Shown here piece after piece: positions 1 to 64,000 of a stretch of DNA of 64,000 nucleotides. Source of the DNA: Bdellovibrionota bacterium (GTDB lineage: Bacteria; Bdellovibrionota; Bdellovibrionia; Bdellovibrionales; JAEYZS01); the NCBI GenBank assembly GCA_040386775.1, contig JAZKEU010000008.1:169184-233183 (forward strand). Reading direction: 5' to 3'. A model generated the notes under the pieces. It saw only the letters and a list, made by a program, of their open reading frames with translations. It was not told the origin of the DNA and did not search any database. The first letter of the stretch is position 1, and the number at the start of each line of letters is the position of its first letter. Made by a program: the position numbers and the translations under genes.

Positions 1-369
1 TCCCCAAGTCGAATCTTCAACCTCTTTCACTGCCAGCGCCGGCATATGAATATGAAAAGGTACCCCTTAGTTTTTCGCACTGTCATTACGTCAATATCCA
101 AAAAGTGCCCTGCACCTTTATGTGTCGCAATTGCGTTATTTAAAAATTTTTCAGAAATTTATTGACGAGTTTCTTGGTTGATTAGGAGGCTTGAGTTGAA
201 TTTACTTTTTCTTTCCTTTGGTTTTTATGATTTTATTCAATCGTTACAATCTAAGACAGATAAGAAAGCGTAAATCCATTTTATCAATTACGCTTTCGCT
301 TTTCAAAATCGCTAAAAATTGAATTCTTAAAACATATGATATGTTCTTCTTCATTCAAAGGAGAAACGC

Positions 370-1407
370 ATGAACTTTAGAAACTTATCAGATGCCGATC
401 TAGAAATATCACTTAAACAATCTGTCGCTGATGAAACTCATCATAAAATTATTGTTCTTCATAAATTAGCAGAATTAGAAAGAAGAAGGCTTTATTCTAA
501 GGATCACCCTTCATTGTTTGAATATTGCGTGAGAGTTCTAAAGTATTCTGCTTCTAGTGCTCAAAGAAGAATCGATACCATGAGAGCCCTGAAACTGATC
601 CCAGAGATAGAACAAAAGATCATCTCAGGAGAATTAAACTTAACTTCCATATCTCAAGCACAAAGCTTTTTTAGAAATGAAGCAAAATCCGGGAAGAGCT
701 ATAACTTAGTAGAAAAGAAAGAGGTTTTAGAAAAACTAGAGAATAAATCCACAAGAGAATGTATAAAAGAACTCATCACAATTTCTCCTCAAAGTGTGCC
801 TCAAGAAAGAAGAAGAGAATTAACCATTGATAAGACCGAACTTAAGGTGGTTCTAAATAAAGATCTCATCTCAAAGCTAGATAAGATTAAAGCTCTCATG
901 TCCCACAAGAATCCAAATATGACAGATCAAGAATTGATAGAAGCAATGGCAGAGATCGTCATTAAAAAGATTGATCCCATAGAAAAAATAAAAAGAATAG
1001 AGATGAGAAAAACCAAAATCGAATCACTACCGGTGCCGGTATTAAAAAAGACAACTGCACAAAAAGCAACACATCAACAAAGTAAAAATATTCTTGAGAC
1101 CAAGCCCGCAGGGTCGAGACTGGATGCCTCGAGTCTCAAGAATCGACAACCAAGGAAGGGCGTCAGTCCAAGATACATCCTCTCCGCGATAAAGCAAGCC
1201 GTCTACAAGAGAGACAAAGGCCAGTGCACTCACAAGAACTGCAACTCAAACAAGTTTCTCGAATACGACCACATCATACCACTAGCAATGGGAGGGGAGA
1301 CCGCAATTCAAAATCTCAGGCTACTTTGCAGAACGCACAACCAAAGAGCTGCCATCGAAAAGTTTGGATTCCAAAAGATGCAGCAATATTTTAAAAGCAA
1401 AACTTGA
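370..1407 (+). CDS. HNH endonuclease family protein (helical N-terminal region plus C-terminal HNH nuclease)
   Basis: 345-aa ORF with AAGGAG 6 nt upstream of the ATG. The C-terminus reads CTHKNC...EYDHIIPLAMGG...NLRLLCRTHNQ, the classic HNH/His-Me finger pattern. Confidence 0.75.
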   Translation: MNFRNLSDADLEISLKQSVADETHHKIIVLHKLAELERRRLYSKDHPSLFEYCVRVLKYSASSAQRRIDTMRALKLIPEIEQKIISGELNLTSISQAQSFFRNEAKSGKSYNLVEKKEVLEKLENKSTRECIKELITISPQSVPQERRRELTIDKTELKVVLNKDLISKLDKIKALMSHKNPNMTDQELIEAMAEIVIKKIDPIEKIKRIEMRKTKIESLPVPVLKKTTAQKATHQQSKNILETKPAGSRLDASSLKNRQPRKGVSPRYILSAIKQAVYKRDKGQCTHKNCNSNKFLEYDHIIPLAMGGETAIQNLRLLCRTHNQRAAIEKFGFQKMQQYFKSKT

Positions 1408-1412
1408 ATGAA

Positions 1413-1829
1413 TTAAAGTCTCTGGATTTTTCCTGAGCAATACATAATTTCATTCTCAGCGAGGTTAAATTTTTTCTTATACATAAATCTATTTATTTTT
1501 AAATTTATTTCTAGAGAATCTTCTTCCTTAGATTGTTGGTCGAAATTAATGATATTTTGGGCAATCCAGGTAGTATTATTTTTTAATAAATTTTGAGCGG
1601 GGCCAGTGTTTCTTGTAATTTCACTTTGGCCATACATACATAATTTTAAAGTGTACTGAGCCTGCACTTCTGATTCAGGACATTCCGCTGGTGCGTCAGA
1701 GTCCAATTGCAAATAGACATTGATGTCTCCGCATATCGGAAGTCCTCCGCTACCATTTCCCTCATTCCCGGATAAAGCGAAGCATGAAAAAAGCAATGTT
1801 GTCGCGAAAACTAAGAATTTTAAATTCAT
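1413..1829 (-). CDS. exported hypothetical protein
   Basis: N-terminal signal peptide MNLKFLVFATTLLFSCFALSG and AGAGGA just upstream of the ATG. No recognisable catalytic motif. Confidence 0.5.
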   Translation of the reverse strand: MNLKFLVFATTLLFSCFALSGNEGNGSGGLPICGDINVYLQLDSDAPAECPESEVQAQYTLKLCMYGQSEITRNTGPAQNLLKNNTTWIAQNIINFDQQSKEEDSLEINLKINRFMYKKKFNLAENEIMYCSGKIQRL

Positions 1830-1840
1830 GTATCCTCTTT

Positions 1841-2623
1841 TTATTTTTTCGTAAGATCTGTCAAAGGAAATAAAGCGACACTTAATTGATAAACTTCATC
1901 TCCATCTTTTATCGTGTCAAATTGTTCGTGAAATTGTTTTCTAAATCTAGAAATCAGTTTTTTCATTTTATTGATATCTTTAGTTTTAATTGCCAGGGTA
2001 AGTCCAGAATTATCTCTTTCTTCGAGCTTAATATTTTTTATAGAAGATACCGATTTTTCTAAAAATTGAATTTGATTTCTTTTTCTGGCCTCAGAAGTTC
2101 TTTCGTCATTCACATGAGTAGTAAATTTATTTGAAAGGTCTTCCCACTTGTTTTTACTTATCTTTAATAAATTTACACGCTGCAATCTCTCAATAGCAGA
2201 TTGAACCTCCATAAGAGGTATGGATAATCTTTTGGAAATCCATTTTGCGGAAGGTACAAAATTCTTTGTCCTCATCAGATTCAATATTGCATAATGATAC
2301 CAGTCTTGAATGAGATTGAACCGATCCTCACTTATTTGATCATAAGATTTATGATTTACTGAAAGTCCAGATTTTTCTCTAATTAGATCTAACTGATGAT
2401 CTCCTATATCTTGTAAAGACAAATCTAGTTTTAATCCTGTTTTCTCAATAAGATTAAGGGTAACTGACTTTTTACCATTCAATACAAGAGATAAAATTGC
2501 AGGGGATACATCCAATTGGCGAGCAAAAGCTCTCAAGGAATAATTAGCATTCTTCTTTGTTCTGAGATGAAACTCTTCGCGAAGATATCTTCTGTATACT
2601 TTTCCTACGCATTGCTTTTCCAT
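1841..2623 (-). CDS. TIGR02147-family putative HTH regulator
   Basis: The N-terminus YRRYLREEF...NYSLRAFARQLDVSPAILSLVLNGKKSVT matches my recollection of the TIGR02147 (Fibrobacter/Bdellovibrio paralogous) family. Size of 260 aa is typical. Confidence 0.65.
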   Translation of the reverse strand: MEKQCVGKVYRRYLREEFHLRTKKNANYSLRAFARQLDVSPAILSLVLNGKKSVTLNLIEKTGLKLDLSLQDIGDHQLDLIREKSGLSVNHKSYDQISEDRFNLIQDWYHYAILNLMRTKNFVPSAKWISKRLSIPLMEVQSAIERLQRVNLLKISKNKWEDLSNKFTTHVNDERTSEARKRNQIQFLEKSVSSIKNIKLEERDNSGLTLAIKTKDINKMKKLISRFRKQFHEQFDTIKDGDEVYQLSVALFPLTDLTKK

Positions 2624-2667
2624 AGAATACTTTTATACACATTAATCTTTAATTATGCCCAGTTTAA

Positions 2668-2695
2668 GTAAACAAAGTGTTTACATTTGTAAACA
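2668..2695. promoter_or_regulatory. three alternating GTAAACA/TGTTTAC half-sites (overlapping palindromes) in a divergent promoter region
   Basis: GTAAACA (2668-2674), TGTTTACA (2678-2685) and TGTAAACA (2688-2695) form two overlapping perfect palindromes. A fourth TAAACA lies at 2760-2765. The site sits between the TIGR02147 gene (-) and the 2842 gene (+). Confidence 0.4.
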
Positions 2696-2841
2696 TTGAA
2701 AATTTTTATAATTTTCGGCTAGTATTTATACACCTGAAAAAAATTCTCGTTTATCTTTATAAACACTTAATTTCTTTAAAGATAGTGGTTTATTCCTGCG
2801 TAGTTTAAATTGCCGTCAACAGCAATTAAAGGAGAAGTTTT

Positions 2842-3228
2842 ATGAAAGCATTGGTTTTATCATTTATGGTTTTAGTAACAACCTTTCAAGCATGGGCGGG
2901 CAGAGAAGGCGGCAGTCTTTCTGATTATGAAAGAAGCGTTGAAATAATCAGAGATCTCTATACAAATCATCAAGTGAGGTTTTTAAATTATGAAATAACA
3001 AGTCATAGATACATTTTTAGTCAGGAATCTGAAATCGCCTACTTGAACCTTCTAACAAAGTCACTAGAACTTAGAGCCGATCAAAATAAATGGACCTGCT
3101 CAGAATTGCTAAAAGCTATAAAGGACGTAGATTCATTAATAAAATTAGGCGCAATTACAATAGAACCTAACTACGCTGGCAATTATGAATTTGCTATAAT
3201 TTATTTAAAAAATGAGTGCCCTCAGTAG
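2842..3228 (+). CDS. exported hypothetical protein
   Basis: AAGGAG SD and signal peptide MKALVLSFMVLVTTFQAWA. No known motif. Confidence 0.5.
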   Translation: MKALVLSFMVLVTTFQAWAGREGGSLSDYERSVEIIRDLYTNHQVRFLNYEITSHRYIFSQESEIAYLNLLTKSLELRADQNKWTCSELLKAIKDVDSLIKLGAITIEPNYAGNYEFAIIYLKNECPQ

Positions 3229-3243
3229 ATACAAAATTAAAGC

Positions 3244-4908
3244 TTAGCTCGCTTTAGAGGAAACTGCTGCCACGGCGCTGGGAATTTCGAAAATGAAGCG
3301 CGTTTCATTTTCTGTGGCGCTTTCTGCCCAAATTGATCCTTTGTGATGTTCTATAATTTCTTTGCAAATTGGAAGACCGAGTCCTGTTCCTCCGGAACCA
3401 TTTTGAGTTCTACTGCTCTGAGCAAACTTATCGAAGATCAATTGAAGTTCTTCAGCAGGTATTCCTACACCTTTATTTGAAATAGAGCATCTGACTTTTT
3501 CATGTAAGAGTTCTACTTTGATTTGTATAGCTGTATTTTTTGTAGAAAATTTTATTGCGTTTGAAAGTAGATTGCGTATTACTTGCATGAGTCGGTCGGA
3601 ATCAAAAATTGCAAATGCTGATTCTTCAGAAATTTCGATTCGCAATCCTTTTTCACTGGCAAAAGCACTCATCTCTGAACTCACGATTCGAGCCATATTC
3701 AGAAGATCGCCCTCTGAGTACGAGTAAGTCATCTTTCCTGACTCCATCTTTGCGAGATCAAGGAGATCATTGAGTAGCGACATCAATCTCGAACCACTAT
3801 CATAAATTTCATCAAAATAACTTTTCAGTTTTTCTTTAGAGCTTTGTTCAATCTTTTGCTGTCCAAAGCGTGCAAAACTCAAAATGCCATGCATCGGAGT
3901 TCTAAGCTCGTGAGACATGTTGGCTAGAAACTCCGACTTGGCTCGATTTGCTCTTTCTGCAATTTCTCTTTCGGCCTTTAATTTATCGATATTTTTTATT
4001 TCATTGAGAGCGTTTTGGAGTACTGAGCTTTGTCTTTCCAATTCTAAGGTTCGTGCTTTTACTTTATTTTCTAAATTTTCGTTCAATTCTTCCAATTGTG
4101 AAGTTGTTTTTTGTAAGCGAAGAAATATTGATGAAAGAGCAAACACTAAGAATGCACAAATAAAAATGAGTGCTGCACGATAGTATGATGCAATTTTTTC
4201 TTCATGAGAGAACCATTTTAAATATTTACTTTCTAAGCCATGAATTGCTTTTTTAACACGGTCTGAAAGAATTTCGACTTCAAGCGTCTGACGAGCTCTT
4301 GCCTGATTTGTAACAGTATCAGTATGAAAAATAAAATTTTTAATGATTTCTACATTTGCTTTACTCAAAGAAGATGTTTTTCGTAGATCGTCGAGATGAA
4401 ATTGAATTTCTTTAACAAGTTCATCTCTTGGGTTTAAACTATATCGATAGGTCTCATTGAGCAAAATTTCTATTTTTGCTCTCAAGCCAGAAGGCTTTAC
4501 TTGTTTTGCGAGAACGGGTAGGTACCTAATCGAACTTTTCAATACCGAATTTCTAGATTTGAATTGCTCGATATTTAAAGCTTTGAGTTGGATTGCCTCA
4601 CAATAAGTGTTAATAGATTCTAATAACTCAAGACTCTCATATGTCCTTTGCAGTCCTTCACAAATATGCTTTGATCGATTGATATTTTTCACCACTGAAT
4701 CGTAATTTTCTAAAACAAAAGTTCTAAGGCGCAAGATATCTTCATTCAATTTGTGATCAATATTTTTCAATTCACTTAAAGTAGAAAGAGTATTGTGTCG
4801 GCTTTCTAAGCTTTCTTCTTTTGATTTATTTGTAGTAAACACCATCACAGCAAGTGTTATAAGTATAACAATTAAATACAAATTACTTTTACTTGCTATT
4901 TTCGCCAC
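3244..4908 (-). CDS. membrane sensor histidine kinase (orphan, no adjacent response regulator)
   Basis: Two TM segments flank a ~220-aa extracytoplasmic region, followed by a coiled coil. H-box SHELRTPMHGI, N-box LLSNAIKFS and G-box GTGLGLPICKEI are present. The start overlaps the upstream peroxidase gene by 20 nt. Confidence 0.9.
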   Translation of the reverse strand: MAKIASKSNLYLIVILITLAVMVFTTNKSKEESLESRHNTLSTLSELKNIDHKLNEDILRLRTFVLENYDSVVKNINRSKHICEGLQRTYESLELLESINTYCEAIQLKALNIEQFKSRNSVLKSSIRYLPVLAKQVKPSGLRAKIEILLNETYRYSLNPRDELVKEIQFHLDDLRKTSSLSKANVEIIKNFIFHTDTVTNQARARQTLEVEILSDRVKKAIHGLESKYLKWFSHEEKIASYYRAALIFICAFLVFALSSIFLRLQKTTSQLEELNENLENKVKARTLELERQSSVLQNALNEIKNIDKLKAEREIAERANRAKSEFLANMSHELRTPMHGILSFARFGQQKIEQSSKEKLKSYFDEIYDSGSRLMSLLNDLLDLAKMESGKMTYSYSEGDLLNMARIVSSEMSAFASEKGLRIEISEESAFAIFDSDRLMQVIRNLLSNAIKFSTKNTAIQIKVELLHEKVRCSISNKGVGIPAEELQLIFDKFAQSSRTQNGSGGTGLGLPICKEIIEHHKGSIWAESATENETRFIFEIPSAVAAVSSKAS

Positions 4909-5986
4909 TGCGGGCTCCTTGAGAAGTACTCTCGTTGATGGTATCAGGAGCTTTTCCTGTTAGTGATTTAAGAAAAGCGACAATTGCATCCGTATCTTCT
5001 TTACTCAGCGATCGGCCCAACTGAAAGCGTGCCATTTTTTTCACAGCTTCCTCAAGTGTCTTTACTGCGCCATCATGGAAATAAGGTGCCGTCAGCTCTA
5101 CATTTCGAAGGCTTGGAACTCGAAAGGTGTGTTTGTCCATCTCATTTTTAGTAATATTGTAGCGACCTAAGTCAGAAGGATAAGACCCACCACGTTCTTT
5201 AAAGTAATCACCGGCAATGCCCATAGTTTGAAACATATTGCCTCCAATATTTTGCCCTTGATGGCAAGCAACGCATCCATAGGAACTAAATTTTTTGTAA
5301 CCAGAAATTTGGAGTTCAGTAAGTGCCGCAGTATCACCTTTTAGATATTTATCGAATGGTGCATCTAATGTGATCAGAGTTTTTTCAAATTCAACAATCG
5401 AATCTACAATATTTTTTTGATTGATTCCATCGCTATAAACTTTTGAAAATAACTGTTCAAGCTTGCTGTCCTTATTTAGCTTTCCAACGATCTCAGGCCA
5501 ATTGGATCCCATCTCTTTTGGATTATGGATAGGGCTTTCTGCCTGTTCGGATAAGGTCTCAGCTCGACCATCCCAAAATTGTCGGAAGTTCAATGCACTA
5601 TTAAAAACAGTAGGAGTATTTGCATCACCAATTGATCCGTCAATTCCAATAGCAAATTGTCGATTATCTGCTCCGCCATGCATGAGATTGTGGCAAGAAG
5701 CACAAGAAACCGTATTATTTTTTGATAACCTCTGATCGTTAAAAAGAAGACGTCCTATTTCAATTTTTGTAGGATTGTATTTTTTTGGAGCCCGAAGAGG
5801 ACCAAAAATACCGCTCATCTCAATTTCTTCTTCATCTATTTTTTCTGATAAATCAACATTAGAAGGTGAGCGAGCTGTTGTCTTGAATTTTGTAATGCCA
5901 AATTGAGTTATAACCACTATTGCAACAAGCATCAGAGTAAGGAAGAGTTTTTTTGTGAATGACATACTCAACCAATTTAGTTTCAT
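4889..5986 (-). CDS. ccp: di-haem cytochrome c peroxidase (CCP/MauG family)
   Basis: Two CxxCH haem motifs (CASCH, CVACH) plus the family signature PSLRNVELTAPYFHDG, with an N-terminal membrane/signal segment. Confidence 0.9.
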   Translation of the reverse strand: MKLNWLSMSFTKKLFLTLMLVAIVVITQFGITKFKTTARSPSNVDLSEKIDEEEIEMSGIFGPLRAPKKYNPTKIEIGRLLFNDQRLSKNNTVSCASCHNLMHGGADNRQFAIGIDGSIGDANTPTVFNSALNFRQFWDGRAETLSEQAESPIHNPKEMGSNWPEIVGKLNKDSKLEQLFSKVYSDGINQKNIVDSIVEFEKTLITLDAPFDKYLKGDTAALTELQISGYKKFSSYGCVACHQGQNIGGNMFQTMGIAGDYFKERGGSYPSDLGRYNITKNEMDKHTFRVPSLRNVELTAPYFHDGAVKTLEEAVKKMARFQLGRSLSKEDTDAIVAFLKSLTGKAPDTINESTSQGARSGENSK

Positions 5987-6051
5987 CTATCTAGATCGGC
6001 TAAAGAATATTAGAACTTGAGTTAAAGACTGTGCTTAAAGTATCAAAATCC

Positions 6052-8238
6052 CTAGAGTCTTCCAAATGGAAATCCAATATTTGGAATTGTGTTTTGACCG
6101 TTCGTAGCCACTGGGAACTTCATGTCTTTAAAGATCGCAGTGACACATTTATTCAAGTTGTCGCCACTAGAAATATCTGATTTCTTAACCTTTGCCCACT
6201 GAACAGCACCTTTGGCCGAAATTTCCCATTCATATTCTACGCGACCTGCAAGTCCCGGAGTATCGATCAAAGATCTTTCATAACACTGTTGAATCTGAGT
6301 CATGTAGCGCTTCACAACGTCCATCACTTGCGATCTTGATAATCCATCCTCTTTTCCAAGACGAACCAAAGAAGGAGCACCAACAACAGTTCCGGCAACA
6401 GCTCTAGATCCAGCGGTTCCTTTTATCCCTTGAACACCGTATCCAGTTCCTGTTCCGTAACCTAAACCTTTTGTTTTAACAGAGGCTAATCCTCCTGCTG
6501 CTAATTTTCCAGACTTAGTTTTGAGTGTACCAATGACACCACCAGTGTTGAGGGCAGTTTGGCCCCCAGCATTTTTGTTGATGTTGATTGCAACTGGGAC
6601 ATCAGACGGCGGAGTGTTGGATGAAACGGCACTGAGTGCAGCAAGAGCTCCAACAGCTTGGATGTTTTTTACAACTGGTTTTTCTGCAACCTTCATGGGT
6701 TTTTCAACTTCTACTGGGTATTTGTTTACCTTCATGAGAAGTTTAGACTTCTGAAGTCTTACAACCTTTTTAGGCTTCGGTTGTTTTTCTACAATTTTCT
6801 TTTCTGGTTTTGGCTCTGGTTTTTTCTGAGCCACTTTTTCTTTTGGTGGTTCAGGTTTTTTCTCTTCTGGTGGTGGAGGAGGCGGTTTTTGCTCTATGAT
6901 AAGCCTCGCAACACGTTCTTGCATAATTTTTTGCGGAGATTCAGGTTCTTTTGTCTTTGTTAAAAAAATAACTGCGAGAATAAACATCTCAATTGCAGCG
7001 ATCACCATTCCTGGAGTTTTCATTTCCTCGTCTTTGATGAGACGCATTTGATTTGAAAGCTGCCTAGGAGCTGGAGCGTATCTTAAGTGAATAGATACAT
7101 CGGGAGTTAGTTTTACAGAAACAAGTTCTGCTGGACCTAGCTTTAAAGTATAGTAATTCTTCTTTCGGGTAACAGTGGGACTGAATGCAGACTCCTCAAA
7201 AGAGTAAGACTTTGATTCATTTTCGCTGACATAACTTTCTAAGGCAAATTGCAAATTCTGCGGAATAAATACTTGGGTATTCATTCCGTCAAACTTTGCA
7301 AGATTTAGATTTTTATTCAAGACGGGGATATCTACAGTTGCAGAGGATCCTGGCCCAATAATTACATCATCGCCAGCGTAGAATTGATGGAGATCATAAA
7401 TTTGATCTTTCCACGTCACATAACTTTCCAAAACTCGTTGCTGAGGTCGCAATTGCGCGGCTTGATGATGATAAGTCAATTTCTTTGGCGACTCTACTTT
7501 AGGGCGAGCACTGAAAGAAACATTCTTGGCAACGGCAGATTTTTCTTTTTTCTTTTTCGGTTTTACTTGGGAAACTGACGGTTCCTGCTCTTTGTATTTA
7601 AGATCTATCAGAGATTTATCTAAAGGTTTATGTTCACCATTGAAGTGAACCATCTGAGGAATAACGTCTTGAGCTTTTTTTGGAGTCGGACTGAAAGGAA
7701 TGCGAGCTTTTTCTTTAACTTCAGATTTTTCTTGATTGCCAAGTTTTTTTCCAAATTCTGCTTCCATATCTCTTTGATGAGTTTTTGCAGCGTCAACCAC
7801 TGGACAAGCAGCAGCTTTTGGTGGAGTTGGTCTTTTGTTCAGAAGTTCTCTCACTGGAGTTTTTTCATCTTCAGGATCATAAGCTTCAACCACAGTCGGT
7901 TGATCTTCGAGAGGTCTTTCAAGTTGTAATTGAATTAAAATTTCTCCAATTTCGACTTGTGAAGAATTTAAGATGATCGCTTGCTTAACTCTCTTTCCTT
8001 CAAAGAAAATTCCATTGGAACTGTCCAAGTCAGAAACTTCGATGACACCATCATCTGTAACGCTGATTGAGCAGTGTTGACGAGACAAGAAATCAAAATT
8101 CTGTAGTGGAATATCACACTTCGAGCTACGACCTAAAGTGATCGGGCATTCATTGAATACATGCTCAAAAACTATTTCCCCTTTGTGAGAAATAGAGACT
8201 ACTAAAGGATTGGGTAAACTTTTACGATTGTTCATCAC
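6052..8238 (-). CDS. FHA-domain / TM / Pro-Lys linker / AgmX-PglI (TonB-C-like) C-terminal domain protein, GltG(PglI)-like
   Basis: N-terminal FHA pattern (ITLGRSSKCDIPL...SRQHCSI...DLDSSNGIFFEGKRV) and one TM (GMVIAAIEMFILAVIFL). A TonB-like PPPPPPEEKKPEPPKEK linker follows. The C-terminus LSRSQVMDVVKRYMTQIQQCYERSL...GRVEYEWEI...KCVTAIFKDMKFP matches the AgmX/PglI C-terminal domain as I recall it. Confidence 0.7.
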   Translation of the reverse strand: MMNNRKSLPNPLVVSISHKGEIVFEHVFNECPITLGRSSKCDIPLQNFDFLSRQHCSISVTDDGVIEVSDLDSSNGIFFEGKRVKQAIILNSSQVEIGEILIQLQLERPLEDQPTVVEAYDPEDEKTPVRELLNKRPTPPKAAACPVVDAAKTHQRDMEAEFGKKLGNQEKSEVKEKARIPFSPTPKKAQDVIPQMVHFNGEHKPLDKSLIDLKYKEQEPSVSQVKPKKKKEKSAVAKNVSFSARPKVESPKKLTYHHQAAQLRPQQRVLESYVTWKDQIYDLHQFYAGDDVIIGPGSSATVDIPVLNKNLNLAKFDGMNTQVFIPQNLQFALESYVSENESKSYSFEESAFSPTVTRKKNYYTLKLGPAELVSVKLTPDVSIHLRYAPAPRQLSNQMRLIKDEEMKTPGMVIAAIEMFILAVIFLTKTKEPESPQKIMQERVARLIIEQKPPPPPPEEKKPEPPKEKVAQKKPEPKPEKKIVEKQPKPKKVVRLQKSKLLMKVNKYPVEVEKPMKVAEKPVVKNIQAVGALAALSAVSSNTPPSDVPVAININKNAGGQTALNTGGVIGTLKTKSGKLAAGGLASVKTKGLGYGTGTGYGVQGIKGTAGSRAVAGTVVGAPSLVRLGKEDGLSRSQVMDVVKRYMTQIQQCYERSLIDTPGLAGRVEYEWEISAKGAVQWAKVKKSDISSGDNLNKCVTAIFKDMKFPVATNGQNTIPNIGFPFGRL

Positions 8239-8266
8239 TTAAATTATCGGAGGAAGTGTAAGGTTA

Positions 8267-11200
8267 TTAAAGCCTTACACTTCGAACAAATGGATGAACT
8301 GGACTGGACGGTGATCCTGATCTCTTTGCTTTTTCGATGGCACTACCGACTTTGGATTTGAAATCAAATTCTTTGTAGAGAGCGGCGATACCCCAAGCCG
8401 CTGTTGGCTGACCTGGACTGAGTTTCTGAGCTTTCTTGAAAGCATCAAAAGCCAACTCCAGATTATTCATAAACATATAGTTTGTGCCCTTAAGAGCCTG
8501 AGCGGGTGCAAAAGTCGGCTGAATTTCCAAGATCCGATCACAGATCAACACCGACATAGAATAATCTCTTCCTTCCGCATAAGTTTGCGCAAGTTTTAAG
8601 AGGATATCTGGGTTTCTAGATTCATCATAAAGTTTTTTACGAATTTGGAATGTTTGCGGTGGAGTGCTATCAGCCGCAGAGACTAGCAATTGAGTTTCTG
8701 ATTCTTCGTCCACCATGATCTGTCCGCCGGATTGACAACCTTTTACAAAATTTGTGAAAACATCAAACTTTTCAGCAGTCTTCACGCATTCACTAAAGAA
8801 CTTGTTTGCGTTTGCTTCGTAAGTTTTGGCTTGTCCTGCAATGGCTGCCTTATACTGGTTCACTTGATCTGGAGTAAGTCCTGGAGGCATCGGAGCTCTT
8901 TTAATAAAGTCCGCAAACTCTTTATTCACTTGTCCTAAACCATAAAGGGCGGCGATGGACCATCTTCCGTTTCCACTCGTGATCACTTGATTCAATTGAT
9001 TTGTAAGTGTTGTGAGGATCTTTGTTTTAGCTTGAACAGCTTGAGCTTCTTTTCCAGATTCCAATTGAATTTCTTTATACTGCTTCATCGCTTCCATAGA
9101 AAGAAGGTAAAGCGCATGAGCTCTCCAAGTTTTCTCTTCGAAAGAACCACCTTTGTTCGCGGCTGTTTGTCTTAAGAAATTTTGAGCAGTTCCAATGTTA
9201 TTCAATCTGTAAGCTGCAATACCCATATAGTAAGACCCCTGCATGCCTCCCACAGATTTTGCCGAGCCAATCAACTTTGACCATTGGTTGGCACTGAAGT
9301 CTGATCTTGCCACCGCAGTACGATCGCCAAGCTCCAAATAATCTTTTCTCGCTTGTTCAAAGTCGCCCATAGTTTCTCTCATCTGAGCTGCATTTTGAAG
9401 AAGCTTTCTACTTTCAGGATCTTTTGGATATTTGTTCGAGTAAATTTCAAAGTATTTTGCCGCTCTTCTAAAATCAGCCGTAAGTAGCGAGAGTTTACCC
9501 ATTTCCATGGTCACTTCTTTTGCATATTTTGAGTTACCATGTTTGATCAATAATTCTTCACCAGGAATGTATGCCCCAGGATCTTTTTTAGATTTTAAAG
9601 AGTTAAAAGCTTCAAATAAAGCTCTATCTCCAAGATTCGTGCCTTTGTACTTTTCTGCGAATTTTAAAAGTTCTTTTGAATAATTGTCAGAAGAAAAATC
9701 AGCAATCGAAGTCTGGATATTTTTGTATTCCGACTGGTTCATAATATCTGAAACCATTTTCTTGAGAGATCCCGACAAAGCTTTGATTCCAATGATTTTT
9801 TTACCAGCAACCGTCAAACCTTTATAATCTTCTCTTTGGTTGTAAGCATCTAAGATCAGATCCACAGAAGTGGCTGCGTCTTTTCCATTTGGAAATTTAG
9901 TGATGTATTGGAACAATACTCTTTCCGATCCTTTAAAATCACGCTCATCATAGTAAGACCTACCAGCATTAAATATAATCGAAGGAACAGCACCTTCTGT
10001 TGGATAAGACTTTACATAGTAGAGTCCCACATCTCGGATGCCATTTCTGGCTTGTGCTAATTGAGTTCTGTTCAGGGCTTCTGGATTTTTAAGAGCTGCC
10101 GTATATGATTCGATACTTGAATCCAAATACGATTTTCTTTTTATTGGAACTTTAATTTCTTTGGCTAACTTCTCGTACTCTTTACCGGCGTTCACGAATT
10201 CTTTTAAGTTAAAATAACTTTCTGCCAAGTTTAGGCGAATGGCATTAGAATATTTTTCTCCATTCTTGTTTCCATTCCCAAAAGCCCACAGGTAAGCTTT
10301 GTAAGCCGAGATCGCAAGTCTATAGTCTGAAGGACTGCGCGTGGATCTTGCACGCACTTGAGCTCTAGTCGCCGCATCTCTGGCGTAGATTTCAAAGTTC
10401 TTATCGTGCTGGAATTTCATTTTTGGAGCCACATCTGGAGAATAACGAACCTGGTTGATCGTATCAGCTACGATTTCCGTGTAACCATAAACCGGCCAAT
10501 CTTTTAATGAGTTCTTCATGGCTTCGTAGAGTCTTTCCACAGCTTCAATTCTTAATTCTACGTTCTTGGTCATCTTTAAGAGTTCAAAGTAGATTTTTGT
10601 CGTTTGAATGTATCTTTGCTTAACGCCTAGACGTCTCCCTAAGCGAGCCAATGCTCTTTGATATGAGATTTTATTATTCGAAAGTCCTTTAAAGTACTCC
10701 ACAGGCTCCACTCTGTTTTTGCCCATTTTCTTAAGGACTACCGGTGGAATTTCGCTATATGGCCAAGCCATAGCAACCAGAGCATCACGCTTAACATCTG
10801 TTTTTCTGTAAATTTCTGGAAGTTTAGATGTATCGATCTTTGCATCGGTAGTTAGGATTTGTTCAAACGAAAGAAGCGAATCTAGGAATTTCCCTTGGTT
10901 GATGTAAATCCATCCCAATTTATATCTTGCAAGAGGAACAAAAGGATTGTCTCTTAAATTGATAACCCGTTTAAAATAACCAATGGCACTCTCTAATTCT
11001 TTTTTCTCTTCAAAAAAGAAATTACCGATAATGATCAAACTCTCCGCATAAAAAGGGCTTTGCGGGTACTGTGAAATCAATTTTTGATAAGTTAAGATCA
11101 TCTCTTCGAATTGCCCCATCTCGCGATGTTCATGGGCCATAAAGAATAAAGCCTTATCCCTGTCTCTAAAATTTGGAAATTTTTCGATTAGTTTTTGGTA

Positions 11201-11533
11201 TGTCTCGATAGCAAAAAGCTTAGGACGTTTTTCATTTGCAAAATCCATTTCATCCAGCGGAGTCTTTTTATTCTTCATGACTTTAATGCTGTACATGTAA
11301 CGAGATTTATCTACGAATAATTCAGCAAGAACCAAATAGAGATCTGGAAGGAAATTGGCATCTCTAATGGTTTTAATTCTATCTTGAGTAGTTTTAATCG
11401 AAAGCTCAATCTTTTTAAGATCAGATTCAAGCTCCGCTAAACTTTTTTGCTTCATCAACTGGGCATTAGAAGTTAGAGAAAAAAGTACCAAGAGGGCAGT
11501 AAGTATGATTTTTTTGATCATTTGGTGGATCAT
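8267..11533 (-). CDS. large exported TPR-repeat protein (GltD/AgmU-like candidate)
   Basis: 1088 aa with a signal peptide (MIKKIILTALLVLFSLTSNAQ) and many TPR-like A/Y/L-periodic helices. The ATGA overlap with the upstream gene (11530-11533) implies translational coupling. The Glt assignment rests on context only. Confidence 0.6.
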   Translation of the reverse strand: MIHQMIKKIILTALLVLFSLTSNAQLMKQKSLAELESDLKKIELSIKTTQDRIKTIRDANFLPDLYLVLAELFVDKSRYMYSIKVMKNKKTPLDEMDFANEKRPKLFAIETYQKLIEKFPNFRDRDKALFFMAHEHREMGQFEEMILTYQKLISQYPQSPFYAESLIIIGNFFFEEKKELESAIGYFKRVINLRDNPFVPLARYKLGWIYINQGKFLDSLLSFEQILTTDAKIDTSKLPEIYRKTDVKRDALVAMAWPYSEIPPVVLKKMGKNRVEPVEYFKGLSNNKISYQRALARLGRRLGVKQRYIQTTKIYFELLKMTKNVELRIEAVERLYEAMKNSLKDWPVYGYTEIVADTINQVRYSPDVAPKMKFQHDKNFEIYARDAATRAQVRARSTRSPSDYRLAISAYKAYLWAFGNGNKNGEKYSNAIRLNLAESYFNLKEFVNAGKEYEKLAKEIKVPIKRKSYLDSSIESYTAALKNPEALNRTQLAQARNGIRDVGLYYVKSYPTEGAVPSIIFNAGRSYYDERDFKGSERVLFQYITKFPNGKDAATSVDLILDAYNQREDYKGLTVAGKKIIGIKALSGSLKKMVSDIMNQSEYKNIQTSIADFSSDNYSKELLKFAEKYKGTNLGDRALFEAFNSLKSKKDPGAYIPGEELLIKHGNSKYAKEVTMEMGKLSLLTADFRRAAKYFEIYSNKYPKDPESRKLLQNAAQMRETMGDFEQARKDYLELGDRTAVARSDFSANQWSKLIGSAKSVGGMQGSYYMGIAAYRLNNIGTAQNFLRQTAANKGGSFEEKTWRAHALYLLSMEAMKQYKEIQLESGKEAQAVQAKTKILTTLTNQLNQVITSGNGRWSIAALYGLGQVNKEFADFIKRAPMPPGLTPDQVNQYKAAIAGQAKTYEANANKFFSECVKTAEKFDVFTNFVKGCQSGGQIMVDEESETQLLVSAADSTPPQTFQIRKKLYDESRNPDILLKLAQTYAEGRDYSMSVLICDRILEIQPTFAPAQALKGTNYMFMNNLELAFDAFKKAQKLSPGQPTAAWGIAALYKEFDFKSKVGSAIEKAKRSGSPSSPVHPFVRSVRL

Positions 11534-13149
11534 TTGAATTCCTCCCCAAACTGCTTGATGATTCCCTCATCTCCAGATGATGATGGCATTGATTGATCAC
11601 ACTGACTGCGAATAAGAACTTGGTAATCGTCTAGTTCATCAATCCAATATTCATCTTCCACGGGCCAGTAAACCTTGTCGAATTTAACGTAAGAAATTTT
11701 TTCTGACTGATAATTTCTTTCTTCACCTTTACGGACAATTCTTAGTGCATCTAGTTTTGCTGTGTAATCCAAAAACTTGACTTGTTCTTCAGAATCTAGA
11801 ATTTCTTCTGAAACCAATGGATAGACTTGGTCCATAAAAAGATAAAGTCTTTTTTGAATTTCTTGATCTTTATTTTTGTAATTGTTTTCGATCTCTTTAA
11901 AGTATTTATAATCTTTGAGATCCATTTCTTTAACGATCTCTAATTCATCCCTCAATTGATTGATGAAGTTTGCTTGTTCTTGCATTCTCATGCTCGACAT
12001 CGCAAGTTGAGATGTAACAACGTTCTTCTTAAGATCTTGGCGCTTTTTAATGTCTTTGATCGCCTTGCCAAATACGGTGTAATATTCTTTTGCCACTGAG
12101 CTTACTTTTTCGAAGTAACAAAGCTGCTTATAAATGATCATCTCTAGAACATAGCGTTCAGGAGATACAGAAACCATATAGACAGGAGCTTTTAAACCTT
12201 GAAGAATGCCGAGACTTTCAGAATAATTTTTCAAATAATAATTGGACCAAGCTCTCTCAAGAAGTATTCTTCCTTTTTCACGCTGCGGAAAATCTTTGAG
12301 TTCTTTGTACATATTTGCAGCTTTAGTAAAATCTTTTCTTTCAAAACTGATTCTCGCAATTTGCAGATTGGCTCTTTTCTTGAGTTTAGCAGCAAGATTT
12401 GGATTCTGAGAAATTCGAGAAAGTCTTGCTTCCGCTTCGTCCAATTTATTCTGGGTGATTTCATTTAAAGCTTTCAAGTACTGAGTTTTTTGTGACCAGT
12501 AAGATTGGCTTTTGACTTGAGCCGCCTCAATCTTTGACCAGTCTTTAAAACCGTTGATCAAATCACTCATAGAAACATAGTAGCTGACAAAACTTTGGAT
12601 ATCCGGATGAAGGGTGCCAAACTCATTGCTGTTCAAAAAGTCATCGACCATATCGACTGGATCGAGATAGGATTCTTGATCAATCAAGGCCAATTCGTAG
12701 AGAGCTTTAGACGCAAGTTCTGATGAAATTCTTTTTAGAGCAACTTCCTTTAAAACCATAGTTGCAGCATAGTAAAGCTTCATGTGGCGAAGGGCGATAC
12801 CGACGGCGAGCAGTCCTTCGATACCATCGTCAGAATCCACTCCATAATCTTCCTGAAGTTCCAAGCCATCTTCGATAAGTTTGATATAACTTTCATCTCC
12901 CAAGCGTTCTTCTACAATTTTCCAATATTCCGGATCAATGGGCTCATACTTGTATGGCTTTTCCATTTTATCCTGAAAAGGAACTGCCGTCGTAGATTTA
13001 CCAGACGGAATATTTTGCGCCGTCAGCTTCAATGATCCCACTGTTAAACCAACAAGGATAATCAAAGAAATGGCTACAGTATATTTACTACTTAGCAAAT
13101 TCTTTTTCAAAATCATCTTCTTCGCCTTGTGTTTTCTCTTTCGAGTCAA
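11530..13149 (-). CDS. exported helical/TPR-like protein (GltC/GltE-like candidate)
   Basis: 539-aa ORF with an N-terminal anchor/signal (an alternative start is M12 at 13116). TPR-like segments such as FTKAANMYKEL and LLERAWSNYYLKNYSESL are present. It is in an operon with the flanking genes. Confidence 0.5.
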   Translation of the reverse strand: MTRKRKHKAKKMILKKNLLSSKYTVAISLIILVGLTVGSLKLTAQNIPSGKSTTAVPFQDKMEKPYKYEPIDPEYWKIVEERLGDESYIKLIEDGLELQEDYGVDSDDGIEGLLAVGIALRHMKLYYAATMVLKEVALKRISSELASKALYELALIDQESYLDPVDMVDDFLNSNEFGTLHPDIQSFVSYYVSMSDLINGFKDWSKIEAAQVKSQSYWSQKTQYLKALNEITQNKLDEAEARLSRISQNPNLAAKLKKRANLQIARISFERKDFTKAANMYKELKDFPQREKGRILLERAWSNYYLKNYSESLGILQGLKAPVYMVSVSPERYVLEMIIYKQLCYFEKVSSVAKEYYTVFGKAIKDIKKRQDLKKNVVTSQLAMSSMRMQEQANFINQLRDELEIVKEMDLKDYKYFKEIENNYKNKDQEIQKRLYLFMDQVYPLVSEEILDSEEQVKFLDYTAKLDALRIVRKGEERNYQSEKISYVKFDKVYWPVEDEYWIDELDDYQVLIRSQCDQSMPSSSGDEGIIKQFGEEFK

Positions 13150-13795
13150 ATTGATAAGTGTAAGCTGCGCCTATGAATAAGAAAGGTTCCACTCCCGTGC
13201 TTAAGAACGGAAGGTTTTCTCTAATATCAATTTTGATGGATTCCTTGTCGTTTAAGAAAAATCTAAGAATTGCTCCACCATTCACGAGAGGTTTTACGCC
13301 ATCGTTCTTGAATGAACCTACTCCCGGTCCTGCGACAAAGGTGATATCTCCCCAAATTACAGATTTATTAAAGAGTAAGTTCTTATTGTAGATTGGCGTA
13401 TAAACTATATTTGTCGTAATGTACCACTCAGGAAAATCTGGAATTTGTCCTGGATCTGCCGCGAATTCTTCGGTCAATTGTTTTTTTAAATCTGTATCAA
13501 TGCTCATAACCCAATTGGCGTTGATCACTTCCCAGCCGGTAAAATCAGAAAAATATTTCGTGTAGGAAGCTCCGAGGACAACACCTTTGGTAAAAGAATC
13601 CATCGGCATATAACCTAAATGTGCCGAATATTGGCCACCCAATTTGTATTTGCGATTTTGAACTGCGTAGGTTTTTGGAACTGCAAAAATATCTTCCTCT
13701 GCTTCAGCAGCGATAACTTCTGAAGGTAAGAATGAAGAGACAAAAAGAGTTAAGAATATAAATAAGTAAACACTAAGAAAGCCTAGCCACTTCAT
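13088..13795 (-). CDS. small outer-membrane beta-barrel protein (GltA/GltB-like candidate)
   Basis: AAGGAAGGA SD and a signal peptide ending VIAAEA. Alternating aromatic/aliphatic beta-strand pattern with a terminal strand AAYTYQF followed by an acidic tail. First gene of the operon. Confidence 0.45.
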   Translation of the reverse strand: MKWLGFLSVYLFIFLTLFVSSFLPSEVIAAEAEEDIFAVPKTYAVQNRKYKLGGQYSAHLGYMPMDSFTKGVVLGASYTKYFSDFTGWEVINANWVMSIDTDLKKQLTEEFAADPGQIPDFPEWYITTNIVYTPIYNKNLLFNKSVIWGDITFVAGPGVGSFKNDGVKPLVNGGAILRFFLNDKESIKIDIRENLPFLSTGVEPFLFIGAAYTYQFDSKEKTQGEEDDFEKEFAK

Positions 13796-13927
13796 TATGC
13801 GATCCTTCCTTGAATCAATAATATTGGTCGGTGCATATGCACCTCTATTTAAGTCTGAAAGCTAAGCTTCTTTAAGTCAAAGACAAAGACACTATAAAAT
13901 TTGACATTACAAAATTACGCCCAGCTT

Positions 13928-14461
13928 CTAGAGAATTAATCGCTTTAATTCTTGCTGAGAATAAACGTAGTCCGCATAGATCATCGTATTCATGACATTT
14001 CGATGACCTAATGCTACCTGCACAAGTCGAATGTCTCTTGTTTTTTTATATATTTGAATAGCAAAAGTATGTCGCAAACAATGAAATTTCTTAGGAACAG
14101 GACGATAGAATTCCCAAATTTGCCTTAAGCGAGAATAACTGATTGGAAAAAGAAGTTGCGTGTCTTGTTGGTCAGAATATTTTTTAAGGAGGCGAAATAC
14201 GTCATTTTTAAGTGGAATCTCTCGATCATTGCTTCCTTTGATTCCGCGGATGAGAATGGATTCTTCATAGGTATTTATATCTACTTTTTTAAGATTTAAA
14301 AGCTCTTGAGCTCGCGCGCCAGTTTTCAAGGCGAGTCTTAGAAGCAGGCAATTTCTCGTGTCCGTGTCCATGTAAGAGTCGAGAAGAGAATTGAGTTTTT
14401 CTAACTCAGGTTCCAGAAGATATTTATTCTTATTGAGAGAGTAACGGGTAGACGTTGCCAT
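13928..14461 (-). CDS. minimal (catalytic-domain-only) tyrosine recombinase
   Basis: 177 aa containing the full R-K-H-R-H-Y set: TGARAQELLNL, IKGSNDREIPL, HCLRHTFA, LGHRNVMNTMIYADY. There is no N-terminal core-binding domain. GAGG SD lies 8 nt upstream. Confidence 0.88.
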   Translation of the reverse strand: MATSTRYSLNKNKYLLEPELEKLNSLLDSYMDTDTRNCLLLRLALKTGARAQELLNLKKVDINTYEESILIRGIKGSNDREIPLKNDVFRLLKKYSDQQDTQLLFPISYSRLRQIWEFYRPVPKKFHCLRHTFAIQIYKKTRDIRLVQVALGHRNVMNTMIYADYVYSQQELKRLIL

Positions 14462-14704
14462 AGTGTGTGCCTCAAAATTATGCTTTCAATTTGCCTCGCG
14501 AGTCCGAATTTCCCTTTTTCGAAAAACAACCTTTTTGAGGTCATTTCTAATCATCATACCTATTTAAATAGTAATTACAAGTACTTAATACTATAACTTA
14601 TAACTATAATATGTAGTTTAAATTGAAAAACAGCATACTTGGCTATGGTTTTGCCATAAATACGAGTAAAAACATATAGTTATATATATTTTGAATTAAA
14701 AATT

Positions 14705-14767
14705 GTGAAACACAATATTAAAATGCGTAAATCACAATATCAATTGCTTATTTCACAACATTAAAAT
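14705..14767 (+). repeat. three phased direct repeats CACAAYAT(T/C)AA(AA)T, period 21-22 bp
   Basis: CACAATATTAAAAT at 14711, CACAATATCAATT at 14733 and CACAACATTAAAAT at 14754. Copies 1 and 3 match 13/14. The extended 14-mers GTGAAACACAATAT and GTAAATCACAATAT match 12/14. Confidence 0.6.
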
Positions 14768-14772
14768 ATGCT
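14744..14772 (+). promoter_or_regulatory. candidate sigma70-type promoter for the HTH gene
   Basis: TTGCTT (14744-14749), a 17-nt spacer, then TATGCT (14767-14772), about 48 nt upstream of the ATG at 14820. Repeat copy 3 lies inside the spacer. Confidence 0.35.
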
Positions 14773-14819
14773 TTTTCTCGTGAATGAGATTTTTTAATCT
14801 CTAGAAAGGCGGCCCTCAG

Positions 14820-15473
14820 ATGGAACAATTAGAATCTATTCGGTTGAAACTTGGTTTATCTAGACGACAAATTTGTAAACTTTTAAAAGTAGATCCTTCG
14901 GCGTGGACCCGTTGGATGAAAACTCCTCAAGGAGCACCCGCACACATCCATCAATCACTTGAATGGTATATGAAATTAGTAGAACAAAATCCTGAACAGA
15001 ATGCGCCTCAGCTTCTCGCACAGAAGTTCGAATCTTCAAATAAAGAATCAGAAATCCAGCTTTCTCGCATAAAAAGAGAAGTCGAAACCCTACGTCGTGA
15101 TAATTTAGAAAAAAGGGAAGTGTTCGAGCAGCTGGGTGGGAAGATTCAGAACTCTTTTGAAAATATTCTTTTGAAATTCAGAGACCAGATGATTCCATTA
15201 AAAATGATGGAAGTGGACTCACTTAAATATGAAAATAAGAAGCTCCAAAGCACGATTCAAGATTTAGAGAAAAAAATGGATCAACTTTTTACTAAACTTT
15301 CAACAGAATCAAAAACAGTCTCTTTGAAAATAAAACCTAAAAAGAAGAAAACATTTAAGAAAAAAAAGAAGTCTCTCAAAAAATCTTTCAAAAAAACCAA
15401 GTCCATTAAGAAAGCCAAATCAAAGATTAAGACTTCTAAGAAGGCTAAAAGAAAACTCAAAAAAACTAGATGA
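14820..15473 (+). CDS. XRE/MqsA-like HTH protein with coiled coil and polylysine C-terminal tail
   Basis: The N-terminus LGLSRRQICKLLKVDPSAWTRWMK...LEWYMKLVEQNPE resembles YiaG/MqsA-type HTH domains. The central region is heptad-rich. The last ~50 aa are K-rich (KPKKKKTFKKKKKSLKKSFKKTKSIKKAKSKIK). Confidence 0.55.
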   Translation: MEQLESIRLKLGLSRRQICKLLKVDPSAWTRWMKTPQGAPAHIHQSLEWYMKLVEQNPEQNAPQLLAQKFESSNKESEIQLSRIKREVETLRRDNLEKREVFEQLGGKIQNSFENILLKFRDQMIPLKMMEVDSLKYENKKLQSTIQDLEKKMDQLFTKLSTESKTVSLKIKPKKKKTFKKKKKSLKKSFKKTKSIKKAKSKIKTSKKAKRKLKKTR

Positions 15474-15480
15474 TATACTT

Positions 15481-17514
15481 CTAGTTACATGGAACAGATT
15501 CTTTTACGACAGATCCTGAATATCCTGCGGCTCCAGAAGAACCACCGCTCGAAGAGATGCCTCCGCTACCACCATTCAACTGAAGATTGAGCAGGGCAGA
15601 GGTCACAGGTATTGTCGATGTATTGCAACCGATGATATGGACTCTGCCTCCGCCGCCACCGCCGCCGCCAGATCCATTTGTCGCAGCACCAGACACAAGA
15701 CCACCATTTCCACCGTAAGCTTGAATATCCATTTGTGCTGTTCCGGGAGCAGTAAAGTTTTGGAACCCGAGAAGAGTTGATCCTCCAGCACCACCACCAC
15801 CAGATCCATAATTTGCGTAGGAGGAGTTGGACTGTCCGTCATCACCATTGTTACTAATAATTACGTTAGCATTTGTATCTACATTCAAGTTTTTTGCCAT
15901 AATATAAATTATACCGCCACCAGATCCGCCAGTACTTGCTAAGCTATTGATGCTACTTCCACCAGCACCACCCATAAATATTTTGTGTGTTAAAAATCCA
16001 AAGCAAGATCCATCACCGCAATCATCACCAACACCTTGGCCACCAATTTGCGCTCCACCTCCGCCTGTGCCACCACTTCCAGAGTAAGGCGAAGCTGTGC
16101 CGATAGGATTTCCATGTCCGCCACCACCGGCGCCTCTAGCATCAGGAGAACAGCTTCCTCCAGATCCTGTATCCGTTGGACTTGCTACACAAGTTAGAGA
16201 AGAGGCTCCTCTTGTACCGCTACCGTGACGAGTCGAATTTCCCATATAGCCTGTACCATTTCCATCAATGATAGCGCCATCTAACATAGTTAAATTGTTT
16301 GCAACACGGATTGGTAAAATACCAGAATTTCCCATATTGAGTTCAAACATATCTGGAGCAATGCTCACTCCATTATTTATAGTCAGATTATAAAAGTGAA
16401 GTACTTTTGAAACTCTCATTTTACAAAAATCATTAGCGGGATCAGGTGTTGCCCCAATGTGAGCTACGATTGCAGATTTTAGAGTTGGATCAAAAGCACT
16501 GATTGCAGGATTCCAATCCAACTTATCAAAGAATGTTCCTTTGGAAATATAAATCCCATAGTTGGGAGTCGAAGTGACTGCCACCACTCGACCAAATTGA
16601 TAACGCCCATCCCAGGCACGATATCCACAAGGACCGATGGTAGGAACACCATTAAGCACAGTCCATGCACCAGATTGACCTTGAATCGTTAACATCACTT
16701 CATCGTCAACCGCAATGCCCGAAGGAAAAGCGGAAGTTTGGATAAACGTATAAGCTTCGTTGGGATTTGCAGGTTGAGTATTAAAATTTGTAACCTGAAA
16801 TGAAGCACCACCTAGGCCTGAGTAAGTTGTGCTTGTACTGATTGTATCTGTACCATCTGCAATAGTTTTATCTCCGAAATAAAGCGGAGCATGTTCAAAG
16901 TTAAAATCGGGCCCAGAGCAATCATCAATTTTTAATGTTGTAGCATTCACTGTGACAGGAACCGTAACAGCTACGCTTCCAGGAGAAAGATCTTTAATTA
17001 TTTTTCCCAAAATATGTGGTTCTGAGAGCGACAATCCACTGACATCAGTAGTTTTAAAATTTGTGCAAGCTCCGGCGGTGGCTTTGAATCCAACTATCGT
17101 GATTTCCCTTTGAGATCCAGAAGGAACTTCAAGGGAGAGGGTAGCGCCTGCGGCGATACCGCCGACAAAACGACCCACTTTTAAATTTTGTCCAGTGGTT
17201 GTAACACAGGTATTTCTGCTCATATCAGATTCTGGGCCTGAAACAGCGATCATATAACAATTCACATCAGCAATGGTTTCGGGATTGAGAGATGAGTTCC
17301 ACTCCGCACCGTTATCTTCACTTTGCACAGAAACGCTCTGCATGCTCATAGGTTCTGAGTATTTAAATTCTGTTATTTTAGAACTCATTCCAGCGGGCAA
17401 TGAAATCTGAAGGATAGAGCTATCCTGAACTTTTCTGCTACAGCTTGTATTGAATAGAATTACAAACGCAGAAATTACGAATAAAAATAAAACCTTATTT
17501 TTAGATAAGTTCAT
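15481..17514 (-). CDS. glycine-rich (predicted beta-solenoid) surface lipoprotein
   Basis: The start is moved to M44 (MNLSKNKVLFLFVISAFVILFNTSCS, signal plus Cys). The C-terminal half is made of GGxGG/GSGGG runs interleaved with short hydrophobic strands (GGSGGGIIYIMAKNLNV, GGGGGGGGRVHIIG). It ends 7 nt from the convergent HTH gene. Confidence 0.6.
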   Translation of the reverse strand: MNLSKNKVLFLFVISAFVILFNTSCSRKVQDSSILQISLPAGMSSKITEFKYSEPMSMQSVSVQSEDNGAEWNSSLNPETIADVNCYMIAVSGPESDMSRNTCVTTTGQNLKVGRFVGGIAAGATLSLEVPSGSQREITIVGFKATAGACTNFKTTDVSGLSLSEPHILGKIIKDLSPGSVAVTVPVTVNATTLKIDDCSGPDFNFEHAPLYFGDKTIADGTDTISTSTTYSGLGGASFQVTNFNTQPANPNEAYTFIQTSAFPSGIAVDDEVMLTIQGQSGAWTVLNGVPTIGPCGYRAWDGRYQFGRVVAVTSTPNYGIYISKGTFFDKLDWNPAISAFDPTLKSAIVAHIGATPDPANDFCKMRVSKVLHFYNLTINNGVSIAPDMFELNMGNSGILPIRVANNLTMLDGAIIDGNGTGYMGNSTRHGSGTRGASSLTCVASPTDTGSGGSCSPDARGAGGGGHGNPIGTASPYSGSGGTGGGGAQIGGQGVGDDCGDGSCFGFLTHKIFMGGAGGSSINSLASTGGSGGGIIYIMAKNLNVDTNANVIISNNGDDGQSNSSYANYGSGGGGAGGSTLLGFQNFTAPGTAQMDIQAYGGNGGLVSGAATNGSGGGGGGGGRVHIIGCNTSTIPVTSALLNLQLNGGSGGISSSGGSSGAAGYSGSVVKESVPCN

Positions 17515-17787
17515 TATAAAACCCCAATGACGTTCCATTATGCTGTTAATACTACTTATCGGAAGTTTTGAAGGTTGAACTTTAAGAACTCTTAATATCG
17601 TTTTGATACGTATTTTTATGGAACTTGAGTGCTTTTTAAGCATTTTTTAAGCTCTGCATCTACTCGTAATGTAACGTTTGAATTTCATGAATTTAAGTGA
17701 TTACATGACTCCTCAAACTGTTCTTTAAGTGTGGCCGAATACTAGCCACCATATGTTTTACAGAAATGTTTATGGAGTACCTAAAAT

Positions 17788-18900
17788 ATGAAGCTTTTTG
17801 ATCTTATCGAGAAACAAGGTGAACACGAAGAAATCGTTATCTGTCATAACAAAGATGCAGGTCTTAAAGCCATCATCGCAATCCATAACACAGCTTTGGG
17901 TCCAGCCCTCGGCGGAACAAGAATGTGGAATTACGCATCGGATGAAGAAGCGTTAGTGGATGTGCTTAGACTTTCAAAAGGTATGACTTACAAGGCAGCT
18001 GCTAGCGGATTGAACCTTGGAGGCGGTAAAGCAGTTATCATTGGCGATCCAAAAACACAAAAAAACGAAGCACTATTTAGAGCTTTCGGACAGTACGTGC
18101 AGTCTTTAAACGGTCGATACATTACGGCAGAAGATGTGGGTACGAGCGAAAAAGATATGGAATGGATTTACGCAGAAACTCGTTGGGTCACTGGAATTTC
18201 AAAAGCGTTAGGCGGATCAGGCGATCCATCACCATTCACTGCACACGGTGTTTTGATGGGGATTAAAGCTTCTGTAAAAGAACAGCTAAAAACAGATTCA
18301 CTCAAAGGTGTTCGTATAGCGGTTCAAGGTTTAGGAAACGTGGGTTACCACTTGGTTCAGTATCTAATTAAAGAAGGTGCGCAAGTTACAGTTGCAGATA
18401 TCGACACTGACAAATGTAAAAAAGTAGAAAAAGAATTTAACGTTAAAGTAGTGGATAAGGATCAAATTCTCTTCACAGAGTGTGATGTTCTAGCTCCTTG
18501 TGCATTGGGTGCAATCTTTAACGATCAAACAATACCTAAAGTAAAAGCAAAAATCATCGCGGGTGGGGCAAACAACCAATTGGCAGAACAACGACATGGA
18601 CAAGCACTTAAAGAAGTCGGAATTCTATATGCTCCAGACTATGTGATCAATGCTGGTGGTTTAATGAACGTATTCGTAGAATTAGAAAATTACTCTCCAG
18701 AAAGAGCGTTTGCTAAGACTCAAACTATTTACGATAACACTCTCGCTATTTTTGATATCGCGAAAAAAGAAAACATCCCTACTAATCTTGCAGCGGATAA
18801 ACTTGCAGAAAGACGTATCGCTCAAATCGGGAAGTTAAAACAAAAGCATAGCGGATATTCTCCAAGAACATACGGTACGCTTAAAGTTGAAGACAGATAG
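17788..18900 (+). CDS. leucine dehydrogenase (Glu/Leu/Phe/Val dehydrogenase family)
   Basis: Collinear with remembered Bacillus LeuDH: AIIAIHNTALGPALGGTRMW, GMTYKAAASGLNLGGGKAVIIGDP, NGRYITAEDVGT, VQGLGNVG, YAPDYVINAGG. Confidence 0.92.
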   Translation: MKLFDLIEKQGEHEEIVICHNKDAGLKAIIAIHNTALGPALGGTRMWNYASDEEALVDVLRLSKGMTYKAAASGLNLGGGKAVIIGDPKTQKNEALFRAFGQYVQSLNGRYITAEDVGTSEKDMEWIYAETRWVTGISKALGGSGDPSPFTAHGVLMGIKASVKEQLKTDSLKGVRIAVQGLGNVGYHLVQYLIKEGAQVTVADIDTDKCKKVEKEFNVKVVDKDQILFTECDVLAPCALGAIFNDQTIPKVKAKIIAGGANNQLAEQRHGQALKEVGILYAPDYVINAGGLMNVFVELENYSPERAFAKTQTIYDNTLAIFDIAKKENIPTNLAADKLAERRIAQIGKLKQKHSGYSPRTYGTLKVEDR

Positions 18901-18988
18901 AATCGGGTATTTAATGGTGGGATACGTCCTGGGGCTAACGCGTGCTTTTGTGTTTAGTATTTGAAGAGGGGCTTGAGGGCACTTGTTA

Positions 18989-19025
18989 ACAGCTGAAAAA
19001 GTATTTTCAGCTGTCTTTCTTTTGG
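18989..19025 (+). terminator. rho-independent terminator of the leucine dehydrogenase gene
   Basis: 11-bp perfect stem ACAGCTGAAAA / TTTTCAGCTGT with a 4-nt loop, followed by the T-rich tract CTTTCTTTTGGTTTT. Confidence 0.7.
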
Positions 19026-19039
19026 TTTTCTTATTTTCT

Positions 19040-19591
19040 TTAAGCTTGAAGTCTCATAGATCTCAACCAGGCATTAAAAGAATTTAAGTAAGAAAGCCTT
19101 TCTTGATATCCTTTTCTAGATTCTAAGCGATTAGCTTCAAAATAACCTTTTAATTGAAATAACTCATAACTCGATTGAATCACTCTAGTGAATGCTAAAC
19201 CATCCCAGAACTTTCCAAACTTAAACCCCTTCCTAGCTCCCGTTACTTTTCTTGCAATCATGGCCGTGGTTGATTTTAGAAACTTCTGAAATCCTATTCT
19301 TGAATGTGGTTTTACCTTTAAATGAAGATGATTTCCCATGTTTACGTAATCAGTAATCTCTACGCCATGCTTTGAGGCTTGTTTTCTTAGGATGTATTTC
19401 ACTTGTGTCATATTTTTAGGATGAGAGAGGCTTAAGGGACCTTTGGCTTTCTTAGATTTCAAAACCAAATGAGACCACTTTTTGGTGGAAATAGGACGAG
19501 CGGTTTTTCTTTTACCTTCGGTAAGGCCTCCGTGAGATTTTTTATTAGAAACATTAAGATTTTTAAGAAAATTTGTTTGTGTTGATTTCAT
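19040..19591 (-). CDS. IS200/RAYT-like Y1 HUH transposase-fold protein (solitary)
   Basis: HUH motif NHLHLKV, then FWDGLAFTRVI and the Tyr region LKGYFEANRLE, in the order typical of Y1 transposases/REP-associated tyrosine transposases. The start is set at the ATG at M13, because the ORF-track start is TTG. Confidence 0.5.
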   Translation of the reverse strand: MKSTQTNFLKNLNVSNKKSHGGLTEGKRKTARPISTKKWSHLVLKSKKAKGPLSLSHPKNMTQVKYILRKQASKHGVEITDYVNMGNHLHLKVKPHSRIGFQKFLKSTTAMIARKVTGARKGFKFGKFWDGLAFTRVIQSSYELFQLKGYFEANRLESRKGYQERLSYLNSFNAWLRSMRLQA

Positions 19592-19714
19592 ATGGGGCAA
19601 TATAATAAATTTGACAAAAAATTTCAAGGATCATTATAAAAAAATGCAATGAGTTATTGAGTTTCTGGCTACGATGGCTAGCAGATAGAGGGTTCACAAT
19701 ATTATTTGTGGATC

Positions 19715-21061
19715 TTATTTGCGTCCAAGGTCTGCTACAAAAAGATTTTGCATATATTGATTGTAAACTTGATTTGGTGATAAATATCCGTCAGTAAAAT
19801 CATAAAATTTAAAATATTTTTTTAGGTCATATTTTTTATTAGTTGATACTCCCCAAATAGCCGCAGTCTGGAATCTTTCTGCTTTAGTCCAATTTTTTCG
19901 AATGATTTCGAATTGCTCTTTAGCGCAGGCAGTATCCTCACAGATTTCATATAATTTTTGATTATAAGATGTCATTTTATAAACATCATACAAATCAATT
20001 TCTCTTTGCTCTAATAACGAGATTACATACTCTCTTAAGGGTTTACGCATTTTTATTGGACCGACATAAAGCATGTATAAAGCTCTAGTTGAGAGTTTGG
20101 GAAAAATAGAAATATCCTCTTTTGTCCACTTTTCTGATTTTTTGCCTAAAAACCAACTTCCATTCTTTTTCATTTCATCGAAGAATACATCGGCAGCAGG
20201 TATATAAGCCCCGGGAATAGTCGTCGCATAGAGAATATCATACAAAGAATTTACAATTAGTTTAGGTGTATCCGCCGTTAATATTCCTAACGGAGCCGTG
20301 TAAGGTGCAAGAGCAGGGACCATGGATAATAGAGATAATTTTTCTATTTCTTCAGATCCTGTTCCATTATCGTTACCGTTAATTATATTAGCTCGACTTA
20401 AAAGTTTAAAAACGATGGATGCACAATTGTTAGTTTTAAATTTATAACCGTTTTTTCCATAGGATAAAGGGCGATTATTAAGATCAAGAAAGGCACTGAT
20501 CAAATTTCTTCTCATAAGATCTGTGGTTGGAATAATTGTTCGTGTTATAGAACGATACTCTCCACGATGATATTGAATTAGAAAATCCATAAATGTCATT
20601 ATTCGAGGAATAATAGTATAGCCACCCATCATTCCTTTACCCATCTCTACATCAGGATCATCAATAAATGCCTCTGGGCCAATAACTATATCTTCAAGAG
20701 GGTCTTCCCCCATAATCAATCTGATCGTGGAATGCCCAAAGGCACTTGCGATTTCATTTATGTTGGATCCAGCTGTTAAAAGCTCGATTCCATAAATAGG
20801 TTTAGTTTTCAAATTTTCTAGAAATATTTTTGTATCAGCTCGAACAAAGTTTAATTCTTTAGCCTTCTTTATTTTAAAACGTTTAAGCTCTTGCTCTTTT
20901 ATTATTCTTTCAGCTCGGGCAGCGTGCTCTTGTCTTTTCTTTACTTCTTCATAAAAAGGATCGTAGAGTTTTCTTTCATAGGAAAAAGCAGGTGTGCTCA
21001 CACTAAAAATCAATATTATCTGAAGTATAATTTTTAAGTGCTGCACAAATCCTGCTTTCAA
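19715..21061 (-). CDS. exported hypothetical protein, DUF4105-like (FGHS motif)
   Basis: Signal peptide. The segment NEIASAFGHSTIRLIMGE resembles the DUF4105/Lnb N-terminal signature as I recall it, which is weak evidence. Confidence 0.4.
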   Translation of the reverse strand: MKAGFVQHLKIILQIILIFSVSTPAFSYERKLYDPFYEEVKKRQEHAARAERIIKEQELKRFKIKKAKELNFVRADTKIFLENLKTKPIYGIELLTAGSNINEIASAFGHSTIRLIMGEDPLEDIVIGPEAFIDDPDVEMGKGMMGGYTIIPRIMTFMDFLIQYHRGEYRSITRTIIPTTDLMRRNLISAFLDLNNRPLSYGKNGYKFKTNNCASIVFKLLSRANIINGNDNGTGSEEIEKLSLLSMVPALAPYTAPLGILTADTPKLIVNSLYDILYATTIPGAYIPAADVFFDEMKKNGSWFLGKKSEKWTKEDISIFPKLSTRALYMLYVGPIKMRKPLREYVISLLEQREIDLYDVYKMTSYNQKLYEICEDTACAKEQFEIIRKNWTKAERFQTAAIWGVSTNKKYDLKKYFKFYDFTDGYLSPNQVYNQYMQNLFVADLGRK

Positions 21062-21070
21062 AATAATTTA

Positions 21071-21571
21071 CTAATCTGCCAAAAGTTGATTTTTTACAAC
21101 CATAACAACTTCATTAAAAGTTAAAAGTTTTTCAGGATTTTGACAAAGAGCATTTTTTGCATTCAAAGATTGTATTGTTTTTGCTACCTGAGCAGATGAA
21201 ATTTTAGATTTTGTATCTCTATTTAAGGCTTGAGTTGCTTTGGTTAGGTAAAGTCCTGCTCCGACTTCAGACTCTTGAAATAAGCTTATTACTGAATTTA
21301 AACTTACAGCACGTAAGTGTTGTGCTGTAAGTACCGTTGATGATGTACCAGATACAGCTAGTCCCGTTCCCAGACCTTTACTAGGAGAGTCGACTGTAAC
21401 AGCAGCAAGCATACCTAAACTTGTACCTGATATAAGACCATTTCCAGCCGTATTGATTCGGCTAATTAGTGTATGTTCTTTTTGTTCATTATATATTTCT
21501 GTACAATCAGCAAATGAAACCTGAGCTGATAATATTCCTGCAAATACTGCTAAAATAAATTTCTTTGTCAT
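21071..21571 (-). CDS. exported hypothetical protein
   Basis: The start is moved to M53 (MTKKFILAVFAGILSAQVSFA), which is preceded by a GGAG SD. The longer ORF-track N-terminus lacks an SD. Confidence 0.5.
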   Translation of the reverse strand: MTKKFILAVFAGILSAQVSFADCTEIYNEQKEHTLISRINTAGNGLISGTSLGMLAAVTVDSPSKGLGTGLAVSGTSSTVLTAQHLRAVSLNSVISLFQESEVGAGLYLTKATQALNRDTKSKISSAQVAKTIQSLNAKNALCQNPEKLLTFNEVVMVVKNQLLAD

Positions 21572-21738
21572 AATTTTCTCCTGTTTTTTTAACTTTATTT
21601 CTATCCAAAGTGATATTAATGCATATTGAATGCCATGATAAATAGAATTTATTGCATTTAAAAAAAATGAAGTGTCTAATTCGAAAAATAGGTGACGTAA
21701 AAGGGCAGAGCAAATTATACGCAACATTTATACAACAA

Positions 21739-23469
21739 TTAAGCAGCAGCTTTTTTCTTATAATTCTGTACGATCTTGTAAACGCCAGATTCGATAAATA
21801 GATCAACAAGATTCTTGTCGAGTTTACCTTCTTTGACTTCAAGATTTAAAATATCAAGTGCTCGTTCATTAGAAACTGATTTCTTATAAGCTCTATCCAT
21901 TGCCGTTAAGGCGTCATAGATATCACAGATTGTCATCATTCTAGATTGAATTGGAATCTGATCTGATTTGAGTCCACGAGGGTAGCCAGTTCCATCCAAT
22001 TTCTCGTGATGGGCGTGAGCAATTTCAGGAATACCACCTAAATCATCTGTCCAAGCAATTTGATATAAAAACGTGAAGGTATGTGATACGTGAGATTCAA
22101 TTTCTTTTCTTTCTTCTGGAGAAAGAGTTCCTCTTGGAATCAATAATCTTTGCTTTTCTTCTGGCATTAAAATCGTACGATTCACATTCTTAGAAAGAGT
22201 TTCGATGAATTCCACTAATTCTTTAATGTTCAAATCACCTTGAAGAACTTGGGACTCGTTGGCCTTAACAATAGATTCACGGATTTGTTCGATCTTTCTA
22301 TTGAATCCATCCACTTTCCAAAGAGCCTGTGCCAGTTGAGTTTTTTGATCATTTGCAGTGTGCACCAGATGAGCGCAGCCCGAAGAGGCACAAATGTGAG
22401 GCTTTTCTTGAAGAGTTTTTAATTCTTCAACCACCTCTGTAGCTTGCTCTGCAATCTCTCTCCAAACTGTAGCCTCGTTCTTGTACTTGATGGTATCAAG
22501 TCTTTGCATGATGCTCTCAAGCTCATAAGGATAAAGTTTTTTAGCTTTTAAGAGAACATTTTCTTTTACGCCGATTTTACCAAAATCATGAAGTAGGGCA
22601 GCGTAACGAAGTTCTCTCATCTGTTGTAAAGAGAAATTGATTTCTTTATATATACCTAATTTTGAAGCATCTACTTTTTCCGCCATCCCACAAGTCAAAT
22701 CTGCAACACGGTCACTATGACCAGATGTCGATGGATCTCTGGATTCGATGGCGGTAACTGATGCTTTTACGAAACTATCAAATAGTTTTTCGATATCTTG
22801 GGTTAGTTTTGCATTCTCAAGGGCAACGGCTGCATGAGAGGCGAAGGCTTCCATCAGTCTGATGTCATGGCTTGAATAAGCGATCACGTTTTCCATAGAA
22901 ATCGGTTGAGCTTTTTTGTTCTTTGGATCTGTTGTTCTGCGGTAAATTTTAGTTTTATTCACCAATTGCACAACGCCTACAACACGGCCTTTGTTTGTCT
23001 TAATGGGAACGGCGAGAACAGATTTTGTTTTGTAATTGTAACTCTTGTCAAAATCGTAGTTGAATGTGAATGGCGTATCTTTTGGAAGTTCATAGCAATC
23101 TTTGATTGTGATAGATTCTGTAGAAAGAGCTACGTAACCAGCGATGCTTGAGTTATCGATGTTCATGAATTTGTTGTATTCTTGGATATAAGATAAACTT
23201 TTGTTTAAACTCTTATGGAATTTTAATTTGTGGCTGAATTTAGGGCGAGCACCACCCATGCTATCTTGTGGAACTTTTTCGATCAAATAAATGCTACCGC
23301 CATCACTTTGAGTGTTGTTGATGGCTTCTTCTAATATCATATCGAGAATTTTTTCGGTCTCATGTTCAGAGGATAAAGCTTTACCTACATCCAAGAGAGC
23401 TTGTAACTCACTTTGATCTTCAACAGGAACTGACCTAGGCATGTTATTTTTCTTAGTTATTTTTCTCAT
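21739..23469 (-). CDS. GAF-domain HD-GYP family phosphohydrolase (putative c-di-GMP phosphodiesterase)
   Basis: HSDRVADL, LHDFGKIGV and HHEKLDGTGYPRGL motifs, with an N-terminal ~200-aa GAF-like region. A long helical insert separates the HD and GYP motifs. Confidence 0.85.
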   Translation of the reverse strand: MRKITKKNNMPRSVPVEDQSELQALLDVGKALSSEHETEKILDMILEEAINNTQSDGGSIYLIEKVPQDSMGGARPKFSHKLKFHKSLNKSLSYIQEYNKFMNIDNSSIAGYVALSTESITIKDCYELPKDTPFTFNYDFDKSYNYKTKSVLAVPIKTNKGRVVGVVQLVNKTKIYRRTTDPKNKKAQPISMENVIAYSSHDIRLMEAFASHAAVALENAKLTQDIEKLFDSFVKASVTAIESRDPSTSGHSDRVADLTCGMAEKVDASKLGIYKEINFSLQQMRELRYAALLHDFGKIGVKENVLLKAKKLYPYELESIMQRLDTIKYKNEATVWREIAEQATEVVEELKTLQEKPHICASSGCAHLVHTANDQKTQLAQALWKVDGFNRKIEQIRESIVKANESQVLQGDLNIKELVEFIETLSKNVNRTILMPEEKQRLLIPRGTLSPEERKEIESHVSHTFTFLYQIAWTDDLGGIPEIAHAHHEKLDGTGYPRGLKSDQIPIQSRMMTICDIYDALTAMDRAYKKSVSNERALDILNLEVKEGKLDKNLVDLFIESGVYKIVQNYKKKAAA

Positions 23470-23740
23470 TCACCGCTTTCAACTTTATGCATATCACCGA
23501 TGCCACCAATAAATTTATCGTCTTAACTTTTACCAAACTGAATTAAATTACTGGAAAAACTTATTAATTTGAATTTTACTAGCGGTAGAACTTATAGTTG
23601 TTTCATTTCAACACGTTATGAATTTTCTAAAAAGTTTCTACACTTTGGTCTCCGGACCTCCGAATAGTGGATTGTCCGAAAATTTAACTAGAAACCAGAC
23701 GTTCGGACATTACTTAAAGACTTAAAAGGGGAACAACACA

Positions 23741-23965
23741 ATGGCAAAAGAAAATAAGCAACCAAATACAAATCCGGCACCTGGGAAAGTTTTAGAATTA
23801 CCAAAAAAGTGTAGAGGTGAAGGCTGCTCAAAGAAAGATACAAGAGCGGGATTCTGCGAAGAACACTATATGTGGTTTAAAGAAGGTCTTGTAAACAAAG
23901 ACGGTGTTAAGGTTTCTGACTTCGACAAAAAAATGCAGGCTCTTCAAAGACGTAAAGCTGCTTAA
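23741..23965 (+). CDS. small basic Cys/His-containing protein (possible zinc ribbon)
   Basis: 74 aa with an AAAAGGGGA SD. Contains CRGEGCSKKDTRAGFCEEH (C-x4-C-x10-C-x2-H). A strong terminator follows. Confidence 0.5.
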   Translation: MAKENKQPNTNPAPGKVLELPKKCRGEGCSKKDTRAGFCEEHYMWFKEGLVNKDGVKVSDFDKKMQALQRRKAA

Positions 23966-23988
23966 GATATCATAAATAATATGTTTCC

Positions 23989-24024
23989 AAAAAAGCTCAG
24001 TGATTTCTCCCTGAGCTTTTTTTT
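23989..24024. terminator. bidirectional rho-independent terminator
   Basis: Stem AGCTCAG / CTGAGCT with a 10-nt loop, flanked by A6 upstream and T8 downstream. It serves the convergent genes ending at 23965 and 24024. Confidence 0.75.
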
Positions 24025-25583
24025 CATCTTTTACTCCGAGTCGATCTAAGATTACAGAGATTGAGCTGATTCAATTCATTGAATTCAATTCCCTGAAAAC
24101 GATCGCTTTTCAACATGGTGTAGTGAAGAACGCCCTGAGGTATGATTCTATACTCATCCATTAGTATTTTAATACCCGCAGAACACAGTTTTTTCTTCTC
24201 TTTCTCATTTTCTGAAAATTCTAATTTTTTAAGAATTTTTTCATAATTTTCATTTGAGAATTTAATAAAATTATCCACATTATCTTTTTGAAAGGTTTCG
24301 AGAGCTGAAAGACAAGTTGGGCGATCCAGAACCACACCTTTTCTAAAAAGGGCAGGAGTATTGGTTTTTAAATCTTGTAGGTACATTCCTTGCTCAATCA
24401 TTTCAATCTGAATATTAACTCCTAGATTTTTTTTCCATTGGTTTTGATACCATTCAATAATGCGAGATAATTCTTCACCACTCGCACGACTGAATTTTAT
24501 GGTCAATTTCTTCTCTAATAATTCTTTAGGAACTTTTTTGAGTTCATTTTGTGCAGCTTTCACATCAAAAGTGTAACATTGTCTTTTATCAATGTAGGTA
24601 TCTGTAAGACTTGGACAGCCCGGCATGCCCGAGGCATAGATTAATTTTTTAAGTTCTTCATAATCAACACTCATGGCAAGAGCTTTTCTAAAGTGAATAT
24701 TTCCCTCTAACTCTGGTCCAAATCCAATGTAATCAAATCTAGAAAAAAGTACGTTGAACATATCTTTGTCTTTATATTTAGGAATAAAAGCTGTTACCAG
24801 TTGATGAACCAAATCAATTTTTCCAAGATCAAAAAGATTCTGTCCCGTTGAGCTTTCCTCGACATAATAAATTTCTACGTCAGGTCTTGAGGGATTACCA
24901 AAAGGATAAAAATCATTTTTTACTAAATAAGCTTTTTTATTATTAAAGTTTTTAAGCTTGTAAGGACCGTTGACCAAAATTTCTATATTTTTTTCTGTGG
25001 CTCTTTTTATGTCCGGAAGAACTCTCCATGGAACCAGAACCGTCGATGTCAATCTGGCTATGAATTCAGGATCCTTGGTCTCAAATTCAAAGATGAGATT
25101 AAAATCATCTTGAGCAGTTACACCAAGGGCTTCAGGCTTTAAGGAACCTTCCAATATTTTTTTCGCATTTTTAAGTTTTAAAAGATGAGCGACCTCACGA
25201 CTTTTAGATTCTGGATTGATCAGATGCCTAAAGGCTCTTTCATAATCTTGAGCTTTTACAGAAACGCCATCGCTCCATTTTACATTTTTATTCAATATGC
25301 ATTTTAGCTTTAATCCATCCCAGCTGCATTTCTCAGCACCCTCAGGAACAATTCCTTTTTTGCTATCGACTCTATAGAGCCCTCGAAAAAGGTTAGACAC
25401 TAAGTAGGTTGTCTCTGTTCCATAGAAATGAGCTGGGTTGAGAGTCTGGGGCGACATAGTTAAGAAAAACTTAAAGACTGGCTCTTCTGCTTTTAATGCT
25501 GTTGTCGTCAGCAACATTACTGCAACAATCAATGAGATTTTTACGATCAAGTTTTTATAGCTAAAAGTCTTAATATGAGCCAT
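24024..25583 (-). CDS. family-5 (peptide/nickel type) ABC substrate-binding protein, orphan
   Basis: Signal peptide and family-5 SBP N-terminal pattern (LNPAHFYGTETTYLVSNLFRGLYRVD...KWSDGVSVKAQDYERAF). No permease or ATPase gene is nearby. Confidence 0.7.
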   Translation of the reverse strand: MAHIKTFSYKNLIVKISLIVAVMLLTTTALKAEEPVFKFFLTMSPQTLNPAHFYGTETTYLVSNLFRGLYRVDSKKGIVPEGAEKCSWDGLKLKCILNKNVKWSDGVSVKAQDYERAFRHLINPESKSREVAHLLKLKNAKKILEGSLKPEALGVTAQDDFNLIFEFETKDPEFIARLTSTVLVPWRVLPDIKRATEKNIEILVNGPYKLKNFNNKKAYLVKNDFYPFGNPSRPDVEIYYVEESSTGQNLFDLGKIDLVHQLVTAFIPKYKDKDMFNVLFSRFDYIGFGPELEGNIHFRKALAMSVDYEELKKLIYASGMPGCPSLTDTYIDKRQCYTFDVKAAQNELKKVPKELLEKKLTIKFSRASGEELSRIIEWYQNQWKKNLGVNIQIEMIEQGMYLQDLKTNTPALFRKGVVLDRPTCLSALETFQKDNVDNFIKFSNENYEKILKKLEFSENEKEKKKLCSAGIKILMDEYRIIPQGVLHYTMLKSDRFQGIEFNELNQLNLCNLRSTRSKR

Positions 25584-25613
25584 AGAAAAACCGATAACAT
25601 ATTAACGACTCTT

Positions 25614-27587
25614 ATGTCATCAGGGGTATTTAAAGTGTTCAAAAAACCATCGCTAATAGTATTATTTTTACTCGCTTTTGGTTTGTTGATGACATATCAA
25701 AACTGTGCGCAAGTTCAAGATGGCGGTCTATTCCGTCAAAGCTGCAATGATGAGAGTTGTGCTGCAAATCCAGATCAACTTTCCATAGCTATGGATTTGA
25801 ATTTAGTTCCTGGAGGAATTTTTAAGATTTCATCAAACCCAGAAAGTGGATTTGAGAATCTAAGGCTGACAGGAAATTGTAAAGACGGCGGTTACGAAAA
25901 AACTTTGGTAAAAATCAAAATTTATCAATGTGTTGGATCAAGTTCTGTGTGTGATACTTTAAAGTACATCAATACCACCACTTGCAATATGAATACGAAT
26001 TTCGAAATTTCTGAGACGGTGAGTACGCTAGTTCCGGGGTTTCATAAACTCAATTTAGAAATTGTAGGTTTAGATGAATTTGGACAAGAGGTTTATGGCA
26101 AAAATTCAAAGTTAGCCCCGATCAAGATGCAAGCGCAGAATACGATCAGGCCTCCGGTATTGGCTTCGTTCACTGGAACTAATTTTTGGGCTCAAGATAA
26201 AATTTATTATTTTCCAACAGATAGCGATAAAGTGACTCTTGATGGGTACATTCAGGGTTTCTGTGATTACAATGCAGCTGCTGATGATATCAGTGCTAAG
26301 CTTTCATTTAAAGGTTCTAGCACTTACACGGCAATTGTTCTTCCAACAAAGTGCAAGCCTGTTTCCCAAAGCTCAACGGCGTTGAATTCTCCCAATAGAG
26401 GAGCGCGAACTGGATTTTTTCAGATCGATGCTTTTTCAATTTACATGAGATACACCGGAGGGCAGTTTGTTACGTGTACAGCCGGGGATTACAATTGCAT
26501 TAATAATCCATTAAATCTTATGACAAACCGTTTAGTGGCACTCGCTTTCTTCCAAAGAGACGTCACTTTTAATTACGATGTATTTAGCGTAAGAAAATTA
26601 CTTTTACATTTCAAAGACGAAAGATCGGGAAAGGGCTGGCTCGCAGAACCACTTTTAGAAGTTTTAAGAAGGGTAAAGAAATCATTTAATTTCTCAAACG
26701 ATATTGCGACGGGTGCTTTAGATGGAACCAATGCCGGTAACAATGATTATTATCAAGCTTTTAGAATCTTAACCTCAGCGGATGAATTTTATGATCCATT
26801 GATTACAAACGGAGAGAGCCGCTATGGCTTTGGGACGAGAGCTTTCATCGTAAAATGGTTGCTTGGAGTGACAGAAGATATTTCTCCGTCGATATACCCG
26901 GGATCCAGCAATAACTATGCGGGGACTTCTGGAAATATTTATTTCTTAGGTGGCGCAACGACGATTCCTTACAAGAGTATCGGGAATGGAACTTTGTGTG
27001 GTTTAAACCCAGAGGTCACGGATCCTTTAATAGGAACTGTAGGATATGATACGAGTAGTTCTGTAGAGAGAATTGCTCTTTGCCTCACGCACAGATTTTT
27101 AAATGGTCTTTATGATAGAGATTATAATCTGAGTTACAGAATGGTCCAAAAGGGCGTAACGTTTGCTAACAACAATACAACATGCGCTTACAGTGATGAT
27201 TTAAGTGTCGCAATTCCAGCTCGAGATTGTGCAGTAATAATATATTTCTTGGCTGGTGCTACCAAGATGAAATCTCGCCATGTCTTGGGAGCTTCAATTC
27301 CTGATGCAACAGATACTCAAATGAAATATTTTGGAAATGGGTTAACTCAACTTTATATCAACACGATTGTTCATCACTTAGCTTATAGAAATACGGTGGA
27401 TTATGTAAACGAAAACGAAGTCATGTCTTCGGTTTATGCCACAGTCTATCCAGAATTAACAGATACAACGATGAGACAGATATCTTATCCAACGGAATTT
27501 AATTTTGAAGGCGCAACAACAATGTTCAGTGGAACACGTTTAATCGGGTTACCGGCAGGAAGCTATACATATCCGAGCGGTAATTGA
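25614..27587 (+). CDS. large exported hypothetical protein (possible lipoprotein, ...TYQNC)
   Basis: The start is moved to M14, giving n-region KVFKK, h-region SLIVLFLLAFGLLM and a Cys at QNC. It is Cys-rich and has no recognisable domain. Confidence 0.5.
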   Translation: MSSGVFKVFKKPSLIVLFLLAFGLLMTYQNCAQVQDGGLFRQSCNDESCAANPDQLSIAMDLNLVPGGIFKISSNPESGFENLRLTGNCKDGGYEKTLVKIKIYQCVGSSSVCDTLKYINTTTCNMNTNFEISETVSTLVPGFHKLNLEIVGLDEFGQEVYGKNSKLAPIKMQAQNTIRPPVLASFTGTNFWAQDKIYYFPTDSDKVTLDGYIQGFCDYNAAADDISAKLSFKGSSTYTAIVLPTKCKPVSQSSTALNSPNRGARTGFFQIDAFSIYMRYTGGQFVTCTAGDYNCINNPLNLMTNRLVALAFFQRDVTFNYDVFSVRKLLLHFKDERSGKGWLAEPLLEVLRRVKKSFNFSNDIATGALDGTNAGNNDYYQAFRILTSADEFYDPLITNGESRYGFGTRAFIVKWLLGVTEDISPSIYPGSSNNYAGTSGNIYFLGGATTIPYKSIGNGTLCGLNPEVTDPLIGTVGYDTSSSVERIALCLTHRFLNGLYDRDYNLSYRMVQKGVTFANNNTTCAYSDDLSVAIPARDCAVIIYFLAGATKMKSRHVLGASIPDATDTQMKYFGNGLTQLYINTIVHHLAYRNTVDYVNENEVMSSVYATVYPELTDTTMRQISYPTEFNFEGATTMFSGTRLIGLPAGSYTYPSGN

Positions 27588-27589
27588 TA

Positions 27590-28303
27590 TTAGAATCTTG
27601 CGCGATCTGCAAAAGCTAAATTCCTGATTGATATTTTTCTCAAATACGAAGGCTTAAGGTTAAATTCAATATTTTTGGCCCTTTCAATGGATCTATTTGT
27701 CGAGGCAACTTTTTTCAAACTTATAACCTGCAAGATCACATCACTTTGGAGAATGTAATCCAAGAACTCGTGGGCTTCTTTTTTACGATTAGAGTTCTTA
27801 ACAATTCCAATACTTTCAATCCAAAGTAAAGATTTCTCTGCACTTCCTTTTTTCTCAATACCCCAGAAGAGGGGAACCGCGAATTTATTTTCTGGATCAT
27901 AAGGTGGATTTTTAAAGTCCACCGAAATCAATTCTTTGTTTTTAATACTATTGTAAGTGATTTTTGAAAGATCCTTCATAACATCTTGAGCATAAAAGGA
28001 TTTAAAGGCGACCAGATCAATTCTTTTATTTGTGAGTTGAGTGATAAGATCTTCTTTATTTTTGTAAGTCGTGATCTGGAGATGAAGTCCATTTTCTATG
28101 GCAAAGCTTTCTGTAACGTCATCAGGCAAAAAACCTTCTTCAGCCAGTAAATTCAATGTGGATTTTTTAAAGAGGGCAGAACGGTTTTCTTCGTTGTAGT
28201 AAAAGAACTTTCCCCAAACTGTTCCAATGACAAAGAAAAATACGAAAAGACCAATGTAATTTTGTTGTGTAGTAAATGTTAAGTACTTATTGATATTTTT
28301 CAA
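27590..28303 (-). CDS. membrane-anchored PotD-like (type 2 periplasmic binding fold) fragment-sized protein
   Basis: N-terminal TM. LNLLAEEGFLPDDV...DLVAFKSFYAQDVMK...NKFAVPLFWGI resembles the first lobe of polyamine-type SBPs. At 237 aa it is short for the family. Confidence 0.3.
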   Translation of the reverse strand: MKNINKYLTFTTQQNYIGLFVFFFVIGTVWGKFFYYNEENRSALFKKSTLNLLAEEGFLPDDVTESFAIENGLHLQITTYKNKEDLITQLTNKRIDLVAFKSFYAQDVMKDLSKITYNSIKNKELISVDFKNPPYDPENKFAVPLFWGIEKKGSAEKSLLWIESIGIVKNSNRKKEAHEFLDYILQSDVILQVISLKKVASTNRSIERAKNIEFNLKPSYLRKISIRNLAFADRARF

Positions 28304-28372
28304 AAAAAATCCCTCTCACATGATCTTACGTGAGAGGGATACACTAGCATAAGTCCAGAATGTCTAAGCTCG

Positions 28373-29560
28373 CTATTCGAGCGATACTGGATCGAAGTCC
28401 ACTTGGATTGCAGCACCTTGCTGAGGTGTCGCTGTGCCGTGGAATTCAACATAATGAGATCCTGAGTCGACGACATACGTCCAACCATTTGTCGCATTCT
28501 GAGGAATCTCTACAGAGTTGACTTTAACTACAATCGAAGATGGAAGTGGTTCACGTGAAAGTTTAAAACGAGTCGATAACTCCACGATTCTTGAAGCAAT
28601 ATCTTCCAAGTTGTCTGAGAAGTTTGTATCGCAAATACTTCCAATGATCCCATTTGTTGCGCCGGCCACTGCCATATAGCGATCACCTTCAGATGCTCCT
28701 GCATGATGTCCAGGACAGTTATTGATATCCATTACAGTGATAGTTGAAACGTTGTACTTTCTATTGCCAGCAGTGCTTCCTGTGTAACCATCCAAGAAGC
28801 TAACAAATGAATTTGTATATTCAGTTGTATCGGCATAAGTGCTGTTATTCTGCTTTCTTGAACCATCTTCTTCATCAGCCACTATAATTACGGCTGTAAA
28901 GGCATCGCTTCTTTTAAATCCAGAAAGAGCGGTGTGAGTTTCTCCGCTATAACCTGCGGAGCCATTTTCATTTCTACGAAGTGCAGACCTGATACTTTGG
29001 AAACCTCTTTCGCTACCATCACCACGAATTCCTACTTTTACATTGATTCCGAATGTATTGATAATATCTGTTGGGTTCATCAAGCTAGTAATCAAATAAT
29101 TTCCGCTGCGAGTAGACGGAGTCGATGGATTATAAATGTCTCCATCTCTAAAATGAGTGAGTTGTCCGTAATTGGCAGAAGTATTATTACAATCTGCTGA
29201 AGATCTATAAGTGAATCCCGCTGTTCCATTACTTGTGTTACCACAAGCAGTGCTCACGTAGTTTGTTTCTCGAACCCAGGCGTCTGTGCCTGCAACAGCC
29301 ATGTTGTAGTCGTAACCTTTTGTTACAAAGTCTGCAATAAAAGCATTGAAGTTTGTAGCAAGATTAGATTGATAGGGCGCCATTGACCCTGAAGTATCAA
29401 TCATCCACATGATATCGATCTTATTGTTTACTGATGTCGATTGAACAAAAGTATCCGAGTCCGAAAGAATCGAGATATCCCCACTCTTATCTGCACACGC
29501 GCCGAGGGCCATTACTGCACCAGCTAACACGAGGATTTTTTTCTTCATTACGTTCAACAT
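28373..29560 (-). CDS. VWA-domain lipoprotein, paralogue 1
   Basis: GAGGGGGGA SD and lipobox LGAC followed by ADKSGDI. MIDAS motif DTSGS and a downstream IIVADEED motif. A conserved C-terminal beta-rich ~90 aa region is present. Confidence 0.75.
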   Translation of the reverse strand: MLNVMKKKILVLAGAVMALGACADKSGDISILSDSDTFVQSTSVNNKIDIMWMIDTSGSMAPYQSNLATNFNAFIADFVTKGYDYNMAVAGTDAWVRETNYVSTACGNTSNGTAGFTYRSSADCNNTSANYGQLTHFRDGDIYNPSTPSTRSGNYLITSLMNPTDIINTFGINVKVGIRGDGSERGFQSIRSALRRNENGSAGYSGETHTALSGFKRSDAFTAVIIVADEEDGSRKQNNSTYADTTEYTNSFVSFLDGYTGSTAGNRKYNVSTITVMDINNCPGHHAGASEGDRYMAVAGATNGIIGSICDTNFSDNLEDIASRIVELSTRFKLSREPLPSSIVVKVNSVEIPQNATNGWTYVVDSGSHYVEFHGTATPQQGAAIQVDFDPVSLE

Positions 29561-29599
29561 AAATCCCCCCTCAATATTTTATATTCTAAATTTTATTTC

Positions 29600-30673
29600 T
29601 TATTCTAGTGATACCGGATCAAAGTCCACGCTGATGGCCGCACCTTGTTGCGGCGTAGCTGTTCCACGGAACTCCACATAATGAGACCCTGAATCTGCAA
29701 TATAAACCCAGCCATTTGTAGCATTTTGCGGAATTTCCACAGAGTTAACTTTAACTACAATCGAAGATGGAAGTGGTTCGCGTGAAAGTTTAAAGCGAGT
29801 CGATAACTCCACGATTCTTGAAGCAATATCTTCCAAGCTATCAGAGAAGTTCGTATCACAAATACTTCCTAAGATACCGGCTGTTGCCGTAGCAATCGAC
29901 ATAAAGCGATTGCCTTGGGAAGCGCCCGCATGGTGTCCAGGACAGTTATTGATATCCATTACGGTGATAGTGGAAACGTTGTACTTTCTGTTACCAGCAG
30001 TGCTTCCTGTGTAACCATCAAGATAACTTACGAAAGCATTTTTGTATTCGTTGGTACTGCTGTAAGCATCACCATTGGATTTTCTCGAACTGTCTTCTTC
30101 GTCACCCACCAGAATAACGGCAAGGAAAGCAGAGCTTCTTTTGAAGTTATAGCCACCATTTATAGAGGTTGCGCCAAAAGATTCTCTTAAGCTTTGGAAA
30201 CCTCTCTCATCACCATCACCATTAATTCCTACTTTAATATTTTTCTTAAAATTATTTACGATATTAGGAGTGAGCAGATTGATCATAAATATGCCAGAGT
30301 TATTCGGACCCGTTAATCCATCATAAATATCACCATCTCTATAGCGAACCAAACTTTGATTCCAAGAGTTAGATGGGTTCTGTGTATATTTCCATGCGTC
30401 TGTCGCTGTTACCGCAATATTGTAGTCGTAACCTTTTGTTACGAAATCCGTGATGAAGGTTTCGAAGTTGTCAGAAAGGTTATTCTGATAGGGAGCCATT
30501 GACCCTGAAGAATCAACCATCCACATGATGTCGATCTTATTATTCACTGATGCTGATTGATAAAAGGTATCCGAGTCCGAAAGAATCGAAATATCTCCAC
30601 TCTTATCTGCACACGCGCTGAGGGCCATTACTGCACCAGCTAACACGAGGATTTTCTTCTTTAAGTCCAACAT
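29600..30673 (-). CDS. VWA-domain lipoprotein, paralogue 2
   Basis: GAGGAGGA SD, lipobox LSAC, MIDAS DSSGS and ILVGDEED. The C-terminal ~140 aa are almost identical to paralogue 1. Confidence 0.75.
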   Translation of the reverse strand: MLDLKKKILVLAGAVMALSACADKSGDISILSDSDTFYQSASVNNKIDIMWMVDSSGSMAPYQNNLSDNFETFITDFVTKGYDYNIAVTATDAWKYTQNPSNSWNQSLVRYRDGDIYDGLTGPNNSGIFMINLLTPNIVNNFKKNIKVGINGDGDERGFQSLRESFGATSINGGYNFKRSSAFLAVILVGDEEDSSRKSNGDAYSSTNEYKNAFVSYLDGYTGSTAGNRKYNVSTITVMDINNCPGHHAGASQGNRFMSIATATAGILGSICDTNFSDSLEDIASRIVELSTRFKLSREPLPSSIVVKVNSVEIPQNATNGWVYIADSGSHYVEFRGTATPQQGAAISVDFDPVSLE

Positions 30674-30705
30674 AAATCCTCCTCAACATTTTATTTTTCT
30701 AATAC

Positions 30706-31797
30706 CTAATTCAAAGTCGTAGGATCAAATAATACCTGAATCGAAGCTCCTTGTGCCGGAATAGCTGTTCCGTGGAATTTGATACTGTTACTAGCAGCCA
30801 CATAAGTCCATCCGTTGGTCGCATCTTGCGGAATCAATACAGAGTTAATTCGTACAACGATCGAACTTACAACAGGAATTCTAGAGAGTCTGAACTGCGT
30901 TGATTCTTCAGAGATATGCGCCTGAATTGCATCCAGGGTAGGCGAGAAGTCATCATCGCAGATACTTCCCGTAACACCATTTGTTTCTACTGCCAATTCT
31001 GCATAACGTTCACCCATGTGATCACTAGCTCCAGCTTCAGTTAAGCATGCGCTATCAAATACACCGATTGCAGACACACCATATTTTCTATCTGCAGGAG
31101 TACTGCTTGTGTATGAATCTAAGAAGCCAGTGTATTCAGAGATCGGTCTTAGATCTTGGCAAGTTGCTGGAAGCGGAGTTGCTGTACATGGATCAAGAGT
31201 TGAATCATCACGAGAGAAGTCTTCTTCATCAGATACGATGATGATTGCAAGATAAGCATCACTTCTTCTAAAATTAAAACCAGAGTTCATTGGAGCAAGC
31301 AAAGACTGTCTAATACTCTCAAAAGCTCTTTCATCACCGTTACCTGTTATACCTACTTTTACGTTTTTATTGAATGTCGGAATAATATCAGGAGTGAGAG
31401 TGCTGATCATAAACACCCCTGAGTTATCGGCAGTAGAGCCAGTATAAATGTTCCCATCTCTAAACTTCACAAGATTTTGAAATGTAGTGCTTGCTGGATT
31501 GAATTCATATCTCCAAGCGTCTGTCGCACCAACGGCGATATTGTAGTCATAGCCTTTAGTGACGAAATCATTAATAAAGGCATTGAAGTTTGTGGCAAGG
31601 TTATCTTGTTCTTCTTGCATTGACCCTGAAGAATCGATCATCCACAGAATATCAATTTTGTTATTGAGAGAAGAAGCTTGGAATACATCTGAATCCGAAA
31701 GAATAGCAATATCACCACTCTTGTCTGAACAGCTTGTAAGAACAAACATGTAAGAGATTAAGAAGATAACTAAAATTGGAAATCTTAATCTTTTCAT
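30706..31797 (-). CDS. VWA-domain lipoprotein, paralogue 3 (divergent)
   Basis: The start is moved to M11 (MKRLRFPILVIFLISYMFVLTSC) with a GGAG SD. MIDAS DSSGS and IIVSDEED are present. Same architecture as paralogues 1 and 2 but diverged throughout. Confidence 0.7.
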   Translation of the reverse strand: MKRLRFPILVIFLISYMFVLTSCSDKSGDIAILSDSDVFQASSLNNKIDILWMIDSSGSMQEEQDNLATNFNAFINDFVTKGYDYNIAVGATDAWRYEFNPASTTFQNLVKFRDGNIYTGSTADNSGVFMISTLTPDIIPTFNKNVKVGITGNGDERAFESIRQSLLAPMNSGFNFRRSDAYLAIIIVSDEEDFSRDDSTLDPCTATPLPATCQDLRPISEYTGFLDSYTSSTPADRKYGVSAIGVFDSACLTEAGASDHMGERYAELAVETNGVTGSICDDDFSPTLDAIQAHISEESTQFRLSRIPVVSSIVVRINSVLIPQDATNGWTYVAASNSIKFHGTAIPAQGASIQVLFDPTTLN

Positions 31798-32013
31798 AAA
31801 GCACTCCAATTCAAAACATAGAACCATATCTATGCGTTTTAAGGTGAAAGAGTGAGAGTGCTTACATACAGGATTCTCTAAACCTTATGATTTATTTTCG
31901 GCATTTTGACCACAAACTGAACCTAGGTCCAAGTGGTCTAAAAGTCTGGTATAATTCAGTGATGACTTAAAATGAGACACGATATGTATTGGATAGAATA
32001 GAGGATTCTCATC

Positions 32014-32130
32014 ATGAGATATTCACGAAAAGTTATAACTATTTTTTCACGTGACCAAAAGTTAATCGATAATCAAAACTTTCCATACCAGAGCGGCACA
32101 GGAACTCTTGGTTTATTAAGAGACTATTAA
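32014..32130 (+). CDS. candidate unannotated 38-aa basic small protein
   Basis: ATG at 32014 is preceded by AGAGGA (32000-32005) and by an extended -10, TGgTATAAT (31947-31955). Translation is MRYSRKVITIFSRDQKLIDNQNFPYQSGTGTLGLLRDY. It is below the ORF-track length cut-off. Confidence 0.25.
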   Translation: MRYSRKVITIFSRDQKLIDNQNFPYQSGTGTLGLLRDY

Positions 32131-32154
32131 GATTGCAGTAAAATTGTTCTATAT

Positions 32155-33222
32155 TTAGAGAGGTTTTGCTTCCGAGCGAACACCATGAGCGCCGGATTCT
32201 AGGCGACCATGAGAACTCATTTCCATAAACAAAGATCGATTTCTGATATCAAAAATTGTAGTCGCATTCACATAGCTCATACCGGATCTAATACCGCCAC
32301 ACACTTCATTTATCACATCACTCACGTGACCTTTTACAGAGACAAAAGTAGATTCTCCCTCTGGAGCCATACCGGTCGGGAGTTCACCTCTCCATGAGAC
32401 TTGAGCCGCTTTTGAAGCCATTCCACGATACATTTTAAGACCTTTTTTTATCTCTCCCGGAGTTTCAATAGTTCCAGAAAGCATACTTCCAAGCATCACA
32501 GAGCTTGCCCCGGCAGCAAGAGCCTTTACGATATCACCCGAGGTTTTAATCCCACCATCCGCGATAATCGGAACACCTTTTGATTCTGCAGCTTCCGCAC
32601 AAATTGCAATGGCCGTTAATTGCGGAACGCCACAGCCCGTAATGATCCTTGTTGTGCACATCGAACCAGGTCCAATACCAACTTTAATTGCATCAGCACC
32701 TGCTTCGATCAAATCCAAAGTTCCCTCTGGAGTTGCGATATTTCCGGCGATGATTTGAACTTTGTCTTGGAAAGTGTCTTTTAGGTATTTCACTGTTTCG
32801 ATCATTTGAATCGAATGTCCGTGAGCGATGTCTACAGTGAGAACATTTACTCCTGCATTCACGAGGGCTTGAGCTCTCTCTTTGAAGTCTTGGTTGACAC
32901 CAATGCTTGCCGCGATGATTTCCAGTTTTGCATCTCGAAGAGCTATCACTTGAGCAATCTGTTCTTCGATGGTCATAAATCTATGCAGAATTCCAACGCC
33001 ACCCAATTGATTCATGGCTTTAGCCATTTCAATTTCTGTGATGGTATCCATGTTTGCGCTCATGATGGGAGTTTTGATATTTAATTTTTTAGTAAAGCGG
33101 GTAGTGAGATCGGGATCTTTTCTGGATCTTACGTCGGATTTATTTGGAATTAAGAGAACATCATCAAATGTTAAAGCTTTTTCTCTGTTCGGAATATCTT
33201 TCCATGAAAAACGAAGCGCCAT
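32155..33222 (-). CDS. IMPDH/GMP reductase family oxidoreductase lacking the CBS (Bateman) insert
   Basis: [29 protein letters not shown], catalytic loop [11 protein letters not shown], and [20 protein letters not shown]. The 355-aa length fits the GMP reductase/GuaB-like class. IMPDH versus GMPR cannot be resolved by eye. Confidence 0.8.
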
Positions 33223-33243
33223 AATAATCTCTCCTGTCCTGAT

Positions 33244-33888
33244 TCAATGCTCGCCACAGCGAGCATTACTTAAAGCTAAGTAGTACTTATAAAACATCAA
33301 AAATACACAAACCTGGAGTGTTACTTCCAATATATAAAATAAAATCCAAGCTACTGGTGTTGTAAATAAATTAAAGTTCACCGAAGCAATTTGTATCCCA
33401 AGCATAACCATTTGAGTCAAGCATAGGATAGCTGCAAATCTCGAAAGCCTTCCTTCTAAAAGCAGTGCGCTCTCCTCGAGTACATCCACTTTCCCTTCTT
33501 GGTAATCGGAATCAAACTGCACGATATAAGGAATTAGATAATATTGAATACATCGCTTAATTCCTGGCCATATAAGGAGGAACCCGACAGCAATGCGACC
33601 CATCCCTCTGAAAGTCTCTATTATTAGATCTCGAAGATGCTTTTTATAATACTTCCCTAAATTTATAGTATTTGGATCCGAATATTTTTTTATTCCGTGC
33701 CCTAAAATTATCAAAAGAAGGAAAGTTTCGATAAGTCCTAATATAATTCCTACACACCCAAAAATGATTTTATCTTCGGTTGAAGAAGCTTCCTGAAAGA
33801 TAAATTGCTCCATCAAAGCAAAAGGTAAAGTTAAAAATAGAACGGAGAAGAGAACGCTTTTAAGGTAAGTTAAATATTTGATTTGCAT
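33244..33888 (-). CDS. polytopic membrane protein, unknown function
   Basis: Four to five hydrophobic helices. It lies 21 nt upstream of the IMPDH-family gene on the same strand. Confidence 0.5.
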   Translation of the reverse strand: MQIKYLTYLKSVLFSVLFLTLPFALMEQFIFQEASSTEDKIIFGCVGIILGLIETFLLLIILGHGIKKYSDPNTINLGKYYKKHLRDLIIETFRGMGRIAVGFLLIWPGIKRCIQYYLIPYIVQFDSDYQEGKVDVLEESALLLEGRLSRFAAILCLTQMVMLGIQIASVNFNLFTTPVAWILFYILEVTLQVCVFLMFYKYYLALSNARCGEH

Positions 33889-34167
33889 GCTCTTCCTTAA
33901 AAGATGATCTAGATTTGTAGCTCAAAAAAATTACTCTTAAATCGTTTGAATAGCAATTATTTGAGCCGCCGCATCAGGTAAAATTAGTTCACGTATATCG
34001 CATTTGGATACCAGACACTTTTTACTACCCACTCAGTTTACTCAACCATGTAATGATTGGAATGTAATTATTCCGGTTTGTAGTTTTCACGACACATAGT
34101 GTAGTTTCCACCACAGATAAAAGAGTTAACCAAATCCATTAAGAATCTAAAACAGAGGAGGATCAAA

Positions 34168-34956
34168 ATGGTAAAGACAATGCTTAGTGCATTATTAGTA
34201 GTGGGGATCGCAACAACTGCAGGTGCAGAATCTACAGTAAATGCAGGTAAAAAAGTTGGAAACGCAGTTTCAGTTGATACAACTTCAGCTTATGAAGGTT
34301 CAACACAAGTTTCTTCAGATGCTACAGCTCAAGTAAAAGCTAGCGAAGTTTTGGGTTCACTTAAGAATTCAGCTACAGCTATCTCTTCTAGAATTACAGC
34401 TGTTCTGTCTTCAAAAGCTACACCTTACCAAAAGGGTGATCTTGCTGCATCTTCAGCAGGAACTACGGCTGCTCCAGGAACAGTTTCAGCTGATGTAACA
34501 TCAACTGGAAAAGGTGTTTCTGCTTCAGTATCAAACACTGGAAAAGCAATCTCAGGTAGCGCATCAGTAGCTCTTTCTACAGCTGCTGCTAAAAAAACAT
34601 ACGCAACTGCAAAGTCTTCAGTTAAAGCTGTAGCTAACTACTTAGCGACTGTTTTATCTGCAACTGGCCAAGGAACATCTGCTGTTGCTTCTGCTTCATG
34701 GAACAAAGGACCAAAGTCTGCTGTTCAAGCTTCTGAAGCTTCATCTACTAACGTTTCAAACGCTCTTAGCTCTGTTGAGTTAAAGACAGCTTTCATGCAA
34801 ATGAAAGAAATGAACGAAGGTCAATGGAACAACGGTCGTGATTTCGAATTAGCTGTTGCTTACTTCACTGATGCTGTTGCATACGCTACTGGCGATGCTT
34901 CATTCTCAGCTGCTGATACTGCATTAGCTCTTGAAATGGCTGCTTCAGTTTTATAA
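34168..34956 (+). CDS. exported Ala/Ser/Thr-rich low-complexity protein with a structured C-terminal ~60 aa
   Basis: Strong SD AGAGGAGGA and a signal peptide ending TAGA. About 190 aa are A/S/T/V/G/K-rich. The C-terminus reads ELKTAFMQMKEMNEGQWNNGRDFELAVAYF. A strong terminator follows. Confidence 0.6.
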   Translation: MVKTMLSALLVVGIATTAGAESTVNAGKKVGNAVSVDTTSAYEGSTQVSSDATAQVKASEVLGSLKNSATAISSRITAVLSSKATPYQKGDLAASSAGTTAAPGTVSADVTSTGKGVSASVSNTGKAISGSASVALSTAAAKKTYATAKSSVKAVANYLATVLSATGQGTSAVASASWNKGPKSAVQASEASSTNVSNALSSVELKTAFMQMKEMNEGQWNNGRDFELAVAYFTDAVAYATGDASFSAADTALALEMAASVL

Positions 34957-35015
34957 TTAAAGATTGATCTATAAAATTACTTATCTTAATTGAATGTAGT
35001 TAACGATCGAATAAA

Positions 35016-35044
35016 AAAGCCTTTCTGAAAAGAAAGGCTTTTTT
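35016..35044 (+). terminator. rho-independent terminator
   Basis: 10-bp stem AAAGCCTTTC / GAAAGGCTTT with a T-run. Confidence 0.85.
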
Positions 35045-35177
35045 GTTATTGTACATTGAACAGAATTCACTCGATTTTGGTGTATCATTTTTACAATCGA
35101 ATTCAAAATGCCCTATGTACAGTGTATAGTGTGCTGAAATTTTAATCGCGACAGTCCGTCGCTCTTAGGGGTAGTAC

Positions 35178-37490
35178 ATGAATGCAATAATTTTTTCTGC
35201 TTTCTTAACTTTAGCTTCTTACTCAGCCAATGCTGGAATTATCCAGGTCGCTCCCAGCAACAACACTCTAGAAATTGCAAAGTTCGCAAGCGATATCGAA
35301 GCCAAACTTCCACAGAAAATGAAAGACACTCTTTCTACCAAAAAAATAACTCTAACTTTTTCAAATATAAAAAATGATTCCAATCAAATCCAAATTCCCA
35401 ATTGCGTAAATACCATAGACTCTTTCACGGAAGCAGACGCCGTGATTGCGGAATACGCCAAAGCTCAAGACCTTCTCAAAGGAAAAAGTTTAAGATACAA
35501 TAAACAAATTTACTCTTACACCGACAAGAACAATAACATCGTGATGAATGCCGGTTTTTTACCGATCATTTCCGCAGGAGAGTACGCCGCAAAGACATAT
35601 GCCTGTGAACACAGAAACCTTTTTAAATTGGCTCAAGGCTCTTTAATCAATGCGCTTGCCGCCATCTATGATGATGCCACGGCAACCACCGTGAACACGG
35701 GAAATAAAACAAAAAGGGTAAGTGGTATTTCCGAAAGCCTGAAATATAAAACAATTGCGGGATGGAGCAAAAAAGGAAAAAGAAACAACGGTTTCTGGCC
35801 GAGAGCAGTAAACCTATTTGAATTTGCCGGAGGACCTGGTGAACACTTTGCCCAGAATATGGAATTCTACTTGTTAGATCCTGAGTACGCTTGCCGTCGT
35901 CCACTGCAACAAGATTTCTTTTCAAGACATTTTAATAACCATGACCCGCTTGCAGCACAAAGGACTTGTAAAGTGAATTACGTGCTGAGAATTCCAAAGA
36001 CTAGATCTTTGGAAGCAGAAGATAAAATTATTCAATCCGAAGTAAAATTTGTTGATTATGATATGAGCCCAGAAAAAGTTTTCAACGTGAATTACTTAAG
36101 AGCAGGGGCTAGCACGGGTGCTGGATCTTTTGGTCACTCTATGTTTAGATTCTTAACTTGTGCTCCTGGACAAACTAAGTCTTCTGAATGTGGAAAAGAA
36201 TTTTTTAGTTTGGTCGTTAATCCCAGAGCCAATCCTTTAGAAATGAGACTGGAAACCATGAGAGGTATTTTTGGTGGTTATCCATCTCAATTCTTGATCA
36301 CTCCATTGAACGATATCAGGATTGAATATGGAAGAAGCGAACTTCGCCATCTCTACAACGTTCCATTGACGGGCGGATCAATACATGATCCTGCGACAAA
36401 TCAAACTGTTGAAGTACTTCCAGAAGATCAAAAAGTAAGGTTCATTCAAGCAACAATTGATCAGTACTGGTCTTACTATGGTCGATACAAATTCATTTCA
36501 AATAACTGCGCTGATGAATCTATGAGACTTTACCAAATGTCCTCAGACGATGAACAAGTATTGAATCTAGATGTGCTCCTTCCCCAGGATTTTAATAAAA
36601 AATTGGCAAGAATGGGTTTGGCGGATGAAGCCAAAACAAAAGGTTTAGAACCTTCTCATGGCATCTTTAGAAAGTTAATTGGGGCCATCATCAAAAAAGA
36701 TATGAAATGGGATCAATTTGAAATTGCATACAATAATGCGGCTGCAGTAGGCGATGCTTCCACTCATCTCTCCTTCAATTACAACATCATGAAATCCATC
36801 CGAAACATCATGATCTTGGAAGGTCGTCCGGAAAAGGAATACAATTCTTCTAAAGGAATTCAAAAAGAATCTAAAAAATGGGTAGCCATTGCCTCGCCAT
36901 CTTTAGAAGTGGATGAAGTTGAACTCAAATACTACATGGAAAATAAAAAAGTATCGGAGAAAAAATTAGCCGAGATCAATGAAACTCTAAATAATATTAA
37001 AAATCGTTATGCCGCCTTGATTGCCAAAGCCAAGACCCCGGCGGACAAAGAAAATGTTTCTATATCTTTTTACCATTTGATTTATTTAATTTTAGAAAAA
37101 AGAAAGAGTGAGATTGGATCCGAAGCGGTGCAAATGGCTTATGCCGTAGCTTATCCTAAAAATGAAAAAGACGACATCCGGGCCAAGCTTGAACCGAATG
37201 CTTACACTTTAGTTAAGAATGCTATTGATCGTTTCGCGGAAACTCAACGCGCCCTTATGCCATATAGAGAGTTTTCGACCATGCCTGGTTACGGTATTCC
37301 TTTGGCTAATGAAGTTACGAGAGGCAAGGAGTTTTCTAAATTGATGAGCCAAGAAAACGAGATCATTGATCAGATTATTGAATCTTTAGGACCACTCATC
37401 GGCCCAGATAGAGAGATCATCGGACAACTTGAACTACTCAAAATCGAAATGGTTAAAAATGGAGCCCAGGAAATTCCTTTAGTTAAGTAA
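35178..37490 (+). CDS. large exported protein with DUF4105-like FGHS motif
   Basis: Signal peptide MNAIIFSAFLTLASYSANA. The segment GAGSFGHSMFRFLTC parallels the FGHSTIRL segment in the 19715-21061 protein. Confidence 0.45.
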   Translation: MNAIIFSAFLTLASYSANAGIIQVAPSNNTLEIAKFASDIEAKLPQKMKDTLSTKKITLTFSNIKNDSNQIQIPNCVNTIDSFTEADAVIAEYAKAQDLLKGKSLRYNKQIYSYTDKNNNIVMNAGFLPIISAGEYAAKTYACEHRNLFKLAQGSLINALAAIYDDATATTVNTGNKTKRVSGISESLKYKTIAGWSKKGKRNNGFWPRAVNLFEFAGGPGEHFAQNMEFYLLDPEYACRRPLQQDFFSRHFNNHDPLAAQRTCKVNYVLRIPKTRSLEAEDKIIQSEVKFVDYDMSPEKVFNVNYLRAGASTGAGSFGHSMFRFLTCAPGQTKSSECGKEFFSLVVNPRANPLEMRLETMRGIFGGYPSQFLITPLNDIRIEYGRSELRHLYNVPLTGGSIHDPATNQTVEVLPEDQKVRFIQATIDQYWSYYGRYKFISNNCADESMRLYQMSSDDEQVLNLDVLLPQDFNKKLARMGLADEAKTKGLEPSHGIFRKLIGAIIKKDMKWDQFEIAYNNAAAVGDASTHLSFNYNIMKSIRNIMILEGRPEKEYNSSKGIQKESKKWVAIASPSLEVDEVELKYYMENKKVSEKKLAEINETLNNIKNRYAALIAKAKTPADKENVSISFYHLIYLILEKRKSEIGSEAVQMAYAVAYPKNEKDDIRAKLEPNAYTLVKNAIDRFAETQRALMPYREFSTMPGYGIPLANEVTRGKEFSKLMSQENEIIDQIIESLGPLIGPDREIIGQLELLKIEMVKNGAQEIPLVK

Positions 37491-37493
37491 TTC

Positions 37494-37520
37494 AGGACAA
37501 CTCAGAGCTGTCCTCTTTTT
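37494..37520 (+). terminator. rho-independent terminator (first of two)
   Basis: AGGACA / TGTCCT stem with a 9-nt loop, followed by CTTTTT. Confidence 0.55.
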
Positions 37521-37547
37521 AAGCAGAACATCACACCTAGTCAAAGA

Positions 37548-37579
37548 GTCACCCATTGAAATAATGGGTGACATTTTTT
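37548..37579 (+). terminator. rho-independent terminator (second of two)
   Basis: 10-bp perfect stem GTCACCCATT / AATGGGTGAC with a 5-nt loop, followed by ATTTTTT. Confidence 0.7.
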
Positions 37580-37618
37580 ATGTAAATCATTAATTTTATA
37601 AGTTCATTTCACTTCCAT

Positions 37619-37710
37619 GCCCCGGTGGCGAAATTGGTAGACGCACAGGATTTAAAATCCTGAGCTTCGTGTAAACGGGCGTGCCAGTTCGAGTCTGGCC
37701 CGGGGCACCA
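37619..37710 (+). tRNA. tRNA-Leu (anticodon UAA), CCA encoded
   Basis: Acceptor stem GCCCCGG/CCGGGGC and a D-arm with GGTAGA. Anticodon stem CAGGA/TCCTG with loop TTTAAAA. Long variable arm, T-arm GCCAG-TTCGAGT-CTGGC and a terminal ACCA. Confidence 0.95.
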
Positions 37711-37926
37711 CTTCTTTAATTTCAAGTACTTAAAAGTTTTCCAGTTGTGGTTTGTTGTGACCAGAGTGGCCTTCCTATTGCAAACATATTAAGTATGAAG
37801 TTTTAAATTCAGTAAGTAAGAGAGTTGAATGGTTAAATCAATTATAGCATCATTTCTAATCATTTTAAGTGCCGTATCTGGGCACGCTGGGGAATGTTTA
37901 GACGAACGTGAAGATTTGGAGCATCA

Positions 37927-39600
37927 ATGGGTTGTCTGAACGTAAGTGTAGTTATGCTTTTCCTCTTCTTTTCGATCACTTCTCAGGCTGAAAGCTTTTA
38001 CATTACACTTGGATTAAAACCTAATGCTACCCAGGAAGAGATTAAGAAGGCGTGGAGACTGCAGGTCAAGCAACTTCATCCTGATAAGGGAGTGGCAGAT
38101 AGCGATGATATCCGACGAGTCAATATGGCAAAACATGTCTTAGGAAATGCGAATCTTAGGCCTTATTATGATCATCTGACGAGATACGGAGCCGATCATG
38201 AGAACTGGGCCAAGACTCCTGGCAACACGAGTGTAACAAGTTTAAAAAATAGATTCGGTTCACCGGAAAATTTAAAGAAAGCTGAAGTGGCAGGGTTTGA
38301 AGAACTTATTTCTTTTTTTAGAGCAGGCCCACAAGATCCTGTTATATGGAAAAAGCAATTTCTTAGTAATTTAAATTTCGATTTAGAAATTAAGGATCCT
38401 AAAATACAATTAAAAATTATTGATGCACTCATTCGAAACAATATTGACGAAAAAAGAAAATTAATTATCATTTATATATTTTCAACATTTAATTTTTCCA
38501 ATACGGAAGTTCTAGAAAGAATTTCTCAAATAGTACATTCACAAGAAAAAGAATTAAAAAAAATTGGACTAATGATCATAGAGTCTGCCTTGATTTATGA
38601 GCGTATTGATGTTGTTGGTATGGATTTAAAAGGTGCACAAGATTTTATTTTAAAGCAACTCCAAGATAAAAACCCTGCTATTAGAGTTGAGGCAATTTCA
38701 GCGCTAAATAAATCTCCATTTGGCAATGACAATGAGATAGTTTCAGAAATACATAAAGCCCTTCAAGATCGTGATTTTAAAGTAGGCCTGCAAGCGGAAT
38801 TCTTTTTGTCCCAAAATGGCAGATTGCAAAACACAGAAAACTTTTTAGCGTTTCTTAAATTTATAAAAGATAATTACTTAAAACATTTGATCCTTGAGGA
38901 AACAACTCATAACAGATTACATCAATCCGACGAGCTCTTGCCTCTTTTCCAGCTTAAGAGACAAAAAGAATCAATACCCAAAAATGAGAAAATAAAAGAA
39001 GCCTTAATTGATCTTTTAGAGCTGGATCGGGGAGTGCGAATTGCAAAAGTTGTAGCTGAAATATTACTAGATCAGTTCGAACCATTAGATTATGAAACTC
39101 TCATCAAAATAAGAACATATAGATTAATTTCAAGCTCATTTACAGTAGAAAAGATAAATAGATTGATCTCTGAGCATGAGAAAGCTGGGACTAATCTAAA
39201 CGTAAATTCTCTGATTACAGATCTTTCAAGTAGTAATTATAATAAAGTCCGGGTTTCGCTTAAGCTTTTAGAGCGTATGAATGATTTTGATAGTAATAAT
39301 CTGAGCCGACTCATGGAGTCCTTTGAGGAAAGAGTTTCTCTTTATAAGAAAACTTCTTATCTAGATCACATACAGCCAATGGCTAGTCTCTTAGTCATTA
39401 TGAGTAAGGCGAGAAATAGAGAAATTATCTCTGAAGGCTTAAGAAAATTTGCTGATGATAAATCTATAAAAGAAACACAAGTCGGCATTTCAATAAAAGA
39501 ATTAAAATCATTTGCAAGGTCTTTGATTCAGAAACCTACACTGCAGAAGTCAGATCCAAAATCCAACAAGTCTAACGTTTGCAGTAAATTGTTCAATTGA
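37927..39600 (+). CDS. J-domain protein with N-terminal hydrophobic segment and HEAT-like repeats
   Basis: FYITLGLKPNATQEEIKKAWRLQVKQLHPDKG is a canonical J-domain helix I-II with HPD. It is preceded by MGCLNVSVVMLFLFFSITSQA. HEAT-like units such as NPAIRVEAISALNK occur downstream. Confidence 0.6.
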   Translation: MGCLNVSVVMLFLFFSITSQAESFYITLGLKPNATQEEIKKAWRLQVKQLHPDKGVADSDDIRRVNMAKHVLGNANLRPYYDHLTRYGADHENWAKTPGNTSVTSLKNRFGSPENLKKAEVAGFEELISFFRAGPQDPVIWKKQFLSNLNFDLEIKDPKIQLKIIDALIRNNIDEKRKLIIIYIFSTFNFSNTEVLERISQIVHSQEKELKKIGLMIIESALIYERIDVVGMDLKGAQDFILKQLQDKNPAIRVEAISALNKSPFGNDNEIVSEIHKALQDRDFKVGLQAEFFLSQNGRLQNTENFLAFLKFIKDNYLKHLILEETTHNRLHQSDELLPLFQLKRQKESIPKNEKIKEALIDLLELDRGVRIAKVVAEILLDQFEPLDYETLIKIRTYRLISSSFTVEKINRLISEHEKAGTNLNVNSLITDLSSSNYNKVRVSLKLLERMNDFDSNNLSRLMESFEERVSLYKKTSYLDHIQPMASLLVIMSKARNREIISEGLRKFADDKSIKETQVGISIKELKSFARSLIQKPTLQKSDPKSNKSNVCSKLFN

Positions 39601-39707
39601 AATAATATTAGTTTTGGTGCGCTACTTCGCAATGAATTAAAAGCGTTAGGAATTATACACATGACGAGAGCGTCGCTTTATTCATAAAGAAAATCAGCTA
39701 TATACAA

Positions 39708-39731
39708 ATAGTTAACCATTTGGTTGACTAT
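39708..39731. promoter_or_regulatory. 11-2-11 imperfect inverted repeat, candidate ArsR/SmtB operator
   Basis: ATAGTTAACCA tt TGGTTGACTAT has one mismatch and overlaps the putative -35 of the ArsR gene. Confidence 0.5.
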
Positions 39732-39752
39732 TATGTGTATTCAAGTTAATAT
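39724..39752 (+). promoter_or_regulatory. candidate promoter giving a leaderless ArsR mRNA
   Basis: TTGACT, a 17-nt spacer, then TAATAT. The -10 ends 6 nt before the ATG at 39759 and there is no SD in between. Confidence 0.4.
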
Positions 39753-39758
39753 ACTCTT

Positions 39759-40109
39759 ATGAATAACACATTATCATCAGAACTTGATTTGCTCTTTTAC
39801 GCACTCTCGGACCCGACACGCCGTCAGATTTTAACTATGTTGAATGAAGGGGTGAATACGGTTGGAGCGCTAGCAAATCCTTTTAAGATGTCACTTGCCG
39901 CGATATCAAAGCATATCAAGATTCTTGAAAAAGCAAATTTGCTAAATCGAAAAAAATTAGGGCGCATCCATGAGTGTTCAATAAATCCAGCAGCACTGAA
40001 ATCCGCCGAAGAGTACATTCAATTCTATACTCAGTTCTGGAATGAGCGTTTGGATATTCTTGCTGAAAACCTAGAATCCGAAATCAAAACTAAAAAGAAA
40101 AGGAAGTAA
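39759..40109 (+). CDS. ArsR/SmtB-family transcriptional regulator
   Basis: LFYALSDPTRRQILTML...VGALANPFKMSLAAISKHIKILEKANLL is the winged-HTH ArsR pattern. Confidence 0.85.
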   Translation: MNNTLSSELDLLFYALSDPTRRQILTMLNEGVNTVGALANPFKMSLAAISKHIKILEKANLLNRKKLGRIHECSINPAALKSAEEYIQFYTQFWNERLDILAENLESEIKTKKKRK

Positions 40110-40110
40110 T

Positions 40111-40806
40111 ATGTCATTTCAAGTTAAAGTCGAAAAATTCATTTCAAAACCTGCCACTGATGTATTCCGCGCTTTGAGCGAAGGGCTTCTCTTTATGAAC
40201 TGCGGGGCAGATTCAAGATCTATGCAACTAGATTTCAGAGTTGGAGGAAAATACCATTTTAATTTCAAGAGACTCAAAGTATCAAACTTTGGTGAATTTC
40301 TAGAAATCATTCCCAATAAAAAAATTGTTTTTAGCTGGTGCCAGACTTTTGCGGTTGATCAAAAGCCCGATTCAACTGTAACCGTAGAGCTCTTTGAAGA
40401 TGGTCCTAAAACTCGATTAGTTCTTGTCCATACTGGATTTATAAACCAACAAAATACAGACAATCATAAACAAGGTTGGAGCAGCATCGTTCCGGATTTC
40501 GGTGAAGAAATGCAAAATGGACGTTTGCGCATGCTTAGAAAATTTGATGCTCCAGTGGAAATGCTTTTTGATTTATGTAAAAAACAAGAACACTTTTCTG
40601 CTCTTAACATTTCAGAAACAGTACCTAACAAGAAAATCGTATTTTCATTGAAAGAAACAAAAGGGACTTTAACGTTCGATCAAAAAGACAATGTGTCTTC
40701 GTTGGAAATTATTCACAATGGACTAGAAACAATTAAGGACAGAAAAGCTCAGCGTGCCGTCTGGGAAATTCTTACTGAAAACATAGCCGAGATCATTAAA
40801 AAATAG
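40111..40806 (+). CDS. SRPBCC (Aha1/START-like) domain protein
   Basis: It starts 1 nt after the ArsR stop, the classic ArsR-SRPBCC pairing. KPATDVFRALSEG...VGGKYHF...TVELFEDGPKTRLVLVHTGF is typical of AHSA1-like SRPBCC domains. Confidence 0.65.
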   Translation: MSFQVKVEKFISKPATDVFRALSEGLLFMNCGADSRSMQLDFRVGGKYHFNFKRLKVSNFGEFLEIIPNKKIVFSWCQTFAVDQKPDSTVTVELFEDGPKTRLVLVHTGFINQQNTDNHKQGWSSIVPDFGEEMQNGRLRMLRKFDAPVEMLFDLCKKQEHFSALNISETVPNKKIVFSLKETKGTLTFDQKDNVSSLEIIHNGLETIKDRKAQRAVWEILTENIAEIIKK

Positions 40807-40827
40807 TAATATTTGCCATACCAAATA

Positions 40828-42444
40828 TTATGCGGCCTTTGCGTACTCGTCGCTATTTAGCTCTAACGCACTGAAAGTGTCAGGAGATGATCTTGTCATC
40901 GCAAACTTGTAAGAGTCTGGGTAAGGCTCATGAAGCAGATCTCCTTCTTTGAGATACTCATACATTTGCGTGTAATTGCGAACTTCGGTTTCGCTATAAC
41001 GACGAATAAGAAAGAATGGTTTTAGCTCTAAAGGATTTTTTAGGCCCATAGCGCCTATCATATCTGTCGCACTTTTTAGAGTTTCTTTGTGGAAATTAAA
41101 AACGCGTACTGATTTTGTCATTACATCAAGGCCTTGAACTAAATTTGGATCTTGAGTCGCAACTCCTGTGGGACATTTGTTGGTGTTGCATTGAAGAGCC
41201 TGGATGCAACCCAAAGCCATCATCATCCCACGCGCAGAATTGCAGATGTCGGCACCGATACAAAGTTTGGATACGATTTCAAAACCTGTCGTGATCTTAC
41301 CGCTTGCGATGACACGAATTTTATCGCGTAGACCAAAACCGATTAAAGAGTTGTGTACGAGAATCAAACCATCACGAAGGGGAGTGCCAACATGGTTTGA
41401 AAATTCTAATGGCGCGGCTCCAGTTCCACCTTCGCCACCATCCACCGTTACAAAGTCAGGATAGATTCCAGTTTTTATAATGGCCTTGCAGATTGCTGCA
41501 AACTCATGGCGTTTACCTACACAGAGCTTAAATCCTACAGGTTTTCCACCACTCAGATCGCGCAGTTTTTTAACAAAGCCCAATAACTCGGTCGGGGTTT
41601 TAAAAGCCTTATGATAAGAAGGTGAGTGCACATCTTGACCCATCTCTACACCACGGATTTCCGAAATTTCTTTTGTTACCTTGGAAGCGGGGAGCAAGCC
41701 TCCATGACCAGGTTTTGCACCTTGGGATAATTTAATTTCGATCATCTTCACTTGATCACGAACAGCTTTTTCTTGAAATTTCTCGGCCGAGAAATTTCCT
41801 TCAGTATCACGGCAACCAAAATATCCCGTACCGATTTGCCAAACCAAATCACCGCCACCTTTGATGTGATAAGGACTCAATCCGCCTTCGCCGGTGTTGT
41901 GATAGAATTTTCCCATCTTAGCGCCTTCACTCAGTGCGAGAATGGCATTTTTACTGAGAGCGCCATAGCTCATGGCCGAGATATTGAATCTACTCGCGAT
42001 GTAAGGTTTGGTACATTGAGGGCCGCCCACGACGACATTCATTTCATTCAAATCGCAAAACTGTGGGGCAATAGAATGATTGACCCATTCGTAACCTATT
42101 TCATAAACATTCTTCTGTGTTCCAAACGGTAATGTGTCCGTAACTTTTTTTGCACGTTGATAAATCAGAGATCTATTCTCACGAGAGAAGGGTTTTCCTT
42201 CAGAGTTTGTTTCAATAAAATATTGATGTATCTCTGGGCGAATTGCTTCCATTAAATATCTAAAATGTCCAAGGACTGGGAAGTTTCGCAAGATCGATTG
42301 CTTCTTTTGAAAGTAATCTTTAAATCCAATAGCCAGTATTGGCACCACAACAACTAAACTATAAAGTGCCATGGGCATAAAAAATGCTGCCCAAAAATAA
42401 AACGCAAAAACTGCACAGGCTACAATAATAAATTGTTTTCTCAT
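40828..42444 (-). CDS. FMN-binding glutamate synthase-family protein (GltB domain-2 like), membrane-anchored
   Basis: The start is moved to M27 with a GGAGAG SD. Two N-terminal TM helices, then ISAMSYGALS, GEGG, SQGAKPGHGGLLP and DGGEGGTGAAP motifs. Confidence 0.8.
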   Translation of the reverse strand: MRKQFIIVACAVFAFYFWAAFFMPMALYSLVVVVPILAIGFKDYFQKKQSILRNFPVLGHFRYLMEAIRPEIHQYFIETNSEGKPFSRENRSLIYQRAKKVTDTLPFGTQKNVYEIGYEWVNHSIAPQFCDLNEMNVVVGGPQCTKPYIASRFNISAMSYGALSKNAILALSEGAKMGKFYHNTGEGGLSPYHIKGGGDLVWQIGTGYFGCRDTEGNFSAEKFQEKAVRDQVKMIEIKLSQGAKPGHGGLLPASKVTKEISEIRGVEMGQDVHSPSYHKAFKTPTELLGFVKKLRDLSGGKPVGFKLCVGKRHEFAAICKAIIKTGIYPDFVTVDGGEGGTGAAPLEFSNHVGTPLRDGLILVHNSLIGFGLRDKIRVIASGKITTGFEIVSKLCIGADICNSARGMMMALGCIQALQCNTNKCPTGVATQDPNLVQGLDVMTKSVRVFNFHKETLKSATDMIGAMGLKNPLELKPFFLIRRYSETEVRNYTQMYEYLKEGDLLHEPYPDSYKFAMTRSSPDTFSALELNSDEYAKAA

Positions 42445-42783
42445 CGACTCTCCACTCAATATATAACTGAAGTAACTATCGGTATCTTCATCAATAAATA
42501 TAAAGAGTCTAGCTCGAATCAAAAGTTATGGGACTAGTCTTCGGCCTTTAACGGTTTTTTTATATCAGTCGCAAACAGAGTTGCCTGAAAAATTTAATGT
42601 GGGATTTGCTAAGGAAAAGTCTATATACAAATCATAACTACATGAGCCGTAAGAGAGCTGGCAGGAATCTACCCCTGCAAAAGACAGATCTATTTTAGTA
42701 TAAGTAATCTCATTGAGATCGCTAGTTATGGCGCAGAAAACATTAATTGCAGGCTTAGATCTAGTTGCGAGATCTCTTCTGTA

Positions 42784-43647
42784 TTAATCATGCCAAGAAA
42801 AGATACGGGTAGGGGGGCTGCTATCAACGTAAGAGCTCAGCTCCAAGTTAGGAACAAAAAGGGTATCGGAGTTTCTTCTGAAAGCAATTTTAATAACTGG
42901 GGTATCGATTAAGAATGAAGACCTTGATTCCACTAACAAAATATCTACGCCTCGAACTTTTTTAAAAAATTCAGTAAAATCTATTTTTTCACCTTTTCTA
43001 TCGTAAATAGTATTAAGAATTTCTACTGAGGCAGAACCTCCCATATGATCACGACGATACATGGCCGTAAGTAATGCCGTTGTATCTTCAATTGCTAGAA
43101 TTGCAGTATAGGTTCCTCCTTCTTTTAGTAAATTCAAACTTTTATACAATGTATGAGTGATGTCACGAGTGTAACTTAACGGACCAAATAGATCTGTAAC
43201 TAGATCTGCCGACTTTATAGGAAGATTTAAATTTTCAAAATAATTACCATCAATGTATCTAAAATTGGGATTTGTTCTTTCAAATTTAATAAGCTCTTCA
43301 TTTTGAGGCTTTTGATATGATACCGCAATAAAATCTGCATTGAGTTTTGGATTTTTTATTGCAAAATCTCTCTGGGCGTTGGCTAGTCCGGCGCCCAAAT
43401 CAAACCAACTAGAATTGCTTGATAATTTTTTTAAAGCATTTTTAAAAAATGTACCAAGATACCGATTGTATCTCCACAACCCTCGACTAATAACAAATTT
43501 ATTTAATGACAATCTTCTCTCAGAAGATCTTTGAGTGTCTGGAGAAATCACATGTATTTTAGCTTCAAATAAGCTAGCACATTCACTTGAATAAGAATGG
43601 GGAGAATAGAAAAAGATAATTATAATAATTATATTTAAAAGTTTCAT
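42784..43647 (-). CDS. exported hypothetical protein (weak class I methyltransferase-like motif)
   Basis: Signal peptide. WFDLGAGLANAQRDF loosely resembles SAM-binding motif I, which is a weak call. Confidence 0.3.
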   Translation of the reverse strand: MKLLNIIIIIIFFYSPHSYSSECASLFEAKIHVISPDTQRSSERRLSLNKFVISRGLWRYNRYLGTFFKNALKKLSSNSSWFDLGAGLANAQRDFAIKNPKLNADFIAVSYQKPQNEELIKFERTNPNFRYIDGNYFENLNLPIKSADLVTDLFGPLSYTRDITHTLYKSLNLLKEGGTYTAILAIEDTTALLTAMYRRDHMGGSASVEILNTIYDRKGEKIDFTEFFKKVRGVDILLVESRSSFLIDTPVIKIAFRRNSDTLFVPNLELSSYVDSSPPTRIFSWHD

Positions 43648-43903
43648 AAAAAAGATGTAGCTTCAGAAGGTTGTTGGATTAATTTCCAAGGTTTTCAAAT
43701 CTGAGGGGCTTTCAAACCTATTATATTGCAGTTATTATGCCTGCTTAAAAATAGGTTTATTTGTTTTTGAAGAAAAAAAGATGTCTAAGCTTCTGATTTT
43801 AAGGCTCTAAAATGTTATCTAAAGGATTGCTGCAATATTGTTGCAATATATAGGCTACAATAAATTCAACCACAGATTACTTATGAAAATATCTGTCTCT
43901 AAA

Positions 43904-43934
43904 TAATAAAAAGGGCACTCTCTGAAGTGCCCTT
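43904..43934 (-). terminator. rho-independent terminator of the POT transporter gene
   Basis: Stem AAGGGCAC(T) / (A)GTGCCCTT. On the minus strand it is followed by TTTTTATTATTT. Confidence 0.7.
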
Positions 43935-43982
43935 AAAATTAAGTATAGTTGTCAACAAAATGTCGACGCTGAAACAGGAAAG

Positions 43983-45350
43983 TTAAACTTCTTTTCCGAT
44001 CGCGTTTGATAATGGTTTTTTCAATATGAAGAAAACCAAACCAGTTCCGATTCCCAATGCTGTAAGCATCATAAAGAAGCTGTCTGATGACATCTTGGTG
44101 TAGAAAGTACCTAAGAATCCAGTCATGTAGTTTCCAAAGAAGCTAGACAAGAACCACATACCCATCATCATAGACATGATTGGTCTTGGTGAAACTTTTG
44201 TTACAAGCGATAGACCGATTGGAGACAAGAAGATTTCACCCATAGTGAATATCCATGTTGTAGCCATCAACCAGAACACACTTCCTTTTTCTGCCCCTGG
44301 AACAAATTTCGCAGCGGCAATCATCACAATATAAGCAGCACCGCAAAGGAAACAACCAATACCCATCTTCAATACTGAAGAAGGTTCTGATTTTCTCTTA
44401 GCTTGCCAAGTCCATAGGATATTTACTACAGGAACGAATAGGAAAATGAACATTGGGTTGAAAGATTGAAACCATGTCGATGGTATTTCCCAGCCAAAGA
44501 AATTCCAATCTGTTTTGTCATCTGCCCACAACTGAAGCGTATTACCTTGCTGTTCAAAAATCGCCCAGAAAGTGATGTTCAAGAAACAAAGAACGGCCAA
44601 TGCCCAAACAGAATTCCACTCTGCTTTAGTCAGAGGTCTTTTTTCAACTTTCTCATCTTCTTTAAAAACATCTCTTGGAACTAAATCACTACCTAACCAG
44701 TAAGTGAAGAGACCGATGATCATACCCACACCAGCAGCGCCAAAGCCCCAGTGCCATCCCACTTTTTGTCCTAGTGTTCCGCAAACAAGAGGGGAGAAAA
44801 ACGCACCTAAGTTAATCCCCATGTAAAAGATCGAGAATGCTCTATCGCGTCTTGGATCGTTTTCTGGATAAAGGTTACCCACTTGAGTAGAAATATTTGG
44901 TTTAAAACAACCGTTACCCAAGATGATAAAAAGAAGTGCCAACAAGAACATTTCTTCTGAAGCCATCAAAAAGTGACCAATCGCCATCAAAATACCGCCA
45001 AGATACACTGTGCGGTACTGACCTAAAACTTTATCGGCAATGATACCACCAAAAAATGGTGTGAAATATACAAAGCCCGTGTAAAGACCGTAAATCTGAG
45101 AACTCATCTGCTGAATATTCATTTCCCCAAATGTCGACATCAACATTGATTCCAATGCTGCATAACCAAGAACTGCTTTTGCTCTTTCTGGTTCCAGTAA
45201 TAGATATTTAGTCATATAAAGGACAAGAAGAGCTCTCATGCCGTAGTACGAGAATCTTTCCCACATTTCAGTAAAGAACAAAACGAACAAACCAGCCGGA
45301 TGTCCGAAGAACTCCTTACCTTGTAATTTCTTAGTTACCAAACTTTTCAT
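43983..45350 (-). CDS. POT/PTR2-family di/tripeptide:proton symporter
   Basis: The start is moved to M18 with a GAGAGGGA SD. GHPAGLFVLFFTEMWERFSYYGMRALLVLY is the PTR2 signature, and about 12-14 TM helices are present. Confidence 0.9.
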   Translation of the reverse strand: MKSLVTKKLQGKEFFGHPAGLFVLFFTEMWERFSYYGMRALLVLYMTKYLLLEPERAKAVLGYAALESMLMSTFGEMNIQQMSSQIYGLYTGFVYFTPFFGGIIADKVLGQYRTVYLGGILMAIGHFLMASEEMFLLALLFIILGNGCFKPNISTQVGNLYPENDPRRDRAFSIFYMGINLGAFFSPLVCGTLGQKVGWHWGFGAAGVGMIIGLFTYWLGSDLVPRDVFKEDEKVEKRPLTKAEWNSVWALAVLCFLNITFWAIFEQQGNTLQLWADDKTDWNFFGWEIPSTWFQSFNPMFIFLFVPVVNILWTWQAKRKSEPSSVLKMGIGCFLCGAAYIVMIAAAKFVPGAEKGSVFWLMATTWIFTMGEIFLSPIGLSLVTKVSPRPIMSMMMGMWFLSSFFGNYMTGFLGTFYTKMSSDSFFMMLTALGIGTGLVFFILKKPLSNAIGKEV

Positions 45351-45561
45351 ATTTTTTCCCTCTCGATTCACAGAGATTGTTAAGTCTTTAATTTTAGCCA
45401 CTTTCTTGGAAGCTAAAGTAAGGTATCTTGATTAATAAAATTTGGCAGATGTATCAAGAGTTGATATGGATATGTCGCCTCACGTTAAACATAATTCTAA
45501 GAATAGAGTTGCCTTTTAAGGGTGGTTTTTAGATTCTCTGCCTCTTTAAAGGGGGAATTCT

Positions 45562-46548
45562 ATGAAAAATATTTTTCTATCGATCGTTATGTTGTCAATG
45601 ATGTTATTCCAAGTTCAAGCTCAAGCGAACTGGGATATCCGTAATGTAAAAAAACCGGCTCCGAGAGCTGTATTGAACAGCCTTTCAAAAAAGAAAGTAA
45701 AATCTAGTGAAACAGATAAATATCAAATTGGTTCTGAGTGGGGAAAAAAAGTTGTTACAAAAGATTCATTAAAAAATGAAAGCGATGTTTTCCAAAAAAC
45801 AGCTTTAAGAACCGCAAAGTTTGGTTCCTTCATGGGCAGCGGAACAGCTTTTTACCTTGGAAAATTCAATGGGAAGCACATTATGGCTTCAAATTATCAC
45901 GTTATTACCACTGCTGATGATTGCAAGAATGGTAGAGCAGAGTTCACCATGATCGGAAAGATCTTTTCATGTGCGGAATTCTTAGGTTCGTGGTCCGATG
46001 TGGACTACTCTTTGGTAGCAATCAAAGTTAAACCTGAAGATGAAGCTGTTCTTGAAGGTCTCGGCCAAAACATGGCTTGGGATTCTAAGCCTTACAAAGG
46101 TCAAAAGCTTCTTACAATCGGTCACGGCTTTGCAAACAACCCATCTCAAAAACTAGTGTCAAACCAGGATGAAGATTGCATGACTTACTCTGAAGAAACA
46201 GACGTAAGATTTATGGCTGATCCAGACGATGTGAATCCCGGGGATTACAAAGTATGGTCATTTGCGAATGGCTGCGATGTTTCTCACGGAGACTCAGGAT
46301 CAGCAATGGTTGATCGCAACACCGGTGAAATGGTGGGGATTATATGGACAGGCAGAATTCCAAAAGACAAAAAGGTTCAAGACTCAACTTATCTGTCAGA
46401 CATTTACCATCAAAATTCTGAAGACGTTTGGAAACAACTTTCATACAGTGCTCCAGCTTTCAAAATTAAAGAAGTACTATCAAAGTACCTAGACGACAAA
46501 GAACTGTCAGTTGACACCGAGAAGACTATCAGACAAATTCTCAACTAG
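45562..46548 (+). CDS. secreted trypsin-like (S1 family) serine protease
   Basis: Signal peptide. Catalytic His (ASNYHVITTADDC), Asp (DYSLVAI) and Ser (SHGDSGSAMVD) appear in the correct order. Confidence 0.7.
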   Translation: MKNIFLSIVMLSMMLFQVQAQANWDIRNVKKPAPRAVLNSLSKKKVKSSETDKYQIGSEWGKKVVTKDSLKNESDVFQKTALRTAKFGSFMGSGTAFYLGKFNGKHIMASNYHVITTADDCKNGRAEFTMIGKIFSCAEFLGSWSDVDYSLVAIKVKPEDEAVLEGLGQNMAWDSKPYKGQKLLTIGHGFANNPSQKLVSNQDEDCMTYSEETDVRFMADPDDVNPGDYKVWSFANGCDVSHGDSGSAMVDRNTGEMVGIIWTGRIPKDKKVQDSTYLSDIYHQNSEDVWKQLSYSAPAFKIKEVLSKYLDDKELSVDTEKTIRQILN

Positions 46549-46563
46549 GAGAATACTGTCCGG

Positions 46564-47688
46564 ATGGGAAAAGACAAAAAGAATATCCTGCACATATGCT
46601 TATCGCCTTCGGAAGGAGGCCTTGAGCTTTACGCGGTAAGACTCACAGATTCTTTCGAAAAAGATGGTTATGAGTCTTATTGTCTTTGTCGCCCAGGTTC
46701 TTTCGTTGAGAGAAAATTAAAAGAAAATAATCTAAAGTCCATCACTATGACTGGTAAAGATTATTTTTCCTTCAAAAACATTCGACATCTTAAAAAGCTC
46801 ATCAAAGAACACAACTTTGAAGTGATTTTTGTTCATAGACTCAAGGATCTTTGGCTCACTTACTGGATCAAAATAAAGTTTCCAAATGTAAAAGTGATCG
46901 GCTTTACCCAAATGTTTGTGGACTATCCCAAAAAAGGATTTTTCCATAAATTGGTTTACGGAAAAATTGATCAAATGATCACTCTGACAAATATTCAAAA
47001 AGAACATTTATTAGGAATGTTACCAATTCCGGCAGAAAAATACGTTGTGATTCCTAATGGTGTGGATAGCGAAAAATTTTTGCCTCAAGACAGAAAAGAT
47101 CCTGAAAGATTAAAAACTAGAAAAGCCTTAGGCGTAGAAAAAGAAAACGACATTTTGGTTGGACTCATCGGCAGATTTGATCGCCAGAAAGGTCAGCTTG
47201 AATTTATCGAAGCCATTAAAAACCTCAAAGACAAACATCCCAACGTAAAATACGTTTTGGTGGGCGCAGACACTTATGGGGAAGAACCTCTCCAAAAGAA
47301 AATACTAAATGAAATTCTAGTGAGCAATCTGAACTCCCATGTGCAGGTCAGAGGTTTTTCTAATGAGGTCCAAAAAATTATGAAAGCGCTCGATGTTTTT
47401 ATTATGCCTTCATACAAAGAAACTTTCGGGATTGTGCTCGTAGAAGCAATGGCTTGCGAAAAAATTTGTATTTCCACAAATAGCGGTGGGCCAGTCGAGA
47501 TTTTAGACAATGGAACTTATGGATTACTTATAGAGCCCCAATCTTCAAAAGCAATCGAAGATGGAATTACAGAAATCGTTAGAAACCTCAAGAAATACGA
47601 AGAAAAAGCAAAACAAGCCCGCAACCGCGTACAGCAAAAATACCGCCTAAAAGACATCTTCACAAAAATCAAAGAACTCACTTACTAG
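46564..47688 (+). CDS. GT4-family glycosyltransferase
   Basis: GRFDRQKG and PSYKETFGIVLVEAMACEKICISTNSGGPVEIL (E-x7-E) motifs. Confidence 0.85.
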   Translation: MGKDKKNILHICLSPSEGGLELYAVRLTDSFEKDGYESYCLCRPGSFVERKLKENNLKSITMTGKDYFSFKNIRHLKKLIKEHNFEVIFVHRLKDLWLTYWIKIKFPNVKVIGFTQMFVDYPKKGFFHKLVYGKIDQMITLTNIQKEHLLGMLPIPAEKYVVIPNGVDSEKFLPQDRKDPERLKTRKALGVEKENDILVGLIGRFDRQKGQLEFIEAIKNLKDKHPNVKYVLVGADTYGEEPLQKKILNEILVSNLNSHVQVRGFSNEVQKIMKALDVFIMPSYKETFGIVLVEAMACEKICISTNSGGPVEILDNGTYGLLIEPQSSKAIEDGITEIVRNLKKYEEKAKQARNRVQQKYRLKDIFTKIKELTY

Positions 47689-47701
47689 GTACCAGTTACC
47701 T

Positions 47702-48475
47702 TTAAGTTGTTATATGGTAGCCGCTATCGACGTAGATGACTTCGCCTGTGATGAATTTACTTTGATCACCGCAGAGGAAGGCTCCGAGATCGCCCACGCT
47801 TTCTTGAGTGATGTTTTCTTTGAGTGGAGTTTTTTCTTCTGCGGCTTTTAACATCGTTCTAAAATCTCTAATTCCAGCAGCTGCTAATGTTTTTACAGGA
47901 CCTGCAGAGATTGCGTTCACTCGAATTTTTTCAGGCCCCAAATCATACGCTAAATATCTAACACAAGCTTCAAGGGCGGCCTTAGCAACACCCATCACAT
48001 TGTAATTTGGAACAACTCTTTGAGCTCCTAAGTACGAAAGAGTAATGATTGATCCCCCAGCATTCATAAACTTGTGTGCATACTTTGCACAAGCAACAAG
48101 AGAATATGCACTGATATCCAGCGCCAATTTAAAACCATCACGAGATGTATCCATGAATCGACCCTCAAGGTCCTCTTTATTTGCAAAAGCCACAGAGTGC
48201 ACGACGGCGTCTAGTGAATCCCATTTTTTTCCTAACTCTGAAAAACATTTTTCGATTTCTTGATCTGAAGAGACATCGCAAGGGTAAATGAACGGGGAGC
48301 CAAGACTCTCTGCCAATGGGCGAACTCTGGATTCCATTTTTTCATTCACATAAGTGAAGGCCAATTCAAACCCTTGGGCATGAAGAGACTGGGCAATTGC
48401 CCAAGCCAAACTTCTTTCATTTGCTACGCCAAAAATAATTGCACGTTTTTTTTCTGTTTTTTTTTCTGTTGTCAT
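47702..48475 (-). CDS. fabI: enoyl-[acyl-carrier-protein] reductase (NADH) FabI
   Basis: AIIFGVANERSLAWAIA, the Y-x6-K segment (NYNVMGVAKAALEACVRYLA), and AISAGPVKTLAA. Confidence 0.92.
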   Translation of the reverse strand: MTTEKKTEKKRAIIFGVANERSLAWAIAQSLHAQGFELAFTYVNEKMESRVRPLAESLGSPFIYPCDVSSDQEIEKCFSELGKKWDSLDAVVHSVAFANKEDLEGRFMDTSRDGFKLALDISAYSLVACAKYAHKFMNAGGSIITLSYLGAQRVVPNYNVMGVAKAALEACVRYLAYDLGPEKIRVNAISAGPVKTLAAAGIRDFRTMLKAAEEKTPLKENITQESVGDLGAFLCGDQSKFITGEVIYVDSGYHITT

Positions 48476-48517
48476 AACTTTGTCCTTTTCCCAATTCAGT
48501 AGTCGTTATTGTGACGA

Positions 48518-49285
48518 CTAAAATTTTTCTTCAGGTGTCAAGAATCTCCATTTACCTTCAGGGAGATCATCAAGAAGTACATTACCGATTCTTAATCTCA
48601 AAAGACTAAGCACTTGCAAACCTACAAGCTCACACATTCTTCTGATTTGTCTTTTTTTGCCTTCTGTTAATACAAAAACCAAAAAATCTTCTCTGGTCTG
48701 CTTAATTCTTGCTCTTTTTAAAGGCTTTCCATCTAAATGTAGACCGAATTCTAACTTTTTAATGATCTCAGGTGTCACGGTTCCACTGACGCGAACCAGA
48801 TATTCTTTTTCGATATTTGAGTCTTCCCCGATCAATTGTTTTGCAATTGTTCCATTCTGCGTAAAAACAATAAGTCCTCTAGAGTCAATGTCCAGTCTCC
48901 CAGCAGGAGCCAAACCGTCAAAGTGTTCTCTTTTTAATTTTTCCTCACCTAAAAATTGATTTTCCTTGGTAATTAAAACCACAGCAGGTTTGTGATCGTC
49001 TTCAGGTTGGCCAGAAACATAACCAACAGGTTTGTTGAGAATGATTGTGGCTTTTTCAGATTGTTTTTTTTGTGCCTTTTCAACTAACTCAATATGCTGA
49101 GTGGGATAAACTTTGACTCCCAATTCACGAACGATTTCACCATCGACACGAACCAGCCCCTTTGCGATATATTCATCTGCTTCACGACGAGAACACAGCC
49201 CCTTAAGAGCCATTGCTTTATTTAGTCTCATTTTTTCTTGTTTTGAATTTTTACTTTCCGCCGTCATGGTGTTTATACTATGCAT
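48518..49285 (-). CDS. RsuA/RluB/RluF-family pseudouridine synthase
   Basis: N-terminal S4 domain ([21 protein letters not shown]), catalytic [12 protein letters not shown] and the KKRQIRRM motif. Confidence 0.85.
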
Positions 49286-49381
49286 TATTAAGAGTAGTAA
49301 TCAACTATATTTTATTTGATATTGAGTCATCAAAGACCTAACTTTGTTCTATAGACACTTAAACATCAAAAGGATTCACTC

Positions 49382-50068
49382 GTGAAAGATATTCAACCCA
49401 CATCACTCATCGATAAAGTTAACAATCAAATCAACAAAAACAAAACGGTTGTCATTGGATTTCTTGTTTTGGTTTTAGTAGGAATTGGTGGCTACTCAAT
49501 TTACTCCACCTATAATCACAAGTACGAAGAAAAAGCTCAGTCTGCTTTTTTTGATGCAGAAAGATTGCATGCTGCTAACCAAGTTGCAGCTCAGCCTACT
49601 AAAAATCAAACAGCGAAAGATACACCTCCAACAAATGTAGATACAAAGCAAGTTGAAGAAAAGTTAACCTCTATTATCATAGAGTTCCCAAAATCAAGAG
49701 CCAGTGTACAAGCTTCCATCTTGTTTGCAGATATTCTTTTACAGAAAAAAGACTCAGCAAAGGCTATTGGAGTACTAGAAAAAGAATTTTCAAACTACTC
49801 GGGACATTTGTTAGACTCAATGCTTGCGCTAAAACTTTCTGGAGTTTACGAGCAAAACAGCCAGTGTGATAAAGCTCTTCCTGTCTTAGACAAAATTTAT
49901 AAATCTAAAGTTTCAGAATTGAAACCTGAAGCTTTGCTCAGAACAGCTCTGTGCGAAGAAACTCTTGGTCAAACAGACAAGGCCAAACAATCATACCAAA
50001 AACTTGCGACAGAATTTTCTGACACAAGCCAAGGACAACAAGCTCAAAAGTTTCTTAAAATTTTGTAG
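49382..50068 (+). CDS. YfgM-like membrane-anchored TPR protein
   Basis: GTG start with an AAGGA SD. One TM followed by a TPR-like helical domain. Its position immediately upstream of bamB mirrors enterobacterial yfgM-bamB synteny. Confidence 0.5.
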   Translation: MKDIQPTSLIDKVNNQINKNKTVVIGFLVLVLVGIGGYSIYSTYNHKYEEKAQSAFFDAERLHAANQVAAQPTKNQTAKDTPPTNVDTKQVEEKLTSIIIEFPKSRASVQASILFADILLQKKDSAKAIGVLEKEFSNYSGHLLDSMLALKLSGVYEQNSQCDKALPVLDKIYKSKVSELKPEALLRTALCEETLGQTDKAKQSYQKLATEFSDTSQGQQAQKFLKIL

Positions 50069-50114
50069 TAGTCACAACAGTGACTACTACATCAGGGATA
50101 GGCAGGTTAGGATC

Positions 50115-51269
50115 ATGAATAAGAAATTTTCAAAATACTTATTAGCATTTTTATTTTTATGTGTTTCATGTTCGACTCTTACTTCTAAGCAATCTTACTT
50201 TTTAGATACCAAGACAAACTGGGTAAGATCAACTCTTCGCGAAGAATATCTTGGACCAAAACTAGTTCACTCGATGTCACCTACGTTAATTGAAGACACT
50301 ATCTTTCAAGGCAATGCCGCAGATGGACTGGTAGCTATCCATCAAAAATCTGGAAATATTCTTTGGAGAAAAGACATTAAGAACGGTGTGAATTCTGGTG
50401 CTGTTCAATACAAAGACAATGTTTACTTTGGCGGAAACGATGGCCAATTCTATGCTTTAAAGGCCTCTAACGGCCAACTTGTATGGACTTTTCCAACTCA
50501 ATCAGAAAGTTTATCGGCACCTGTTCTTGATGGATCTAGTATTTACTTTTTAGCAGGCAATGGAACACTCTATTCTTTAGACGCTGTCACTGGCAAAATG
50601 AATTGGTCTTACGCTCAAAGGGACAACTCCAGCATCAATATTCGTGCGGCTTCCAGTCCAGTTGTGGATGGAAACTTTCTTTATATTGGATTTAGCGATG
50701 GAACATTCTCATCTTTTGATAAAAAGAATGGTTTTTTAAAATGGGAAAGAAATATAGCGGCTCCACAAGACCGCTTTAAGGACGTTGGATCATCACCGAC
50801 AATCAGCGGTGAAAACATTTACGTATCAACTTACGGCGGAAGTTTATTTTCAATTAAAAAAACCAGTGGAGAAATCAATTGGAAATCAGATGAAGGCAGT
50901 TCATCTGCGGCAACAACTGTTGCCGATAAAATCTATTATTCAACGACAAACAAAAAACTCATTGCTTTGGACAAACAAACCGGAAAACAGCTTTGGGCAT
51001 ATGCAATCAAAGAAGGCGTTGGAACAAAGCCTCTCGTATACAAAGACTTAGTGATCATTGGAACGTCAGAAGGTCCCGTAGAAATTCTTTCTATGATCGA
51101 TGGCAAACTGGTTAAGCAGTTTGCCACTGGGTGGGGAATTTCGGCTCCCATCACTATAAATACAGTCACCGAAGATATTTTTATTATGTCTAACTACGGC
51201 AATATTTATTCTGTGAACCTCAAATGGAAAAAGCCTTCCAATCAATGGCCATGGGAGAAAAAAGAATAA
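50115..51269 (+). CDS. bamB: outer membrane assembly lipoprotein BamB (PQQ-like beta-propeller)
   Basis: The start is moved to M51 (MNKKFSKYLLAFLFLCVSCS lipobox). Contains repeated G.LYALDA.TGK..W type blades. Confidence 0.75.
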   Translation: MNKKFSKYLLAFLFLCVSCSTLTSKQSYFLDTKTNWVRSTLREEYLGPKLVHSMSPTLIEDTIFQGNAADGLVAIHQKSGNILWRKDIKNGVNSGAVQYKDNVYFGGNDGQFYALKASNGQLVWTFPTQSESLSAPVLDGSSIYFLAGNGTLYSLDAVTGKMNWSYAQRDNSSINIRAASSPVVDGNFLYIGFSDGTFSSFDKKNGFLKWERNIAAPQDRFKDVGSSPTISGENIYVSTYGGSLFSIKKTSGEINWKSDEGSSSAATTVADKIYYSTTNKKLIALDKQTGKQLWAYAIKEGVGTKPLVYKDLVIIGTSEGPVEILSMIDGKLVKQFATGWGISAPITINTVTEDIFIMSNYGNIYSVNLKWKKPSNQWPWEKKE

Positions 51270-51634
51270 TGAAAAAATTATTTTTTACAGCAATAACTTT
51301 AAGTTTAATAACAGCTGCGTGTTCTTCAAAGCCATGCCGTGAAGTGAATATGAGCGGTGTTCCTGAAAGCATTCAAGTAACAAGTGCTGCAAAGAATGTT
51401 TTGGTTTATAAGTACGACGGAACAAAACAATGTGGTGAAGGCCAAGAAGTTACTTTGGATGCTATGAGCAGACAAATGAGAGACATTAAAATTATTTCTA
51501 TGAGCAAAAAACATGACGGAATGATGCGTATCCAAGTTTGCGGGGCACCCACGGGGCACGCCAACGTTTACGAAATTTCAGATGCCGACGTAAGCAAAGC
51601 CAAATCTTATGGCTTTTTACCTTGGAAATTTTAG
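51269..51634 (+). CDS. small lipoprotein, unknown function
   Basis: The start is moved to MKKLFFTAITLSLITAACS. Its ATG overlaps the bamB stop (TAATG). Four conserved-looking Cys residues. Confidence 0.5.
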   Translation: MKKLFFTAITLSLITAACSSKPCREVNMSGVPESIQVTSAAKNVLVYKYDGTKQCGEGQEVTLDAMSRQMRDIKIISMSKKHDGMMRIQVCGAPTGHANVYEISDADVSKAKSYGFLPWKF

Positions 51635-51651
51635 CACGCACACATTAGAAG

Positions 51652-52638
51652 TTGATAATGATAAGAGTAAATCAGGAAATAGCAGAATTTAAAAATCTAC
51701 CCAATGAGTTCCGCAAGAACGGCTATTTTGTTGTATCCAAAGATGACTATGCTTTTGTTGTGAGTTCAGAAGAATTTCCTAAACCTTTCCAAAATGCCCA
51801 AAAAGAAACAAAAAAATATGAATTATTCTTATCAGCACTTTTACATGGAAATGAAGTGGGCGGAATCCAAGTTCTAAATCATTTTGCTAAAAAAATTATT
51901 ACGGACAAAATTAAAATCCCTCACTCTTTTTTCTTTTGTCTAGGCAACATCGAAGCCGCTCAAAAAGGTGTACGCTTTATTGAAAGAGACCTGAATAGAT
52001 CTTTTTTAGCACCTTCCACAGAGTTATTAGAAGAAAAATTAGCAGTTCGAATCAGCAATTATGTAAAAGACTGCGCTTACTGTATCGACATTCATCAGAC
52101 CAATCAGGATGCAGTGACTCCTTTCATGATTTTTATTTACACGTCAGAGAAAATGAATTTTTCAAGACACATGGATGCGCAAATTCCAGTTATTGTTTCT
52201 GTAGAAGAACGACATAAAGATGGATCCACATTGGATTTTTACTGCTACAAACACAATATTATTAGCACAACGCTGGAGTTAGGAAAAACTGGCTTTCATG
52301 AAAAACAAGCAGACTTTGGAGTAGCTTATTTATCCAATTTCTTAACTTTACCTGATCTTCACAAAGAAGAACCTTTTAAGAATGTTTATCGTGTTGCAGA
52401 TACGATCTATTGGTTTGATGACCGAATAGCACTCCATCCCGGATACAATAATTTTTCTATGATTAAAAAAGGTGAAGTTCTTGGAAAAAAAGGTGAGGCG
52501 GATTATCCATCTCCCTATGACGGCGTAATGCTTTTTCCTAAATACGGAGATATCGCTCTAAAAACCAAAGAAGTATTCACCATCGCTCAGTCGGTATTGA
52601 GCTTTGAAGATCTAAAAAAACCTAAAGATGCAAAATAA
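51652..52638 (+). CDS. succinylglutamate desuccinylase/aspartoacylase-family zinc hydrolase
   Basis: LLHGNEVGG and CIDIHQT metal-ligand motifs. The ATG at 51658 may be the true start, because the ORF-track start is TTG. Confidence 0.6.
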   Translation: MIMIRVNQEIAEFKNLPNEFRKNGYFVVSKDDYAFVVSSEEFPKPFQNAQKETKKYELFLSALLHGNEVGGIQVLNHFAKKIITDKIKIPHSFFFCLGNIEAAQKGVRFIERDLNRSFLAPSTELLEEKLAVRISNYVKDCAYCIDIHQTNQDAVTPFMIFIYTSEKMNFSRHMDAQIPVIVSVEERHKDGSTLDFYCYKHNIISTTLELGKTGFHEKQADFGVAYLSNFLTLPDLHKEEPFKNVYRVADTIYWFDDRIALHPGYNNFSMIKKGEVLGKKGEADYPSPYDGVMLFPKYGDIALKTKEVFTIAQSVLSFEDLKKPKDAK

Positions 52639-54505
52639 TAAATACACCAACAACTTAAAAACCTGTGTCGATCAAATTGTTGGCCAAATTCTAAAGTCTT
52701 CTAAAAATAAAATCATAGTAGCGACTCCATTGGGCCTGGGAAAACCCAACGTACTACTCAATGCTGTTTACAATGAAGTAAAAAATAATCCTTCGCTCGA
52801 ATTGGAAATTCATACAGCATTATCGCTGGCTCGCCCAAAACCAAAAAGTGATCTAGAAGCCAAGTTTATAAAACTTTTTATAGAAAGGCAGTTTGGAAAA
52901 GACTACCCAGACCTCGAATATGTTTCAGACTTAAAATCCAATAACCTTCCCAAAAATATCTCTGTCAACGAATTCTACTTTCAATCCGGAGCTATGATAA
53001 ATATTGAGCAAGCACAAAGGCATCTGACCAGCGTGAACTACACTCATGTTCCAAGAGATATGGCGAGCCGGGGAGTGAATGCCCTATTACTTTTGATTGC
53101 CGAAAGAACTGTTAACGGTAAAAAAGAATTCAGCTTAAGCTGCAATCCCGATATTACTTTAGATTTACTTGATGCTTTAAAAAACAATCCTCCTCTCGTC
53201 GTCGGCGTGACTCACCCCGATTTACCATTTCTAGAAGGAGAAGCTCATGTTTCGGAAGATCTTTTTGATATTATCTTAGAAAATCAAAGTAACCACAAAC
53301 TTTTTGCTATTCCAAAGGCCATAGTGAGCGATACCGATTTTGCGATCGGATTTCACGCAAGTACATTGATCAAAGACAATGGTACTTTACAAATTGGCAT
53401 TGGATCTTTGTCTGATAGCTTGGTTTATAGCACGATCATCAGACATCAAAAGACTCATGTTTATAAAGACCTAGCAAATAAACTTATCATTTCAGATAAA
53501 CATAAAAACCTAATTTCAAAAGTTGGAGGAATGGATTCTTTTAAAGAAGGACTATTTGGGGCAAGCGAAATGGTCATGGATGGATTCATGCATTTACGTA
53601 AAGCTGGAATTCTAAAAAGAACCGTGGAGGATAAATGCTATCTTCGAGGTGCATTTTTCTTGGGCTCGAGCGAGCTCTATTCTTGGTTAAAGAATTTATC
53701 TCAAGAGGATTTCCAGGGAATTGAAATGACCCGGGTGACCAAAATTAATGATCTTTACGGAGAAGAACAAAAGCTAAGAAAACAGCTCGTGAACGCAAGA
53801 TTCTTCAACACATGCATGAATATGAGTCTTCTTGGTGCTGCGGCTTCAGATGGACTTGAGTCGGGGCAAATTGTCAGTGGGGTTGGGGGACAATATAATT
53901 TTGTAGCCATGGCTCACGAACTTGAAAATGGCAGATCTATTTTAATGTTGAGATCGACTCGTACAAAAAATGGAAAGACATCTTCTAATATTGTCTGGGG
54001 TTATGGTTATTGTACGATCCCAAGACATTTAAGGGACATCGTTATCACAGAATATGGCGCTCGCGATATCCGAGGTAAAAACGATGAGGATGTTATTATC
54101 TCTTTAATCCAAATCGCGGACTCTAGATTTCAAGATGAATTAATTGAAACTGCAAAAAAGTACGGAAAGCTATCAAAAACCTACCATTTAGACCCAATAT
54201 TTAAACAAAATCTTCCAGCAAATATTTCGAAAGCTTTTGAATCTATTAAAAAAGAAGGTCTTTATAAGCCATTTCCTTTTGGCTCAGATTTCACAGATGT
54301 AGAAGAACGTATTGTATTTGCGCTAAAAAAGCTCAAGAACAAATCAAAACTAGGATTGGTGATTGAGTTAGCAAAGTCCTTATTCAGCCGCATAGATCCA
54401 ACAGAGTACAAAGAGGAACTGACAAGAATGGATCTTTTGCAAACCAAAAGCTTTAAAGAAAAAGCCTATCAAAAGTTGTTATTATTAATGCTCAAGTGGT
54501 CTTAA
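52628..54505 (+). CDS. acetyl-CoA hydrolase/transferase-family protein
   Basis: SGVGGQYNFVAMAHEL (a GGQxxF-type motif) and 625-aa size. It overlaps the upstream gene by 11 nt. Confidence 0.65.
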   Translation: MQNNKYTNNLKTCVDQIVGQILKSSKNKIIVATPLGLGKPNVLLNAVYNEVKNNPSLELEIHTALSLARPKPKSDLEAKFIKLFIERQFGKDYPDLEYVSDLKSNNLPKNISVNEFYFQSGAMINIEQAQRHLTSVNYTHVPRDMASRGVNALLLLIAERTVNGKKEFSLSCNPDITLDLLDALKNNPPLVVGVTHPDLPFLEGEAHVSEDLFDIILENQSNHKLFAIPKAIVSDTDFAIGFHASTLIKDNGTLQIGIGSLSDSLVYSTIIRHQKTHVYKDLANKLIISDKHKNLISKVGGMDSFKEGLFGASEMVMDGFMHLRKAGILKRTVEDKCYLRGAFFLGSSELYSWLKNLSQEDFQGIEMTRVTKINDLYGEEQKLRKQLVNARFFNTCMNMSLLGAAASDGLESGQIVSGVGGQYNFVAMAHELENGRSILMLRSTRTKNGKTSSNIVWGYGYCTIPRHLRDIVITEYGARDIRGKNDEDVIISLIQIADSRFQDELIETAKKYGKLSKTYHLDPIFKQNLPANISKAFESIKKEGLYKPFPFGSDFTDVEERIVFALKKLKNKSKLGLVIELAKSLFSRIDPTEYKEELTRMDLLQTKSFKEKAYQKLLLLMLKWS

Positions 54506-54627
54506 TACACATTACTGATAAGTTATATTATGTTACACAATGAGTTAGTATGTAGTTGATTTTACTATGATCCTCACGTAAATTTTAATGAACAGGCGAA
54601 ATCTTAAAATACCTCAGCAAGGATCAT

Positions 54628-54834
54628 ATGGGCTTAATTTCAGCAATTACTTCTTTTGTCTTTGGAAAAAAACCTAAACTAGAATTCACTAAAAATGGAC
54701 GTGTCTGTCATGACCATCCTGAAAAAAAATGGGAAGATTGGAAAAATAGATTCCGTCAAAACCCAGATTACAATTGGAGAAGTCATTCAGGTACCAAAGG
54801 TGTACCTCAATTGAAATCTAAAAAAATAAAATAG
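54628..54834 (+). CDS. small basic hypothetical protein
   Basis: 68 aa. Its stop overlaps the GTG start of the next gene by 1 nt. Confidence 0.4.
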   Translation: MGLISAITSFVFGKKPKLEFTKNGRVCHDHPEKKWEDWKNRFRQNPDYNWRSHSGTKGVPQLKSKKIK

Positions 54835-55634
54835 TGACTAAAAAAAACATTACCGTCATTTCACTAGTTCCTTCATGGACTGAAACTCTTCTCGAGTGCG
54901 GCGTTAATGTGATTGGCAGAACTCGTTTCTGTATTCATCCATCAGCTGAAGTCGAAGACATTCCTATAATCGGCGGCACCAAAGAAGCTGACTGGGACAA
55001 AATCAAATCCATGGAACCTGATTTTGTATTGATGGATAAAGAAGAAAATACCAAAGAAATGGCAGACGAGTGTCCCTGCCCTACGATTTTCACGCATGTT
55101 CAGTCATTGAATGATGTCTCCGTAGCACTTTTAACTATGAGTGAGAAGCTTGAGAACGAAAAGTTATTCAACCTTGCGGGCCGATGGCAAGCTCTCGCAC
55201 AAACTCCAAATTTTGCGGTGAAAGACTTAAATAAACTTCCAGGACTTATTCAATGGATTCGACATCCTGAAAAGAAAATTCAAAAAATTCTCTACGTTAT
55301 TTGGAGAAATCCATGGATGACGGTAAATAGAGAAACCTTTATTTCTTCGGTTTTGACAAAACTTGGAATCGAAAAATACTTAGTGGATTTTGAAGAAAAA
55401 TATCCAGAAATAGATCTAAAGGATTTCAATTCAGATACGACATTATTGCTTTTTTCTACAGAACCATATCCTTTTGAAAAGAAAGTGGCGGAAATAAAAA
55501 TGCTCCCCTTTCCTTCGCTGATCGTGAATGGGGAGTGTTATAGTTGGTTTGGATTGAGATCTTTGATTTTCTTAGAAACTCAAGAGCAACTCTTTAAACC
55601 CAAGAAACGACTTTTTAACATCGTTTCTCGGTGA
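54834..55634 (+). CDS. BtuF/TroA-like helical-backbone metal receptor family protein (no signal peptide)
   Basis: ITVISLVPSWTETLLECGVNVIGRTRFC and PDFVLMDKEEN resemble class III periplasmic binding proteins. Confidence 0.45.
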   Translation: MTKKNITVISLVPSWTETLLECGVNVIGRTRFCIHPSAEVEDIPIIGGTKEADWDKIKSMEPDFVLMDKEENTKEMADECPCPTIFTHVQSLNDVSVALLTMSEKLENEKLFNLAGRWQALAQTPNFAVKDLNKLPGLIQWIRHPEKKIQKILYVIWRNPWMTVNRETFISSVLTKLGIEKYLVDFEEKYPEIDLKDFNSDTTLLLFSTEPYPFEKKVAEIKMLPFPSLIVNGECYSWFGLRSLIFLETQEQLFKPKKRLFNIVSR

Positions 55635-55645
55635 AGTTTAAATCT

Positions 55646-57052
55646 TTATTTAAGTGAGTACCCTTTTCTTTGCATATCATTCATGATTTTAGTACTTACA
55701 GCCTGATTATTGATTTCGCCTTTAGCCAGACCTATATAACGAGAAGCCGTAAAAGAACTTGCATCATTACCACGAACCAAGAATGCACCTTTTCTTGAAA
55801 CAATCATTTCAAAATCATTGTCCAACAATCCATTCCAAGAATAAGTTACTTTCTCAATTCCATAAGGTTTGCTTACGCGAACAGTTAGACGTTTATCGGT
55901 ACATTCTTCGATATTACCTTTAACTCCGTTAACGATAAGAATGTTTCCAGAATTTGAAACACCGCTGACAGGCTGTTGAATGTTTGCACCAATTCCTGTT
56001 GTATTGTTATTTTCTTTACCAGAGATTGAGCCACGATAAGCCATTTCATCAGACTTCACTATTTCATTAAATTGAGATACGACGTTCTTTGATTGATTTT
56101 GACTTAATAAAGTTGCTTCTATAAATACTGACAATGTACTCACTTGATTTGATGAATCCAAAATGTATTTGTTCATTTTTTCGAGATCCATACATTTCCC
56201 CATATCAGCCGAAGGTACCATAGCTCCACTAGATTGAACGGTGTCCTGCGTAGATGTGTTTGCATCAACGGCCTTCGTCGTTTGCGATGTTGTCGCTTTA
56301 GGAATTACGGCAACGGATTGAGTTGACGTAGATTTTGGTGCCTCGCGAACTGCCACTTTGGAAGAAGAATCTTTACAAGCTAATGCTTTGTAATCTTCTA
56401 AATCATAAACATAATTTTCTTCACTAGATGAGTCATCTGGAAGCTTACAGATCAATTTTGGCTTTTTAGGATTTTCTTTTTTGCAGTCCACTGAAATGTT
56501 TTGCTTACAATCATTTTGTTCTTCTGGTTCTGAATCATTTGGTGGTACCGGATTGATGGGACCAACTATTACCTGTCCACCTTGTTGAGATGTCCATGAA
56601 CCTGAATCACGTTTTCTCTTGCTTGCATGGGAATATCTCTCCCAAGTCCCTTTAACCTGAACAGCACAACCTTGTTTGTAGTAACAATTGGATCTGATTT
56701 CAGGAACGCAGTAATTAAATGTCATCGCGAAGCTCTGACAATATTGAATAAAATTTTGTCTTACAACCATTGGGTTACAAAGTCTTTCACCATCTCTTGC
56801 TAACCAACCACAATAAGACCTGAGGTCTGAAAACATTTGACCCGGGCCTTGGCAATTGGCTTGGCTTGGAAGTTGATATCCTGGCATTGGTTGTGGACCA
56901 TTAGGGTAATACCCATTACCGTACATTTGATCCGTTGGCGTCGTTCCATAAGGAAGTTGCGGCTGAGGGGTCGAATTTCCGTCTTTCTTTTTGCTACAAG
57001 CGACGAAAAATGTTACTGCCAGAACCAATATAACTAAGTTTAGCATTTTCAT
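55646..57052 (-). CDS. lipoprotein with Pro/Gln/Tyr-rich N-terminal region, unknown function
   Basis: The start is moved to MKMLNLVILVLAVTFFVACS, with GGAG 9 nt upstream. The protein is Cys-rich. Confidence 0.5.
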   Translation of the reverse strand: MKMLNLVILVLAVTFFVACSKKKDGNSTPQPQLPYGTTPTDQMYGNGYYPNGPQPMPGYQLPSQANCQGPGQMFSDLRSYCGWLARDGERLCNPMVVRQNFIQYCQSFAMTFNYCVPEIRSNCYYKQGCAVQVKGTWERYSHASKRKRDSGSWTSQQGGQVIVGPINPVPPNDSEPEEQNDCKQNISVDCKKENPKKPKLICKLPDDSSSEENYVYDLEDYKALACKDSSSKVAVREAPKSTSTQSVAVIPKATTSQTTKAVDANTSTQDTVQSSGAMVPSADMGKCMDLEKMNKYILDSSNQVSTLSVFIEATLLSQNQSKNVVSQFNEIVKSDEMAYRGSISGKENNNTTGIGANIQQPVSGVSNSGNILIVNGVKGNIEECTDKRLTVRVSKPYGIEKVTYSWNGLLDNDFEMIVSRKGAFLVRGNDASSFTASRYIGLAKGEINNQAVSTKIMNDMQRKGYSLK

Positions 57053-57259
57053 AAAGCTCATCTCCGTTAGTTTCATTTTAAAACCATCATGTAACTATTA
57101 CATAGCAATGACCAGACCAAGAGGCATATTTATACCTCTTCGTAGGGCTTGATTTATTAAGCTGTCATTAAGGGAATATTAAGCAAAACCGATACATTAA
57201 TGAGACAACAATTGCCCCTTTCCAAGAAGGAAATAGGCATTTTTAAAGGGATTTTTAGA

Positions 57260-58207
57260 ATGAAAAAGTTAATATTCGTTGGGGCTTTATCTTACCTGGC
57301 AGTTTTTTTATTTGTTTCGTGCAGTCCTCAAGAGGGAGAAATATTCCATGGAGCTTTGGGTTTAAATGAAGCCCGGGTTATTGTTTCTTCTTCTATTGCT
57401 GGATCACAACTTATAACTATGTTTGATCAAGATGGGAATTACCTTAAGACTCTATATGATTATACGGATATCGCCGGCACTCCAAGAGGTTTGGCAAAGC
57501 ACTCTGCGATCAGCTTTATTGCGGCTATTGATGGTCTAAACCAGTTCGATATCCTGAGTATTGATGGATCGAGATCCGTATGGTCTACGCACACTCAAGT
57601 GACCGCAACTTTTTACGATATGATTCAAGACTCCGCCAACAATATGTATGCTATTGAAGTTGTAACGCCCGCGTCTAACAATCAGATAGAGAAGTTTGAT
57701 TCGATGGGAAAAAGAATTCCTATCTCCGCAACCACCGCTTATATCAACAACGCCTTAGGAGGATGTACACTGAGCACACCAACATCCATGGCCATTAATT
57801 CTAATGGCCAATTGACAGTTGCTAATAACGTTACGAGTACTATCAGTGTTTATAATCTAGGAGCAACACCAACATGTGCGGTACAAACAGCCTTCGGAAA
57901 TAACCCGAGAGGTTTACTTGCCCACAGTAACGGCTCTTTATATGTAGTGACGATAGCCAATGCACAGGAAACTCTTTGGAGAGCAGACTCCCAAGGGGCA
58001 AATGCTCAGTCTCTTTTTGCAAACAACATCACCATTCTCCAAGATGGGTTTGCAATGGCAGAGCTTCCTAACGGAAATATTTTAGTATCATCTTTCGGAA
58101 CAGATTCCATTGTAGAATTCACTGAAGATGGTACTTACGTTAAAAATTTTGCAAAGTCTGCATACACCAATGATGTTTACGATATTCTAGTATTAGGAGG
58201 AAATTAA
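57260..58207 (+). CDS. lipoprotein, NHL/beta-propeller-like repeats
   Basis: The start is moved to MKKLIFVGALSYLAVFLFVSCS. Repeated short strands ending in G-x-L-Y-V or A-I-type turns. This is a weak call. Confidence 0.35.
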   Translation: MKKLIFVGALSYLAVFLFVSCSPQEGEIFHGALGLNEARVIVSSSIAGSQLITMFDQDGNYLKTLYDYTDIAGTPRGLAKHSAISFIAAIDGLNQFDILSIDGSRSVWSTHTQVTATFYDMIQDSANNMYAIEVVTPASNNQIEKFDSMGKRIPISATTAYINNALGGCTLSTPTSMAINSNGQLTVANNVTSTISVYNLGATPTCAVQTAFGNNPRGLLAHSNGSLYVVTIANAQETLWRADSQGANAQSLFANNITILQDGFAMAELPNGNILVSSFGTDSIVEFTEDGTYVKNFAKSAYTNDVYDILVLGGN

Positions 58208-58208
58208 G

Positions 58209-58787
58209 GTGAAGATCTTAATCTCTATCATTACACTCTTAGCAACGCTACCTGCCTTTGCGAATTTTAATAATTCATTCTTAGATGGAAGCCTTGGTTA
58301 TCCTTTCGATCTTTCAATTGAAAACCCTGATGGGACCATGGCTTACTATGACGGCTTCGCTTTCAAAACCGCCTTTCATTATAACTTTTCAGATAACAGA
58401 AGTGAAACTGCCTATGGCTTTTCATTTCATTATAAATACCTAAAGCTCGATAATACAAAAAAATCCACTGTTTCTGAGACGGCCATTCATAAGGGCGTTG
58501 GGGTGGGGATCTTTGCTAAGGTCTCAGGGTTTTATCTAGGCGTTAATTATTCTATTATGAAAGCTACTCACCAAAGCTCTGGAAATGTTTCAGCATTGGA
58601 TGAGTTCAAATATAATCCCATTACCGCAGAATTGTCTTATACGGTTCCCTATGGAAATATGATTGAGATTGGTCCTGGAGCTTCATACTCTTTTGCTGAC
58701 TTAAGTAAAACTGAAACCGGTTTGTCTAAAGATTCTTCTTACAAAGAAAAGATCGTTTGGCTGAAAATCATCTTCTTCTTTAAATAA
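58209..58787 (+). CDS. small exported beta-rich protein (possible OM barrel)
   Basis: GTG start with AGGAGG lying inside the end of the upstream gene. Signal peptide ending PAFA and an alternating aromatic pattern. Confidence 0.35.
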   Translation: MKILISIITLLATLPAFANFNNSFLDGSLGYPFDLSIENPDGTMAYYDGFAFKTAFHYNFSDNRSETAYGFSFHYKYLKLDNTKKSTVSETAIHKGVGVGIFAKVSGFYLGVNYSIMKATHQSSGNVSALDEFKYNPITAELSYTVPYGNMIEIGPGASYSFADLSKTETGLSKDSSYKEKIVWLKIIFFFK

Positions 58788-58849
58788 AATTCTTCATGAA
58801 CAATATACAATTTTAATCCTTTTCAAAAAAAATCAAGTATAACTCTGTC

Positions 58850-59734
58850 ATGAAAAGAATTGTGGGGATTCTAATTGGGGTAATGCTATTTGGTAGTTTT
58901 GCTAGCTTAAGTCAAGCTGGTGAATTCAAAGACTGCTCTTCTTTCATTGAAGAATGTATTGCGCAGTATTCCCCTTATTCATCTTTTTATATAAATTCAC
59001 CTCAAAATACTAAAGCAGTGGTTTTAGTTCATGGCCTGACAGACTCCCCTTATTTCACAAAAGACCTTGCCCTGCTTTTAAATCAGAACGGCTATAATGT
59101 TTATTCTGTCCTTCTCTCTGGCCACGGAACTAAGGTGGAAGAACTTTTCGAAATCACTTCACAACAATGGCTGATGGATATTGAACAAGCAATTCTATTT
59201 GCTCTAAAAAATTCTCGCGTAAAAAAAGTTGCCCTTTCTGGTTTTTCCATGGGCGGAGTTTTGATCTCCTCTCTGGCTCAAGATCCCTATTGGAAAAACA
59301 AGATCTCCACTTTGATTCTTATGGCTCCTGCTTTTAAAATCAAAAAAAACTTAGGTATAGTAATGTGTGCTTCGGGTGCTTACCGCTTAAAAACTTGGGC
59401 CGCGAATAGTCCCGAAAAATCTCCTATTCGTTACAACCAAATGCCTTTTTACTCTGTATGCGAACTAACGGACCTCAGTGCAATTGTGCGAAAAAATGCA
59501 AAGTCCATATCTACCCCTGTCTTTATGGTGGTTACAGATGGTGATCAAACCATAAATACGCAAGCGGCAATAGAAACACTCAGAGATATGTCCTCAAATG
59601 ACAAAAAATTATTTTATATTAAAAATCTAAAAACCTCTCACACTGATTTGGTTTTTAGAAACGACCCTCTTGCCAAAAAAAAGAACCCCCAGTTTGATCA
59701 AATGGGTCAAAGAATTATCCAATTCCTAAAATAG
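58850..59734 (+). CDS. secreted alpha/beta-hydrolase (esterase/lipase type)
   Basis: Signal peptide, an HGLTDSP oxyanion-region motif and the nucleophile elbow GFSMGG. Confidence 0.7.
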   Translation: MKRIVGILIGVMLFGSFASLSQAGEFKDCSSFIEECIAQYSPYSSFYINSPQNTKAVVLVHGLTDSPYFTKDLALLLNQNGYNVYSVLLSGHGTKVEELFEITSQQWLMDIEQAILFALKNSRVKKVALSGFSMGGVLISSLAQDPYWKNKISTLILMAPAFKIKKNLGIVMCASGAYRLKTWAANSPEKSPIRYNQMPFYSVCELTDLSAIVRKNAKSISTPVFMVVTDGDQTINTQAAIETLRDMSSNDKKLFYIKNLKTSHTDLVFRNDPLAKKKNPQFDQMGQRIIQFLK

Positions 59735-59803
59735 AAGCTTGTCCGCAGTACCCTCTTTAACTCATAATAAGAGCTGTTGGCTAATCTACAGGCGAGGGTT
59801 TTT

Positions 59804-60331
59804 ATGAGTTCGAAATTATTCTGGATTGATCTTGAGATGACCGGCCTTGATGTAGAAAAAGAAGTCATTATCGAAGCCGCTGTTATTGTAACAGACTATA
59901 AATTCAACGAACTCGAGACCTACCACGCCGTCGTTAGACAACCAAAGACCTATCTAGACAAGATGGACGAGTGGAATTCAAAAACTCACAAAGAATCAGG
60001 TCTTTTAGAGCAAATACCTAATGGAAAAGATCCAGGTGTCGTAGAAAAAGAACTCGTAGAGCTCGCTAAAAAGCATTTCGGCACAGAGAAAGTCGTAATA
60101 GCTGGTAATTCCATAGGACATGACAAGCTTTTCTTAACCCATCACTTTAAGGAATTTGCAAAGCTCCTACATTACAGACTTTTGGACGTGACTTCATGGA
60201 AACTAGTCTTCAAAGACATGCTTAAAATCAAACACGACAAGAAAAATACTCACCGCGCCCTGGACGATATTCGTGAAAGCATCGATGAATTAAAACACTA
60301 TATGAAATTCATCAAAACTGATTCAAAATAG
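59804..60331 (+). CDS. orn: oligoribonuclease
   Basis: The start is moved to the ATG preceded by GAGGG. LFWIDLEMTGLD, GNSIGHDKLFL and HRALDDIRESIDELKHY are the DEDDh exonuclease motifs in Orn order. Confidence 0.9.
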   Translation: MSSKLFWIDLEMTGLDVEKEVIIEAAVIVTDYKFNELETYHAVVRQPKTYLDKMDEWNSKTHKESGLLEQIPNGKDPGVVEKELVELAKKHFGTEKVVIAGNSIGHDKLFLTHHFKEFAKLLHYRLLDVTSWKLVFKDMLKIKHDKKNTHRALDDIRESIDELKHYMKFIKTDSK

Positions 60332-60335
60332 AATC

Positions 60336-61022
60336 ATGACTATATTGATTTCGATTCTATTGACCTTATCTAATTTTGTACAGGCAACTCCCGCATGTTC
60401 GACCACTCCACAAAAAATTGCCGGCATTGAAGAGATTTGCGACGAAGCTCTACCAAAATGTATCGCTGAAGTTGGCGGAGCCGAAAAAATTGCAGCCACT
60501 CTAAATGATTCTAAAAATAAAGTTGATACTGATGAACTCTTTACGAGACTCATTTTTGCGGAAAGCTTAGCTTCCGGTTGCAATATCAATGATCCAGAAA
60601 TTTTTGAAAGCATTGCTTGGACCTTAAGAAACAGACTCGCTAGAAAAAAAATGTATGGAGGAAATAATGATGACCGTTCGGTTGCATTTAAACCCCAACA
60701 GTTTAGTTCCAGCACCGGCCCATGCGATGTTTCAAAGAGAACTGAATTCTTTTGTCCTACAAAAGATAAGGAGTTCGAAGCTGTATGGCTAAAAGCCTCT
60801 CAAGCCTGGGCAAAAACAAAGACTGCAAAAAATCCTATCCCAACGGTTCGCCATTATTTTTTTTCAAAGCATTTTGATAAATCAGCGCCCAAAGGTAAGA
60901 AATTTCCGGATGGAACAATCGGTTGTCAACATTACAAAGGCATACCTGCTAGCTGGGAAAAACCTGGAGATAAAGTTAAATCCATCGGCACCTGCGCAAC
61001 ATTCCACAACGTGAAAGAATAA
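60336..61022 (+). CDS. exported cell-wall hydrolase-like protein (SleB/Hydrolase_2-like)
   Basis: Signal peptide. LFTRLIFAESLASGC...ESIAWTLRNRL resembles the SleB-family core. Confidence 0.4.
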   Translation: MTILISILLTLSNFVQATPACSTTPQKIAGIEEICDEALPKCIAEVGGAEKIAATLNDSKNKVDTDELFTRLIFAESLASGCNINDPEIFESIAWTLRNRLARKKMYGGNNDDRSVAFKPQQFSSSTGPCDVSKRTEFFCPTKDKEFEAVWLKASQAWAKTKTAKNPIPTVRHYFFSKHFDKSAPKGKKFPDGTIGCQHYKGIPASWEKPGDKVKSIGTCATFHNVKE

Positions 61023-61023
61023 A

Positions 61024-61051
61024 AAAACCCAAAGCTTTCACTTTGGGTTTT
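61024..61051. terminator. bidirectional rho-independent terminator
   Basis: A7, stem CCCAAAG / CTTTGGG, then T4, between convergent genes. Confidence 0.8.
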
Positions 61052-61076
61052 CGTTAAATCAGAATGTAAATTCTAA

Positions 61077-62414
61077 TTAATATCTATAATGCTCTGGCTT
61101 ATAAGGACCGTTTTTATTCATTCCAAGATACTTCGATTGTTTATCAGAAAGCTCAGTCAAATGAACACCGAGTTTACCAAGGTGAAGCTTTGCCACTTTC
61201 TCATCAAGCTCTTTTGGAAGTCTGTAAACTTTAACTTCTTTGTACTTAGCCGTATTATTGTAAAGTTCCATTTGCGCCATAACTTGGTTTGTAAATGAGT
61301 TACTCATTACAAAGGATGGATGTCCCGTACCGCAACCTAAGTTCACCAGACGACCTTCAGCCAATATAATTACATATTTGCCATCTTTTAAGATGTGCTT
61401 ATCAACTTGTGGTTTGATTGTGTCTTTCTTAGAGTTTTTGTTAAGCCACGCCATATCGATTTCGATATCGAAGTGACCAATGTTACAAACAATAGCTCCG
61501 GGTTTCATCGCTTTGAAATGTTTTTCCGTGATGATATCGCAGCAACCTGTTGCCGTGACAAATATGTCAGCCTCTTTACAAGCTTCTTCCATTGTTACAA
61601 CTTGGAATCCATCCATAGACGCTTGAAGCGCACAGATCGGATCGATTTCAGTGATGAGAACTCTTGCTCCAAAACCTTTTACTGAATATGCAGAACCTTT
61701 TCCAACATCTCCATATCCAGCCACAACTACAACTTTACCAGCAAGCATAACGTCTGTTGCTCTTTTGATACCGTCCGCTAGAGATTCTCTGCAACCGTAG
61801 AGGTTATCGAATTTTGATTTTGTTACTGAATCGTTGATATTGATAGCGGGAACTTTTAATTTTCCAGCTGCATGCAATTTTTCAAGGTTATGAACACCTG
61901 TTGTTGTCTCTTCAGAAAGACCGATGATTTTTTTGATGAGTTTTGCAAAACGTGGCTCATGCATCATGTTCGTAAGATCACCACCATCATCGAGGATCAT
62001 GTTAAAACCTTCTGGCCCCCAACCGGTGATAGTTTGTTCGATACACCATACGAATTCTTCTTCAGACTCACCTTTCCAAGCAAATACGGGAATTCCCGCT
62101 GCTGCGATGGCACAAGCTGCGTGATCTTGTGTTGAAAAGATATTGCAAGAAGACCATCTGATCTCTGCGCCTAATTTAATTAATGTTTCGATTAATACTG
62201 CTGTTTGAATTGTCATGTGGAGACAACCTGCGATTCTTGCACCTTTTAAAGGTTTCTTTTTTCCGAATTCAGCCACTAACGACATTAATCCTGGCATTTC
62301 TGTTTCTGCGATTTCGATTTCTTTTCTTCCCCACTCAGCAAGTTCTTTGAACTTCTTGGGGTCATTCATCGCTTCTTTACAAACTTTGTAGTCAGGTTTT
62401 TTATTTTTAGTCAT
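61077..62414 (-). CDS. ahcY: adenosylhomocysteinase
   Basis: The start is moved to M13 with an AAGGA SD. DDGGDLT, the NAD-binding segment [23 protein letters not shown] and the terminal PYKPEHYRY are present. Confidence 0.95.
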
Positions 62415-62474
62415 AGGTAGTCCTTTAAGAGTTTTTGCAGTATCTAACATTTTATCTCCGGTGTTTTTTTATTT

Positions 62475-62496
62475 AGTGCTCACTCCAGTGAGCACT
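62475..62496 (-). other. intercistronic hairpin between map and ahcY
   Basis: AGTGCTCACT / AGTGAGCACT (9-10 bp) lies 3 nt after the map stop. On the transcribed strand it is followed by an A-rich rather than a U-rich tract, so it is not a canonical terminator. Confidence 0.4.
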
Positions 62497-62498
62497 GT

Positions 62499-63272
62499 TT
62501 AAGGTGTCGTTAATATCTCATAGCCTGTGTCGGTGATCAACACTGTGTGCTCGAATTGTGCGGATAGCGCACCATCTCCTGTTTTGTAGTACTTTATACT
62601 CGACCCAGGAATGTCGAATTCTATAAGCTCTGAATCTGTTTCGTTGATCATGGGCTCAACTGTTATGCAAGTGAAGGGCTTTAAGATCTCGCCACGGCCT
62701 TTTTTGCCAAAAGAAGGTACAAACGGGTCAAGATGAAAGTTCCTACCAATACCGTGCCCACCGATCTCTTTAACAGCAGCATAACCAATTCTTGTGACAT
62801 ACTTATTGGTTTCAAAACCAATGTCGCCTGTGAATCCGTTAGGAGTAATGGCTTCAATGCCTTTAATCATGGCTTGTTCAGCCGCTTCCGTAAGTCTTTT
62901 TGCTTTATCGCTCACGTTACCTACAAAAAAAGTCTTTGAAGTGTCTCCATAGAAGCCACCAAGCAGTGCTGTAACATCCACATTCACGATATCCCCATCT
63001 TTCAATATGGTTTCATCTGGAAACCCATGACAAATTACATCGTTGATTGAGGTGCAGCTTGCCCACTTATAACCGTAATAGCCTATGGTCGCGGGAACGG
63101 CGCCGTTTCTTCTCATGAAGTCATCAACGATTTTATCGATTTCAATAGTCTTAATACCTGGTTTTACATATGGAGAAACGTGATCAAGAGTTCTTGCAGC
63201 CAACTGACAAGATTTTTTCATTTGCTTGATGTCATCAAGGGTTAATACTTGTGGTTTTTTATCGTAGGTCAT
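62499..63272 (-). CDS. map: type I methionine aminopeptidase
   Basis: Metal ligands are in order (DIVNVDVT, GFYGDTSKTF, GHGIG, VEPMI, EHTVLIT). Confidence 0.95.
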   Translation of the reverse strand: MTYDKKPQVLTLDDIKQMKKSCQLAARTLDHVSPYVKPGIKTIEIDKIVDDFMRRNGAVPATIGYYGYKWASCTSINDVICHGFPDETILKDGDIVNVDVTALLGGFYGDTSKTFFVGNVSDKAKRLTEAAEQAMIKGIEAITPNGFTGDIGFETNKYVTRIGYAAVKEIGGHGIGRNFHLDPFVPSFGKKGRGEILKPFTCITVEPMINETDSELIEFDIPGSSIKYYKTGDGALSAQFEHTVLITDTGYEILTTP

Positions 63273-63349
63273 TGAGAAATTTTATGTTACCGACTTTGAA
63301 TATTCAATGAAATACAGATTTTAAGTAATTTTTGGACATAAAAAAACCC

Positions 63350-63376
63350 GTATATTGCTATACGGGTCCTCAATAA
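63350..63376 (-). terminator. rho-independent terminator of the SWIB gene
   Basis: Stem CCCGTATA / TATACGGG with loop TTGC. On the minus strand it is followed by T7. Confidence 0.8.
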
Positions 63377-63397
63377 ATTAAAAGTTATTCTAAACGA

Positions 63398-63739
63398 CTA
63401 TTTCAAGTGCTTAGAAACAAACTTTGTCATTTCAAACATAGAAACTTGGTTTTTCCCGAAGATAGGCTTTAATTTGCTATCAGCGTTGATGTTTCTTCTG
63501 TTTTTAGAATCTTGAAGATTGTTCTTCTTGATGTAAGCCCAAAGTTTTTTAACAACTTCAGTTCTTGGAATAGCTTTAGTTCCGATAACTTCAGCAAGAG
63601 CTGCAGACGGAGTTAAAGGCTTCATGAAAGCTGCATTCGGCTTTCTTTTAGTCTTAGCTTTTTTAGGAGCTGCAGCCTTCTTAGTTGCTTTTTTCATAAC
63701 TTTCTTTGTAGCTTTTTTAGTAGCTTTCTTCTTTGCCAT
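63398..63739 (-). CDS. SWIB/MDM2-domain protein with Lys/Ala-rich N-terminal tail
   Basis: The C-terminal 75 aa (LTPSAALAEVIG...RTEVVKKLWAYIKKNNLQD...IFGKNQVSMFEMTKFVSKHL) form the SWIB pattern. The N-terminus is KKATKKATKKVMKKATKKAAAPKKAKTKRK. Confidence 0.8.
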   Translation of the reverse strand: MAKKKATKKATKKVMKKATKKAAAPKKAKTKRKPNAAFMKPLTPSAALAEVIGTKAIPRTEVVKKLWAYIKKNNLQDSKNRRNINADSKLKPIFGKNQVSMFEMTKFVSKHLK

Positions 63740-63888
63740 TTGTGATTTCCTCCATAAATGGTTGGTTTATTAGTTCGTGCTAGATAATCATAACTATTTA
63801 AAAGCTGTTGTCCAAAGAAAAATACAAAAAAAATCACTTTTTTTTCGTGGTGTCCCGAGAGCATGTCTCTATGGGTAGATAAAAATAT

Positions 63889-63943
63889 AGGATTTTTCTC
63901 TCGAGAAATCGACTAAACAAGAGGATTTTCCCTCGAGAATTGA
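63889..63943 (+). repeat. two ~23-nt direct repeats with CTCGAG-centred cores
   Basis: AGGATTTTTCTCTCGAGAAATCGA (63889-63912) and AGGATTTTCCCTCGAGAATTGA (63922-63943) are spaced 33 nt apart. The first contains the palindrome TTTCTC tc GAGAAA. Confidence 0.5.
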
Positions 63944-64000
63944 TCAAAAATTTGCTTATTTTGCATTCATTTTGTGAGGCGGAAGAGCATTCTTAGAGTG

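What the first reader, a model, noticed from the sequence alone, without database searches (positions are those of the whole stretch)
13928..14461. Catalytic-domain-only tyrosine recombinase wedged between a motility operon and an accessory cassette
The 177-aa product has every catalytic residue of the tyrosine recombinase family (R in TGARAQEL, K in IKGSNDR, HxxR in HCLRHT, H in LGHRN, Y in MIYADY). It has essentially no N-terminal core-binding domain and is even shorter than FimB/FimE-type invertases. It is not next to a tRNA and no phage genes are nearby. It is followed by an unusually long (358 bp) AT-rich non-coding region with several repeat sets. Candidate roles are a DNA invertase/phase switch, a cassette or shufflon-type recombinase, or a remnant integrase. 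A 10-bp inverted repeat TATAACTATA (14599-14608) / TATAGTTATA (14675-14684) brackets 66 bp, but its AT-rich composition makes it weak evidence.
Basis: partly seen in the sequence, partly recalled or inferred. Interest (0 to 1): 0.55.

Follow-up and report, generated by a model that had tools for sequence, protein, structure and literature searches.

The report
Terminus-linked mini tyrosine recombinase module

Summary
ORF 13928-14461 (-) is a complete tyrosine-recombinase catalytic domain with no core-binding domain.

**The suggested roles do not hold.** It is not an invertase, a cassette or shufflon enzyme, or a decaying remnant.
- The 10-bp inverted repeat is at chance level (18% of shuffles).
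- Its second arm is not conserved.
- Its first arm is the core of a real element: a 28-bp site (14590-14617) with two inverted 11-bp arms around TAGTTA.

**What the comparisons show.**
- About 73 of 83 related loci carry exactly one such site, 76-400 bp upstream of the gene in most of them.
- A divergent XRE-HTH/coiled-coil partner gene is adjacent in 75 of 84.
- In one genome pair a phage-like element carrying a 41%-identical mini-integrase is inserted exactly at the site's centre, so this is a genuine crossover site.
- The protein is as conserved as a neighbouring dehydrogenase (67% against 72%).
- More distant family members lie in phage genomes.
- The canonical XerCD-type dif lies 40 kb away here, 3.5-6 kb away in four other lineages, and the gene sits at 0.49-0.50 of seven Bdellovibrio chromosomes.

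**Best reading (about 0.4):** an auxiliary, Xer-like, terminus-linked intermolecular recombination system that phages also use as an attachment site. No description of the family was found in the searched literature.

The parts
13928..14461 (-). Mini tyrosine recombinase gene: 177 aa, catalytic domain only, predicted nucleophile Tyr162.
   Evidence: PF00589 matches at E=2.7e-24 over residues 14-164. R50, K75, H127, R130, H153 and Y162 are invariant in 30 homologues. AlphaFold2 pLDDT is 88.5 and Foldseek matches Xer, P2 and HP1 catalytic domains.
14590..14617 (-). 28-bp core recombination site. Read in the gene's sense it is ACTACATATTA-TAGTTA-TAAGTTATAGT: two inverted 11-bp arms around an asymmetric 6-bp spacer. 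128 bp separate it from the ATG.
   Evidence: About 73 of 83 loci carry one such site. The position-weight-matrix score is 31.8 bits here, and the next best in 64 kb is 5.0. The arms covary symmetrically (55 double changes against 20.6 in shuffles). The prophage junction in L002 versus L003 falls at the left edge of TAGTTA.
14495..14508 (.). Conserved box CTCGCGAGTCCGAA (TTCGGACTCGCGAG on the gene strand) between the site and the recombinase start codon. Role unknown; possibly a promoter or operator of the recombinase gene.
   Evidence: 12 of the 14 bases are identical in the window, L004, L005 and L006, while the flanks diverge.
14699..14762 (.). Three direct repeats of 21-22 bp carrying TCACAA/TTGTGA motifs, next to the partner gene's start. 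Likely operators or accessory binding sites for the HTH partner.
   Evidence: family D1, spacing 22 and 21. TTTCACAA/TTGTGAAA motifs are conserved at the same place in distant loci.
14820..15473 (+). Divergently transcribed partner protein, 217 aa: an N-terminal XRE-type HTH (LGLS.R..LL.VDPSAWTRW), a coiled coil and a Lys-rich tail. Orthologues in Bdellovibrio end in a transmembrane helix instead.
   Evidence: Adjacent and divergent in 75 of 84 loci. Weak HTH_31/HTH_3 hits in 10 of 14 members.
14462..14819 (.). Shared 358-bp AT-rich control region that holds the site, the repeats and both divergent promoters.

Best explanation
**What it is**
A chromosomally fixed, single-site, site-specific recombination module with three parts:
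- a catalytic-domain-only tyrosine recombinase;
- its 28-bp dif-like core site, which lies in its own upstream region;
- a divergent XRE-HTH/coiled-coil partner gene, whose probable binding repeats sit beside the site.

**Proposed mechanism**
- One recombinase monomer binds each inverted 11-bp arm.
- Two occupied sites synapse as a tetramer.
- Tyr162 cleaves at the borders of the 6-bp spacer TAGTTA.
- Strands are exchanged through a Holliday junction.
- There is only one site per locus and its spacer is asymmetric. The partner site must therefore be on another DNA molecule or a sister copy, so the outcome is fusion or resolution, not inversion.
- The partner protein probably regulates both promoters. 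It may also supply the DNA-binding or architectural function that the missing core-binding domain normally gives.

**Shown here**
- The active site and fold are intact.
- Each locus has a single conserved site.
- A crossover at the centre of that site by a phage-like element that carries a paralogous mini-integrase.
- Conservation is at housekeeping level and the gene is inherited vertically.
- The module is physically linked to the canonical dif and the replication terminus.

**Inferred**
- The selected host role is an auxiliary, Xer-like resolution or unlinking of sister chromosomes in the terminus region. Phages exploit the same site as attB.
- I give about 0.8 to 'single-site intermolecular recombination module, not a switch'.
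- I give about 0.4 to the Xer-like host role.
For: **Enzyme**
-.

**Family and conservation**
- 1370 homologues were found; 113 of the best 120 are 173-182 aa, five more are 193-213 aa from longer start calls, and all are 65-100% identical.
- 151 clusters at 50% identity reach E<=1e-30, and most of the best 150 listed are 165-195 aa.
- The recombinase is 67% identical to the Bdellovibrio sp. NC01 protein, against 72% for the adjacent dehydrogenase compared with NC01 locus L001.

**Site**
- The consensus is ACTAAAGCTTA-TAGTTA-TAAGCTTTAGT, found upstream of the gene in about 73 of 83 loci.
- Each locus has one site: median 36 bits, against -2.5 for the runner-up and never above 9.9.
- The arms covary symmetrically, with 0 of 500 shuffles reaching the observed value.
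- A metagenome-wide scan found genuine palindromic copies only next to the recombinase or its partner.

**Crossover**
- L003 (empty site) and L002 (occupied site) are 99.3% identical up to the T of TAGTTA. Beyond that point L002 carries more than 8 kb of phage-like DNA.
- That DNA encodes an integrase 41% identical to this protein over its whole length.

**Partner gene**
- Adjacent in 75 of 84 loci.

**Linkage to the terminus**
- A canonical dif-like 28-mer lies at window 54509-54536. Its 20-bp core matches the HD100 dif at 19 of 20 positions, against 0.01 expected by chance.
- The same motif lies 3.5-6 kb from the mini site in L044, L082, L208 and L215.
- The gene sits at 0.487-0.501 of the chromosome in 7 of 10 complete Bdellovibrio genomes.

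**Similarity to known enzymes**
- The best sequence and structure matches are the Xer enzymes XerA and XerH, and XerS and XerH are encoded next to their dif sites (PMC2731167).
Against: - A separate canonical dif exists, and XerC/XerD have been predicted in B. bacteriovorus. A second resolution system would therefore be redundant, and nothing here shows that it resolves dimers.
- Nothing here shows that this protein, rather than the phage's own paralogue, acts on the site.
- No catalytic-domain-only enzyme is known to synapse and recombine sites without host factors, other than the FimB/FimE type invertases.
- Genes diverge from the module instead of converging on it. Local GC skew shows no switch at it. 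It is near the terminus but not at it.
- Linkage to the terminus could be inherited gene order rather than a functional need.
- A few loci have the site and the partner gene but another gene where the recombinase should be (L225 and L237).
- The symmetric arms could partly come from template-switch 'correction' of quasi-palindromes rather than from selection.
Confidence: 0.4

Rival explanations
1. Domesticated or resident phage int-attP-repressor module. Its only real activity would be as the attachment site, and perhaps helper integrase or excisionase control, for temperate phages of Bdellovibrionota. It would have no role in chromosome maintenance. The host might keep it for lysogeny control or superinfection effects.
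For: - The gene-site layout, with the site in the upstream region of the recombinase gene, is the same in the L002 prophage and its own mini-integrase.
- Family members at 41-55% identity lie in phage genomes with terminase, SLT and many small ORFs.
- PHROGs places the protein in integrase families.
- A 38-kb viral contig, L168, carries a strong copy of the site (29.8 bits) with no recombinase in 12 kb.
- Extra genes sit beside the site in L066, L073 and L075.
Against: - Integrases stranded beside empty attachment sites normally decay. This one keeps an invariant active site in 30 aligned homologues, among 1370 homologues found, evolves as slowly as a metabolic enzyme, and has kept its neighbourhood and its linkage to dif across families.
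- The chromosomal site is a symmetric full site, not a hybrid attL or attR.
- No PADLOC defence family matches the protein.
Confidence: 0.3
2. Structure-specific nickase or binding protein. The palindrome would be used as an extruded hairpin or cruciform, or as an RNA hairpin in the 5' leader. The enzyme would then act like the recombinase-derived relaxases MpsA and TcpM, or purely as a regulator together with the HTH partner.
For: - Arm positions 4-7 change between close relatives yet stay complementary. 55 cells show compensatory double changes.
- MpsA of SGI1 is a tyrosine-recombinase-like protein proposed to act as an atypical relaxase, and it needs a separate small DNA-binding protein (PMC6414798).
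- The partner here is a separate DNA-binding protein.
Against: - A 12-13-bp stem is only one binding arm and cannot make a full recombination substrate.
- The L002/L003 junction shows ordinary duplex crossover at the spacer.
- No conjugation or rolling-circle genes are nearby.
- No Rfam family matches the region.
- The covariation has a mutational explanation, and it is equally expected if two copies of one protein bind the two arms.
Confidence: 0.1
3. FimB/FimE-like DNA invertase that flips a promoter-bearing segment bounded by the 10-bp inverted repeat.
For: - The architecture is catalytic domain only, as in FimB and FimE. There are weak NCBIfam hits to tyrosine-type DNA invertases, with the N-terminus aligning from profile position 2.
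- The 10-bp inverted repeat is present.
- A promoter-like TTGCCA-18-TATAGT overlaps the second arm.
Against: - The repeat is at chance level (178 of 1000 shuffles).
- The second arm is not conserved beyond the 99%-identical relative.
- No second site scores above 10 bits in any locus or anywhere in the 64-kb window.
- The orientation of the site relative to the gene is fixed in 23 of 24 exact matches.
- The scores against the invertase families are far below their cut-offs (43 against 222, and 35 against 221).
Confidence: 0.03
4. Integron-like or shufflon-like gene-capture platform, or simply a decaying remnant integrase.
For: - The recombinase gene is divergent from an adjacent site, as with intI and attI.
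- Occasional extra genes lie next to the site.
Against: - There are no attC-like repeats and no arrays.
- The integron-integrase models score far below their cut-offs (57 against 265).
- The gene is intact and under strong constraint, so it is not a remnant.
Confidence: 0.05

Closest known systems
Single-recombinase Xer systems: XerS/difSL of streptococci and lactococci, XerH/difH of Helicobacter and Campylobacter, and archaeal XerA
   Same: - One recombinase acts on one chromosomal site of about 28-31 bp, built from two inverted arms around a short spacer.
- The recombinase gene is encoded next to its site, as with XerS and XerH.
- The region is near the terminus.
- The site is exploited by integrative elements.
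- XerA and XerH are the best sequence and structure matches.
   Different: - This protein has no core-binding domain. It is 177 aa, against about 280-360 aa.
- Its scores are far below the Xer family cut-offs.
- The genome also carries a separate canonical XerCD-type dif.
- The site is near the skew and gene-orientation switch but not at it.
- There is a dedicated HTH/coiled-coil partner.
- Dimer resolution has not been shown.
FimB/FimE-type tyrosine DNA invertases
   Same: - Both are essentially a bare catalytic domain of about 200 aa or less, and both depend on other DNA-binding proteins.
- The N-terminus of this protein aligns from position 2 of the FimE model.
   Different: - Fim enzymes act on two inverted sites that flank a 314-bp switch. 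Here there is a single site, with no variation in orientation.
- The sequence scores are far below the family cut-offs.
P2/HP1-type phage integrases and their attP-int modules
   Same: - They are the best hits among cultured phages (30-33% identity), and Foldseek matches their isolated catalytic domains (TM about 0.7).
- Phage paralogues of this protein integrate at its site.
   Different: - P2 and HP1 integrases have arm-binding and core-binding domains. This family has neither.
- The chromosomal copy is immobile and vertically inherited.
SGI1 MpsA/MpsB (PMC6414798)
   Same: A tyrosine-recombinase-like catalytic protein works with a separately encoded small DNA-binding protein at a nearby site rich in inverted repeats.
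   Different: - MpsB resembles a core-binding domain and is co-transcribed with MpsA. Here the partner is an XRE-type HTH and is divergently transcribed.
- MpsA is proposed to be a relaxase on a mobilisable island.
- Here a duplex crossover is documented and no transfer genes are present.

Membership tests
Tyrosine recombinase superfamily (Pfam PF00589, Phage_integrase) | The whole-protein score exceeds the curated Pfam gathering threshold. | tested here: met
   86.3 bits against a cut-off of 27.1.
Tyrosine recombinase superfamily (Pfam PF00589, Phage_integrase) | The catalytic R-K-H-R-H pentad and the tyrosine nucleophile are present. | tested here: met
   R50, K75, H127, R130, H153 and Y162 are invariant in 30 homologues and align with the XerA and XerH active sites.
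Tyrosine recombinase superfamily (Pfam PF00589, Phage_integrase) | The protein has the catalytic-domain fold. | tested here: met
   The AlphaFold2 model has pLDDT 88.5. Foldseek gives probability 1.0 to XerH, XerA and the P2 and HP1 catalytic domains.
Simple tyrosine recombinases (Xer-like) in the sense of Smyshlyaev et al. 2021 | An N-terminal core-binding domain precedes the catalytic domain. | tested here: not met
   The Pfam match starts at residue 14, which is profile position 2. The model has no extra domain. Homologues are 173-181 aa (PMC8138268).
XerC/XerD/XerA/XerS equivalogs (NCBIfam) | The score reaches the curated cut-off of the family. | tested here: not met
   XerA 98 against 220, XerD 70 against 330, XerC 68 against 335, XerS 53 against 267.
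Chromosome dimer resolution (dif/Xer) systems | A single chromosomal site has two inverted arms of about 11 bp around a 6-8-bp spacer. | tested here: met
   An 11-6-11 site occurs once per locus.
Chromosome dimer resolution (dif/Xer) systems | The site lies at the replication terminus, where skew and gene orientation switch. | tested here: inconclusive
   The site is 3.5-40 kb from the canonical dif, and the gene is at 0.49-0.50 of 7 chromosomes. However, there is no skew or orientation switch at the site itself.
Chromosome dimer resolution (dif/Xer) systems | The system resolves chromosome dimers, and loss of it gives a segregation defect. | not testable with these tools
   This needs genetics in B. 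bacteriovorus.
FimB/FimE-type tyrosine DNA invertases | Two inverted recombination sites bound an invertible segment, and both orientations occur. | tested here: not met
There is one site per locus and the next best match is never above 10 bits. Orientation is fixed in 23 of 24 exact matches.
FimB/FimE-type tyrosine DNA invertases | The score reaches the NCBIfam subfamily cut-off. | tested here: not met
   43 against 222, and 35 against 221.
Integron integrases | The protein matches the IntI family model, and an attI site with attC-bounded cassettes is present. | tested here: not met
   TIGR02249 scores 57 against 265. No repeated sites or cassette arrays were found.
Phage or island integrase with attL and attR | The gene lies inside a mobile element bounded by hybrid attachment sites, and the element is variably present. 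| tested here: not met
   The neighbourhood is conserved (dehydrogenase, partner gene, dif) across lineages, and the site is a symmetric full site. Phage-borne paralogues do meet this feature.

The most novel reading that the evidence does not exclude
Bdellovibrio-like predators may carry a second recombination system linked to the terminus and independent of XerCD. It would be built from a core-binding-domain-less mini recombinase and a DNA-binding coiled-coil partner. That partner is membrane-anchored in some lineages and has a polybasic tail in others. The system would resolve or unlink sister chromosomes, or hold the terminus region in place, during their unusual growth as a multi-chromosome filament, before septation makes FtsK-activated XerCD available. 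Their temperate phages would have copied the enzyme in order to integrate at its site.
Probability: 0.25. Interest if true: 0.8.

Novelty: new variant of a known kind. Interest (0 to 1): 0.62.

Why it matters
**For recombinase mechanism.** If the enzyme is active, a 175-residue catalytic domain would be enough for site-specific integration or resolution when paired with a separate DNA-binding partner. That extends what is known about the minimal requirements of tyrosine recombinases, and it would offer a very small recombinase with a 28-bp site for engineering.

**For the biology of the predators.** A recombinase conserved across the lineage and linked to dif bears directly on an open question. 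These bacteria replicate many chromosomes in one filament and divide all at once. How they sort out and separate those chromosomes is not known.

**For annotation.** The work also defines a canonical dif motif for this group (nnTCTGATAA-GTWAYA-TTATGTWAC) and a phage attachment site. Both are useful for annotating these genomes and their prophages.

Tried and rejected
- **Sole Xer with the site as dif.** Rejected as stated. A separate canonical dif lies in the window and in four related loci, and XerC/XerD have been predicted in HD100.
- **GC-skew tests for a terminus at the site.** I used plain skew over the window, 5-kb flanks of 48 loci, and third-codon-position skew split by gene strand. 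All were uninformative or showed no switch.
- **Distance to dif in B. bacteriovorus.** My early estimate of about 85 kb assumed that strains HD100 and Bd5 are collinear. I withdraw it as unreliable.
- **Structured RNA in the gap.** No Rfam family matches, apart from a meaningless snoRNA hit at E=0.56.
- **Defence system.** No PADLOC hit.
- **Second site or invertible segment.** Position-weight-matrix scans found none. The core-like match at 4857-4868 has no arms.
- **Extending viral contig L168 to look for an integrase.** The scan returned the same stretch.
- **Phage relatives carrying the same site.** None within the fetched stretches, apart from L168. Most metagenome pattern hits were chance matches in AT-rich DNA.
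- **Split recombinase with a separate core-binding protein, as in MpsB.** The 129-aa ORF upstream of a distant phage homologue has no Pfam match.
- **Literature.** I found no paper on this family. Public records name it only 'site-specific integrase'.
Full report
**1. The observation**

ORF 13928-14461 on the minus strand encodes 177 residues.
- Pfam PF00589 matches residues 14-164, which are profile positions 2-167 of 172, at E=2.7e-24. The protein is therefore a catalytic domain with about a dozen extra residues at each end.
- R50, K75, H127, R130, H153 and Y162 align with the catalytic residues of XerA and XerH. They are invariant in an alignment of 30 homologues.
- An AlphaFold2 model has mean pLDDT 88.5. 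It superposes on XerH, XerA and the isolated catalytic domains of the P2 and HP1 integrases.
- The only tRNA in the window is 23 kb away, and no other tyrosine recombinase is encoded in the window.
- The left-hand neighbours resemble the gliding-motility proteins GltG and GltC and a myxobacterial-type outer-membrane barrel. Their scores are below the curated cut-offs.
- The 358-bp gap 14462-14819 has 28.5% GC and lies upstream of the gene.
A repeat at least as long turns up in 18% of dinucleotide shuffles of the gap.

**2. A conserved family, not a stray gene**

- A search of 5.8 billion proteins gave 1370 homologues. Of the best 120, 113 are 173-182 aa and five more are 193-213 aa from longer start calls. 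All are 65-100% identical, and the sources that name them call them Bdellovibrionota, Bdellovibrio or Pseudobdellovibrionaceae integrases.
- An exhaustive profile search found 151 clusters at 50% identity with E<=1e-30. Most of the best 150 listed are 165-195 aa.
- The recombinase is 67% identical to its Bdellovibrio sp. NC01 counterpart. The neighbouring amino-acid dehydrogenase is 72% identical to the one in NC01 locus L001. The recombinase therefore evolves about as slowly as a metabolic enzyme.
- Public records give it only generic names. I found no paper about it.

**3. The real site**

- K-mer counting on the upstream regions of 81 related loci brought out one motif. It is a 28-bp near-palindrome, ACTAAAGCTTA-TAGTTA-TAAGCTTTAGT, 76-400 bp upstream of the start codon in most loci and about 1.2 kb upstream where genes are inserted, in about 73 of 83 loci.
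- The window's copy is at 14590-14617. Read in the sense of the gene it is ACTACATATTA-TAGTTA-TAAGTTATAGT, with three mismatches between the arms.
The second arm overlaps a promoter-like -10 element and is not conserved beyond the 99%-identical relative.
- A position-weight matrix gives a median best score of 36 bits per locus. The runner-up has a median of -2.5 bits and never exceeds 9.9. In the 64-kb window the values are 31.8 and 5.0. There is one site per locus and no partner for an inversion.
- The asymmetric centre points the same way relative to the gene in 23 of 24 exact matches.
- Arm positions 4-7 differ between lineages but change on both arms together. There are 55 double-change cells against 20.6 in shuffles, and 0 of 500 shuffles reach the observed value. 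This fits two copies of one protein reading both arms. Template-switch correction of quasi-palindromes could contribute.
- A scan of the metagenome collection found genuine palindromic copies only beside the recombinase or its partner gene. The rest were chance hits in AT-rich DNA.

**4. Proof that it is a crossover site**

- Two genomes with identical recombinase proteins differ at this spot. L003 has the intact site. In L002 the 99.3%-identical sequence stops exactly at the T that begins TAGTTA, and more than 8 kb of phage-like DNA follows.
- The gene of that element nearest the junction encodes an integrase that is 41% identical to the window protein over all 177 residues. It has the site in its own upstream region, the same layout as the host gene.
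- More distant family members (41-55% identity) lie in phage genomes with terminase, lytic transglycosylase and strings of small ORFs. Their reading frames are also only about 175-190 codons long.
- Catalytic-domain-only enzymes therefore appear to serve as phage integrases in this group. The chromosomal gene is the vertically inherited member of the family.

**5. The partner gene and the control region**

- A divergent gene (14820-15473 here) is adjacent in 75 of 84 loci. The exceptions are truncated contigs or loci with insertions.
- Its product has a conserved XRE-type helix-turn-helix, LGLS.R..LL.VDPSAWTRW, with weak HTH_31/HTH_3 hits in 10 of 14 members, followed by a coiled coil.
- It then ends in one of two ways. 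In Bdellovibrio and Pseudobdellovibrionaceae it ends in a transmembrane helix. In the window's clade and some others it ends in a Lys/Arg-rich tail.
- Three direct repeats of 21-22 bp carrying TCACAA sit between the site and this gene (14699-14762). The same motif is conserved at that position in distant loci. They are probably its binding sites.
- A box, TTCGGACTCGCGAG, is nearly invariant (12 of 14 bases) upstream of the recombinase gene in the window's clade.

**6. Linkage to the terminus**

- In seven of ten complete Bdellovibrio chromosomes the gene lies at 0.487-0.501 of the sequence.
- Carnoy and Roten predicted a classical dif in B. bacteriovorus HD100, TCTTCTGATAAGTTATATTATGTAACGG, 6 kb from the GC-skew shift point. 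XerC and XerD are also predicted there.
- The window contains ATTACTGATAA-GTTATA-TTATGTTACAC at 54509-54536. Its core matches at 19 of 20 positions, against 0.01 expected by chance. It is 39.9 kb from the mini site, on the partner-gene side.
- The same motif, with at most two mismatches, lies 3.5-6 kb from the mini site in four other loci: L044, L082, L208 and L215. The order is conserved: dif, small lipoprotein, beta-propeller, TPR protein, dehydrogenase, partner gene, site, recombinase.
- By my own estimate, about 0.01 such matches are expected by chance in the 1.9 Mb of loci scanned.
- The module therefore belongs to the dif neighbourhood across this group, but its site is not the canonical dif.
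- Skew and gene-orientation tests show no switch at the mini site itself.

**7. Interpretation**

- *Shown:* an intact enzyme; a single symmetric core site with an asymmetric spacer; an actual crossover at its centre; a constant partner gene; slow evolution in a stable location near dif.
- *What follows:* the reaction must be intermolecular or between sister copies, giving fusion or resolution rather than inversion.
- *Known host functions of such an arrangement:* the only one I know of is resolution of replicon multimers, as with XerS/difSL and XerH/difH, whose genes also sit beside their sites. Integrative elements exploit those sites in a similar way, although IMEX elements use the host XerCD enzymes rather than an integrase of their own.
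- *Best explanation:* an auxiliary, Xer-like system of the terminus region. I put it at about 0.4, because a canonical dif/XerCD system coexists and no activity has been demonstrated.
- *Main rival (0.3):* a domesticated phage int-attP-repressor module whose only activity concerns phage integration.

**8. Novelty and score**

- The superfamily is known. The new elements are the CB-less enzyme of about 175 aa used both by phages and as a conserved chromosomal gene, the fixed three-part module, and the linkage to dif. I could find none of this described, so I rate it a new variant of a known kind.
- A recombination specialist would find a conserved, stand-alone catalytic domain with a defined 28-bp site worth testing. 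The possible link to chromosome handling in filament-growing predators makes an open question experimentally approachable.
- Interest: 0.62.

Noticed in passing
window 54509-54536 (+); also L044:1103-1130, L082 about 2289-2316 (-), L208 about 992-1019, L215 about 10505-10532 (-): A probable canonical XerCD-type dif, ATTACTGATAA-GTTATA-TTATGTTACAC, lies in an intergenic gap. Its core matches the dif predicted for B. bacteriovorus HD100 at 19 of 20 positions. The window therefore probably spans the replication terminus. The group consensus is nnTCTGATAA-GTWAYA-TTATGTWAC.
   Followed up: partly
L168:3854-3881 (IMGVR_UViG_3300047585_000028, 37.9 kb): A phage contig carries a strong copy of the mini site, ACTGTGACTTATAGTTATAAGTCTGAGT (29.8 bits), in a divergent intergenic region. 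No tyrosine recombinase is found in the 12 kb held. It may be an attP that depends on the host enzyme. The rest of the contig could not be fetched.
   Followed up: partly
L069:5803-5830 and L027:5758-5785: The flanks and arms keep the usual orientation, but the two to four central bases are the reverse complement of those in relatives (GGCT against AGCC, and AACT against AGTT). The centre of the site has been flipped on its own. The cause is unknown.
   Followed up: no
L237:479-506 and L225:244-271: Both metagenome contigs have the site, and L237 also has the partner gene. Another gene sits where the recombinase should be: a 743-aa Ser/Thr kinase on the opposite strand in L237, and a 401-aa ORF in L225. 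The recombinase may be lost or displaced in some lineages.
   Followed up: partly
L066:3862-5921, L073:1125-2323, L075:1232-5995: One to four unrelated genes (membrane proteins, a secreted 334-aa protein) are inserted between the site and either the partner gene or the recombinase gene. No second site is present. This may reflect local gene turnover or decayed insertions.
   Followed up: partly
window 14820-15473, compared with L001:6915-7616, L016:5028-5618, L057:525-1178: The partner protein has two alternative C-termini in different lineages: a single transmembrane helix or a long Lys/Arg-rich tail. The two may be interchangeable ways of tethering the protein to membrane or DNA.
   Followed up: partly
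window 19040-19627 (-): A 195-aa ORF has an IS200-like Y1 transposase domain (PF01797, E=1.4e-5). It may be a REP-associated or IS200/IS605-type tyrosine transposase. It lies 4.4 kb from the module and is unrelated to it.
   Followed up: no
window 370-1407 (+): A 345-aa ORF has a weak C-terminal match to the RNA-guided endonuclease IscB (NF040563, E=9.5e-8, well below the cut-off). The match covers only the HNH-like part.
   Followed up: no
window 6052-13795 (-): A run of genes resembles the Myxococcus gliding-motility proteins GltG and GltC, a 1088-aa TPR protein and an OMP_myx_plus barrel. All scores except the barrel's are below the equivalog cut-offs.
   Followed up: partly
window 15481-17643 (-): A 720-aa Gly/Ser-rich protein with a signal-like N-terminus lies immediately after the partner gene. 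It has no Pfam or PADLOC match, and its GC content is locally higher (0.46-0.47).
   Followed up: no
L090:5945-5973: A 50%-identical family member on a 175-kb 'viral' contig has its own palindrome 56 bp upstream, ACTGTGACTTCT-tcagg-AGAAGCCACAGT. The outer arms match those of the mini site but the centre differs. The gene-plus-upstream-palindrome layout may be general in the family.
   Followed up: no
L173:2801-2828 and L239:1375-1402: A perfect 28-bp palindrome with the same core, ACTCCTTGTTATAGTTATAACAAGGAGT, occurs in contigs with Firmicute-like genes. No recombinase or partner gene is nearby. It is probably an unrelated hairpin.
   Followed up: partly
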